DNA of 64,000 nt from Phoronis australis (lineage: Eukaryota > Animalia > Phoronida), in contig NMRA01000260.1 in NCBI GenBank assembly GCA_002633005.1, positions 397,907 to 461,906 on the forward strand. Reading direction: 5' to 3'. The position numbers were made by a program, and so were the translations under genes. Below are positions 1-64,000 of this stretch, piece by piece. The notes under the pieces are model-generated. The model was not told where the DNA came from, searched no databases, and was given only the letters and a program-made list of their open reading frames with translations. Every line of letters begins with the position of its first letter. Positions within the stretch are counted from its first letter, which is position 1.

Positions 1-1671
1 TAGATAAAAAATATAAGTTACGAAAATACAAAATTATTAACGCGAGATCACATGTAATTCCATTGTCATTATTCTTACATTCTGTCATAAAAGTAAAGCT
101 AAAAGTTTTGAAATTTACATAAACTTCACTGCGTTTTTATGGTCCCAGCATGTGTTGGGGTATATTCATCTTTTCAGGATGTCATTTTCCATGCAGTATT
201 ACAACAAAAAAGGAGACAGTAAATTTGCCAACATTGCCGATCATGAAATGCCATCTGAGAGTGAATAGGATTCATTTCCCATAAAATTTTACAAGAGTAT
301 CTGTCTCAGTTTCATTTTCCAGGTATGGGGTTAATTTTTGCCCCTTTCCAGGCTTTCCACAGTGAGCGGTGACGGGATTTTTCATCTTACATATCAGTTC
401 TAAAATATGTTGTTCTAACTCTTTCACTAACATGTAATTTGTACTTAGGTCTATTTTTTCACATTTGGAATTTTTGATAAATCTTCACAAAACTGACACT
501 GATGACAATGGCAAAGTTGCCACAATACATTGATGGTGTTTTTAAATTCAATCCAACACCAAATCCCATCATTTCAACTATCTCATGGACATCATCATTC
601 ATCCACGTGAAATACTGAACACCAAAAGTGTCCATCTTATATTCTAGAAAATTGCTTGAATATTCTTCCTGGCGTGTTTCCAGGAAATTACACTTCCATC
701 ATGTAAGCCGAACACGCGCTCAAATGATTTAAACTTGCCAAATTAGTCTAAACTTTACACTAAATCACGCTATGTGATAAGGATTCATGTTAATAACAAG
801 AACGTTTTACTTGGCTTCATGGTCCTTGTTATTAAGCATGTCGGAATAATTTTAAATTCATATTACAGAGTGTATAAAGTTATTCCACAAGACTCGTTCA
901 TTTTTGGAAATGCTGAAAGCAAGTCCTGAGACGAATATTTGGAGAATTACACCTTTTTAGTCATTTTGTACCCTAAAATTAAGCCTGGATATACCTATGT
1001 GCAATATGAAAATATGTTTTGAGTTGGACTAAATTAGGCTTGCAAGACAAGATGGAAAGAGAACTGAAGTACTGCTGTTGAAAATAAGGACTGAAAATAA
1101 ACATGTTTTGTAACTACAAACCTTGTTTAGTTTGAGAAACAACATAAATTACTAAAAATCATAAGTGTGACTCCAAACACGAGCCAACAAATCTTTGCTA
1201 AAATACAAACCCATGGGTTTGCCTGTGCTCTTGACACTCAGAAATTTAATTGATAACCTTTCTACATGTCCCCATACAAACTGAATATGTTTTTATGTTA
1301 CAAATGCACTCAATAGGCGAACACGGACAACATTTTCCTACTATAACAATGCTAATTTTCGACATTTCACGACAAATGACTCTAAAGCAGATTTTGCAAT
1401 GAGATGTTTCCATTATTAAACATTCCTATCATAATAAACGAGGCAATAAATGCAAGACAACACTTCGGCCAATGAACGAAATCTCACTTAACCCAGACAA
1501 ACACAAGATTCCCTTATTCACATGTGCAAAAACATATGTAGCCTTTAGTCTATACCCTGCATATTACTCGAATTTCCACACAATTACAAAATAATCAAAA
1601 TACCGTCTTGGAATGCCAGGGTACTTAGGAAGTTGTTTACATGAATACACTTTTCATTTCTATCCTCTTCC

Positions 1672-2546
1672 TCATACCATTGGAATTTCTGGCCAACTGA
1701 TATTTTCTAAATCCACACTTCCGTTCTCATCGACACCATCAAGTGGAAAGTCAGCAAATAGCTTGCTGAAGCTGGTATTGCCTAGACTTGTATTTCGGCT
1801 AGGGCACAATGGCGTTAACCCTTGAAATCCGAAGTCACGCATTGACCCAGTTCCAGGATTCCGTTGATGTTCCGGTGACATGAGCGAGGTTGGGTTAAGA
1901 GAAGTGTTGCCACGACGACAGGGTGTGAGGTTTGCGTCATGCAAGCTCCTCAGTGGGGAAATCTCACAAAGGGATGTGGAGAACTGTGGGCTCCTATCTT
2001 TGACCCTGTAAGGAGTTGAGGTAGCTCGTGATTCAGAAAATTTGGGCGGGGTCAACAGCAGCTGCCGTATTGGTGATGAAAAACCATTTTCAAGACCAGC
2101 GAGAAAGCTATCTGAGAGATTTATCGTGCCTGATGTCGACATGATATCTGTCACAGGAGGTTTTGGATCTAAACTGTCATTTCGCGTTTTGTTCACCGCC
2201 TTGCGCTGGCGCCTACGGCCTTTCAATTTTTTCCTTGAGGGTTGTAACAATGGCTGTGTAACACTGTTATGGCTGCCTACGACTGACTTTTCAGAAACCT
2301 GTGATTCGAATCCTGAGTCGTGGCTTGGAGACTCAGTGCCTGATGAGCTGAGACCAACGCAAAAGCCACTGGATGAAAGTTGTTCAGAGAAGTGACCAGC
2401 ACTCAAACTGGCATTCAGCCATGCTTGACTGATAAGCTGTGATCCATCGCAGACGCTCACGCGCGGGGCGATCTTCACGTGTTTCTTGGTCCCAGCAGGT
2501 GTTCGCAAGTCACAGGACCTTTTCAGACTGGATGGAATGTGCTTTT
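1672..2546 (-). CDS. FOXM1: FOXM1 last coding exon (S/TP-rich region and C-terminal transactivation domain)
   Basis: Acceptor ttctag|AA at 2547/2546; contains ORF 1672..2508; many CDK-type S/TP sites (TPPK, STPYR, SPLR, TPCR). Confidence 0.9.
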
Positions 2547-5500
2547 CTAGAACAGCAATAAGGAATGGCTTTAGCCACCATTCAAAGATTTAATCATCAT
2601 TATCATGCACGCACCCAGCCTAAAAATGGGGGGTTCAACTTTTTGAGAATGTGGAAAGTTTGCTTAGATTCAAGGGGTACGCTATGAATTCGCCAAATTT
2701 TGGTAGTTCCTGAATTGTTAGTGGACGTTTGTCTCGTTTTTTATACTTTTTTCAGTTTTAGTTTCTTGGAGGTGAACCTTTTTGCCTACTTTGCCGAATG
2801 GGGGGCTTGAACGAGCCCCCCGCATGGTTATCATTTATAATCATTGTCAACTTATTATAAACCTTACATTAAGGTCAAATACTGTTGACGCTTACATGAG
2901 GGGAGACATTAATTTTGTTTTGACAAAAAAATCGAAGAAGATATATGTATCTTGTGTCTGGAGTCATACTAACAGCCAACATTGGACAGAATGCCTCCCA
3001 AGCTAGTACCTCACAAATATGTCGAAGTCTACTAAGATCACACAAGGTTTCCCATTGGGCATTTGTCCACCTTATAAACTGGTATACTTACAGTACTTCT
3101 AAGTAACTCATCCTTGGAAGTAAGCTTGACATAGTTCAGTTTTCATCAAAAAATAACCCTAATCAGCATCTGATTCAGTAGAATGCTAAAGAAAACACCT
3201 ATGTTTGTGGTCTCATACACTCAATACACTCACCAGTATTTGTGGCAGACGTTGACTGTAGCAACTGTATGGTCTGTAATGGTACAATCGTCCAGTCGCT
3301 GTTGCCAGGGGCTAAATGACACAAACAGACAGAGAAATGGAGAGTTCAAAGAGTAAACAAATGATTGCTTGTTAATACAAGAGCAACGCAGAGCATTGAA
3401 ATGTGCCCACAATTGCACCGTATACGGTATCCTTCTAGGGTTGCTTATTGGTACCATAAAGTGGCCAGTAGAGGGCATATATGTAGTATGTTGTACTTTG
3501 CAAAATGGAAAGGCATGGTCATTGTCTCCTCAATAGGCTAGGGGCAAAATGTGAGTGATCTTCATAATACAAGCACATCCTATACATCAGTTGCTTAAAG
3601 CACCACAAACACATAGAATTAAAAACAAATTTACCACCATAAATTTAGTAAAGATCCTGCAAACTGTTTGGGAGATACAGCCATGGGTGCAAAAAGAAAC
3701 TGCCACTAGGAAGCGCCACAGTAATCAAAGTCATGGGAAATTCAGCGTCAACCGTCCTCTTCATAGTAAGAACATACATGCCCAATTTTCACAATCATAC
3801 TTAGAGCGGTTTGGTTGATAGAGGGGTGGACGCCAAAAAACAGACTCAAAAACAGTAAAAATGGCTACTGCGTGTCGCAAACTAGGTCGAATCCATCCGA
3901 AAATGGGAGGATAGCATCATCGCACTAATAGGTGCCTACATACCACATTTCATGAAAATCCGTTAAGGACTTTTGAAGACACAAAGGTAAGCTTAAAAAA
4001 CTAAAATTGCCACTAGGGGGCACATCGGTAATCGGATCCGTCCAAAAGTCGTCATCTTCCATTGTGAACATCATATAAATACACTTACACAATTTCATAA
4101 AGATCCTGAGAAAGGTTTAGGAGATACAGCCATAGGCGCAAAAAAAACAAAACAGCCACTAGGAGGCGCCACAGTAGTCAAAATCGTCGGAAAATCATCG
4201 TCAACCGTCCTCTACATAGTAAGCATATACATGCCAATTTTCACAATCATCCTTTGAGCGGTTTGGTTGATAGAGGGGTGGACGCACAAAAACAGACTCG
4301 AAAACACTAAAAATGGCCACTAGGTGGCGCAAACTATGTCGAATCCATCTGAAAACAGGAGGATAGCGTCATCTCACTAATACGTGCCTACATACTAAAT
4401 TTCATGAAAATCCGTTCAGGGCTTTTGAAGATACAAAGGTAAGCGTAAAAACCTAAAATTGCCACTAGGGGGCACACCGGTAGTCGGATCCGTCCAAAAG
4501 TTCGCACATGCCGTCCCATTCATGAATGGAACATATGTGCCAAATTTCATGAATGTATGTCAAAGGGTTTTGGAGATAGAGCAGCGGACGCCGGACGGAC
4601 GCCGCCCGTACGGACGGACGGACGGAGATGACGGCATAATGCGTCCACATATAAATATGTGGGCGCATAAAAATCAAGAAAACGAATACACTTTTGTTGA
4701 AGAAGGTAAAGGAAAATGCAGTTATAAGCATCACTTTCTTCTACAAGCGTTTTGTAACCATCAGACTAGAATGTTATATGTTATTACTGAAAGTGGCCTC
4801 CTGAAAAAACAATTGACATGAAGATTCAACATTCTCATCCATAGACATCCTCTTTGACAAGAAAAAATTGTTTCAATCTGATAACTTTTAAATTTTCCAC
4901 AAATGGCTTACCAGCTATGATGCCAAGGGAAGTGTTGAATGGACTTGCTGTCACTGAGTCAGAGCCAAGGGAGGGCTTTGGAGCTGCAACATGCACAGTA
5001 AGTGAACTGATAACATAAATTTCATGTTAATTTTACAAGGGGATTCTCCCAACGCAGGCTCAAACTTTAGCATTTTTTTACAATAAAGGCAAGAACTTAC
5101 AATTTTGAAGACTGTAAACCTGATGTACTGAGCTCATGCTGACACTGAACTTTTTTTAACGCTTGCATTTTCAGCACTGCCTCAGCGGTTTTCTCCCGAC
5201 ACTTGGTCCGTTTAATCCATTGTAGCATGAAGAGATGTGAAATTATGTTTGTCAAGATGGTTTAGCCGAGCCGAGTAGACAAGAAAGTCTAATTGAGACA
5301 AAGTCTTACAATTATAAATTCTAACACTTTTACAGTAGGTACTGTAAATATCTCCATCAGCATCGAAGCACAACTCAATGGGTCTTTCCAAAATGAAAAG
5401 CACACGCCCTATGGAATGCATCTACTGAGCATGAAATTGACACACTGCCAAAAAACCAATGACAAAGGGCTTTGAATAATTTTTTCACAGCACGTGCTGC

Positions 5501-8500
5501 AGCAGTTGTTTACAATAGAATTGTGAAGCTTATGCAAAATTTCAGGTACCTAGCTCAAGTAAGAAAATATTAGCAAAAGTTCAAGATCTGTTTTCTAGAA
5601 TCACCCTGTATCTCAACCTTAGCAGCGTCACAATACACAATCCTTTGAGGCTATTTTTAATGACAATTAAATCAATGCAGCTCGATATTCAAAGAGATTA
5701 TTTATTTACTGTTGATAATTTAGCAAAGAGAATGACTTTAAGAAACAAAGGTATTAGCGTGCAGGAACTCTGTGCCAACAAGTCAACTCCATTTACCTAT
5801 TTTTGAGCCAGCTCCTTGTTGAACTGTTGGCTTCTTGTACGGGTCCTCCTTGCGTAGGGTCCAGAAGGAGCCTACGAGTCCAGGGGTGCTCACACGCTCC
5901 CGCACAAAGATGTCATACAGTGACAAGTTGTGTCGAATGGAATTCTGCAACAGCAGAGATGGCAAAGCTAAACATACATGTTTAATTTCATCTTGACCGT
6001 CAACAAACATAACAAAGAAACTACACATTCTTGGACCATACACATTCTTGGACCATACACATTCTTGGATCATACACATTCTTGGATCATACACATTCTT
6101 GGACTATACACATTCTTGGACCATACACATTCTTGGATCATACACATTCTTGGACTATACACATTCTTGGACCATACACATTCTTGGACTATACACATTC
6201 TTGGACTATGCATATTCTTGGACCATACACATTCTTGGACTATACACATTCTTGGACCATACACATTCTTGGACCATACACATCTTGCTTATTGCTCATG
6301 TTCAGATCAAAGCCCACCCTGAAAATTTTTAAGTTTACATTTTCATCAAACTCCCGCACTCAGCTTGGAACCCAACCCCAACGTATACGAACAAGACTTC
6401 TCTAGAAGTGCCAGTGTCTATATGAGTGTCGTCACGCATGAATTTTAGCTCCCAAAATGTAGACAACTGACATTCCATTGGGTAACAAACATTCACTTTG
6501 AATGGCAACGTGTCACATTCAAGCATGAAAATACCCACTTATTCTGAAGAAGACATGAAGTGGTTCTTCTGTCTCATGAGCAATTATAATACAATTATGC
6601 TTGTATGCCAAAAATGATGATGACATTTGGAAGACCAAATTGATTGTTCAGGTAAACGCCTTCCCTGACCTCTCAAAAATTTCATGTTTTACTAGCCACA
6701 CTTGACTTACCACCAACCCTTGTGGTATTTCTGATCTAACCCAGACAGGATTGATGTTAACACCACGGTTCACTTAGGACTAGGGTGAAAATATTATCAG
6801 ATGCAGTGACTGAGTGACATCAGACTGACCTTCCAGCCCTGCTTGGCTGTGAATCTGTAATAGGGGAACTTGCCCTCAATCCAGCCATAGATCTCGCGCA
6901 GTGTCATTCGCTTGTCTGGTTTGCTGTTGATGGCCATCTGGATCATAGACATGTAGGAAAATGGCGGACGTTTGTCCCGGCCACACTCACGACTCACCTG
7001 GAACCATTGAATAGAAGTTAGACATTCCGACGTATTATTCTCAAATTGCAATGGGACTGCATGCCACAGGCTGACAAACGTCAGTGTAGACAGGGCCCTT
7101 GATGCCTTGATTTAAAAATCCCACAGAATTCCCCTTATCAGCCCAAAAATTCCTCTCTAATGATTAAAAAATTCCCCTCAAGGTCAGGTGTGATTTCCCC
7201 CCAACCAAAATATTCCCCTCCTTGAAGGTACAGGCACTTTCACTTTTCCCCTGAGGTGAGTGAGGGCCCTGAGGGATGAATGTTTGGAGCATTAAACAAA
7301 ATGTCAATGATAGACTTCGCTCTATGACAAAAAAGGAAGTAACTTTGCTTTGTTGTTGGCACCATCTGTACATTACAGCTGTGCACAAAATAACTTTTGG
7401 TAAAATTTAGAGCTCTTGCAGTAAAGATTTCAAAATTAGGAATTGTTTTTGTCTAAAACTGAAGATTTTTGTACTGCACATAGAATTGTATAAAAAGAAA
7501 GTTAATCAATTACCAAGTGTTCAAAATGGGTTAGAATCTTTTTTTGTTTCAATCAGTCAGGACTGCTGTAACATTGGATTTTAGCAGCTTCAACTTTAAT
7601 AAATAAACATTGCAAGGTTAGGAATATTAAGATGTGTGAAATGAAAGGAAACAATATGATTCACAAATCTGCTATTACCGGTACTAAATTGTTGTTGCCA
7701 TGAATAAAATTTACTTATCATGTGATTAAGAATGAAATGGTCTAAATTTTCTGACCTGAAAGTCAGCAGTAAGCAGATTCGATACAAGAATACAAAGTGG
7801 GAGATGAAGTGATTGTCCTCCTTTATCCACGATTCAGGATTAGTGACATATGACAGAAATACGCAATGCAAAAGAATATCAAGAAGTGCTGTGTATTTTG
7901 TAGGACACTACACAAACACAATTAAATTGTTTTCTAGGCTTCAGTTTAATATATCAAGCTATATGCTGAAGCTTCCAAGTGAGAAACCGTACAGTAATAC
8001 TTTACTGCAAAGTTTCACCACTTTACGACACAACATTGCAAACAAGTGAAATTTCACTTTTTCCTCAAAGTAAAACCAAACAATGCTTTATCATTTTTAA
8101 TTTCTATGAACCATAACTACTGTCAGACAATGTTTTGGGGAACTGTTGACATTCACAACAATGCTAAAAGCATTTGAAAAATGAAAAAAAAATCAATTTT
8201 GGTAATTGCTTTATCCAAAATGGGAAGTTACACAGTAACAGAAACTCACCTTCTCAATCTGCTGCTCACTGACGAAGACCTTGTGATTGATCTGGTTGTT
8301 GTTGCGGACCAGTGTATCGCCCGACATTGTGCCCAGCCATTGGATGTTTGTGAGTGATGTGTTCAGCGAGTCATTAGAGTTCAGCTGGTCACCTACAAAG
8401 GGGGAAGTATCAGAGGAACAGGTAAGAAAGGAGGGACATTGTCAGACAATTGTCCACTCTTGGCTATTTACGTCACAGGACCAAAGTATTTGGGAAAGTG

Positions 8501-9419
8501 TCCACCCAATGTAAATGCAAGCACAGTGTTGTTCCATGATTGAAAAGTTCCAAACCACATTTTGGAAATCTTGAACCAAAAGCTCTGAGCCATGTTTAAA
8601 ATGATAAAGCTATGTTTGAAAAGTTTTGCTTTACATGACAACTGATTGCATGGTGGTTTTTGCATTTAATTTTGTAGTAAAAATGAGTGACAAGGGAACA
8701 TATGTTACTGTAGTTGTTTCTGTGAATTAGACTATAAAAACATAATATGTAATTTGAGCCATGTTTGGACTTTTGCCCAAGACAACCTTCAGAAAGCAAG
8801 AATTTTTAACCATTTTAATGTCGGTGTTAATCTAATCAATTCTGTCTATGAAAAATATAATTTTCATCATCACCAAGTAAGTCATTGTTAGAGATGACTG
8901 CAAGAAGTCCATACCTGAACAGGATGCTTGAAACAACCCCTCTGTTGACAGAATGGTATATCTCTTGTTCACACTACTTGGTGGCAGCACTACATTAAAG
9001 CCTCGAGTCTGTTGTTGAAGGTGATTGTTTACGGCGCTGACAACACCCTCTTTGGACTGATTGTAAGGTGGCGTTGGTTGATTGAGCAGGTGTGAGATCC
9101 GATTTGTATTTGCATGTGGACGGTACTGTAATGTGACTGGTGCTTGACTCTGGTGATCAGAGGTTGTGACTGCATTCATCAGGCCATCTTGAGAAGCCAA
9201 CGAACCCGCATAGCCAGTCTGGTCAGGAATTTTGGTTATTTCAATGACAGTCTCCTTCTTGAGGCTATCGACTGGCAGTGGACGGTTTGACAAGAGATGG
9301 TTGAAAGCAATACTAGTTCTTTTAAATTCGGTTTTACCTTCCATAGATTGTATGTTAATAGGAACTAAATGTTTCTCATCTTCAGTAATATAGCCAACAA
9401 GATGGCCAGCTCCATTCAT
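1672..9419 (-). CDS. FOXM1: Forkhead box protein M1 ortholog, spliced CDS: complement(join(9419..8915, 8392..8250, 6997..6830, 5944..5797, 4983..4912, 3311..3234, 2546..1672)), 1989 nt, 662 aa
   Basis: Forkhead domain RPPFSYMSMIQMAINS...GWK|NSIRHNLSLYDIFVRE...SFWTL spans two exons. The motif LNTSLTNIQWLGTMSGD (exon 8392-8250) resembles human FOXM1 SLSNIQWLRKMSSD, and the C-terminus NTSFSKLFADFPLDGVDE...ENISW resembles human NDSLSKILLDISFPGLDE...DNINW. All introns are GT-AG with matching phases (1,0,0,1,1,1) and the joined frame is open to TGA at 1674-1672. The two small internal exons (72 and 78 nt) are less certain. Confidence 0.92.
3234..3311 (-). CDS. FOXM1: FOXM1 internal exon (78 nt, phase 1-1), APGNSDWTIVPLQTIQLLQSTSATNT
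   Basis: catttag acceptor, G|GTGAGT donor, open frame in the phase-compatible register. Confidence 0.7.
3377..4670 (-). mobile_element. HINE/DINE-1-like non-autonomous Helentron derivative, copy A (FOXM1 intron)
   Basis: Reverse complement of copy B; 5' subTIR hairpin, (CCGT)n microsatellite, internal ~450-bp tandem units, 3' subTIR and stem-loop. Confidence 0.75.
4912..4983 (-). CDS. FOXM1: FOXM1 internal exon (72 nt, phase 1-1), APKPSLGSDSVTASPFNTSLGIIA
   Basis: gttgcag acceptor, G|GTAAGC donor, open frame. Confidence 0.7.
5797..5944 (-). CDS. FOXM1: FOXM1 exon: C-terminal half of forkhead domain (NSIRHNLSL...FWTL)
   Basis: Recognition helix H3 motif; ttgcag acceptor, G|GTAAAT donor. Confidence 0.93.
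6022..6283. repeat. 17-bp minisatellite (~15 copies) in the intron splitting the forkhead domain
   Basis: Unit CACATTCTTGGA(C/T)(C/T)ATA. Confidence 0.95.
6830..6997 (-). CDS. FOXM1: FOXM1 exon: N-terminal half of forkhead domain (RPPFSY...GWK)
   Basis: Forkhead H1/H2 motif; ttccag acceptor, AAG|GTCAGT donor; 56 codons. Confidence 0.92.
8250..8392 (-). CDS. FOXM1: FOXM1 exon containing the SLTNIQWL motif
   Basis: Not in the ORF track; read by hand. tttgtag acceptor, AAG|GTGAGT donor. Confidence 0.88.
8915..9419 (-). CDS. FOXM1: FOXM1 first coding exon (MNGAGH...)
   Basis: Exon acceptor at 9453/9452; in-frame TAG at 9440-9438 upstream of ATG 9419; donor CAG|GTATGG at 8915/8914; phase 1 matches the next exon. 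Confidence 0.75.
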
Positions 9420-10575
9420 TCTACTGGCAGTCAATGTCTAAACCATTCCATTCTACAAAATTAAAATGACAGATCAAAGTTTAACTCTTAATGATGAACA
9501 GTACTTCTATCACTTTTAATCTCAGTAGCATTGGTCACATTTTAGAAGCTTCTTAATTAGCCACAATAAACTTGCAACTAGTATCCATCAAAAATATAAT
9601 TCTTTGAACTTACCACAATAAACCTGCTCTTTACTCAAACTCAAGATGATTCATGGGTTTTGCGTAGAACTGACATTTTATATAACTTGAGATAACGCTC
9701 GATAAGTTGAGATTTCATAGCACGTCATTTTATACACCGAGCATGGTTTCAACCCCTACCAAACTTTCAGGTCATCATTTCTCATGTGAGTTAACAAACG
9801 AGTTGAGACCAATTTTACTTCAGAAAGTGGTTTAAATCAAGTTAGTTTCTTGGGCACTGAAAAGAAAGTTTGTAGCCACTTTAAACACCTTTTTACATGC
9901 ACCAAACAAAAAACAAACTGTTATTGCTTAATGTCATCATTTTCTGGAATACCTGATTGTAACAGCTATTCTAGCTAAGTGAGTCTTACTAGATGGATTT
10001 TTTTTCTCAAAGTGTGTTAGCCTTATGTCATCTACGTCAGTAGCTCACATTTAGTGTTATGTAAGACCCAAGCAAGATGTCCAGATTTGCCTGACTTCCC
10101 TAAAATCAGAGCTTCAATATTAACTGTGGTTAATCACTCACTTAAGCTTTTGTGTTCCGATCAGCTTTGGAGTTATTAGCTGGAAGGATTTTTATATGCA
10201 GGCAATTAGCCTTAAAAAGACTAATTGCCTCCACACTCCACAGGTATAGATCAGACTTCATCTACACATGAAAGGTATATTAACCATATTAACCATAGTA
10301 ACTTGACTTTGATATCCAGAGTTTAAAGTAAAATTTGCAGAAAATGTTCGGCCGCACTGGATTAAGATGAGACACTGACTAACTGCTTGTACAGCCTGTA
10401 CAACACAACTAGGCGATTGATAAATTGCCTAGAGCAGACGGATGGGTAACCTCCCCATTACCTTCGGTAAGTTTCCATTTGACCTGAAACACATTAACTG
10501 TAAATGAGTTAAGTCTTCAATTTCCTTGATGGATTGAAGGACTACTGTTGATTGCTTACTGCAATATTTAGCCAA

Positions 10576-11176
10576 TGTTGTGAAAGTGTTTCCGGTGAAT
10601 CATATATATGAGCCTCTGTTAGCCACATGCTAACGGGCAATTGCCTATTAGCTGAATGGTTAGCACGCTCGCCGGTTAAATCGGGGTCATTGGTTCGATT
10701 CCCCTATTACGACATTTGGCGTAGTTAGCAAACGGATGATATACCGTTGAAGGACTTCATAGAGCATGGGGCCTGAGAAAGAACGCTTGGTGGTAGGGTA
10801 CAGGCATAATGTAAGGTACATGTGCAGGCATGATGTAAGGTGCATGCACAGGCATAATGTAAGGTGCATGTACAGACAGGGTGTAAGGTATGTGTACAGG
10901 CATAATGTAAGGTACGTGCAGGCATGGTGTAAGGTGCATGTACAAGCATAATGTAAGGTACGTGTACAGGCACAATGTATACACCTGGCTGATGGCGCGC
11001 TTGTTGATAGGAAAGGGGGGAATGTTGTGGACGTGCTTCCGGTGAATCATTATGAGCCTCTGTTAGCCACTCGCTAACGGGCAATTGCCTATTAGCTGAA
11101 TGGTTAGCACGCCCCACGGTTAAATCGGGGTCGCTGGTTCGATTCCCGAGATCGGGCAATCTCGGCTATTACGACA
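10576..11176 (+). mobile_element. TRIM (non-autonomous mini LTR retrotransposon) with a tRNA-like sequence in each LTR (Helenus-type)
   Basis: LTRs 10576-10714 and 11023-11176 (TGTTGT...ACGACA); PBS TGGCGTAGTTAGCA from 10717; PPT AGGAAAGGGGGGAA at 11009-11022; A-box TAGCTGAATGG and B-box GGTTCGATTCC in both LTRs; no clear TSD. Confidence 0.82.
10798..10980 (+). repeat. 26-bp tandem repeat (~7 units) inside the TRIM
   Basis: Unit GTACAGGCATAATGTAAGGTACATGT with variants. Confidence 0.9.
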
Positions 11177-11572
11177 CCTCCTTGACTTTGTTTGAGCTGG
11201 ATCATTCTAACTCAACTGCATCAAATGTTGGCAATGGTCGGTTATTCCCTGATTTAGAGAACTATTTTCATCCACAGAATAAAGGGCACGTTATTCAGTG
11301 ATTGCCTGGTTCTCTAAATTACTGGGTTGCCTTGCATCAGTTCAGAACTTCTATGGCATGCCTTCTAAATTCTGCTTTCTGCCTTGTATTGCCATGTCTA
11401 ATGCCGCTTCACGCTTGCCTTGGATTTTGACAGATTCTTGATTGACAGTTTGCTACTTCAGTAGACACTGATTAATAATAAACAGAAGATTGAGAGGTAA
11501 CGCAAATCAAATATTTTACATTTTCCCAAAACGTAAAGTCCTGCAATATTCATTAACAATCACAACACTTAC

Positions 11573-11806
11573 CACTCCGCACACCAATCCTGTTCAAAAT
11601 TCGAACCATTAATATCGACAACCAATCAAATCATAGAAGCATTTCACGTGATGACGAAGGCATTTCTTAAGTCAATGTTGATTTGTCATTTACCAAATGT
11701 TTGACCAATGAAATTGACTTTAACAAACTTTTAGAAAGCTTATTTACTTCCGGTGAAAATTAAATGGCTGTGTTTATCGGATTCCTGTGTTCAGTATTAC
11801 TGTAAA
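11573..11806. promoter_or_regulatory. Candidate FOXM1/RHNO1 bidirectional promoter with two short non-coding first exons
   Basis: Divergent consensus donors: G|GTAAGT on the minus strand (11573/11572) and A|GTAAGT on the plus strand (11806/11807). Between them: CCAAT x3 (11584, 11622, 11705), CHR-like TTTGAA (minus, 11593-11598) and TTCGAA (11600-11605), E-box CACGTG (11645-11650), ETS ACTTCCGGT (11746-11754), YY1-like AAATGGC (11762-11768). TSSs not directly observed. Confidence 0.7.
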
Positions 11807-13813
11807 GTAAGTTTAAAAGTTGATTAAACGTAATTGTCCTTCGTCTAATTATTAGACACCGCGTATTTTAGCTAACCCTGGAAGTGCAGAAGCACGTTTT
11901 CAAATCCGAAAAATTTCGCCGTATCGTGTGACGTGAATTTTAAGACAGTGTCACTGTCAGTGACCACACCGACACTCTCTGACACTGACATCTCTACTCT
12001 AGCTGGCCCAGAACTGCAATAGAGAACGTCTCTACCGCAAGCTAGCTTTTTGGTGAATTATGCCTCAAGCGGATTGAAAAATCAAAGCCACGTTGGCACT
12101 GGTGGGATATAGTGGTCCCTGATTTAGAGAACCAGGCACTCACTGAATAACGGGCCCGTTATCCAGTGTATGAAACTGGTTCTGGTCAATTCCGCGAAAA
12201 GGTCAACCTCGAGACAAAAAATTAAAACTGTGGCTACACTAACGTTTCTGGTCTCACCTGAAATCCCATTATCTCTAGTTTCAGGACCCGTATTTGACTG
12301 TCCTATAACTTTCAATTTTTTGCCTAAATAGACCCATTTTGGGGGGTCACTTGACCCTAAAAAATTAGCTCGATTTTCATGTGTGTTGCTAATTGTTGTC
12401 AAAAAAGCTAAGTATGGGTATTTCACTATACTATAAAATTTGTGCAATCTCATGAACCCCAAACTTTATAAAAGATAATATTTCAACTTTGGCACATCAT
12501 CGAGCTCTTGGTGCCAAAGGTCAACTCCTGGATATCATGGTGCCATATGTCCATCACAAAAAGTGTTAAAAAGTTTAGTTACGTTAAAAGTTTTGAATCA
12601 AAATTAAAATAATTTCAGATTCTCTTTTAAATTGTTACTCAATATTATCGACCAAAATTTTAGATCCCAGGGATTATTTGTTAAGCCAGAAATTGTGTGA
12701 CAGACGTATAGCAAATTTGTACGTCCGTCACACCCATGAAATTACAATTTTCAGCAAATAAAAGTAACCTTAGGTCATATTTTTTACTTTCTAAACTTAC
12801 AAATAAAATGTATCTCACACCTAAGAACTTTAAAACGATAAAATATTACAAAGGCAGCTTTAAAATCACGTGAAGAAGTTGCTACAGATTTAAACTAAAT
12901 GCATTGGATTTTTCAATTTCAAAAGTATTTGCAGAAAGTTATAGTTTTCAATGTCATCTAGATATTCATAATAGAATTCAACTTATTAAAATCACACAAT
13001 TGGCCCTCATTATAAAATGTAAATAAAACAAAATGGTAATTTAATGAACTTATTGTTAATCTGTTAGTACACCGTGTTTGTAAAGAAATGCTTAGCTTTT
13101 GGGAAATTCAAGATGCAAAAATATTCATACAAAAGAATTCCTAAGGTGCTCTAGAGTATTATAAATAACAAGAGACCTAAAGGAATACATGTCAGTTTGC
13201 TATTGCGCTGGAATCAACATGTTACTTCTCTGACCTGCTATGCTGTGTTTTGTGTTGAAGAAGCCGATACTGGGCATTTTTAAGTGGTAGGAACCTGTCA
13301 CCTACTTTATTGGGCATTTTTGTCACACTCTCACTGACCGTAGTCATCCTTGTTGTGTTTTTCAGTGTGTTGGGATATTGGGTGGCTTGTGTGAAATGAT
13401 TCAAAGCAAATGACTACATTGTTTCATCTTACGTCTTTTTGATCCCTCAATCTTTTTAAGAATTAGACTATTTTTTTTCTGCTTAGCTTCGAGGAGATTA
13501 AACTGGTGTTTAGAAACAATTGAGGAAATTGTTGGAGACCACGGGAAGAACAGATGCCACTGGAATAAGAATAAATACCTGCTCTAATATTCTTTGAAAC
13601 TCGAAAAAAATGCCATGGTGGATGGAGACATTCTTAATAATACTTGCACACACTGTGATGTGACATTATTTCAAGCAGCCTCTCCTTAACTTTAAAAAAA
13701 AGGCATGAGTTAAAGAGCTGGGTGAAAACCTAATCATGTTAATCACTAAATAGAAACCAACATCTGATAAGTTAGTTTACATATTCCTAAATCATAACCC
13801 CAAATGCAATTAA

Positions 13814-14857
13814 TTATGCGCCCACATATTTATATGTGGACGCATTATGCCGTCATCTCCGTCCGGGCGGCGTCCGGCGTCCGCTGCTCTATCTCCAAAA
13901 CCCTTTGACATACGTTCATGAAATTTGGCACATATGTTCCATTCATGAATGGGACGGCATGTGCGAACTTTCGGACGGATCCGACTACCGGTGTGTCCCC
14001 TAGTGGCAATTTTATTTTTTTACGCTTACCTTTGTATCTTGAAAAGTCCTGAACGGATTTTCATGAAATTTGGTATGTAGGCACCTATTAGTGCGATGAC
14101 GCTATTCTCCCGTTTTCGGATGGATTCGACCTAGTTTGCGACACCCAGTGGCCATTTTTACTGTTTTTGAGTCTGTTTTTGGCGTCCACCCCTCTATCAA
14201 CCAAACCGCTATAAGTATGATTGTGAAAATTGGCATGTATGTTTTTACTATGAAGAGGACGATTGACGCTGAATTTCCTATGACTTTGATTACTGTGGCG
14301 CCTCCTAGTAGCAGTTTTTTTTTGCGCCCGTGGCTGTATCTCCCAAACCGTTTGCAGGATCTTTACTAAATTTAGCAAGTGTTTTTATGTGATGTTGACA
14401 ACGGACGATGATGACTTTAGGATGATTCTGACTACCGGTATGCCTCTAGTGGCAATTTTAGTATTTTACATTGACCTCTGTATTTTCATAGGTCTTCAGG
14501 TGTATACTTTGTGTTTCTTCGTGACTATGAAGGAAAAGTTCCAAGTAGAATTTTGTTTCTGGCATTCTAATGCTGTGCTAATCTCGTATGTTGGTAAATT
14601 TGTTTTTAATTCTATGTTTCTGTGGTGCTTTAAGCAACTGATGTATAGGATGTGCTTGTATTATGAAGATCACTCACATTTTGCCCCTAGCCTATTGAGG
14701 AGACAATGACCTTCCCTTTCCATTTTGCAAAGTACAACATACTACATGTCATATATGCCCTCTACTGGCCACTTTATGGTACCAATAAACAACCCTAGAA
14801 GGATACCGTATACGGTGCAATTGTGGGCGCATTTCAACGCTCTGCGTTGCTCTTGTT
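13814..14857 (+). mobile_element. HINE/DINE-1-like non-autonomous Helentron derivative, copy B (RHNO1 intron 1)
   Basis: 5' TTATGCGCCCACA-TATTTATA-TGTGGACGCAT hairpin; CCGT repeats; 3' subTIR TGTGGGCGCAT (14822-14832) followed by the stem-loop CAACGC-TCT-GCGTTG and a TT end. Confidence 0.78.
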
Positions 14858-17111
14858 AAAAAATGCCTTGCTTTCACACTTGAAGACAGCACAGGTGATT
14901 TGAATCGAGATATGAATGCCAAAAGTCAACGCTGTCTACTAAACCATGCTTCACACTTTGTTTTAAGAAGATACTGAAGGCCTGTTACTAATGCTTTTAA
15001 AACATCACCATTATTACTTTCATGGGCATGCATCAGAGCCATCAACAGCATGGTCCAGAGAATAATTTTGTGCAAGCTTAGGGTGAGTTCTAATTTGAAA
15101 AGCAATTAACTAAAATGCATTTTTATGACAGTGATTAGTAATGTTTTTAACTTTATTTCACATTTTATATTTTGACAGTCACATTTTCTTATTGGTTTTG
15201 AATTGGTATTCTATTTAATGCATAAAAACAGGTTTTCCTGATAACTAATAGCTGTCAAAATGATTATCACTCTCATTTCCACAAAAATGGCTTACCATCT
15301 TTAAAGGGAAGTAAAGATTTTAGGCGCTTGTTTTATAGAACTCTAAATCAGGGACCGCCGTAAACGACCAGTGTCAGCCACATTGTTATAAGTACCTTTC
15401 CCGCACATAGGGACACCCAATCTCTTTAATTCTTTCCAACTCAAACATATACTCCCGTAATAAATTAACTTTTTCTTTGAGCTGTCAGTTGCCCATCATC
15501 AACTTGCCATTTTTAGTGCTGCATTTGCTCCTGGTGGGTGCAGTAAAAGTAGATAAAAAGTGACATTCATTACATTGTTTTTCAACACTTTAACGTCTAT
15601 ATCTGGTAAGTGTCGTTTGATTTGATAATTTTGCATGCACCCCGTTCTTTTGTTAGGTCTTCATATTGAAGTTTCATGACATAGGTGATGAACTGAACTA
15701 CCCGGGTGTTATGAAATTATGAGGTCTGTATATATCATGTGAAGTTAACACACAGCGATTCCTAACTGGCAGGTTAAACTTATGAATAACTACTAGTAGG
15801 CTATATGCAACCTTTTGGAAAAAATATTTGATTTATTGAATTGGCAAAAATTGCCTAATTGGTTATGTTGTATTTCATGGTGCTGAAAGTCAGTCTTATC
15901 CCTCCATAAATTTAGAAGCAGTACAAAATACTAATTTTATAGCACCGGTAACCTATTAGCTCTACTCAAATAAAAGCGTAGTTTTTGATGATGTTAACTT
16001 TTGAGTCAGATGTTATTTCGCCAGTTTCCCCCATATTAGTCCAACTCCAAAGTTCTATTTTCAAACAGTTACTACCAAGGCTGTCTCACAGGCACACCTT
16101 GTACTATACTAATACTTTATATGCAGTGCATCGCCTATGAATGTCGTAGGAATGCAGTATAGAGATAGCGTTGTAATATAGCTGGGCGGTCCTTGCATTA
16201 GAGAAACAATCAATCACCGAATAATGGTCCTGTTATTCAGTGGAGGATGATGGTTCTTTCTAGAAAGATACCTTTATCCAGATATTTGTTTCTTTTTGTG
16301 AATGAACTATTGAAGAAATGAAAGTTTGTTTTTATCTCCTATAAAAAGTACATACAACATTTGCACATAGTACTAGAAAATGTGAATATGGACCCTCTGC
16401 ATTTCCTCCAAGTCTGAGACTGGGGCCCAGAGACTCAGCCATTTTGAATGTAATTGACTCAGTGTAGTTGCCCATTGTTGGATTTGGGAAATACCTATTA
16501 AGTGATCAAACACTGAAAAATAATAAAAAGTGTTAAAAATGAACGTTTTGTCAGTTTTCATTCAATTTTTTCCTGTCTTCTGAAGTATGAACAACTTATT
16601 GTTTTTTAATATTTTTTTAATTCTATACTTGACTAGGAGCCAAAATCACAAGCACACAAATTATGTGGTCAAAACAATTTTCGTGTCATTGGTCATCATC
16701 CCCTTGAAAAACTTGGTTTCCCTATTTTTGAAATCTTGGATGAACTTTTGCGATGAAACCCAAAAAACACCCCCCCCCATTTACTGTCAAGTGTAACCAG
16801 ATCTATGTCAGGCAAAAAATTAAATGTAGTTGATATTTCTTCATCAGAGACTTACCTAAAAATAACAATTTATACTATAATTTGTTGATATTACGGTATG
16901 TAACTGTTTGTGTATGAATTTAGCTGCTGTACTAACTTCATCCTGGGTGAACCAAAAAACAGAAATCTTAAAAATTTCGTGCAAAATTCTCAATTCTAAA
17001 ATAATTACCTTAATAATTCCTTTCTTGACAGGAATGAGGAAACAAAAATGTGCCACCTGAAATTTTCTGCCATTAATGCTCTCTATCCACCGTCACCTTT
17101 GATTTGCAGAA

Positions 17112-20100
17112 ATGCCTCCAAGACGTCGAAAAAAATCTAATCAGCATCGCAAGCGCCCATTAGCATTCGCTGAGAGCCCTGTCAACATCTACCATGATAT
17201 TCCATCTCCCATTGCTTCGGCTAAGAACCCACCAACAGCAGACGTTGTTCCATTTGATGACACAAAGCCATGGGTAAATATTTGTCGGAAATGTTCTTAC
17301 AAATAATTTTTCTTAAATATGACAATGCTGTAGTTATTGTAGATGCAAAACGATGTTTTGATTTATAGTGTTTTGATGTTTGTTGTAGCTCAAAAAATTA
17401 GTTTTGGGTATTGGATTTAAAACTCATAACAGCTTTGTGGATGCGTGTCATATTCAAGCGTTCCTCATGCTTTCTATATTGTTAAAATGACATACATTCT
17501 AGGGAGACTAAATGTAAAATATAAAGTTGCTTTCAAGCAAGTAGTAGGGTATGCCAAGTCTTTACTGTGAAAATATAAGAGCAGATATTGTGTGGTACTT
17601 GTGATAAAATCTGACCTATTTCAGTCAAAAATAACACGAAAACTTATCTTTTCAGTCTTTAAAAGCATCAAACACTGCTGTGGATGCCCACTTATCAAAG
17701 CATTAGGTGTTTGATGGCAGCCATGGTGTTGAACAAAATCGATATTCCTGTTACCCTGCCGACCATTGTGTATTTTTGTAATCAAAGCACTGTCCACACT
17801 GAAGCAATTGTAACTTTCAAAACCAATTTAGAGGTTGTTACTGTTTCTTGGTTACCGGGTATGGCTTTCTGTGAGGGTGGTTTAGCAAAAGGTTTTAACT
17901 GTTTAACTTTGAGTGAACACAGCAATTGCAGAAGTCAATCTGTAGGTGGCGTTGCTGTCAAATCTCTTTCGAAACAATGGCACACCGAGGTATTACCTCG
18001 TGTGAATCAGAACACGATAGCACTGACAACTAGCATCTAAAAACCACAAATTAGGGTTACAACAGGTCTGACTGTCTGCGTGACCTTTAATAATTAGATA
18101 ACAGTTGTAACTGTAGAAAGAGTTATAACCAAATTTAGTCTGAATACAGCTTAAGAAGTCATTTTATGCTCAGTTTAAGCTCATTAGTTGTCTCAGGTGA
18201 CGCTGTTATTTGTGATTAGCAATACACTGTATCTACTATTAATTTGGCCCAATAAACTCAGTTCCCTTTTTCATAAACATGGCTCCCCGACCACCAAAGT
18301 TGGTTCCGGCCTAAAAACATGACTGAGGCACACAGAAACAACTTCTGGCTCAGAAACATGGCTCACTAAGTACCCATGAGTCTGCACCGTGTTTGTGAGT
18401 GGGAAGGTTTTTAGGATGGGTAAGCCGTCTTTTTTCAATCTGGTCACGAGTTTGGGTACTCGTAGCATGCATTGTGATGAACTAAATATTTGCCAGTGCC
18501 TGGTCGCATGAAGAAATCCCAAATAGGGAATCAACTAGGTCCCCAAAATCTACTGTGTATTTGTGGGCTTTGAAAACATCGATTGTCCTTTCTTACGCCG
18601 TTTCAGTCTCATTACTAAGTCAATTTTTGGCTTTGATACAAATCGAGAGTGAACTCTACATTGAATTCTGAATACTATTGAAAATAAGTAGGGATATTTT
18701 CATGCAAGTAAGACTAGTTCTATTATTAGAAAAAGCCATTCGTCAAAGAGGAACTCATAATAAAGAAAAAAAGCCATTCGTCAAAGAGGAACTCATAATA
18801 AAGAAAAAAAAGCCATTCGTCAAAGAGGAACTCATAATAAAAAAAGCCATTCGTCAAAGAGGAACTCATAACAAAGAAAAAATTACATGAAGTTGTTACA
18901 TCTGTAAGTAATGAATAAAACAAATCTGCAAAAGATGTAGGGAACTTAGTCGAGTCCCTATTTGGGACTGTTTCACGCAACCGGGCACAGGTCACCCAGT
19001 TTTCCACCGAACATATCTTTGATAATACAGCAATCTTGTTGAGAAATCTTCCGTATTATTATAGGCTTACCAATCCTAGAGAGAATGTGTGTAACTTGAT
19101 ATATGTAGGACCTTGCAGACATGTCTGTACTGGGTAAATTATCTACAAAACTTTAACCCAGTAAAAGTATATATTTTCTGTAAGTGGAAAGGCTGTGCGA
19201 TTTGATTTTTGGTGTTTTAACTGTTAATTGGGTCTTGTGATCGTGTCTTTTGAGTAAAATTTACCAAAAAAAACAAAAGTACATTGATAGCAAAACAAAA
19301 GTTATCAATATAAATGTTCCAAGATGAAATCTCAAAAACTCTGTTACAGTTTTCTAAATTACTATCTCATTTTGAGCTTATGCAACTTTTGATTTTTTCT
19401 TTAAAATCATAAATTTGAAAGTCATATTATTGATAGCCTCTTATCTGAAGTTGTAGCATTTGAAAAGAATTCCTAACATATTCTTGGGAACAGTACAAAA
19501 GGCTCAGTACATGTAAGTTATATATAGATCCTATCAACCATGTCTGAGATATGTTTCAGAGTTAGCCAGATTTGAAAATTTTCTGGGTTCCTGCATATCC
19601 TTAAATATTTTGTTATTATACTTTCTGGCTTAGGCATTGAACACAATAGTTTGATATTTTGCGGATTTGCATGGCTGTTGTCTTAGAATATTCACCAACT
19701 TTCATCCCATTTGCTCTCAGATTTCGCCGCAATTTCAACAGCAATATCCAGGTGACGTAGTGCGTCGTAGAATCACCAGAAGTCGCTCTAGAACTGCACG
19801 ACAAGCCAATGTCAACTACACGTCGTTGAGCATCAGTGAGACAGCAGTACAGAAAAATGCAAAACAAAAATACAGTGCGTTAAAGTTTCTTGGAGAGACG
19901 ACCGAGATTGATTCACCGATAATTGAAATATCATATTATGGTCAGGAGAATGAAAATGTGAACAGCGCTGATCTTGAAGATGGTATTTTGACTCGAGAAA
20001 AAGACAATAATGATAAAGATATCAATAAAAAGTTTCATGCATCCATGGACAATACTCGGACATCTAGTGCTGATCGTGTACAACTAGCTACGCAGGAGAA

Positions 20101-20530
20101 AAGTGGTTTGTGCTGCAACAAACGGACCAGGTTAATTGATGGTTCTGGTGTGACAGATTGTAAAATTGACTGTACTCGAGAAATTACATCCTGTGTGATG
20201 ACGACTTGTCATAAGGACCACCCGTTGAGCTGTGACCAGCTGGTAAACTCACCATTAAGTCATTTAAGTGAAAATGATCAGAATAGACGAACTCGTGCTA
20301 AGCGCTTGTTCAGTAGCCAGCGTTTTGTCAATAGTGCCCAGTGCCGTAGTTCTCCAAGACTTGTGGCAGAGCGTCAATTTTTCAACTTATTACAACAAAC
20401 TCCTGTTGCCCAGTTCCGTGATTTTAAGGTTTTAGTGGAAGATACTCCCGACTCTGAAAAAGGATTGTCTGTGCTGGAGAGGAGACATTTGCGTGTGTCA
20501 AAGAGAGCTGGGTGGGCACTGAAGATATGA
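17112..20530 (+). CDS. RHNO1: RAD9-HUS1-RAD1-interacting nuclear orphan protein 1 (RHINO)-like, join(17112..17273,19721..20530), 323 aa
   Basis: N-terminus MPPRRRKK...RPLAFAESP (human MPPRKKRR...APLLFHQQP); the splice creates PW|ISPQF (human SWVSPDF); KYSALKF at 19868-19888 (KYxxL-type 9-1-1-binding motif); C-terminal VLVEDTPDSEKGLSVLERR (human VLVKDTPEDKYGIKVTWRRR). Phase-0 GT-AG intron; head-to-head with FOXM1. Confidence 0.85.
18330..19000 (+). mobile_element. Dispersed repeat; inverted diverged copy at ~23350-23710
   Basis: TAGGGAACTTAGTCGAGTCCCTATTTGGGACTGTTTCAC matches the reverse complement of GTGAAACAGTCCCAAATAAGGACTCAACTAAGTTCCCTA; AAGTCAATTTTTGGCTTTGATACAAATC matches likewise. Boundaries are approximate. 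Confidence 0.6.
18730..18882. repeat. ~38-bp tandem repeat (4 copies)
   Basis: AAAAGCCATTCGTCAAAGAGGAACTCATAATAAAG with a variable A-tract. Confidence 0.9.
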
Positions 20531-22865
20531 CACTGTCACCAGTAATTCTCCATCGATTTATCATAAAATGTACAAAAGGAATCATGAATAACAAGAAAGT
20601 TCTGGTTTAAAACTAGCTTGGTTTGTACTGTGTAGATGTCATAAAACCACATTTGTGTAGTTCCTGTTATTGACATCAAGGTGAACAGCCTCTGAGAAAA
20701 TGAACAATGACAGGTTTGACTTGTATGTTTGTGTAAAATAAGTGAAGAATTACCGTGGGTTTGACATGATGTCACTCCGATGTTACGCGACACTGGTAAC
20801 AATTTTTTTTTCTAAGGTTCTGTGTAAACTTGGCAGAAAGTGTGTAAAGTTAGCTGCAATTCTAACAATTTAACTGCAACTCAACCAAACTACAGGATTT
20901 AACTCAGTGCTCCATAATGTGGTTATTTTTGGAAGTTCATTTGGAATTTATTTTTGGATGTACCACCAATCTGCCACTGTGTCATGCATTGTAACTGTTT
21001 TTTAGTACAAATGGAAGGAATAGTTATAAGAAAAGTTGGATCATTATATTTTATTACTTGGCGAAATTTATTTCGCCAAGTATGTTGTTCTTTCATCACG
21101 AAATTTACACATAACACATAGCTCTGGAAGTACTGGAAGCCTATTGTTTTTCGTCAAAATCGAATACAAGATGGTGGCTGTGGCGGCCATTTTGTTTTCA
21201 TTTTAAGATTCAAAGGCTTCTGGAGGCTACAATTTTTTATGTACAGGGCTGACAATCAGCAGAATTATTGGACCGGATGTGCACTACATGTATACCGGAA
21301 ATTGTTCACTTCCGCTTAAAGATGGCGGAAATATAGGCACTCGCACATGCGCACCTCGATTTCAGGAAAAAAGTTTTCTCCTGTAGAGGGCGCATTATAG
21401 GGCCAATTCCTTCGAATATTTGCAGATATTAGTTTCTTATGACATGCTATTATACAAAGCCAAAAAACCGGAAGTTGCTTTCAAGATGGTGGATCTGGCG
21501 CATGTTGACCCATTTTCAGTCGTGGTGAGATGCCATTTTAATGGGAGAAGGAAATGACGTGAATTTTTGCATGTGGATTCTTTGAGGTATATTCTTTCAA
21601 ATGAATTCTAACAATTTTTTTCTCAGACTTACTGTTTTCGAGTTATTTGACTTTGAATTTCTTAAACAAACGCAAAATTTCATTTTTTTTCAAAAAATTT
21701 ACGGAATTAGGCGATACCATCAGTTTAGATAGAATTTTGAACGGGTTTTCAGGAGATGTTTTCCATTTTTTGCTAGGACGTCTACTTTTTGAATTATTTG
21801 AGATTTTCTGATAACGCTGTTCCTTTGTTGAGTGCTCTTGCTGCATTGATGTTGGTTTATCTTCTATTGAACTAGGCTGTAGCCTATTTCTTATTGATTT
21901 ATGACATCTAAGTTCGTCATATGAATGTTGTGATGTTATCATCATCGCCGCCACCATCATCATATTCGTCATCATCTTCGTCATCATCTCCGTCGTTGTC
22001 TTTTCCGTTAATTTCGCCAAGTGTCGCTCAAGACTGTAGCCTTTTTCTTACTGATTTCGGACTTCTACGTTCGTCATGTGTATGTTATTATTACTTCTTT
22101 TGTTCATCCTCGCCACCATCGTCGTCATAATCGTCATCTTCGTCATCATCTTTATCGTCATCTTTTTGGGTAATTTCGCCAAGTTTCGCTCCTCAAAGCG
22201 CTTTCATTTTTACCTTGTCTTGACGAGGTCACGACCATAACTCAATTGTTTCCCCGAGTCTGTCTTGCGTTTATCTTGTGTTTGGCGCTTTATCTATGAA
22301 AAGAAACACCGAGTCCCGCATTAAGAAAATTTCTGTTGAAAATACTAATGGGAAACACACGGAAGGCTGTAATTTTTCGCTGTAGCACGACTGACGTGCT
22401 CTGGTTTAATTAGATCATGCTTTTTGACATCCGACTGTGACATTGATGTTACATGCCCGACACCAACTTGTGTGTTTACGAAAGTTCTTATAAATGTCTT
22501 GTCTTTTGCAAATGCCCTTGTCAATGGCTAAAAACTCCTGACGACGTGTCCGGATTTTATCCATGAATATTTTTTGTTTAGGCCCCCATACACAAAACAG
22601 CCAAGTCTGTGCTTTGGATATCGCGCATTCAAAGTTGTGTAGATATTGAACAGCTGCAGCCGAATGGGATGGAGCCAAAGTAGAGCTGGTTACAAAGCTA
22701 ACTGAACATAACTAAGTCGCAAACCGTGTGATCCCAACGGAGGCTGCATCGTGCACGGGAGATTTTATGGTTCTCCGTCTAGTCGATTGACTATCGTCAG
22801 ACAATAAGTTTGGCAGCCGCTTACCTGCACCCTGGCGAATGATTGAAAGCTTCATGCAACTGTTC

Positions 22866-23099
22866 TCCCGCGTGAGAATTTTACACGTTTGACACGCTCC
22901 TGAGCGTGTCAAATGTGTAATACGTGTCAAAATTGTCACGCTTACGTGTAAAAGGTGTAAAAACATGACATTAGCGTGTCAAACGTGTAAAATTTTACAC
23001 ACTAGCGTGTCAAACGTATAATAATGTGCCACGCAAGCGTGTCAAATGGGTAAAATTTGCCACGCTAGCGTGTCAAACGTGTAAAATTCTCACCCGGGA
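22866..23099. mobile_element. MITE with 33-bp TIRs and internal ~30-bp tandem repeats of the TIR motif
   Basis: TCCCGCGTGAGAATTTTACACGTTTGACACGCT / AGCGTGTCAAACGTGTAAAATTCTCACCCGGGA (1 mismatch). Confidence 0.75.
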
Positions 23100-23841
23100 A
23101 GTTTCCATAATTTGCAGTCAAGTAGTCAGCTTTGAAAAAAAGAAAATTTTACAATTTTATTATTTACTTTTCTGAAAAATAAATGAATAATTACTGTAAC
23201 TATAAGAAAGGCAATTACCTTAGACACATGGAAAAAACATCCCAGGTTTTAGTCTAATGCCCACCCCCAATTTAGCAACAAATCTTTTAACGCCTATTCT
23301 CGCTTGAACATCCGGCCCCCTTAATTGGGAGAATTTTTCAATTCTGATGCCAGTGCTCCGTTGTGTGAAACAGTCCCAAATAAGGACTCAACTAAGTTCC
23401 CTAAATATTTTTGGTATTTGTTTCGTTCCCTTAGCAAAGATGCAATATTTTCTTAGTCCTTAGTACATTAGGGGCATTGCATGAAAAGATCCCATCCTAT
23501 TTTCAATAATATTGAGAAATCAATTTGATTTGTATCAAAGTCAAAAATTGACTTAGTTATGAGAGTAAAAGAGCATATGAGGGGACATTATATTTTTCGC
23601 AGGCCCTCAAATACGGCATAGATTTTTTGAACTTGCAACCCAACACTGCGGGGTTTATTACATGAAAAGTGACTTCAGAGTTTTGAGTCAGAAATTGGGC
23701 CTTGTGCTCCATTCGGCTATTGCTGAAAAATAATTAAAGTGAATCTCACTTGAGCAGAAGTGCACAAAGTATCTGAGAATAGAACATAACTGTTAGTTAC
23801 TGAAATACTTTCCATCTGGAAATCATTTCTAAACTTTGATG

Positions 23842-24061
23842 TACCGTAAACCCCGCGGGTTAACACCTTGGGCGCTTAAATTGGGAAACCCTAAGACAGG
23901 AGGGTGGGCTATTACCCAAGCAGTGGGCACTTAAACTGAAAAATTGGCAAAAAGTCAGCGGTGGGCGATTCCCAAGCAGTGAGCGCTTAAACCAAAAATT
24001 GACCATAAGTCGGGGATGGGCAATTACCTGGGCATGGGCGTTAACCCACGAGTTTGCGGTA
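23842..24061. mobile_element. TA-flanked MITE (Tc1/mariner-type ends), second copy at 27648-27808
   Basis: TACCGTAAACCCCGCGGGTTAAC ... GTTAACCCACGAGTTTGCGGTA; internal ~49-bp repeats containing CCCAAGCAGTG. Confidence 0.75.
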
Positions 24062-26814
24062 CTCATAATTCTCACAATTGACCTGGAATGTGTATAACAA
24101 TGCTAATAACACTGAGTACTTAATTTTTTCAGTGACATTACAAGCCTTTTACAGCAACCGTCAAGTGGAAGCTTAAGAACAATAAAGCTACTTTCATGAA
24201 ATGTACCCCTAATGAATATGGCCATGCTTTATCACTATTACATGTTGTTTCTCTGTTGTCATTGTTGTTGGGTTGTTGGCCCGAATTCTACAAGTAAAAC
24301 AGTATAGTCACTAAGATAGGTGAAAACGACACAACAGAGTCATCCCATCCTCATAGGTTTATCACCTATATAAGGTGCCCAGACTTGTGTCAAAGGTCTT
24401 AGAAGCTGTTCTTTTCTGCTCTGTGATCTGCAATAATGCTGTGACAATGACTTTTTGTTTGACGTCATGAATATATCGACCAATCAATTTTGAGTTGATA
24501 ATCAATATTCCATTGTAACTGAGCATCATGGTATCAATAAAGCAATTCCAAAATCAATAATTATGTATGGGATCTAGTCATGTCTAACTTACTCTTTCCA
24601 CAGTGTCAGGAGGAGTATCGGGGACATTTTACAGCTCCTGTTGATTATCAGCCAAGTTGTGCCTGAAGTAATGCATCTTATAACTGTGATTACTTTTGCT
24701 GCAACAATGGATTCATATAATCACTAGGAATGAGAATGTCCTGTGAGTAATAGTCCTACAGTGCTCCACTTTGGAACGCTGGAAAACTCTTCAGACAGTA
24801 CAACAGTGGGCATTGTATCCATTGTTTCATCGATGACATATGCATGTTTGCTCCTGTGTAGATTATTGGATCCACTCTGGGTTTTGTTTCAACTATTTTT
24901 GAGTTGGTTTCGGTTAGTTACTACTAGTTGGTGATGGAACTGTTTGGATTATAGACTATGGAAGTAAAGCAGTGTCAGTGTAAAAACTGTTGATGTCTTT
25001 CAGGTATGTACCAGAACTCACTGGGCCCTATTTCTCTGGTCTACTATTACTACTGTTATTGTTAGGATCCCCAACTATGCTTTGCACTTATTCCACAGTT
25101 ACAATGGTCCTAACCACAATATACGCCTTATAATTTCCCTGTTGTGATGTTCTGCCGGCCTTGTCATGTTCCCCTGGCCGATTATTAAGTTCATCATTTA
25201 TCAATCAAAAACTTGCCAATCTTCAAACATTGAGGATAAATGGTATTGAAAGGTGGAACAGACTGCCATTTATACCAGTCTCTAATAATTTTACTTGATT
25301 TTCTCAAAGCATTGTCCAATTATTCATAAGTGCCCCACCTGCAATTTGGTGCAAAGCTGTAAACATGCAGACTAATCCACTTTTTTCTTTCAGTGTTTTT
25401 TTCCTTACCATTTTATCAATGGTTCCATACCCCTAATGTGGTGCAAAGTAGCGCATTTTAGTAATAGAAACTGAATTGGCAAAGGGGGGCATTTGGCCAG
25501 TGGAACATGGAGCTGGAACAGGGCCGGGAAAATATCAAGATCGAGAAGCATTAGGACTTGAAAGGGTTGAACATTGGTGAAAATTTAACGGAGTCACAGG
25601 ATACTGGTATTGGAGGCAAAATTGTTGAGACAACCGGTGATGTTATCCAAGTTAACGAATCATGGCCTGTTGCAAGAAACTGCCTGGAGTTCATTTTTTA
25701 CTTAATTGCGAGATTTAGCTCAACTTCCAAATTTGAAACTTCCACATCCTATATGTTAGTCAAACTCAAGACAAATTTTAATATTAAAATATGTCAAAAA
25801 CTTAAGTCAAACTTAAGACCACTGTCTAATGGAATGGTCTTCAGTGAAGTTTTTTTCTTAAAATTGTCTTAAGATTTGTCTTGGCTAAGTCAGTTTTCTT
25901 CAAATGGGTCCCATATCCATAGCTTAATTAATACTGGATCTTAGCATGGAATTACGGTATGTGTGTTCTAAACTTCTGAAATTTCTTGCTTATGTCACTT
26001 TCCCAATTGCCTAAATTATAAAAGCAATTTTGAATATGCTGTAGTTCATGATTTGTAAAACATTGCATGTTACATCACATCTACCTGGAGACGGGCATCA
26101 ATGAAAGCTTCTTACTGGTTGGGATTACAATAATCACAAAGACAGAACTTTTATGACCATGACCTTCTTTTGTTTGAGAATTAGGAATGAGAGATGGGTG
26201 TCAGTGATAACCAAAAAACTGCCTGTTTGTGACGACATTTTTCCCCATAAATTTAAAACTCTGTGAGCTATAAGAACTGTCCGAAAATTGAACTTAACAA
26301 TGTTTTGAAGGCTAAAAATCGGTCAACATCGTAAAGAAAAATAACACTCATTGCAGATGCTGTTGGTAAATGCCAACCTCTACTAATCTGCCTGAGCAAC
26401 ACGATTTGACTTGTGTAGACCACCACTTACCGACGTGATCTTAATACAAAGCGATCTCACTTAACCCGTCATCATCTGTCTCCATTAGTCATCATTTTTT
26501 TCTTTGTCCCGATAACACACCCATTCATTTACATGTATAAGTCTGCGGTTAAGTCATTGTTTTTAAGCCATTGTGTATGCTCAAAAGCGGAATCTGTCCT
26601 GACGTTTCCATGCAAAATTTTTTTTGTGTATTTCGTCACCAATAGACTATGTTATCATGTACATTGGTGACAAGTATGATCGTAATGGCTTGAGTTCATA
26701 CAAAGTGACAGTGTGTGAACATTGAATGGAGTTAAGTCATTTTATTGATCCCGTTGTTTTGTAATCATAATGTGCATTTCTTTTTTCCTCTCCTGAAGTT
26801 TACTTAAAAACATA

Positions 26815-27107
26815 GGCAGATTTAGGGGAGGGGGCCTTGATTCCTGAAGTATTATCCAAGAAAAAAGCAAAGAAAAAAACCCATGGCGAAAGTGTCAAAC
26901 ATGAAAAACTGCGATTATCACAGACTCAAACTCACGTGAGTTTGAGTCTGTGATAATCAAGGAAAATGCTTGATTTTTAGAGGAAAAAACACAAAAATTT
27001 TCCCGACCTTCCCCCATTCGGTGCTATGCGCATCTAATCGGGCTTTGCACAAATGTTTTCAGACAAAATGTTGGGCCCCCCTTGTGATATCCTAGATCTG
27101 CCACTGA
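26815..27107. mobile_element. Probable MITE with GGCAGATTTAGG / CCTAGATCTGCC ends, containing a perfect 46-bp palindrome
   Basis: Short imperfect TIRs; palindrome at 26913-26958. Confidence 0.5.
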
Positions 27108-27647
27108 AAAGACCGTGATCACATAACCTATTTGGAAGAAAAATTGATGAAAAGTCAAAAATTGAACTCTACATGCTTCCAGAAATGTTATCCGTTTACT
27201 GAGTTGAATCTGTAGTTTTAAAGATTTTCTGTTAAATACACAACATTATTGATTGTGTCTTCCAGTAAAACTTAACTAAAATGCTGAATTGAGTTGAGCA
27301 CTGACAAACTGAAAAGGGCAACATTCATTGCAGGAATTCTGCCTCTATTAATTTCTCCTTTTGACATTGGAATCCCTATCAACTTTTACTGATAGACTGT
27401 TTTTTGAATTTTCACAAAATTATATCGTATTTCTCATTGATGAAGTTAATTCTTACACCACTCATTTCAGAAGTTACTTCGGCTGCATAGTCTCAACATT
27501 GAGGGTGGTGGTGTAACATACCGCATTGAAACTTTAAAGTGACAGGATTTTCACTGTGGTGATCAAAATGCTGGCTGTGTGCACACTGTACCAAGCAGAA
27601 CTTTCATCATTGCTGGTACTCACATTGGTTACAGGGGGTGAGTACCT

Positions 27648-27808
27648 TACCGTAAACTCCCGGGTTAACATCCTGGGGACTTAAACTGGGAAACCCTGAG
27701 ATAGGGCGGTGGGCGATTACCCAAGCAGTGGGCACTTAAACTGAAGATTGGCAAAAACCGGGGATGAGCGATTACCTGGTTATGGACGTTAACCTGTGAG
27801 TTTATGGT
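27648..27808. mobile_element. Shorter copy of the 23842-24061 MITE
   Basis: TACCGTAAACTCCCGGGTTAAC...CCCAAGCAGTGGGCACTTAAACTGAA...GTTAACCTGTGAGTTTATGGT. Confidence 0.7.
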
Positions 27809-28440
27809 GTATAATTACTGTAAAATCTCACTTAAGTTTAGGACGAGTGAAATTTTCTTTTGCTTTTCTTAAAAAACAAGTAAAACAAAATAGTATGTAT
27901 TGTAACTATACCAACCGGCAGTGTTTTGAGAAACTGGGCATTCCCAACAATGTTAGGAGTTTTTGAAAACTGAAACAATGTCAATGTTGACAACTATTTT
28001 TGTCCAAAATTGGTAGCATTTCATTGTAGTGTATAATTTTTTTCCTAATGTTTTGTGTGTTGTAACAATGTAATTTAGTTCATTTTCCATCTGAAAGAAC
28101 ATTCAAGTCGACTAAACTCAGATTGTGTCCAAGAAGGGAACTTTTGATTCTGAATACATAACTACGGTACTATGAAATTGGCCTCATTACTCTGATGTGA
28201 AGTTATTTCTGAGTTGGCAAAGAATTGGCAATTTGTTATTTCTGAGATTATGCATCAATGACATGCCATAACATTGTAAGCCATTATGTAGAGCCTGGTC
28301 TGGAGCAATAGCAGTTTGTCTGTTCTTTCAGTGACGACTACAAATTTGAGTAACTATAAAAATAATTTTGAGATCAGTTTCGTAACAGTAATTGCTCTAA
28401 ATTAAACTTTGGTTATTATAATGGAAGACGGGCTTATAAT

Positions 28441-28959
28441 GGATTGTTCTGAAACCCCCTAGACCCTCTCGACCCCACAAACACCTCAACCCACGACCCC
28501 CTCGAACCACGACCCCCGCGACCCAGAACCCTGTCAAACCAGTCTACAAAAGCTCGACTCGATCTGAACGTAGAACAACCGCTGACTTGAAGGACCAATG
28601 AGTTGGGCCGTGAGCTCGGCTGGCTTTTCCCTGTTTTTTTTGCAATTAAGGCAGTCGATTTGGCAAGTTTGAACGCCAAAAACAGAAAAAAAAACAACGC
28701 GACCAAATCAAATCAAAGACCTACCAACCTTACTAATGTCATTCGCTGCAAAGTGCAATCGTCTCGTCTGCTCTTCTGAATTGCAGAGGGTGAGGAACCG
28801 ACGAAATTAAATTCACCAGTAAATACAGTTTGAAAAATTTTGTTAAGTAAGAAGTATTTCAACATTGTATGGAGTAAACGAAGGGGTCGTGGGTCGAGGG
28901 GGTAGTGGGTCGTGGGTCGAGGGGTGTGTGTGAGTGTCGAGAGGGTTTTAGAGCAATCC
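28441..28959. mobile_element. MITE-like element with C-rich/G-rich subterminal inverted repeats
   Basis: GGATTGTTCTGAAACCC...(CACGACCCC)n / (GGGTCGTG)n...GGGTTTTAGAGCAATCC. Confidence 0.65.
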
Positions 28960-30015
28960 GGTTTTTTGCGCCCATGGATGTATCTCTAAACACTATGCAG
29001 GTTCTTTACAAAATTTAACAAGTATATTAAATTTTATATGAAGTTGACAATGGACAACGACGACTTTCAGGCAGATCTGATTACAAAGAGTGCCTAACTA
29101 AGTCCCAATTTTATTTTTTACGTTTACCTTTTGTATCTTCAAAGGTCCTCAACGGATTTTCATAAAATTTGGAATGTGGGCATCTGTTGGTGAGATAACA
29201 CTATCCTCCCGTTTTCTGATGAATTAGAAGTATTTTGCACCACCTAGTGGCCATTTTTGCTGTTTTCAAGTCTGTTTTGTGGCGCCCGCCTCTCTATCAA
29301 CCAAACCATTCTAAAGATCAAAAACCGGAAGATCGCCGCACAAATAAAAAAGTTCATATTCAATTCAACGTTTCGTCTTTTCATTAGGCATCATCAGGAT
29401 CATATTTACAACAATTTAGGACAAGTGCCAACATACAGCTCTATGGATATTGCCTGAGCTGTATGTTGGCACTTGTTGTCCTAAATTGTTGTAAATATGA
29501 TCCTGATGATGTCTTATGAAAAGACGAAATGTTGAATTGAACATGAACTTTTTTATTTGTGCGGCGATCGTCTGGTTTTTGATCTTATTGTGGCCAAAAA
29601 TTTAATTAACATCATTCTAAAGATGATTATGAAAACAGTTGATGATGACGACTTCGACTACTGTGGCACCTCCTAGTGGCAGTTTTGTTTTGTTCCCATA
29701 GCTATAACTCTTAAACCCGCTGCAGTGTCTTTATTAAATTTAGTTAGTGTATTTATATGAAGTTAACAACGGACGACGATGGCAATTTCATTTTTCTGTT
29801 TTCCTTTGTTTCTCCGAAGTTCCTCAACAGATTTTTATGAAATTTGGTAAATAGCTTTCTATTAAAGAAACGATGGCATGTTCCCGTTTTTGGATGGATT
29901 CGACATATTTTGCATCATCTTGTCGCCATTTTTACGATACAAACAAACAACCCTAGAAGCACATCGTTCACGGTGCATTCATAGGCGCATTTCAATGCTC
30001 TACATTGCTCTTGTT
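28960..30015 (+). mobile_element. Diverged, 5'-truncated copy C of the same HINE family, with a nested foldback
   Basis: Shares CCTAGTGGC and CTCTATCAACCAAACC blocks and the 3' end AACCCTAGAAG...GGCGCATTTCAA...GCTCTTGTT with copy B. Confidence 0.7.
29314..29586. repeat. Long foldback palindrome (~128-bp arms, 14-nt loop)
   Basis: AAGATCAAAAACC...ACATACAGCTC / loop 29442-29455 / GAGCTGTATGT...GGTTTTTGATCTT. Confidence 0.9.
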
Positions 30016-30407
30016 TTAGAAAGTGGGCGGGGTTTCCTCAGAAACCTCATTACAACATTGCGGCATGTGAGTTCCCTCAGTGCATGAATCAGCTGTCACT
30101 CACTAGTGTACGGCAACCATTTTAGGTGATGATCCACCATCAAACATTAAAATTAAACTAAAAAATTGATATTTAATTCAATTATGCTTGAAAATATTTA
30201 CTGTGCGACATGAATTTTATTTGTTTTTAAGTTTGAACTGAATTAAGTTTTATTACAGTCAATCTGTTTTTTGAAGTTTTTAACTAACATGAAGTGGAAA
30301 GAATACCTTTAAATCAAAGAATCATTGTTGGATATTTTGCTGTTGATAAGCGTGTTATATTCTTGAGAAAGTTACTTGACTGTGCAGCAACACAGTCCAG
30401 TTATTCA

Positions 30408-30720
30408 ATGCACGGGAGTTACTACTCTGTGCTACTGATCTCTTATGTTTTTACATTAATAGTATGGGCACCTGCTGCAAGTTGCCAATCGACCTGCGGT
30501 GGCCATAGCAAGCATTATGGTGGAAAGCAGAGCACAACAAACTCGGGGAAAACATGCAAGAATTGGGTTGTCACAGGGTGGTATGGTGACAATGATTTTC
30601 CGTGCGATAGTTCAGTTTCTGCAGCTTTGAATTACTGCCGAGATCCAGACAAGAGTGGGACACTCTGGTGTCCTACACATGATGGCTCAAATGCATGGGA
30701 GTACTGTCCATGTGTAGATG
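30408..30720 (+). CDS. Mosaic protein exon: signal peptide + Kringle 1
   Basis: MHGSYYSVLLISYVFTLIVWAPAASC hydrophobic leader; YxGxxSTTxSGKTCxxW...NYCRDPD...WC...WEYC; donor G|GTACGT. Confidence 0.88.
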
Positions 30721-33700
30721 GTACGTATGTGTGTTTTGAAGTTGCATGCATAGTTTTAAAAAAAGTTATAGCATGTACTGGAGCTAAAACAATAACAAGT
30801 TGGTTTTATAACTTGCAATTAAATGAGAGTGTATGTATGTGTGTTGTATATTTGTTTGTATGAATGTATTGGACAGGTGTAACTCATTTACGATATAGCA
30901 CAGCATTCAGGGCCATTTATAACAGCCACCTTCAGTAACGTGATTCCTACTTCAGTTGTTCGCAGATGTCATCAACTGGATGTTGCCCTTTAGACAAAAT
31001 TTTTGGTGAAATGTATTGCATGTTTATGAATTAGAATAAACTCTGTCTTTTTGAGGAAAACAATGTCACAGCTCAATTTTGCTGAGTCACATCAGTTTTG
31101 TTATTTGGTGGAACTCTCTTGCAAGGTTATTTAAAGAGGCATAGAACTCGAAAGCTTGTCAAAAATATCTTTTAATCAATTCCCGACAGAAGTAAGATCT
31201 CGCAACGTCTTGTGAGGAAATTTCCAAAAAAAATCATAAATTTCATGATTTTGAAGACGCGCAAAGGAAAAACTGTGGTCTCCACAAAGTTTCTATTGTC
31301 TCTCACACTTATGATAAATGCACGCATGCACTCACAGTCAGTTGCTTGAAGTCGCTTGAGGTCAAAGGTGACATTTTCCATATAAGGGAAATGTACTATG
31401 TCTATGTCTTGCCGTACCAAATAAGAAGATGTGCTAAATTGTCTTGTAGGAAAAAAATCAACAAAGTGGTGAGCAGTTGACAGATCGGTTTTTTGAAATT
31501 TGAAACTAAAAGAAAATGCTTTGATATGAACAGTAATTAAAAAAATCTTTATGAAAAAACCCTACAATTTTGGTGAGCAGGTTGGATTCTGTTTTTGGGG
31601 AGAACCACTTTCAACATGCCAATTTAGTCTGTTTATCGTGTTCCAGGCCTCAGATAAGTTTGGGGTCAAAACTTTAACATGGTTGTGTAATGAATTTAGT
31701 TTGCCGAGTGATTCTGCAATCAGGTACTCAGCTACTACCTTGTTCTATGAATTGGCCTGCAAAAGAGCTCTCATTAGAAACTCGGCCCATTTCACGGCAC
31801 CTACATCATCAATAGATTTGTTCAAAAACACTGATTTATGTTTCTGTGTGTGGAGCAGGGCAATTAAGCAGACTTTTCATATTGGTGTTTTCTAGTACAA
31901 TCATAGACTAAAAGTGCAAAAGCAACTTCCGCTTTAAATTCCCATTACTTCATAGTGGTGCAGATGAATACATCCCACTGACAGTCCCTCTCATTGTTTG
32001 ATTAGGTTGAGTTCACATGAGCTTTTTGAAATTGGCCTCTTAATGGAATTCTCCCTTGTTATCAGTTGCAGCTACCAACTTCACAGTGCATATTCTTCAT
32101 CGCAGTGGCCTTGAAAATTTATGGTACATGATATGGCATCCTTGTATTTCAAGGGGTTTGCCTTTTTGATGATCCATTAGTACACCTCACTGCTCATCAT
32201 TTGAAATGGTATAATTGCATTATTATAGCAAGAAAGGTGTTAAAACGCTGTTTATACATTGTACCAGTAGGTCAAAACCTCCCATCTACATTACATGGGA
32301 CTTGTAGATGTTGCTGTACACCTGTCCACCGAACATCTGATTACTGTCTGGGGGAGGGGACAGTTTTCGTAATGGATATAATGGGAATGTGCTGCTGAGG
32401 TGAAATGCATTTTTCAGGAGAAAATTTTAGCTGCTGCATATTATAATCAGACATTCATAAGCCAACTAATTAGTAGATTGGTCGATCAAATATGCAAATA
32501 CTCAAGTATTGTTTAATTTAAAAATTTGACATAACGTATTGAGTGGTGAAGGGTTTATTATTGATACATCTTTCAGTTTGTTGATTTTCTGAATAATTGA
32601 TCACTTATGTCACTAGTAACACACAATCAGTGTGTGTTATCAATAATGATTTCACAGTTTCCCACATGGAGCAATCGATTCTTATGTTATGCAGATGGCT
32701 AATTCTCATTTTGTTTTGAGTAATAATGACATGAGCCTCCTTTTAGGTTTTAAAAACAATGCATTCTAGCTTTTTTGCCCGGCATCACGACTCACAGGCC
32801 AATTGTCTACCATGGCTGAATGAGTTCCTAAAGCAGGCACCAAATAACTGAAACTTAAAGCATCTAGTATGGTTAAGTTTTATTGTTCATCTTGATGTGC
32901 AACAAGATCCTCACCTCAACTTCCAACTTGAGGAATTCAGTTTTAGAATCCAAACAGGTTTTCGTTTATGGAATTTCAATTTATTTTAGCTGGTGTTATA
33001 TTTTAGTAATGTCATAGTTCTGCTTCACACTGTGAACTCACAACAGGTACTTTAGGCCAGACACTTGCTCTTGATAACCGGGTTTCTTGTCATCAGCAGC
33101 TCTTGTACATATTGGTATGCTGTGAAATGGGCTGAGTTGATAATAAATGAAGAAAATTGATATAAAGTGCTTTTCACACTTTCTCCTTAAAAGTCCCCAT
33201 TTTGAACCATGACCCCCAACGTGATGATAAAAGTAAGTTTTAACAGACTATAATTGAATAGATATCATTATACTAAAGCTACAACATGATATAATAATCA
33301 TATCGAGGCTGAATAGTTTTTGAGGTATGCCTGGTATGCTTATAAATGCAAACTTTGTTAAGACACAAAACACTAATTAATAGGTAGAAGCACGAAAATT
33401 GTGAGACATCCAATAGAGAAAACAGATAAAGTCTGAGTCCAATACTGGAATACGGACGAAACGTGGCTACTTTTAGTAAGTTTTATTCCAGTATTGGACT
33501 CAAATTTTATCCACTAATTAGGTAGCTTATTGCAAAAAATGAGATTTGTGTTGTTGACCATCTGCACTGTCTAATTTTGAAGAAAATCTTTGAGATGCTG
33601 AATTTTGTTTGAAAATCTGACATCTGCAATATCCCATCAGTGTTCTCTAGTGACTGTATCTATTAATAATAGTTTTTATGCCACATATGTTTAGATACAT

Positions 33701-36700
33701 GTTTTGATACGCTTCATGAAATAACAGTGTCACACTTGGCTGAGGTTGCTGCACTGAATGTAGTTAACAGTTAAAAACTTGTTTGTAGCTTGGACATTCA
33801 TTACACGTTGAAGTGAACATAACTTTACAGTTGAATTGTCCACATGGATGATTCAACTATAAAATCATATTCAACCAAACATTAATAATCACCCTGCTTC
33901 TTGTTTTCTATGTACAATTTATACGCTGTTCTTGTGGCTTTTAAATTGAGTTGCTAATTGATCTTGTGATATTTTCCAGTTGTTGACTGTGGAGATCCTG
34001 GTCAAGTAGCAAACGCAGCAAGGAGTGGTTCAGACTTTACAGAATCCAATTCTGTAACCTACAGTTGCAACTCAGGATATGCACATAGTTCAGGAACTTT
34101 AACGCGACAATGTCAATCATCTGGCTCATGGTCTGGATCACAACCATCTTGTGGTTTGTGGAATTTTTTTTGTGTGTCAGTTTCAAACATTTTGGTGCCA
34201 AATGTCTTTTAAAATTATGGTAATTATCCAGATTTAACTTTGCTGCAAATTGTGGAAACTTCACCATTTGTTGTTTTGTGACATGGAGGCTTCAGAATGT
34301 AGTATCCTAGGTGACGTCTACACATACACACTATTGTAGTAATAGACTAAAATTTTCTTGATTTTTATTTTGCTGAAGAAATTTGAAAGAAATGGAATTT
34401 CGTCTATCAGCCATATTGTGTGCTATGTAAAGAATTTCTGTACTCTGCTGATAGAGAAACAAAATTAGCTTGTCCAAAATTTTCTGAATGTTTCGTTTTT
34501 CAGTTCGTAACTGTGGAGATCCGGGTAATGTTGCCAATGCAGCTAAGAGTGGCACAGACTACACAGAGTCAAATTCTGTCACCTACACATGTAACTCTGG
34601 ATATGTACATAGTGGAGGAACCTTGTCTAGACAGTGTCAGTCATCGGGCTCGTGGTCAGGATCGCCACCTACCTGTGGTCAGTGGAACTTAATTTTTGAT
34701 GACTCTTGAAATTAGTCACTATTTTCAGATTTGTGGTGTGAAAAATAGAAGTTAGATTACGTGGACTGCATGACTGCCTGCCTTTAACTTGCAGACCATT
34801 CTGAAAACAAGATCACCTGTAATGCTATTCACCAGTTTTGAGTATATAGTACACGTTAGGTTTTTGCTGCATCTTTAAATAGCTTGGCACGAAAAGGAAT
34901 AATGAGAAACTAATGGTAAAACACTCAACGTTTTTGAATTTTATGTTTTCTAGTTTGCAACTGTGGAAATTCTGGGAACATAACCTCATGTTAGCTATGG
35001 AATAGAACTACTATAACTTGATGCTAAACATGAAAAATACTTGTCATCCTTATTGTTTAGTAAATTGATGAGATTTCACTGTTTGTATAGTGCAGATGGA
35101 TTTCAGATTTTAACTCTTATGTTGGCATGCCAGCATATGATGGAGCATTTTAAACATGTTATGAAAATTATTTTTCTTTTACATAAATGTTAATTGAAAA
35201 TGACAAGATTTCTAAGCAGGGTTTAGTATCAACAAAAATTTTTGTGATGTTTTTAGTTGCTTTGATTTTTGCAGCTCGCAATTGTGGAGATCCAGGCAAT
35301 GTGGCCAATGCTGCTAAGAGTGGCACTGACTATACAGAGTCAAAGTTTGTCACATATACATGTAACTCTGGATATGTACACAGTGGAGGAACCTTGTCAA
35401 GACAATGTCAGTCTTCGGGGTCATGGTCAGGATCGCCACCTACCTGTGGTTAGTAGTATTATGTAGTGCGCAGTTACTGAAATGTTTTAGCTGTGTTGGG
35501 ATTGCTAGATGGGTTTTTGCTGATAATGAGATGAAGTGATGGCCAGAGCTGACCTCAGTTTTACTGCAAGTAGTCACACCAATCAATGTTATTATGCTCC
35601 CAAATATACATTTCTAGCTGCATGCATACTGATGTGATCTCTGTAGTCACCTAAACCCTTGGTAGTTCTTCATGGCTTGGCAGATGTGCTCATGAAGCTG
35701 ATGTCAGATTGTAACTCCTTTCGGACAGTTCTTAGATGGCTACTGCTGTGCTTCCTTAAGTCGCACTTTGTCTCTCTGTCTAAGTAACTACTAAGTAACT
35801 CACTGGATGAAATGTGGCAGAGGAATTTGTATCAATGACTAGACAATGCTTCATACATATGAATCTTCAAGATGAGGTGACTTTTGTTGTTGCCCCCTTA
35901 GTGGCAATATTATGTTGGTGTCCTTGTTATGTCATCTGCCTCTATCTGGCAAACGATTTGAGGGATTGTCATAGAGAATATCTTCCTATTGACAAGAGCA
36001 TAGATGACAATTTTACGAAGGACCCATATACCCTCTATTAACCGTTTTAAGGTTTGTTGTTCCTTCTACTCAGTTCAGTAAAGGTTTGTCATGATATATC
36101 TGAGAGATATGTTTTTGTGATGTAAATATTTTTGACATTGATTTTCCCATCACGTGAGACCACTGCTGCACTTCTTTGCCTCATTGAAGTGATTACATTT
36201 CATGGAAAGTCTTATGTTCTGGCCATTATTGTTCTTTTACTTGGTTGGTTGAAAATGACAAAATTTTGTATAAGGAATTAGTAACAACAAAACTGTTTGG
36301 GATTTTTACCCTTATTCTTTTAGTTTTGCCCTATTGTTTTTTAACTTGATCAGCACCTTTGAAATCAGTAAATAAATGTATTTTCATTTTCCAGCTCGCA
36401 ATTGTGGAGATCCAGGCAATGTGGCCAATGCTGCTAAGAGTGGCACTGACTATACAGAGTCAAAGTCTGTCACATATACATGTAACTCTGGATATGTACA
36501 CAGTGGAGGAACCTTGTCAAGACAATGTCAGTCTTCGGGGTCATGGTCAGGATCGCCACCTACCTGTGGTTAGTAGTATTATGTAGTGCACAGTTACTGA
36601 AATGTTTTAGCTGTGTTGGGATTGCTAGATGGGTTTTTGCTGATAATGAGATGAAGTGATGGCCAGAGCTGACCTCAGTTTTACTGCAAGTAGTCACACC

Positions 36701-39700
36701 AATCAATGTTATTATGCTCCCAAATATACATTTCTAGCTGCATGCATACTGATGTGATCTCTGTAGTCACCTAAACCCTTGGTGGTTCTTCATGGCTTGG
36801 CAGATGTGCTCATGAAGCTGATGTCAGATTGTAACTCCTTTCGGACAGTTCTTGGATGGCTACTGCTGTGCTTCCTTAAGTCGCACTTTGTCTCTCTGTC
36901 TAAGTAACTACTAAGTAACTCACTGGATGAAATGTGGCAGAGGAATTTGTATCAATGACTAGACAATGCTTCATACATATGAATCTTCAAGATGAGGTGA
37001 CTTTTGTTGTTGCCCCCTTAGTGGCAATATTATGTTGGTGTCCTTGTTATGTCATCTGCCTCTATCTGGCAAATGATTTGAGGGATTGTCATAGAGAATA
37101 TCTTCCTATTGACAAGAGCATAGATGACAATTTTACGACGGACCCATATACCCTCTATTAACCGTTTTAAGGTTTGTTGTTCCTTCTACTCAGTTCAGTA
37201 AAGCTTTGTCATGATATATCTGAGAGATATGTTTTTGTGAGGTAAATATTTATGACATTGATTTTCCCATCACGTGAGACCACTGCTGCACTTCTTTGCC
37301 TCATTGAAGTGATTACATTTCATGGAAAGTCTTATGTTCTGGCCATTATTGTTCTTTTACTTGGTTGGTTGAAAATGACAAAATTTTGTATAAGGAATTA
37401 GTAACAACAAAACTGTTTGGGATTTTTACCCTTACTCTTTTAGTTTTGCCCTATTGTTTTTTAACTTGATCAGCACCTTTGAAATCAGTAAATAAATGTA
37501 TTTTCATTTTCCAGCTCGCAATTGTGGAGATCCAGGCAACGTGGCCAATGCTGCTAAGAGTGGCACTGACTATACAGAGTCAAAGTTTGTCACATATACA
37601 TGTAACTCTGGATATGTACACAGTGGAGGAACCTTGTCAAGACAATGTCAGTCTTCGGGGTCATGGTCAGGATCGCCACCTACCTGTGGTTAGTGAAATG
37701 ATGCAGTTCGTCTGCTCAGAAGCCGAGTTTTAGCTGTGTTGGGATTGCTAGTTGGAATTGGGTGGGGGTCAGATCTCAGACCTCAGTTTTGGTACAAATG
37801 CTCACTCCAGTAAATGTCACATTGCTGTCATCTCTGTCTACACGCCTTTGCCTGACCATTATGGCATTCACAATGTTTTCTTAGTTCATAAAATTTTACA
37901 GATATTTTACTGATTAAATTACATAGCATATATCTTGAATATTTTATGGACACTATATGTTATTATTTTATGCCAAACAGTCATTAAGCAACAAAAATTG
38001 TTTTTTATTGTTATGTTATAGATTTGTCTTCATTGTTTGCCAACAGCACAATTGATTCATTCATAAGCTGCTTTGGAATAAATGTACTTGTATTTTCCAG
38101 CTCGCAATTGTGGAGATCCAGGCAATGTGGCCAATGCTGCTAAGAGTGGCACTGACTACACAGAGTCAAAGTCTGTCACATATACATGTAACTCTGGATA
38201 TGTACACAGTGGAGGAACCTTGTCTAGACAATGTCAGTCATCAGGGTCGTGGTCGGGATCGCCACCTACCTGTGGTCAGTGGAACTTAATTTTTGATGAC
38301 TCTTGAAATTAGTCACAGTGTTGGGCTATAGAATCGAACAAGTTGGGAGTAACGGGAAAACACCGTAATGTCTATAGCCCAACAACAAGTTCGGAAGATG
38401 GCCCCTGTAGCCAATATTTTACACGACTGATTAACTCCATTCTGGAATTTGTGGTTGGAGGGCCATGAACTCTCTTGTTTCATAATTGGTGTAATCTCCA
38501 ATAAGATCGTATGTAGCCTGATTGGGCTGTGTTGTTAAAAATAAAAGTTATGTAATATTTGAACATAAACCAATAGCATTTCTGAAATCCTTGTCAAATG
38601 GTGATCATGTTTAGTTTTTGAATCTCTAAAATTGCCCAATTACAACCGAAGTTATGACTATCTATCCTTTCCGAACACTGATGCCAATTCGCCCTGGGTT
38701 TGACTGTGTTCACAGGGAGTCTGTAATAAGCCCGGTAGATAATTAGCCTACCTGTTGTCATACTAGACAAAAGAGTGTGCTTGCAGTTAACAAAGAAGCT
38801 AGATGTTATCACACGCTCACAACCCTCTACGTCTGGTAAAGTCACTGAACGCTGAAACGCCGTCATGTTTTGAAACTGTTTTTATTAAATTTTTCACGTG
38901 ATATTAATCTAAATGGTGATGTGCCATCATTTTATGTCAATTCTATATTTCACCTTTCCCTTGTGGTCAAATTGTTGTGCCTGACCTGAAGTTCATAAGC
39001 ATCCCCTTCAGGAGAGCTTTGTGGGTATGTATCTATGCCTTGTATTGATCTCCTTTATCTAGTTTTTTCCCTTCTTATCCTCAACTTCAGTCTTGTAAAA
39101 TAATCTTTTCCAGCTCGTAATTGTGGAGATCCTGGCAATGTGGCCAATGCTGCTAAGAGTGGCACTGACTATACAGAGTCAAAGTTTGTCACATATACAT
39201 GTAACTCTGGATATGTACACAGTGGAGGAACCTTGTCAAGACAATGTCAGTCTTCGGGGTCATGGTCTGGAACACCACCTACCTGTGGTTTGTAGAACTC
39301 GATCTTGTGTTTATTGCCTTGCACTCTTTGTGTTACTTAAATCAAGGATGCAGTCAACTGCTGCCTTTACTGAAGTGCTTGATCATGAAATTACTTTCTC
39401 CTTACTCGGACTCGTTATGCTCTCGCGCTGTTTGGTGACTTTCCCAAATTTGCTGTTGGGGGAACTCTGGCCGTGTCGTTATCAGTTTGACAATGATAGC
39501 AAGGGGAGAAAGTTGGCAAATTAATGTGATACATAGTCCAGGGCTCTCTTTGACTGTGTTTATCTGATGTACGCTCACATAATCCAGCAATTATTTTGTA
39601 AATGCAGCGCCTGTATGATGCTAACCTATATTTAAAACCTCCAATTTCAAATAATGTTCAACAAATGCCATGAAGAAGATGTGTTTTGTATGAACTACTA

Positions 39701-42700
39701 TCGCCAAAAGAAAATTTGAATGAAGAAACACGGTTGACTTTCAGAGAAATTAGACTTTAACTTTCACGGGCTGATTCCTTTGTGTGCTGTAATTAGGACT
39801 ACAGCTTTGTGTAGGCTTGTTAGTCAAGTTTAATAGAACGTGGTACTAGATAGGATCGTGATGGACATCTGTTGATTTTAAAAGTCCTGGGGAATGATAT
39901 GTAACGAAACCTGGCGTCACATGTCTCAGTAGCTGATGGATTAAGCAGTTAATGGTTGGACACGTTACAGTTACCTGGAGTTGGGATACAAACGATAAGC
40001 ATGATGACATTTCAAATACACATGATCTATAGGGACTGATGGATGATAAAATTTGGCAGGTTTATTCAGAACCAACAGTGTAATAAAACAACTTTCTTAT
40101 TGTCTAGGACCATAAAGTCTTTGTTAAGCTCAAATAAACAGTGATCTAATTTCAATTTCCCATTAGCGAACTCAGATCTCAGTCAAGTTATATCATTTTA
40201 AATTATTTGTAAATTTTTTATAAGTGGTGGCAACACAATCTGGTGGCTGGTCAACTGAATTTGGCCCCTGGGAGCAGGAGTGCACACCATGTGGAACAAG
40301 GACGCGCAGAAAACTGTGTAATAATCCCCCACCACCCTCTGGTGAGACTTGCAGTGGAACAGCACAGTCAGAGACGGAACAGTGTTTTTGCCCTACAACA
40401 GAGACAATCAATCTCCACAATGTAAAAGGTAATGATAGCATTCAACAATCAATTTTCCCGTGCTAATATGTGGCAGCTGTACATTATTTCTCTATCTCAG
40501 GACATATTACATTGGTGCTGTGCTACACAGGAAGTTTTAGTGTCCTTAATGTACAAGATTTGACGAGTACACGATAATGTTGGTGCAACGTGAAATTGAT
40601 GTATGCAAGAAAAATCATAGTGAGTTGTTTGAATCCACCTGTTACCATCATTTGTTTTTCGTAAAGTTTACACCATATTTTTGTTTTGTCGGCGTATCTG
40701 TGCTTTGTGATTGCATCTTTCCTATGTGATGAAGTTGGTGATAACGTCTAGTTTTTTAATTGTGTAAGAAGTCAATTCATATAATTATTAAATTTGCGAT
40801 AAATTTCTAGTTCTAGTTGTTAATAATTTCTGTCGTCTTTTAGTACACTTTGTGTTGTCTTGGACACAGAGTTGCCTTAGGTAAATTTAAGCCTGAGAGT
40901 ACAGTAAAATCTCACCAATTATGGAAAAACTGATATGTAATTGAAAGCTTTGTGTGGCTATTTTGGCATCCCCCTCTCTATCTGTCAAACTGCATGAAGA
41001 GAATTTGAAGTTCATCAGTTGTGTTGGTATTTGAGACGAGCATGACTGATGTTGGTTTTTGGGACTGGCCAACTACTGTAGGGCCCTCTTGTGACAATTT
41101 TAATCTATGCCTCAATACATACCATGTTTCTTGATGGATCCTTGTGAAATTTGGAACATGTGTTCAAAGTGAGGAGAGCACAGCTGACGTTGACATGTTT
41201 GACTTCTGTGGTGACCCCAAGTTTTAGTCTCCTTTTCATATGGCTCTATATCTATCAAGTTCCTTAATGGATGTTCACGAATTGGGAAATAATTATTTCA
41301 GATGGATTTGTCTGCTCCCGTGCCCCTATTAATGTTTTCCTGAATTTTCAGTCTAGTTTTTTGTTGTACGCTCCCCTATCCGCCAAACATCTTGAAAAAT
41401 TAACATCAAATGTGGCAGGTGTGTTGATACTGAATGGAGCATAACTGATGCTAATTTTCAAATGGATCAGACTACTCTGGCACTCCCTAGTGACAATTAG
41501 TGTTTACCTCAATATCTACAAAGTTTGCTACATGAAACTTGACAATTGTGATCCAATTAAGGAGATCAGGGCTCCCATTGATTTTTGGAAAAATCCATCT
41601 ACTTTGGCGTCCCATGGCAGTGGCAAGTTTTTTTTGCACCTGCCTTATATGTACCAAGTTTCTTGGATCTTCATGGTGCTTGCTATCCGTGTTGCTATTG
41701 CTATTGAGGAGAGCAAGGCTGATGACATGTCTCCCAGTGGTGGGAACGTTTAAAACTATGATCATCCTTTTATCCATGTTGCATGTCAATGTTTAGCGTA
41801 ATTATACATATATGTAAATCTTGTATAGCTCAATGGCTTGAGCGTCTGCAGGGTTTGCAGGAAGTTCGAGTCCCGGTAGGGGGCAGAAATCTTTTCGGAT
41901 TTATGTTCTTTAGGTCATGTGATGTGGCCAATAGGTGGCGTGAAGACAAGACTTTATTTTTGTTGCTCTTGTGTATAGCAAATCCCATGTGGAGAAGTAG
42001 CGTAGTTATGAAACAACAAGGGTTCTTTAGACAGAAAGTAGTTGCTAAATTTGTTGTGTTAATTTTTCAATGCCTAATAACTGCAAGGGCACAAAATTTC
42101 ACCAGACGGTGTGCAAAGACCACTGTACAGTACACAACAAGTCAACAGCTGGGTATTAATTTCAGTTCTCTGCCAACTGGTATTTTTTAAATTCACTTTG
42201 AATGATCTCAATTGTTGTCATTTTTTGACAAAAATTGAGCACACAATGACTTGCCCTGCCTTTTAAGCCAAGACTCGCTACCCAACCCTTTTCAGCTGAG
42301 AATTTCCATAACACTATAAGTTTTATTATTCCTTAATGTTTTATTACCCTCTTGGTTTTGTGGGTATAAATATGTGCAAAGTGTCAGAATATCTGCTGGT
42401 CACCATACATAGCATTTGAACCATAGTCCCACAGATATGTCTATGATTTAAATTTTTTTGATAAAAAAAACAATTCCTTATTTTGTTTGGGTATTGTCAT
42501 GTTGTATCCCATGGAAACTTCATACTGACTTACCAGTAATCAATCTCAAGATTGTTTTGCAACTTTTCAATCAATCTCACACATTCCTTTGATCTACAGC
42601 TGATTCTATTTCACGGGTATCTGTACTGAGATTAATAGCTGTCATTGGTAGCAGAGTTCATTCTATAGTTATGCTGCTAATGAGACAATACTTGACTGCT

Positions 42701-45700
42701 TCACCATCTATGGTATAACTTTTGCTTTGGACCAATTACCCTTATGAAACTTATCTCAAATTGTTCGTTTTCCAAATTCATCGACTTGGAAAAATCATTA
42801 AGGCTTGAGACCAGGCCCTTCAAGTTGACTTGTCACTGCAGTGTACAGTTTTTTGCTGCGCAATTAACAAACTTTCAGTTCTATGAAAGACCAAAAATCG
42901 CTTCCGTAAGGAACAAGTCGAGACCAATTTTTTAGTGTAAGTGAACTAAGTTTCTTCGACAGAAGGCGAGTGATTTAATGTTTAAAATTACATTATGTAA
43001 CCATCTATTCCATTTTAGGGCAAAACTTGTGCAAAGGATCAGAGTATCTTCAAGTGACCATTTTGAATAATCGTCAACTAGCTAATCACGTCGCCCAGAC
43101 AAAAACATCCATAGGCAGCATAACAGACTGCGCGCGTCTCTGTCATGTGGATGCCTTTTGTCAATCAGCTGACTACACTACTGGATCACAAACCTGCGTG
43201 TATAACTCTAAGACATGGTCATCAAAAGACATAGCCATTGGTGATCTACAGCCACAGTCTGGTGTTCAACACATTGAAGTAAAGTGTATAGGTGAGGGGT
43301 ATACAAGCAGCTATTTTTGACAGTGCAATGATTTTACTGAAGCTGTATTTTAATTAAAGTTATGCATGACCTTATTGACAAGTCTGTATTTAGCCAAATA
43401 TCTACAAGAGTATATATTGCATGGCACAAATTGTGTATGCTATTTGGAAGTAGATCTGCCATCAATTAGGTCTCGTAACCATTTCTATGAATTTAGCAAT
43501 ATGGGAAGATACATTCATGGCAAAACCACGATATCAATAACATGCATTGCCAAAATTTCATCCGATATTAAATGTTCAAGATGAAATCTCGTGAACATTG
43601 CTACATTTTTTTTTAAATCACCATACAATTTTCTATACTTTTTATGTAAAATTTTAACCTCTTTTTATAAAGCCTCAAGCAAAATTGGCCATTTTAATAA
43701 ACAATTTTTACAGTATTTTGAAGCACATCGCATTAGCATACTATCCGAAATGTTAATGTGAATGTGGTCAGCCATTTCATGTTTTGAAGTTAGTCAAATT
43801 TGGCCATTTGTTAGACAGTGTCCTACTGTCGATGGCAATTTTATCGATTTTTTTTGAAATCCAGTAGTTCTATTGACTGGGTTTCAGTACTAACAAACTG
43901 CTTTGAAAAATTAGTGAAATTTAACAAAAGAAAATTGTATTGACTAGAGCTGTCTTGTCAAATTGTAACTAAATACCCTCACCCTCAGTCTCAAGCAGCT
44001 TAAATGAGCTGCTAAATGTCTTGTTCCAATGTGCGCTTATTTTGCAATGCAATTATTTAAAGCTCCAGTCAAAATTGTATGAGGGTATATACGGTAATGT
44101 TACTGCAACAGAAAATCATACAGCTGTCGTAAGACTATTTTCCAGCGTTTCAGTATGGTATGCTAAATGCCATCACAGATGCTCAACGATATCACAATTG
44201 CAAAAATACACAAGATCACATTTTTGAGGGAAGGCTGTGTTTCACATGTAAGCTCGCAGCCTTACTAGGCTCAGATTATAGCAAGTTGGCCACCATTATT
44301 AGGTGAGAAGGAAGATGTTTAGTAATCTTAGAAAATTGTTTATTCATTGGTAAATATTTCTCTTTTAAGCTTCCATTCCATAAGGCAAGATTTCTCGTCA
44401 GAGTTGTCTCATAAGTACTTTGTGCTATAGAATGGGCCCCAGGTTGGCCTTCATGAATGTATCATGATATTTAAGAATCTATGTGTTTCAGGTCTGTATG
44501 ATTGTAAGAATGATGAAAAAGGAACAGACTACCAGGGAAAAATTAGAACGACAATAACTGGAAAGACATGTCAACGATGGGACACACAGAGTCCTCATAC
44601 TCACACGGTGAACTATGGAGCAGCCATTGAGAATTTCTGTCGCAACCCTTCTTCCAACGAAAAGGCTGCCCCTTGGTGTTACACGACTGATTCGAATGTG
44701 GAGTGGGAGTATTGCGATATTCCTATTTGTATTCACGAAGGTGAGATGAATGTGGTTTACTAACGGGAGTTATGTGATAGGAATATTTTTTGACTTTGTG
44801 ATTACATGTAAATTTCATGTTCTAAGTCTAATTCTAGAAGATTATGACTTTTCATTCTTTCACCGTTTTTGACCCTGTTATAATCCTCAATTTCGTGGGA
44901 GATAGCAACGGTTTATGACATTGGAAAACGACAGGAAAACAGGTTTACCAAATCCTCAGTGAATGAGTATTAAGTTTTTCAAAAACTTTTTTCTATATTT
45001 GAAGAAATTTTAGTCAACTGCTACCTGTTGAATTGCAACTGATGTAAACTTTTAAAACTGTCCCATCGTCCAGGTTTAATTTACCTGAGTTCAAAACAAT
45101 TCTGAATGAGGATCAGGGTTTGAAATCTCAGATATGAGACTAGGTATGTACCAAAACAGGCATGGTAAGAATTTCAACCAGAACCCTTCATTGACCATTG
45201 GAGGTGTTTTTCCACCTAAAATCTTGAACACTACCCTTGGACCTGAAGTTCTGTGTGCTCTGTGTAGCAGCTCGGAATTTGTTGGTGAAATTTTGTGTAT
45301 TAAGTTGTTGAAAGATTCAATAACCCCTGGAGTAGAACGCCAGCTGATGTTGTAGCACCTTGACCCAGGATCTAATATCAATAATTCATACTAGGTTGAC
45401 ATGAGTGGCAAAGATGTTAGCAATTTCATAGGATAAAATGCTAGCAAATAAGCTAGCTTTTTAGCCAGTCAGACAAGCAAACACACACACACACACACAC
45501 ACTGACCACAAAGGCTGTAATTTTCTCCCGCAATTTGTTTGTTTCCTCTCACCTCCCATGTCACTTTTAAATGAAAATTGATGTCAGTGTAGTCCAAGAG
45601 CAACGCTCCTAAAAGAAAACGGACAGACTTACACTGGGAGAAGAGCCGCAGCGCTGCTTGCTGAGAATTTTAGGGATGACGTCAGCGTCCTGGACATACC

Positions 45701-48700
45701 CAGACAGAAAACAAAACAAAGAAGATGGAGGAACTATGAACAACGCAAGAACAACAAACTGCCAGCATGACTAACAACTTCTCCATGCAATAACTGATCA
45801 GTTCCATCAGACAGCTCAAGACCAAGATCAAGACCGCACTGGGCAAGAGGCTTAAGAGGTCCCCGCTCATTGCTGCCATGTGCAGCAAAGCTATTAAGAA
45901 AATTGCTCTTATGAAGAAACTGACGGGTACCAGTTGGGGCGCTAACATGAAGATCTTGACCCAAGTTTACACAGGATCTGTCAGACGCCAGATGGAGTAT
46001 GCCTTTAACGCATGGTTTACAACTGCCAAAACCAACTATGACACCTTAGCCTGGGTCCAGAATACTGGTCTGCGCTTAACCACAGGAGGCATGAAGACCT
46101 CCCCATCACGGAAATGGAGAAGACGGCAGGCTTAAACTCATTGGAAGAAAGACGGGATGCAAAACTCCTGAGACGGGGCGAAAAAATGAAGCGGCTTCCA
46201 TCACATCCACTGCACTCGAAATTTCAAGCCCCGACCAAAAGCGGCATCAAGCCACTCCAGCAGAAACATCAACCTCTGCTATCCTCAATCAACCAACCAC
46301 TAGAAATGCTCCAAGGCTTTGAAGAATGATTGCTTGGCATTCTTCCAACTTGAACCATTCTGGACATCCCTGGGATTGAAGCAAAGCATATTACACAACT
46401 GGAGGCAGTCCTGAAGGTCCTAGCTCACCCCATGTAAAGAATAGACAATTGTGAACATAGTCTGTTACGTCGCCGGCGTCAGTGTTCAGCGATTGTTTCC
46501 AGGACATTTATATGTTTTTTCTACTGACTTGTCTGATTAAAGTCACGTTTGGGACACCCCACCAGCACCTGGGCCCAAGTTTATTCAGATGGCTCAGCTG
46601 AGAATGCTGTCAGAAATGGGGAGAGGTGGTATATTCATCAAATACCCAAGTGGCAGCTCTCTGCGCAAGTCCATTGCCACAGGCCTTCACTCCACCAAGT
46701 ACAGAGCTGAGGCAAATGCCATGTACCTCACAGCCCAGACACTCTGAACCAGCAAACAAGGCTCCTGGATCAGACAGTTCAACACAGACTGCTGATCTCT
46801 CCTGCAGAGCCTCCTGACAACAGAGATAGACCAGATCCTGCGTACATCAAGCAGAAGATGCACATTCTCAGCAACAAAGCCATGTTTGTGCTACAATGGA
46901 TTCTCTCCCACTGCAGCATCAGCGGCAACGAGAAAGCAGATAGACTTTCCAAGGCAAGAAGCAAACTGGAGCAGACAGTGTACCCATCATCATATGGAGA
47001 AGTAAAAACCCTCCTACGAAGTCACTTTAGAAATGCCTGGAGGGAACGCCTATGTCTGGGGACTGAAGCTTGACTGGCAAGAACAAGTCACTATCTTCAG
47101 GCTAAGAACTGGACACTGCCAGCTGCTTTCCCACATCCATCGCCTGAAAATCTCTCAGACAGACGAGTGCCCCTGTGGCACTGGCCCCCAGACGCCTGAG
47201 CATTTACTGCAGAGCTGCACTACGTTACTTCGATACCCTAAAGCGCCAGACATGGCCCAGTACAGTGGAAGTCAAAGTAAAACTGCGGGGCCCGGCAGCA
47301 TCATTGTGGCGAACAGCACACTTTGCCCAGAAGACCAGACTGACCATATGAGCTACATGGCTTGGAATGCTGAAGATGTTGGAACAGACTCCACTCTTTA
47401 CCAAAAATTGATTGATGTGATGATAGAATAAAGGCCCTTACCTGTACGCACATATGTCCTTTGAAATAATCGGTCTGGCTTCAAAAGTGCTAGCCAATAC
47501 AAGTTTTGGAGTAACTCACACCTCTGGTGAAGTGCCTACAAAAGTGACCCTTGTGCCCGTTCACATTACTGGCATTTTGCTGCTAATGAAAGTATTAGCG
47601 AATACGCTAGCGCTTTATTTAGCCAGTAAGTGAACTGGGTATCAAACTTGACTCAGACTTAAATTTAACCAATCACACTGCAGGATTCAATTACAAATTT
47701 GTTAGGTTACTCGAAGCAGGACATTGAATTAGTCATGCAGTTTTTGAATCGATTGTTGAGAGGCCATGATTCTTACACTGATTGACCTCACACAACTTAA
47801 TTGCAATTTCTTCATGTTTAACCTTTACTTTTTTAACGTAAATATTCCAAAGTCTATGATACTTTATTTTTTGCAACTAATCTGGTTCCATGGGGACATA
47901 TGAGAGCAAGTCTATTACTGGCATTATTGTTTTTGCATTAAAGAAACTTGTTCCTTCCAAAGTGAATTTCCACCTGAACCAGTTCCATCATGTGTGACTT
48001 AAAGTTTCTATTTGAAGTAACTAGTGTGGCTTCAAAAGTGCTAGCGAAAACAATGAATTTTGGAGTAGCTCACACCTCCAGTGAAGTGCCAGCGAATGTG
48101 ACCCTTGTGCCCATTCACATTACTGACAACTTGCTGCCATTTCATTACATATAACTCCTGTTTAGTCCGTATTCCAAACGACGCCTGTTTTCAGGCGCCT
48201 GATCTCCATCTTTGTTTTGTTAATAGCCAGGCTCAGTCTTTTGTCCAATACCATGATGCAAACGCCAATTATTTACCATGCTGAATGTAAACATTAATTA
48301 ATGTAAACATGCATCGACTCAAAACTGTAGTAAACAAATAAAAATCCATTCGCAGTGTTTTGGTCTATTTTTATCGTATTTCTTTACTAACTTTGCACGA
48401 GGAATTCAATTTCAGAAGCTAAACTCAAATTAATTAGTTCTTAACATTTCAATATATTTCAGTCAGTGTTTTATTGCCGAAAAGACACTGCCCCCCAACT
48501 CAAAATCCTGGATACATCCCTGGAGAAGCATTGTCCAACTACAAGATACAGTGCGGTTTCCTAATGTTGAGGGACGTGTCTGTCTGCTGTATTAGGGTTG
48601 GCTGCAGTATAATGGTTGGAACAATGAATTATTTTGCCATTCCGAGGAGAAGTTTAATTTAAGGCTTTGACAGTCATTGAATTAGTAATGAGCACCATCC

Positions 48701-51700
48701 ACTTCCCTCTCTCATATCTGTCAGGACACTTTTGTTTTTCAGTTCTACCATCTTGTACAGCTTACGGCAACACATTCAAGGTGACCAGCGGTGATTGTAA
48801 ATGTTACTCCCAGCAGGCACCAGGTCATCAACCCACGTACTCCCAATGTACAGATAATACTGGCTTCAACATCCAGACGTGTACCTGTGACTGGCTCTAT
48901 AACTTTGCCTGCAGCGGTCCTTCTTCTAGCACTTGCCCTGGGGACACTCCTCAGCCACTGCCTCAAGGTATAGTTATCATGCTTTACTTGAGTGTCATGT
49001 GTTCTTCTGGATTTTTAAGCAGTAAAAGCGCGATGATGTCTCCACTTTCACAACCCTTACAGNGAGTCCAGATTAATTGCGATTAAGTGCAAATCTGTGC
49101 TACATCGTACTCCACAACACGAGAAAAATCTCTGGATGAACACACATGTTGTTGTCACGTGACGTTTGTTTTGAAGTTCGTCTGCGTATGAGAGTGAGTG
49201 TCGGAGCGTGCGTGTGTGGGTCATCGATGATAGACTTTTTTGTTACAAAAGGTGGAGGCTTATGCAGGAAAATGGCGTTTACTAGATTGTTTATTCATTT
49301 AGATGGCTGCAACATGCAAAGTGAGTGCTGGTTAACTCACAGGTTTTGTGTGCACAGGCCGACGTTCGGTAGCTCTACCGTGGAGTGTTAATAGTCCAAG
49401 GCTCGATCTACATGTTGGGGACGAAGTGAACTACCCGGGCTGTGTGAAATTTCTGGGTCTAACGGAGACACTGACGCAGTGGTCAGCCAGCTCGCTGTAT
49501 CAAGCCTATAGTCAAAATCCAAATTCATTTTATCGTGTCCCTGTCAATAATAACGGCATGCTTAAGTTTCTTAATTTTCGTACTTCAGGAAAATAACAAT
49601 CGCGTGTTTTGTACACATACGCGCACGCCGCAGATCACATCTCGGAAATTGCCGATTTGACGGATGATAATGAATGAGCACAATGAAATTAACAACGTCG
49701 TTTTACAGCTTGTAAGATTCATAATAAACGTATTTTGAATATTGCAATGCATGTGTTCAAAATCTAAATAACTTGGGTCCTATATTTTTGTATTCGTGCG
49801 CGCCGATTGAAAGTAATCGTGAGTGTTGCTGTGTTGCAAAATCTCTTATCCTGGGCCGATTTGAAAAATTCAAAGTTGTACTCATATTTGTTTTCGCTCC
49901 TCTTTTCAAATATTACGGTTAAAACTACTTGTAACTCTCTCCATAAAAAGTACAGTCTGCTAGGTAGATTGTAATCAGCTGATCATATCCGCATGAGCGA
50001 AGCCAATTATCCTCGCTCGTGACTCGATGAATAGAGCAGCTTGGCGGCATCCCTTTGATTGTGAGCCGAGCGCGACTCAGCCAAGGCGGATAAGTACGGT
50101 CTAGTTCAATTTTCCATACCCCACCGTTTACCTTGACGAGCGGGGTTAGGACCAATCTTATTTAGTGGGACTGTTCATAGCATATGTCTAACGCATGGTT
50201 TACAAATGCCAAAACCAACTCTGACAACTTACCCTGGGTCCAGAATACTGAAGACCACCCCATCACGGAAATGGAGAAGACGACTGGCTTAAACTCATTG
50301 GAAGAAAAACGAGATGAGAAACTCCTGAGACGGGAGAAAAATGAAGCGGCTTCCATCGCATCCACTGCACTCCAAACTCCAAGCCCCGACCAAAAACTGC
50401 ATCAAGAGACAGAGCCCAAACCACCTCATACAGCCACTCCAGCAGAAACATCAACCTCTGCTATACTCAATCAATCAACCGCTAGAAATGCTCCAAGGCT
50501 TTGAAGACTGATCGCTGGACATTCTTCCAACCTTTCTCGACGTCCCTGGGATTGGAGCAAAACATATTACATTACTGGAGGCAGTCCTGAAGGCCCTAGC
50601 TCACCCTAGAAACTCAGAGACTACCCCATGTAAAGAATAGACAATTGTGAACATAGTCTGTTACGTCGCCGGCGTCAGTGTTCAGCGATTGTTTCCATTA
50701 CATTTATATATTTTTTCTACTGACTGATTAAAGTCACGTTTGTGACACCCTACCACAGATGGCTCTGCTGAGAATGCTGTCAGAAATGGGGAGAGGTGAT
50801 ATAACTGCAGCTCTCTGCACAAGTCCATTGCCACAGGTCTTTACTCCACTAAGTACAGAGCTGAGGAAAATGCCATGTGCCTCACAGCCCAGACACTCAA
50901 CCAGCAAACAAGGCTCCCATATCAGACAGTTCCTCACTGCCGATCTCTCCTGCAGAGCCTCCTGACAACAGAGATAGACCAGATCCTGCGTACATCAAGC
51001 AAGAGATTCACATTCTCTCAGCAACAAAACCGCGGTTGTGCTGCAATGGATTCTCTCCCACTGAGGCATCAGCGGCAACGAGGAAGCAGATAGACTTTCC
51101 AAGGCAAGAAGCAAACTGGCGGGAGCAGAAATTGCACCCATCATCATGTGGAGAAGTAAAAACCCTCCTACAAAGTCACTTTAGAAATGCCTGGAGGGAA
51201 CGCCTATGTCTGGGGACTGAAGCTTGACCGGCAAGAACAACTCACTATCTTCAAGCTAAGAACTGGACACTGCCAGCTGCTTTCCCACATCCATCGCCTG
51301 AAAATCTCTCACACAGACGAGTGCCCCAGTGGCACTGGCTCCCAGACACCTGAGCAGAGCTGTCATTCATTTGATACTCTAAGACGCCAAACATGGCCCA
51401 GTACAGTTGAACTCAAAGTAAAATTGTGGGGCCCGACAGCATCATTGTGGCGAACAGCACACTTTGCCCAGAAGACCAGACTGACCATATAAACTACATG
51501 GCCGGGAATGGTGAAGTTATGTCAGAACATGTCCACTGTTTACCAAAAATTGATTGATGTGATGATAGAACAAAGGCCCTTACCTGTAAGCACATTATGT
51601 CCTTTGAAATAACCGGTCTGGTCTCAAAAGTGCTAGCCAAAACAAGTTTTGGAGTAAATCACACCTCCAGTGAAGTGCCTACAAAAGTGACCCTTGTGCC

Positions 51701-54700
51701 CATTTACATTACTGGCGTTTTGCTGCTAATGAAAGTATTACCGAATATGCTAGTGCTTTATTTAGCCAGTAAGTGAACTGGGTATCAAACTTGACTCAGA
51801 CTTAAATTTAACCACTGCAGGATTCGATTACAAATTTGATAGCTTACTCGAAGCAGGACATTGAATTAGTCAGTTCTTGAATCAATTGTTGAGAGGCCAT
51901 GATTCTTACACTGATTGACCTCACACAACTTTCTTCATGTTTAACCTTTACTTTTTTAACGTAAATATTCCAAAGTCTATGATACTTTATTTTTTGCAAC
52001 TAATCTGGTTCCATGGGGACATATGAGAGCAAGTCTATTACTGGCATTATTGTTTTTGCATTAAAGAAACTTGTTCCTTCCAAAGTGAATTTCCACCTGA
52101 ACCAGTTCCATCATGTGTGACTTAAAGTTTCTATTTGAAGTAACTAGTGTGGCTTCAAAAGTGCTAGCGAAAACAATGAATTTTGGAGTAGCTCACACCT
52201 CCAGTGAAGTGCCAGCGAATGTGACCCTTGTGCCCATTCACATTACTGACAACTTGCTGCCATTTCATTACATATAACTCCTGTTTAGTCCGTATTCCAA
52301 ACGACGCCTGTTTTCAGGCGCCTGATCTCCATCTTTGTTTTGTTAATAGCCAGGCTCAGTCTTTTGTCCAATACCATGATGCAAACGCCAATTATTTACC
52401 ATGCTGAATGTAAACATTAATTAATGTAAACATGCATCGACTCAAAACTGTAGTAAACAAATAAAAATCCATTCGCAGTGTTTTGGTCTATTTTTATCGT
52501 ATTTCTTTACTAACTTTGCACGAGGAATTCAATTTCAGAAGCTAAACTCAAATTAATTAGTTCTTAACATTTCAATATATTTCAGTCAGTGTTTTATTGC
52601 CGAAAAGACACTGCCCCCCAACTCAAAATCCTGGATACATCCCTGGAGAAGCATTGTCCAACTACAAGATACAGTGCGGTTTCCTAATGTTGAGGGACGT
52701 GTCTGTCTGCTGTATTAGGGTTGGCTGCAGTATAATGGTTGGAACAATGAATTATTTTGCCATTCCGAGGAGAAGTTTAATTTAAGGCTTTGACAGTCAT
52801 TGAATTAGTAATGAGCACCATCCACTTCCCTCTCTCATATCTGACAGGACACTTTTGTTTTTCAGTTCTACCATCTTGTACAGCTTACGGCAACACATTC
52901 AAGGTGACCAGCGGTGATTGTAAATGTTACTCCCAGCAGGCACCAGGTCATCAACCCACGTACTCCCAATGTACAGATAATACTGGCTTCAACATCCAGA
53001 CGTGTACCTGTGACTGGCTCTATAACTTTGCCTGCAGCGGTCCTTCTTCTAGCACTTGCCCTGGGGACACTCCTCAGCCACTGCCTCAAGGTATAGTTAT
53101 CATGCTTTACTTGAGTGTCATGTGTTCTTCTGGATTTTTAAGCAGTAAAAGCGCGATGATGTCTCCACTTTCACAACCCTTACAGAAACTGGGTGAAATT
53201 GAGGTGTGCGACAAATCAAAGTAATCGGTGTGATTACGCGTATGGGGGTGGTCTTCAAATTCACCTAATGGGGCAATGCTGGGTCTCTTAAACCTGAATA
53301 ACTTACTGTGTCACGGTGACAAGCTAACTTGTAGAGCCTGACGTCAAGCACTAACCGTCAGACAGTTTAATCCCTGAAATCATCTCCAGTTTAACTAACC
53401 AACAATTTGAAACCAATTTCACGGTGTAAAGTGGTGTAAGTGGAAGGTATGTATCTGTAGATGTGTATTTCAGTGGACAGTTTTTGTTCACGTGTAATGT
53501 AGGACTGGTATAAGATTTCTTTGGAAAGATATTTAAAGACTTCTTCAATTAGGCTGGTTTCTAAATGGGAATTTTACCTGTTAAGTTGAAGGCCTTCTTG
53601 GTCAATTTGGCATATTTTGCTGTGCTTTAATGGGTGATTCTGAAACTTCTAGTTGATTTTTGTAGAACTGAAGTTAATCATAGCTCTTCCTTAGGCCGTG
53701 CACGTGATGCAATGATCAAGTTCTGAAACGATGTGTTCCCCCACTTTTCAGCTGTGTTAACTGTGCTCAATGGCCCAGAGACAGTCGCAGATTTTCAGTT
53801 CCACACCCTTACAAAACAGTTTGGTTTTGACTAATTTAGCAATGATGTCAGGAACGGATAATAAAACGAGATAAACAGAGATTCAGCTGATAAAACACTC
53901 ATGCATCACCAAATTTAGGCAAAGTATGGTGGGCAAGTGAAGTTTTTTCTCCTTTTTCATGCTTTTCCAATTTCAAGGATCTGTACCATTAGCCACCATC
54001 ACACTGTCTGGAGATTCACAACAATGTTGCAACTTTAATAATTGATAAAAGGGTAATGTTCTGCAATATTTTTGTACAGAATTAGAGAGCATTGGCCATA
54101 TTATCACATTTTAAAAACTGACTAAAAAGCATCAAAACTATCATTGGCCAAATGGGTGAATGTTCCGCTGGTAAATTACTTGTTAATTCTTATTAGAGGT
54201 GTATAGTAATTATTTGCGGCGTAAAGTAACTTAACCTGCAAATAATTATTTTACACCATGAAGTAATTATTACACTGTAATATAATAATTATTTTATGTC
54301 ATAAAGCAATTATTTGTGTCATTAAAAGTTATTTTACTCTGCAAATAATTACTTTGTGACGCAAATAATTACTTTCTGCAAATTGTTATTTTACACCTCT
54401 AACATGAATTAAGATGGAATTTACATGTGTAATGTTCATCCATTCGGCCAATGATACAAAACAGCTTTCTTGGCAAATACTCTTTCTTAAAGGAATATTA
54501 TTTTGCTCTTTAATATTCATTCCTTTGTGAATATGGCAATATGTTATGGTCACAAGACCAAATAATTTAGTTTAGCTGTTTTTGTACCTGCTCTTGTGAA
54601 GCATTTTGTTATCCATGTCCTAAATTTTATATTTTTCAGTAGCAACCGTGTGCCCCCCTGGGTGGCATTACATTGAGACTACCACGTGTTTCATGTTTTT

Positions 54701-56143
54701 CAACTATGATGGTGCAAGCAATTCATACAGCGCTGTGCGAGACTTTTGTAACAACAGAAATGGACACGTGGTGACAGTGAAAACACAAGCAGCCAAAGAT
54801 AACTTACAGAACATTCTGTCTCGGTAATTTGTGTATAGTGACCTAGTATTTGTTGCCTATTCTAAAAATGGTTTNGTTTCTAAATGGGAATTTTACCTGT
54901 TAAGTTGAAGGCCTTCTTGGTCAATTTGGCATATTTTGCTGTGCTTTAATGGGTGATTCTGAAACTTCTAGTTGATTTTTGTAGAACTGAAGTTAATCAT
55001 AGCTCTTCCTTAGGCCGTGCACGTGATGCAATGATCAAGTTCTGAAACGATGTGTTCCCCCACTTTTCAGCTGTGTTAACTGTGCTCAATGGCCCAGAGA
55101 CAGTCGCAGATTTTCAGTTCCACACCCTTACAAAACAATTTGCTTTTGACTAATTTAGCAATGATGTCAGGAACGGATAATAAAACGAGATAAACAGAGA
55201 TTCAGCTGATAAAACACTCATGCATCACCAAATTTAGGAAAAGTATGGTGGGCAAGTGAAGTTTTTTCTCCTTTTTCATGCTTTTCCAATTTCAAGGATC
55301 TGTACCATTAGCCACCATCACACTGTCTGGAGATTCACAACAATGTTGCAACTTTAATAATTGATCAAAGGGTAAATGTTCTGCATTATTTTTGTACAGA
55401 ATTAGAGAGCATTGGCCATATTATCACATTTTAAAAACTGACTAAAAAGCATCAAAACTATCATTGGCCAAATGGGTTAATGTTCCGCTGGTAAATTACT
55501 TGTTAATTCTTATTAGAGGTGTATAGTAATTATTTGCGGCGCAAAGTAACTTAACCTGCAAATATTTATTTTACGCCATGAAGTAATAATTACACTGTAA
55601 TATAATAATTATTTTATGTCATAAAGCAATTATTTGTGTCATTAAAAGTTATTTTACTCTGCAAATAATTACTTTGTGACGCAAATAATTACTTTCTGCA
55701 AATTGTTATTTTACACCTCTAACATGAATTAACATGGAATTTACATGTGTAATGTTTATCCATTCGGCCAGTGATACAAAACAGCTTTCTTGGCAAATAC
55801 TCTTTCTTAAAGGAATATTATTTTGCTCTTTAATATTCATTCCTTTGTGAATATGACAATATGTTATGGTCACAAGACCAAATAATTTAGTTAAGCTGTT
55901 TTTGTACCTGCTCTTGTGAAGCATTTTGTTATTCATGTCCTAAATTTTATATTTTTCAGTAGCAACCGTGTGCCCCCCTGGGTGGCATTACATTGAGACT
56001 ACCACGTGTTTCATGTTCTTCAACTATGATGGTGCGAGCAATTCATACAGCGCTGTGCGAGACTTTTGTAACAACAGAAATGGACACGTGGTGACAGTGA
56101 AAACACAAGCAGCCAAAGATAACTTACAGAACATTCTGTCTCG
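30408..56143 (+). CDS. Secreted mosaic protein (3'-partial): signal peptide-Kringle-7xSushi/CCP-TSP1-PAN/Apple-Kringle-CBM14-like-C-type lectin
   Basis: Exons 30408-30720, 33980-34153, 34504-34677, 35275-35448, 36395-36568, 37515-37688, 38101-38274, 39114-39287, 40225-40428, 43019-43291, 44492-44740, 48743-48967 (copy 52866-53090), 54640-54823 (copy 55960-56143). All are GT-AG and every intron up to the lectin exon is phase 1, so they join in one frame (~890 aa counting each duplicated exon once). No stop-codon exon found in the window. Confidence 0.8.
33980..39287 (+). CDS. Seven 174-nt Sushi/CCP exons (starts 33980, 34504, 35275, 36395, 37515, 38101, 39114)
   Basis: Each encodes CGDPGxVANA...VTYxCNSGY...RQCQSSGSWSGxxPxC; each has AG/GT boundaries and phase 1-1. 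Confidence 0.92.
35275..37692 (+). repeat. 1120-bp tandem duplication (Sushi exon + intron), ~2.2 units
   Basis: Exon starts 35275, 36395, 37515; the introns are near-identical, with only scattered substitutions. Confidence 0.93.
40225..40428 (+). CDS. Mosaic protein exon: thrombospondin type-1 repeat
   Basis: GGWSxxFGPWxxxCTPCGTRTRRKLCNNPPP...CSG...ETEQC; taag acceptor, G|GTAATG donor. Confidence 0.85.
41822..41940 (+). mobile_element. tRNA-derived SINE-like fragment
   Basis: A-box TAGCTCAATGG (41826) and B-box-like AGTTCGAGTCC (41863); no complete cloverleaf. Confidence 0.4.
43019..43291 (+). CDS. Mosaic protein exon: PAN/Apple domain
   Basis: SITDCARLCHVDAFCQSADY...QTCVYNS (CxxxC...C...C); ttttag acceptor, G|GTGAGG donor. 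Confidence 0.82.
44492..44740 (+). CDS. Mosaic protein exon: Kringle 2
   Basis: GTDYQGKIRTTITGKTCQRWDTQSPH...ENFCRNPS...[20 protein letters not shown]. Confidence 0.92.
45480..45502. repeat. (CA)n microsatellite
   Basis: Direct reading. Confidence 0.85.
45870..47360 (+). mobile_element. Degenerate non-LTR retrotransposon 3' part (RT thumb + RNase H + Cys/His tail; I/Ingi/Nimb-like group)
   Basis: KKLTGTSWGA, YSDGS, WILSHCSISGNEKAD, FRLRTGHCQLLSH, ECPCG..TPEHLLQSC in shifting frames with stops. Confidence 0.85.
48743..48967 (+). CDS. Mosaic protein exon: chitin-binding type-2 (CBM14/peritrophin-A)-like domain, copy 1
   Basis: C...GDCKCYSQ...QCTDNTGFNIQTCTCDWLYNFAC resembles the CBM14 pattern DC..Y..C...CP.G..F......CDW.....C; phase 1-1. 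Confidence 0.7.
50165..51500 (+). mobile_element. Second diverged copy of the same LINE fragment
   Basis: Collinear with ~45980-47360 including the same internal insertion; different indels. Confidence 0.85.
52866..53090 (+). CDS. CBM14-like exon, copy 2 (offset 4123; possibly an assembly duplicate)
   Basis: Same translation as 48743-48967. Confidence 0.65.
54139..54456. mobile_element. MITE with long imperfect TIRs and internal AT-rich ~21-bp repeats (copy at 55459-55776)
   Basis: TATCATTGGCCAAATGGGTGAA / TTCATCCATTCGGCCAATGATA; TTAGAGGTGTA / TACACCTCTAA. Confidence 0.7.
54640..54823 (+). CDS. Mosaic protein exon: N-terminal half of a C-type lectin domain, copy 1
   Basis: Not in the ORF track. 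Reads VCPPGWHYIETTTCFMFFNYDGASNSYSAVRDFCNNRNGHVVTVKTQAAKDNLQNILS (CPxGW..C..W/Y..A..C...GHL pattern); tttcag acceptor, phase-2 donor CG|GTAATT. Confidence 0.8.
55960..56143 (+). CDS. C-type lectin exon, copy 2 (offset 1320; likely an assembly duplicate)
   Basis: Same translation as 54640-54823 with synonymous differences; lies after the N at 54875. Confidence 0.65.
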
Positions 56144-57001
56144 GTAATTTGTGTATAGTGACCTAGTATTTGTTGCCTATTCTAAAAATGGTTTCAGAAG
56201 ACAGTAGGTTTAGAATGAAGATAATTCGGTCATGTTCTAGGTGCATAAATAAGTATAGGTGATTGTTTTAAAATTAAGTACGCATCTTGTGTTTATAGCA
56301 AGCATTTTCTTGGCTTTGTATTTCTGTTTTTTCTTCACTCTTGGTTGCTAACAAGCTCCGAGTGGTTGGAGCGCTGGCCTGACAACTTATAGGTCCCTAG
56401 TTCAAATCTCATCTTCAGGAAAAAATGTCAGAAATTCCAAAAAAAATCCAAAACAAATTACATAACGCTGCTTCTAACAATGCGGTAACACCTGAAAAAT
56501 ATCCGGAGAATTAACTGACAGTTAGACAGTTAAAAATTTTGCACTTAATTTAAGCAGGCTACTGATTGTTGTATTAGTGAAGCATTGTTATTATTGAGAA
56601 TTGGTGTTATCACCAACTCAAATGAACAGTTCTGGAAAGTAACTAGGAGCTATTTATGCATGTTAAAGCTACAATTTTTCTTCTTTGGCTGGCTAAATAA
56701 CGAAAATTGAATTAAAATATGTTAAAATTTTTCCAATTTGGGACGTGCTCTAGAACGGAAATTTACGCAAAAATTTAATTTTTTGAATCTGGAATTTTTG
56801 ACAAGGATAATTTTGTTGTTCATCATATTTATCAAATTTCAGGCAATGTGTTTTCAATCTACAGAGTGTATAGTTTACATGGTACACAAATAAAGTCCTG
56901 TACACAGACTTACCCTAGAACAACTTGCACTGCTGCAACTAGTACCATAATTAAGGTGAAGCGTCCACAAGCACACACATATCTGATAACTTGCACAAGG
57001 C

Positions 57002-60000
57002 TGTTGTGTTCGTAGAACCAGTAAAACAACACAGATGAGAGTAAAATATAATACGTCTATTCGCTTGGAGAACTAATACAAGAAGGGGACGAGCAGGTGG
57101 CTTGTGGGCATAAATACCACGTGACTATATTCTAAGGAAAACCACAAGCAGCATTGCCAATACACAACATCCCTCTACCCTTAGCTAACTACTGCAAACG
57201 TAAATAACATGGAGGAACACTTCAAACTAAACACGAACATGCATGTAACACACTGTCAACAGTCTTGTTTGTAAAACGATTCTAAGTGTCCAGTCATAAC
57301 TAAGACGATGTATCACACTGCTGTATGCTGTAAGGTGATCCTACTGATGACTGAAGCTAGTTATAATAAGTAGTAATTAAAAGTTCAGCCTGTCTGGTTG
57401 GATTGATTTCCTTCCGGAACGTGTCACAATTACAGACGAATCAGTTGGTGGATTTTCTACGGGTAATCGTACGGTAGTAGTGTTCGAATCCGCAGTGGGA
57501 TGTGTATGATCGACCACAGGCGTAGAAGGTTGTTCCGTCAACCGAGTTGGCGGTACGAAGGCTTGTGGCGGCGGTAAGTTACTTGGCGGTGGGCCAAACG
57601 TGGTTGAAGATGGGTTGTCTTCCGGTGTGCGTCGTACTATGTGGTCTACGTGACGCTTCCAATTCCGTTTATTGGACAACTCCACCAAGAATGACACGGG
57701 TCCTTGTTGTTCTATGATCATGCCAGGGACCCAGGTGGGTGAGCCGGCGAAGTTTCTCACAAGTACCGTATCTCCGGCGCAAAAGTCACGTGTGTCATGT
57801 GCGCGTTGCGCACTTGACTGTTTCTGTAGAACACGCTGTCTGAGGTCCGGCACAGCTAAGTCCAAACGTGAACGCGGCCTCCTCGACATTAATAATTCTG
57901 CGGGTGGTCTACCTGTCGCAGAGTGTGGTGTAATGCGATGACGCGCTAAGAATGTGTAAAGGCGGGTTTCCATGTCGCCTTCCAACCTGGCCATTCCGGT
58001 CTTGACGATTTTAACCGCAGCCTCGGCCGCACCATTACTCGCAGGGTGGTACGGCGCACTAAACGTATGTTTAATACCATTGTTCCGACAGAACTTGGCA
58101 AAATCAGCACTGGCGAAACCAGAACCGTTGTCAGACACAATCATTACGGGCAGTCCATGCGTGGCAAAGCACTGACGTAATTTCCTGACTGTTGCCTCGG
58201 TTGAAGTACTGTCGGTGATGTACGCGTCGATAAATTTACTGTGAGCGTCCACAATTACAAGAATGTATTTCCCGTTCTTCATTGGACCTGCATAGTCGAT
58301 ATGAATTCGGTGCCATGGTACTCCAGGCCACTCCCAAGGGTGAACTTTGGCGTGCTGTGGCGACTGGGTATTTTCCTTGCACGCCTGGCATTGCCGAACA
58401 CACTGTTCGATGTCCACATCGATAGACGGCCACCAAATGTAAGAACGTGCCAAGTTCTTCATTCGGACGATACCGGGATGTGAACCGTGTAATTCATCCA
58501 ATAAGGCGGTACGCCCCTGAGGAGGTATGATAACACGCGCTCCCCATAATAAACATCCGTCCTGAACCGTAAGTTCATGTCGGCGGGAGAAATATTGGGC
58601 AATCAAATCGTTCGCAGTGTCAGGAAAACCTTGCAAGACACAACGGTACACAGCCGACGTAATCGGGTCTTGTTGTGTCCAGCGCTGTATCTTGGATACA
58701 GTGACAGGCGTAAAATCCATCTGAGTTAACGACAAAACCACTTCCTCAGGCACGGGCACCTGAAATGGTTTACACTCCAGCGGCAGTCTACTAAGTGCGT
58801 CGGCGTTGCCGTTAGACTGTCCAGACTTGTGTCGTAAAACGTAGTTATAACCTGACAACATTAGGGCCCATCGTTTCATACGTGAGCTACACATAGCCGG
58901 TATGGCGGTGCCCTCACGTAAAATCCCTAAAAGAGGCAAATGGTCCGTTACTATTGTGAAATTACGTCCATACAAATAACTGTGGAAGTGTTTCACCCCA
59001 AAGATGATAGCCAATGCTTCGCGATCAATCTGTGCATAATTCTTCTCAGCTGGTGCTAAAGTCCGAGAAGCAAACGCTATTGGTCTTTCAGAACTGTCTT
59101 CCAAGACGTGTGATAATACCGCGCCAACACCGTAGGGTGAAGCATCGCAGCTCAACAACAAAGGATATTCCGGTTGATAATGAACAAGCAAATTCGTGGA
59201 TGTTAACAAACGTTTTGAATGTTGAAACGCGTCGGATTCGCGTTTGCCCCAACGCCATTTGACACCGTTGCGTAGCAAGGCGTAGAGTGGTGCCAAAACA
59301 GAACTGGCATTGTCCAGAAACTTGTGGTAGTAATTCAGCAATCCAACGTACGAGCGTAACTCCGATACGTTGCGCGGAGCGGGTGCCTGCACAATCGCCG
59401 TGACTTTCTCTTTCGTGGGGCGTATGCCTGCCCCGTCCAGACGGTGTCCCAAGTAAGTGACCGACGTTTGGTTGAACACGCATTTTTCTCTCTTCAAACG
59501 GAACCCGTTGTTCTTCAGGCGTTCCAAAACCTGTTCCAGGTTGGCTTTATGCTCAGCCGCGTTACGACCAGCCACCAAAATGTCGTCTAGATACACAGTG
59601 CACATAGGAATACCTCGCACTACCTGTTCCATGGTACGCTGAAACAGGCCGGGGGCAGAGGATATCCCGAACGGAACGCGGGTATAAGCTAGTAATCCAT
59701 GACTCAGAGTGTTGAGGGTAGTTAACTTTTGAGAAGGTTCAGTTAGCTCCAACTGTTGATATGCGTGACTTAAGTCCAGCTTAGAATAAATCTGACCACC
59801 GGCAAGTTTGGTAAATAAATCGTCTATTCGTGGAATAGGGTACTTATCAACCAATCCAGCTTTGTTCAACGTGGAACGATAATCACCACAAATGCGAACG
59901 TCGCCCGAGTTTTTCAACACGGGAACCACGGGCGTAGCCCACTCCGACGAGCTCACTGACTTCAACACCCCATCGTTGATTAATCGGTTCAACTCCAATT

Positions 60001-61548
60001 CGACTTTTTCACGTAAAGCGTATGGGACTGGGCGTGCCTTCATGTAGACGGGTGTGGTCTCCGGATTGACATTCAAAGACACCTGTCCTCCAGTGTATTT
60101 TCCTAATTCGTCACGGAAAAGTTCCTCGTAACGTTGCAAAACAGCTAACTCGTGCACAGTATTCGTGGCCGTGTACACTCGTTTCCAGTCCAACCGCAAA
60201 CGATTAAGCCAATTACGCCCTAATAGACTTGGGCCCGAATTTGTGACCAGTAGGGGGAGTCGATACTCCTGGTTATCTTGAGTCACGTTGACCTCGGCCT
60301 CACGTGACCGGACTTCCGCACCCCCATAGCCGACAAGTATGACGTGAGAGTCTACAAGAGGCTCGTTGTTTGTGCAAATGTTTGACCACACATCTTCATT
60401 GACCACACTGAACTTGGCGCCAGTGTCTAATTCCATAGAAACAATCTGGCCATTGATAATAACGTCCACCATGTGTGGCGGATCAGCACTGGGTGCGGAC
60501 TCGCTGTCTATGCGATACATATTGTTGTAAACAAACGAGCGATCTGATTGATCACTTCCGAGCCAATTCGTGGAATTGGCCCTACCTCGTTGAGGCTTTG
60601 TGGTCGGTTTTGAGCGACACTGAGACTGAAAATGATTCAGAATACCGCAGCGATGACATTTCTCTCCCCATGCTGGGCACTTTCGCCGATCCGTACACTG
60701 TCCCCCACAACCAACACACTTTTGTGCTTTTCCACGGTTACCATGTTTGTGATTGTGCCGGTACGGCTGTATGTGAGGAACTGGCTGTTTGCCACTCACT
60801 TGGTTCGTAGTAACAGTACTTGTACTTACAATTTGTGGGGCCATCGCCAACCCTTGCTGGGTTGCCGCTTCTTGTGTGCGTCCATAAGTTAATAAATCCG
60901 CAACGCTAATCGTAGGTTCCGTGAGTCCTTTATGGCGCACTTTCTCCATCGTAGTCTTTTGAATAATCTGTGATTTGATCTCCCGATCAACGTCGGCGAA
61001 ATCGCAATGTTTCGCAAGCGTCCGTAACCGAGCGCAAAACATATCTAAAGTCTCAGACGTGGTCTGGGTGGCTTGTCGGAATTGGTAAACTTCATATTCT
61101 GTATTTCGCTTCGGCGAAAAATGGTCCGAAAGTTTCTTTTTCAATTGGTCGTATGTCTCATTTTCTTCCGTAGGAAGAGAATCATTTATGACAAAGACTT
61201 CCTCCCCCGCATAGTGCAGAAGCGTGGCTTTCTTGCGCGGATCCTGAGTAATGTTCTTTGCCACCAAATAATTGTCAAGTCCCTTAATCCACAATTCCCA
61301 ATGGGAACCAGCCGACTCCGTGGGATGAAGAATAAATGGTTTAATCGCAAGATCTTCCATTTGTATCCTCGTCGCCAAAATGTTGTGTTCGTAGAACCAG
61401 TAAAACAACACAGATGAGAGTAAAATATAATACGTCTATTCACTTGGAGAACTAATACAAGAAGGGGACGAGCACGTGGCTTGTGGGTATAAATACCACG
61501 TGACTATATTCTAAGGAAAACCACAAGCAGCATTGCCAATACACAACA
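57002..61548 (-). mobile_element. Full-length Ty3/Gypsy LTR retrotransposon, Mag-like
   Basis: 168-bp LTRs at 57002-57169 and 61381-61548 (TGTTGTGT...ACACAACA, 3 mismatches); 5-bp TSD AAGGC (56997-57001, 61549-61553); PBS TGGCGACGAGGAT (minus, 61377-61365, complementary to the tRNA-Ser(GCU) 3' end as I recall it); PPT AAGGGTAGAGGGA next to the 3' LTR. Confidence 0.95.
57377..61360 (-). CDS. Gag-Pol polyprotein (single ORF, 1327 aa from the ATG at 61360)
   Basis: CCHC knuckle CHRCGILNHFQSQC, protease ELDTGA, RT YLDD, RNase H CDAS, integrase HH-CC plus DDE core, C-terminal GPVSF; domain order PR-RT-RH-IN indicates Gypsy. Confidence 0.95.
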   Translation of the reverse strand: MEDLAIKPFILHPTESAGSHWELWIKGLDNYLVAKNITQDPRKKATLLHYAGEEVFVINDSLPTEENETYDQLKKKLSDHFSPKRNTEYEVYQFRQATQTTSETLDMFCARLRTLAKHCDFADVDREIKSQIIQKTTMEKVRHKGLTEPTISVADLLTYGRTQEAATQQGLAMAPQIVSTSTVTTNQVSGKQPVPHIQPYRHNHKHGNRGKAQKCVGCGGQCTDRRKCPAWGEKCHRCGILNHFQSQCRSKPTTKPQRGRANSTNWLGSDQSDRSFVYNNMYRIDSESAPSADPPHMVDVIINGQIVSMELDTGAKFSVVNEDVWSNICTNNEPLVDSHVILVGYGGAEVRSREAEVNVTQDNQEYRLPLLVTNSGPSLLGRNWLNRLRLDWKRVYTATNTVHELAVLQRYEELFRDELGKYTGGQVSLNVNPETTPVYMKARPVPYALREKVELELNRLINDGVLKSVSSSEWATPVVPVLKNSGDVRICGDYRSTLNKAGLVDKYPIPRIDDLFTKLAGGQIYSKLDLSHAYQQLELTEPSQKLTTLNTLSHGLLAYTRVPFGISSAPGLFQRTMEQVVRGIPMCTVYLDDILVAGRNAAEHKANLEQVLERLKNNGFRLKREKCVFNQTSVTYLGHRLDGAGIRPTKEKVTAIVQAPAPRNVSELRSYVGLLNYYHKFLDNASSVLAPLYALLRNGVKWRWGKRESDAFQHSKRLLTSTNLLVHYQPEYPLLLSCDASPYGVGAVLSHVLEDSSERPIAFASRTLAPAEKNYAQIDREALAIIFGVKHFHSYLYGRNFTIVTDHLPLLGILREGTAIPAMCSSRMKRWALMLSGYNYVLRHKSGQSNGNADALSRLPLECKPFQVPVPEEVVLSLTQMDFTPVTVSKIQRWTQQDPITSAVYRCVLQGFPDTANDLIAQYFSRRHELTVQDGCLLWGARVIIPPQGRTALLDELHGSHPGIVRMKNLARSYIWWPSIDVDIEQCVRQCQACKENTQSPQHAKVHPWEWPGVPWHRIHIDYAGPMKNGKYILVIVDAHSKFIDAYITDSTSTEATVRKLRQCFATHGLPVMIVSDNGSGFASADFAKFCRNNGIKHTFSAPYHPASNGAAEAAVKIVKTGMARLEGDMETRLYTFLARHRITPHSATGRPPAELLMSRRPRSRLDLAVPDLRQRVLQKQSSAQRAHDTRDFCAGDTVLVRNFAGSPTWVPGMIIEQQGPVSFLVELSNKRNWKRHVDHIVRRTPEDNPSSTTFGPPPSNLPPPQAFVPPTRLTEQPSTPVVDHTHPTADSNTTTVRLPVENPPTDSSVIVTRSGRKSIQPDRLNF

Positions 61549-62133
61549 AAGGCAAAAGTTGTCACTCTGTGCATGGCAATGAACAGCTCAGTTGTGAATA
61601 TGGCACACCAAAGATGATCCGTCTGTACCGTCAACACCTGATAATTACTTCCGCCTTGCCCCTGGTTTGCGGCCACACAATGATAAGTTACCTTGAGAAG
61701 ATGGAGTAAGTTGTCACAAGTAGGGCATGTTGCTCTAGTTTAAATTGTGTCCAGACAGTCCCCAAACCTATTGACAACTAGTTCCAGGAGTAACTTAATC
61801 TAAGGTCAGGCTATGTGTGAACGGCACTTAAGGATCCTCTCAAACCTTGTTTACAAAATTGGCCGTTTTTACAATATTTCACTTATGCCTAACAAAATAC
61901 ATTATATTCATTCTCGAGGAACTTCAAATATGAAATATATATGGTGTAGCGAGAAAAAAGATTTAGCAGAACCACCTTGGAACCGCGCAACTGCATGGAA
62001 ATTTGTTTATTTCTTATCTGAGGTCAAAGGTTACAGGGCTGTCACTCAAATGAAATCTCCCGCCAGGCATAGGGCAGCTTCGTATGTTCTCTCAGTCCAT
62101 TTATTCATAATTTTAGTCAGCGAGGTGTACATN

Positions 62134-64000
62134 CGGTACACCGCCGACGTTATCGGGTCTTGTTGTGTCCAGCGCTGTATTTTGGCTACAGTGACAGGCG
62201 TAAAATCCATCTGAGTTAATGACAAAACCACTTCCTCAGGCACGGGCACCTGAAATGGTTTACACTCCAGCGGCAGTCTACTAAGTGCGTTGGCATTGCC
62301 GTTAGACTGTCCAGACTTGTGTCGTAAAACGTAGTTATATCCTGACAACATTAAGGCCCATCGTTTCATACGTGAGCTACACATAGCCGATATGGCGGTG
62401 CCCTCATGTAAATTCCCTAAAAGAGGCAAATGGTCAGTTACTATTGTGAAATTACGTCCATACAAATAACTGTGGAAGTGTTTCACCCCAAAGATGATAG
62501 CCAATGCTTTGCAATCAATCTGTGCATAATTCTTCTCAGCTGGTGCTAATGTCCGAGAAGCAAACGCTATTGGTTTTTCAGAACTGTCTTCCAAGACGTG
62601 TGATAATACCGCGCCAACACCGTAGGGTGAAGCATCGCAGCTCAACAACAAAGGATATTCCGGTTGATAATGAACAAGCAAATTCGTGGATGTTAACAAA
62701 CGTTTTGAATGTTGAAACGCATCGGACTCGCGTTTGCCCCAACGCCATTTGACACCGTTGCGTAGCAAGGCGTAGAGTGGTGCCAAAACAGAACTGGCAT
62801 TGTCCAGAAACTTGTGGGAGTAATTCAGCAATCCAATGTACGAGCGTAACTCCGATACGTTGCGCGGAGCGGGTGCCTGCACTATTGCCGTGACTTTCTC
62901 TTTCGTGGGGCGTATGCCTGCCCCGTCCAGACGGTGTCCCAAGTAAGTGACCGACGTTTGGTTGAACACGCATTTTTCTCTCTTCAAACGGAACCCGTTG
63001 TTCTTCAGGCATTCCAAAACCTGTTCCAGGTTGGCTGTGTGCTCAGCCGTGTTACGACCAGCCACCAAAATGTCTTCTAGATACACAGTGCACATAGGAA
63101 TACCTCGCACTACCTGTTCCATGGTACGCTGAAACAGGCCGGGGGCAGAGGATATCCTGAACGGAACGCGGGTATAAGCTAGTAATCCATGACTCAGAGT
63201 GTTGAGGGTAGTTAATTTTTGCGAAGGTTCAGTTAGTTCCAACTGTTGATATGCGTGACTTAAGTCCAGCTTAGAATAAATCTGACCACCGGCAAGTTTG
63301 GTAAATAAATCGTCTATTCGTGGAATAGGGTACTTATCAACCAATCCAGCTTTGTTCAACGTGGAACTATAATCACCACAAATGTGAACGTCGCCCGAGT
63401 TTTTCAACCACGGGCGTAGCCCACTCCGACGAGCTCACTGACTTCAACACCCGGTCAACATCGGTTCAACTCCAATTCGACTTTTTCACGTAAAGCGTAT
63501 GGGACTGGGCGTGCCTTCATGTAGACGGGTGTGGTATCCGGATTGACATTCAAAGACACCTGTCCTCCAATGTATTTTCCTAATTCGTCACGGAAAAGTT
63601 CCTTGTAACGTTGCAAAACAGCTAACTCATGCACAGTATTCGTGGCCGTTTACACTCGTTTCCAGTCCAACCGCAAACGATTAAGCCAATTACGCCCTAA
63701 TAGACTTGGGCCCAAATTTGTGACCAGTAGGGGGAGTCGATACTCCTGGTTATCTTGAGTCACGTTGACCTCGGCCTCACGTGACCGGACTTCCGCACCC
63801 CCATAGCCGACAAGTATGACGTGAGAGTCTACAAGAGGCTCGTTGTTTGTGCAAATGTTTGACCACACATCTTCATTGACCACACTGAACTTGGCGCCAG
63901 TGTCTAATTCCATAGAAACAATCTGGCCATTGATAATAACGTCCACCATGTGTGGCGGATCAGCACTGGGTGCGGACTCGCTGTCTATGCGATACATATT
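62134..64000 (-). pseudogene. Second, defective copy of the same Gypsy pol (PR-RT-RH), cut by the N gap and the window edge
   Basis: Nearly identical to 58643-60520, but with YLDD->YLED, an 8-bp deletion near 63408, a further indel near 63450 and a TAC->TAA stop at 63652-63650. Confidence 0.9.

What the first reader, a model, noticed from the sequence alone, without database searches (positions are those of the whole stretch)
10576..11176. Miniature LTR retrotransposon whose LTRs carry a tRNA-derived Pol III promoter
Seen: two 139/154-bp TG...CA LTRs, a tRNA-Ser-type PBS, a PPT and a non-coding 26-bp minisatellite core. Each LTR contains TAGCTGAATGGTTAGCACG..CGGTTAA..GGTTCGATTCC, i.e. A box, a GTT (Asn-like) loop and B box; in the 3' LTR the ends TTGCCTAT / ATCGGGCAA can pair like an acceptor stem. 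Established: plant Cassandra TRIMs carry 5S-derived LTRs, and tRNA-bearing TRIMs have, as I recall, been described as Helenus, a little-studied group. Inference: a SINE/LTR hybrid transcribed by Pol III and mobilised in trans. It sits ~400 bp from the FOXM1 promoter, antisense in intron 1, and could act as a TFIIIC-bound insulator.
Basis: partly seen in the sequence, partly recalled or inferred. Interest (0 to 1): 0.72.

Follow-up and report, generated by a model that had tools for sequence, protein, structure and literature searches.

The report
Miniature retrotransposon with tRNA-like fold-back ends
A 601-base gene-less jumping element sits in the first intron of this animal's FOXM1 gene and carries tRNA-type promoter boxes in both end repeats, which makes it a new family of a kind described in 2024 (Helenus); it is likely transcribed like a tRNA gene, and a self-pairing stretch beside the promoter is predicted to tie the two ends of its RNA together.

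Summary
The element is real. It has TG…CA LTRs of 139 and 154 bp, a PBS, a PPT, A and B boxes in both LTRs, and no TSD. It is not a local duplication: LTR contig depth is about 1,000 times the flanks, and other copies show LTR–PBS and PPT–LTR junctions with a different interior. Spliced reads place it antisense in FOXM1 intron 1, 424 bp from the transcript 5' ends. It fits Helenus (Kojima 2024) as a new family, in a host that is probably a lophotrochozoan. The scan noted this kind before on other DNA (42 findings), but not this sequence. Corrections: the minisatellite period is 24, no cloverleaf is predicted, Pol III transcription is not shown and the insulator idea has no support. New here: a 24-base arm antisense to the A box and D arm, centred on a palindrome (0 of 1,000 shuffles). 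It is predicted to pair the RNA's ends. By eye a similar palindrome abuts the A box in 54 of 76 non-insect animal Helenus LTRs, which the paper's text does not mention.

The parts
10576..10714 (+). 5' LTR, 139 bp, TG...CA; lacks an 18-bp hairpin segment present in the 3' LTR
10617..10665 (+). Fold-back in the 5' LTR: upstream arm, central 10-bp palindrome (10636-10645), A box and D-arm side
   Evidence: (I3)
10649..10702 (+). Pol III type-2 promoter boxes of the 5' LTR: A box 10649-10659, B box 10692-10702
10717..10730 (+). Primer-binding site, serine-tRNA type: 9 of 14 identical to the complement of the Aplysia tRNA-Ser-TGA end in Kojima Fig. S2C; other copies 11 of 14
   Evidence: compared by eye
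10715..11022 (+). Non-coding interior, 308 bp
10798..10979 (+). Minisatellite, period 24 bp, 7.7 copies; marks this minor sub-lineage
11009..11022 (+). Polypurine tract, 14 purines abutting the 3' LTR
11023..11176 (+). 3' LTR, 154 bp, TG...CA
11061..11109 (+). Fold-back in the 3' LTR: arm 11061-11084 antisense to 11085-11109, centred on a 10-bp palindrome (11080-11089); -24.8 kcal/mol
11086..11158 (+). 73-nt tRNA-like unit: A box 11093-11103, B box 11136-11146; no cloverleaf predicted
11146..11165 (+). 7-bp hairpin over the tRNA-like 3' end; not beyond chance in context (134 of 1,000 shuffles)
9453..11572 (-). Host FOXM1 intron 1 (GT-AG, 2,120 bp), which holds the element
11573..11600 (-). Host FOXM1 non-coding exon 1; RNA 5' ends pile up at 11600

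Best explanation
This is one older copy of an abundant, gene-less miniature LTR retrotransposon (a Helenus-type TRIM) whose LTRs carry tRNA-type A and B boxes; it is likely transcribed by RNA polymerase III from the 5' LTR, likely primed by a host serine tRNA and copied and inserted by the proteins of a Gypsy element, and the antisense arm beside the A box is predicted to pair the two ends of its RNA. Shown: the anatomy, high abundance, other copies with the same layout, the intron position and the complementarity. Inferred: the polymerase, the primer, the partner and the role of the fold-back. An RNA starting near 10635-10642 lacks the upstream arm at its 5' end and gains it only in the 3' LTR. 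There the arm can pair with the 5' tRNA-like head, bringing the two R regions together for strand transfer and hiding the head from tRNA-processing enzymes, or it can fold locally as a 3'-end signal. This copy is most likely a passenger in FOXM1.
For: Anatomy beyond chance. LTR summed contig depth is 7,777-9,294 against 10-11 in flanks (X1) and 50,603-65,380 against 41-49 (X2); interior bins are 8-40 times the flanks. Reads from other copies run from the LTR end into a PBS (40 and 39 reads) and from a different interior into the PPT (12, 17 and 7 reads). One 416-letter contig in X8 reads LTR end, 234-base interior, PPT, LTR, and its end appears to overlap its start by 30 letters, a closed 386-base unit (overlap inferred from 16 visible letters and the lengths). 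Helenus is designated as TRIMs with tRNA-derived LTR sequence, and animal families match only Gypsy at the PBS. LTR and interior sizes resemble the serine-primed mytilid families (LTR 141-156, interior 226-268). Fold-back: z -3.8 and -3.2; arm duplex 0 and 2 of 1,000 shuffles; end-to-end pairing preferred in all 4 modelled transcripts, 13-16 expected pairs.
Against: No TSD. Chance of 2 or more mismatches in 4 bases at the LTR divergence is 0.03, whereas animal Helenus make 4-bp TSDs. No tRNA profile match, so tRNA origin rests on the boxes, length and ends. RNA does not show a sense Pol III transcript: LTR reads are mostly antisense in 5 of 6 bins, and sense reads on this interior are 0 in the two fully interior bins of 3 runs (library selection unspecified). 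This copy has no T4 run before 11265. No partner was found; the window's Gypsy shares only the first 7 LTR bases and uses another serine PBS and a 5-bp TSD. Variants in the fold-back keep pairing in 8 of 10 cases against 27 of 44 for any transition, which is not a clear excess. The arms tested were chosen after seeing the fold. Depth is not a copy number, and X1 and X2 are one sample that may be the window's source.
Confidence: 0.82

Rival explanations
1. It is an ordinary Pol II-driven or passively transcribed TRIM; the A and B boxes are relics of an old SINE insertion and no longer drive its transcription.
For: LTR RNA is on both strands and mostly antisense, as expected of passengers in host transcripts. 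No terminator lies in this copy. Kojima states that no Helenus promoter has been validated.
Against: Both boxes match consensus in both LTRs while the sequence between them varies among copies: none of the 40 variant rows shown (of 236) nor of the 38 falls in an A or B box, whereas 7 rows fall in 11113-11126. A 152-154-bp LTR leaves little room for another promoter.
Confidence: 0.1
2. The fold-back works mainly as a conditional Pol III terminator. In the main sub-lineage a T4 run lies 10 bases after the hairpin; it would be read through in the 5' LTR, where the arm is absent from the RNA, and used in the 3' LTR. This refines the best explanation and does not replace it.
For: T at 11122/10678 makes up 64% (X1) and 72% (X2) of contig depth and 91 of 113 and 83 of 96 RNA reads at 11122. 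A hairpin 0 or 7 bases before T4 enhanced yeast Pol III release in vitro (PMC9278858, passages).
Against: An 18-base spacer did not work in that study and 10 was not tested. About a third of contig depth, and both LTRs of this copy, lack the T4. LTR-11_DR has the palindrome and no T4 in its LTR (by eye). At equilibrium the arm pairs with the 5' end rather than locally.
Confidence: 0.2
3. Two tRNA-derived SINE heads were duplicated locally around a minisatellite.
For: No TSD; only one copy in the window.
Against: TG...CA ends, PBS and PPT in place; junction reads and a full unit from other copies; no poly(A) or simple-repeat tail.
Confidence: 0.02
4. The family spreads mainly as tandem arrays or as a circular RNA, like Cassandra arrays or retrozymes.
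For: The X8 contig appears to be a closed unit, unbranched at both LTR ends, depth 48. Arrays are known for Cassandra, biv-TRIM and LTR-11_DR.
Against: Any LTR-interior-LTR molecule gives the same cycle in an assembly graph. X8 is only guessed to be RNA. Rfam finds no ribozyme at E<=10. This copy is single.
Confidence: 0.08
5. This copy has been recruited as a TFIIIC-bound insulator or regulator of the FOXM1 promoter.
For: Two consensus B boxes lie about 450 and 900 bp from the 5' ends at 11600, and a plus-strand transcript starts near 11700. No empty-site joint is listed in 3 RNA samples.
Against: With on the order of a thousand LTR copies some will lie near promoters. Nothing here measures binding or effect. 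Intron depth is only 0-6 reads, so the absence of an empty site has little power.
Confidence: 0.05

Closest known systems
Helenus (TRIMp3), Kojima 2024, PMC10886601. Read: text parts 1-4 and 6 of 6; supplement parts 1, 5, 6, 7, 10, 11 of 11 and two motif searches.
   Same: Under 1 kb, non-coding, two LTRs, tRNA 3'-end PBS, PPT, A box (TRGCY, YGG) and B box (GGTTC) in each LTR, no working tRNA. Sizes are close to the serine-primed mytilid families. By eye a near-palindrome abuts the A box in 54 of 76 non-hymenopteran animal LTRs; four anchor motifs give 33 hits, and all 30 displayed are in such LTRs.
   Different: No listed family has this PBS start or A-box stretch (0 hits; line breaks can hide hits; parts 2-4, 8 and 9 were seen only through motif searches). 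This copy has no TSD and has a minisatellite interior. The host is not Lingula; its phylum was not determined. The text has 0 occurrences of 'hairpin' or 'palindrom'.
Cassandra TRIM of plants (PMC7215508, passages; the 2008 paper was not held)
   Same: Small-RNA-derived Pol III promoter inside the LTR; predicted super-hairpin in which the two LTRs pair.
   Different: 5S-derived, with terminators and mapped transcripts; here tRNA-type boxes, no conserved terminator, no transcript mapped.
biv-TRIM of bivalves (PMC6934838, passages)
   Same: Animal TRIM with solo repeats and arrays.
   Different: No canonical PBS and hairpins in the interior; here a canonical PBS and the fold-back in the LTR.
Retrozymes (cited in PMC10886601; original not read)
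   Same: Non-autonomous LTR element; a closed LTR-plus-interior unit was assembled here.
   Different: No ribozyme detected.

Membership tests
Helenus | TRIM: two LTRs, short, no coding capacity | tested here: met
   601 bp, TG...CA LTRs; the only frames of 100 aa or more are minisatellite read-throughs on the minus strand
Helenus | PBS complementary to a tRNA 3' end directly after the 5' LTR | tested here: met
   TGG start 2 bases after the LTR; 9 of 14 (this copy) and 11 of 14 (other copies) identical to the complement of a tRNA-Ser end in Fig. S2C. Host tRNA set not available.
Helenus | PPT before the 3' LTR | tested here: met
   14 purines, 11009-11022
Helenus | tRNA-type A box (TRGCY, YGG) and B box (GGTTC) in the LTR | tested here: met
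   Both LTRs; 1 of 20,000 shuffles; no other site in the window
Helenus | Detectable similarity to tRNA or SINE2 beyond the boxes (Censor and tRNAscan-SE in the paper) | tested here: inconclusive
Helenus | Repeated family with full-length copies | tested here: met
   Depth, junction reads and the 386-base unit
Helenus (animal) | 4-bp TSD at this copy. A reported property, not part of the designation; listed as n.d. for 2 animal families. | tested here: not met
   2 of 4 match; Table S1
Helenus (animal) | 4-bp TSD across the family's copies | not testable with these tools
   No genome held; read layers give only mixed flanks
TRIMp3 | Transcription by RNA polymerase III | not testable with these tools
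   Ordinary RNA-seq shows mostly antisense LTR reads; unvalidated for Helenus generally
Cassandra / Ajax | 5S rRNA-derived sequence in the LTR | tested here: not met
   No 5S match
Retrozyme | Self-cleaving ribozyme in the LTR | tested here: not met
   No Rfam ribozyme at E<=10; undescribed folds are not excluded
tRNA-derived SINE | Head at the 5' end, tail of poly(A) or simple repeat, no LTR signals | tested here: not met
   Boxes are internal to TG...CA repeats flanking PBS and PPT

The most novel reading that the evidence does not exclude
Most non-insect animal Helenus, from coelacanth, carps, bivalves and ribbon worms to this host, share an undescribed module: an antisense copy of the tRNA 5' third placed in U3 around a self-complementary palindrome whose centre varies but stays symmetric. 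It would mark one ancient lineage rather than many separate SINE captures, and would be the device that lets a Pol III transcript treat its two identical LTRs differently, by end-to-end pairing, dimer formation or 3'-only termination.
Probability: 0.3. Interest if true: 0.62.

Novelty: new member of a known kind. Interest (0 to 1): 0.38.

Why it matters
As a class it is already described, so the element alone adds one abundant family and possibly a new host group. The open question for tRNA-promoter TRIMs is how a Pol III transcript passes the first LTR, ends in the second and escapes tRNA processing. The fold-back gives a concrete answer that can be tested by mutation and by covariation in published consensus sequences. 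It also bears on whether animal Helenus arose once or many times. High-copy A/B-box repeats of this sort can be miscalled as tRNA genes or SINEs.

Tried and rejected
No genome is held, so copy number, solo LTRs and TSDs could not be counted. Two exact-pattern scans of metagenome contigs gave 0 loci. No RNA holder was listed among indexed runs. ARAGORN and three Rfam scans found no tRNA, 5S RNA or ribozyme. The idea that all of U3 is an antisense tRNA copy was rejected: outer U3 duplexes were reached by 258, 316 and 45 of 1,000 shuffles. The 3' hairpin is not beyond chance (134 of 1,000). Selection on the fold-back from read variants was inconclusive (8 of 10 against 27 of 44; only the variants the tool displayed were used). 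A chimera of the major and minor sub-lineages is unlikely, because both LTRs share letters that most copies lack; recombination within the sub-lineage could still explain the missing TSD. The window's Gypsy was considered as partner and not supported. Host placement: two of three homologue searches were empty, one gave Lingula FOXM1, and 10 of the 14 profile hits were looked up and carried no name. The Atlas gave no answer. Literature searches for Helenus or TRIMp3 follow-ups found the 2024 paper and passing mentions; one mention was read, two were seen only as listings.

Full report
Observation. The element runs from 10576 to 11176. Its LTRs are 139 and 154 bp, begin with TG and end with CA, and differ by 10 substitutions in 136 aligned sites plus indels of 3 and 18 bp. 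A PBS begins two bases after the 5' LTR and 14 purines precede the 3' LTR. The interior is 308 bp and holds a minisatellite of period 24, 7.7 copies. A tRNA-type A box and B box occur in both LTRs and nowhere else on either strand of the window; the pair arose in 1 of 20,000 shuffled LTRs, and the PBS and PPT placement in 1 of 20,000 shuffled interiors. No TSD is present.

How tRNA-like it is. The boxes sit in a 73-base unit whose ends can be paired by eye with one bulge. The unit alone folds no better than shuffles (z -0.4 and +1.3), the acceptor pairing has 0.0 expected pairs, and ARAGORN and Rfam report no tRNA. It is a promoter-like relic, not a tRNA gene, and an Asn identity cannot be assigned.

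Other copies. No genome is held, so I laid public runs on the region. In two DNA runs of one sample, summed contig depth over the LTR is 7,777-9,294 against about 10 in the flanks, and 50,603-65,380 against 41-49; the interior reaches 8 to 40 times the flanks. The tool warns that this is not a copy number, so I take it as about three orders of magnitude. Reads from other copies continue from the LTR end into a PBS (40 and 39 reads) and reach the PPT from a different interior (12, 17 and 7 reads). One 416-letter contig of run X8 passes through LTR end, a 234-base interior, PPT and LTR. Its lengths and 16 visible letters indicate that its end overlaps its start by 30, a closed 386-base unit. So the layout is repeated elsewhere, and the window copy belongs to a minor sub-lineage with its own interior. 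Both of its LTRs share letters that most copies lack, and each has private changes, as expected of one older insertion.

Host and position. The neighbouring gene is FOXM1: human FOXM1 gives the three best solved-structure hits and a Lingula protein aligns to five of its exons. That protein is the only named relative (71% over half the forkhead domain, 36% over the last exon; one search shows one closer, unnamed). The host is therefore probably a lophotrochozoan and not Lingula; I could not place it further. RNA reads show a GT-AG joint from 11573 to 9452 (7 and 2 reads) and 5' ends at 11600. The element is antisense in intron 1, 424 bp from that point. No empty-site joint was listed, but intron depth is 0-6 reads.

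RNA. Calibrated on the FOXM1 exons, LTR reads are mostly antisense to the element in 5 of 6 bins, and this copy's interior has no sense reads in the two fully interior bins of three runs. That fits passenger transcription in host RNAs. It neither shows nor excludes a short Pol III product, since library selection is unspecified.

The fold-back. The strongest structure in the LTR is a 49-base inverted repeat: an arm in U3 is antisense to the tRNA-like 5' third through the A box and D arm, around a 10-bp palindrome. The region scores z -3.8 and the 5' LTR -3.2; the arm duplex was reached by 0 and 2 of 1,000 shuffles, while outer U3 and the 3' hairpin were not beyond chance (regions chosen after seeing the fold). 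In four modelled transcripts starting at 10635 or 10642 the arm pairs with the 5' head, 13-16 expected pairs, rather than locally. Read variants keep pairing in 8 of 10 cases against 27 of 44 for any transition, which is inconclusive. By eye, 54 of the 76 non-hymenopteran animal LTRs in Kojima's Data S1 have a near-palindrome directly before the A box, usually with a similar upstream arm, in coelacanth, ray-finned fishes, bivalves and ribbon worms; 22 lack it, including all three Lingula families. Many of the 54 are close relatives and are not independent. Four anchor motifs give 33 hits, and the 30 displayed are all in these LTRs. The paper's text has no 'hairpin' or 'palindrom', and searches listed no paper devoted to it. 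Cassandra has a precedent in its predicted LTR-to-LTR super-hairpin.

Mechanism. Most likely Pol III starts 7-14 bases before the A box of the 5' LTR and reads through PBS, interior and PPT into the 3' LTR (inferred). A serine tRNA primes at the PBS; other copies match the complement of a tRNA-Ser end in Fig. S2C at 11 of 14 positions. A Gypsy element would supply the proteins, as proposed for animal Helenus. The U3 arm exists only at the RNA's 3' end, so it can distinguish the two LTRs. It may join the ends for strand transfer and mask the head from tRNA processing, or help terminate at the T4 run that about two thirds of contig depth carries 10 bases downstream. The window copy lacks that run, so termination there is not general.

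Comparison. It meets Kojima's designation of Helenus, a TRIM with tRNA-like LTR sequence, on structure, PBS, PPT, boxes and repetition. Similarity to tRNA beyond the boxes is inconclusive, the 4-bp TSD is absent at this copy and untestable for the family, and Pol III use is unvalidated for the whole group. No listed family shares its PBS start or A-box stretch. The scan has 42 earlier notes with these words in at least 13 genomes, none on this sequence or near this place, and none holding the fold-back words.

Verdict. A new family of a known kind, real and abundant, with one undescribed and testable feature. Interest 0.38.

Noticed in passing
window 11573-11800 and 19655-20530: FOXM1 is head-to-head with a plus-strand transcript starting near 11700. 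An ORF at 19655-20530 matches Pfam RHINO weakly (E 0.11, below cut-off) and carries motifs I recall from RHNO1. If it is RHNO1, the human FOXM1/RHNO1 pair, described as conserved in vertebrates (PMC8104967, passages), extends to an invertebrate. A homologue search was empty and the exons between were not linked.
   Followed up: partly
window 11584-11710: Three CCAAT boxes (11584, 11622, 11705) and a CHR-like hexamer on the minus strand (11593-11598) lie at the shared promoter; the cell-cycle meaning of these motifs is recalled.
   Followed up: no
window 57002-61548 (-) and 62046-64000: A Gypsy-type element with a 1,352-residue frame (Gag, protease, RT, RNase H, integrase), 168-bp LTRs 98% identical, a 5-bp TSD and a tRNA-Ser-GCT-type PBS, with a partial second copy beside it.
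   Followed up: partly
window 11258-11319 and 12122-12183: A high-copy MITE-like repeat brackets the FOXM1 promoter in inverted orientation (87% over 62 bp; contig depth 160-400 times the flanks).
   Followed up: no
window 30288-53224: A kringle and PAN domain gene with exons repeated in 1,120-bp units at 35267-37755 and a 3.1-kb duplication (46006-49062, 50189-53185) that includes LINE fragments with RNase H.
   Followed up: no
window 3377-4670, 13814-14856, 28962-30018; 6022-6287: A dispersed repeat family with a 452-bp tandem unit and inverted copies, and a 17-bp minisatellite inside a FOXM1 intron.
   Followed up: no
PMC10886601 Data S1, parts 5-7: By eye the animal Helenus LTRs fall into two groups: those with the palindrome before the A box, often without a T run after the B box, and those without it, nearly always with a T run just after the tRNA-like end.
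   Followed up: partly
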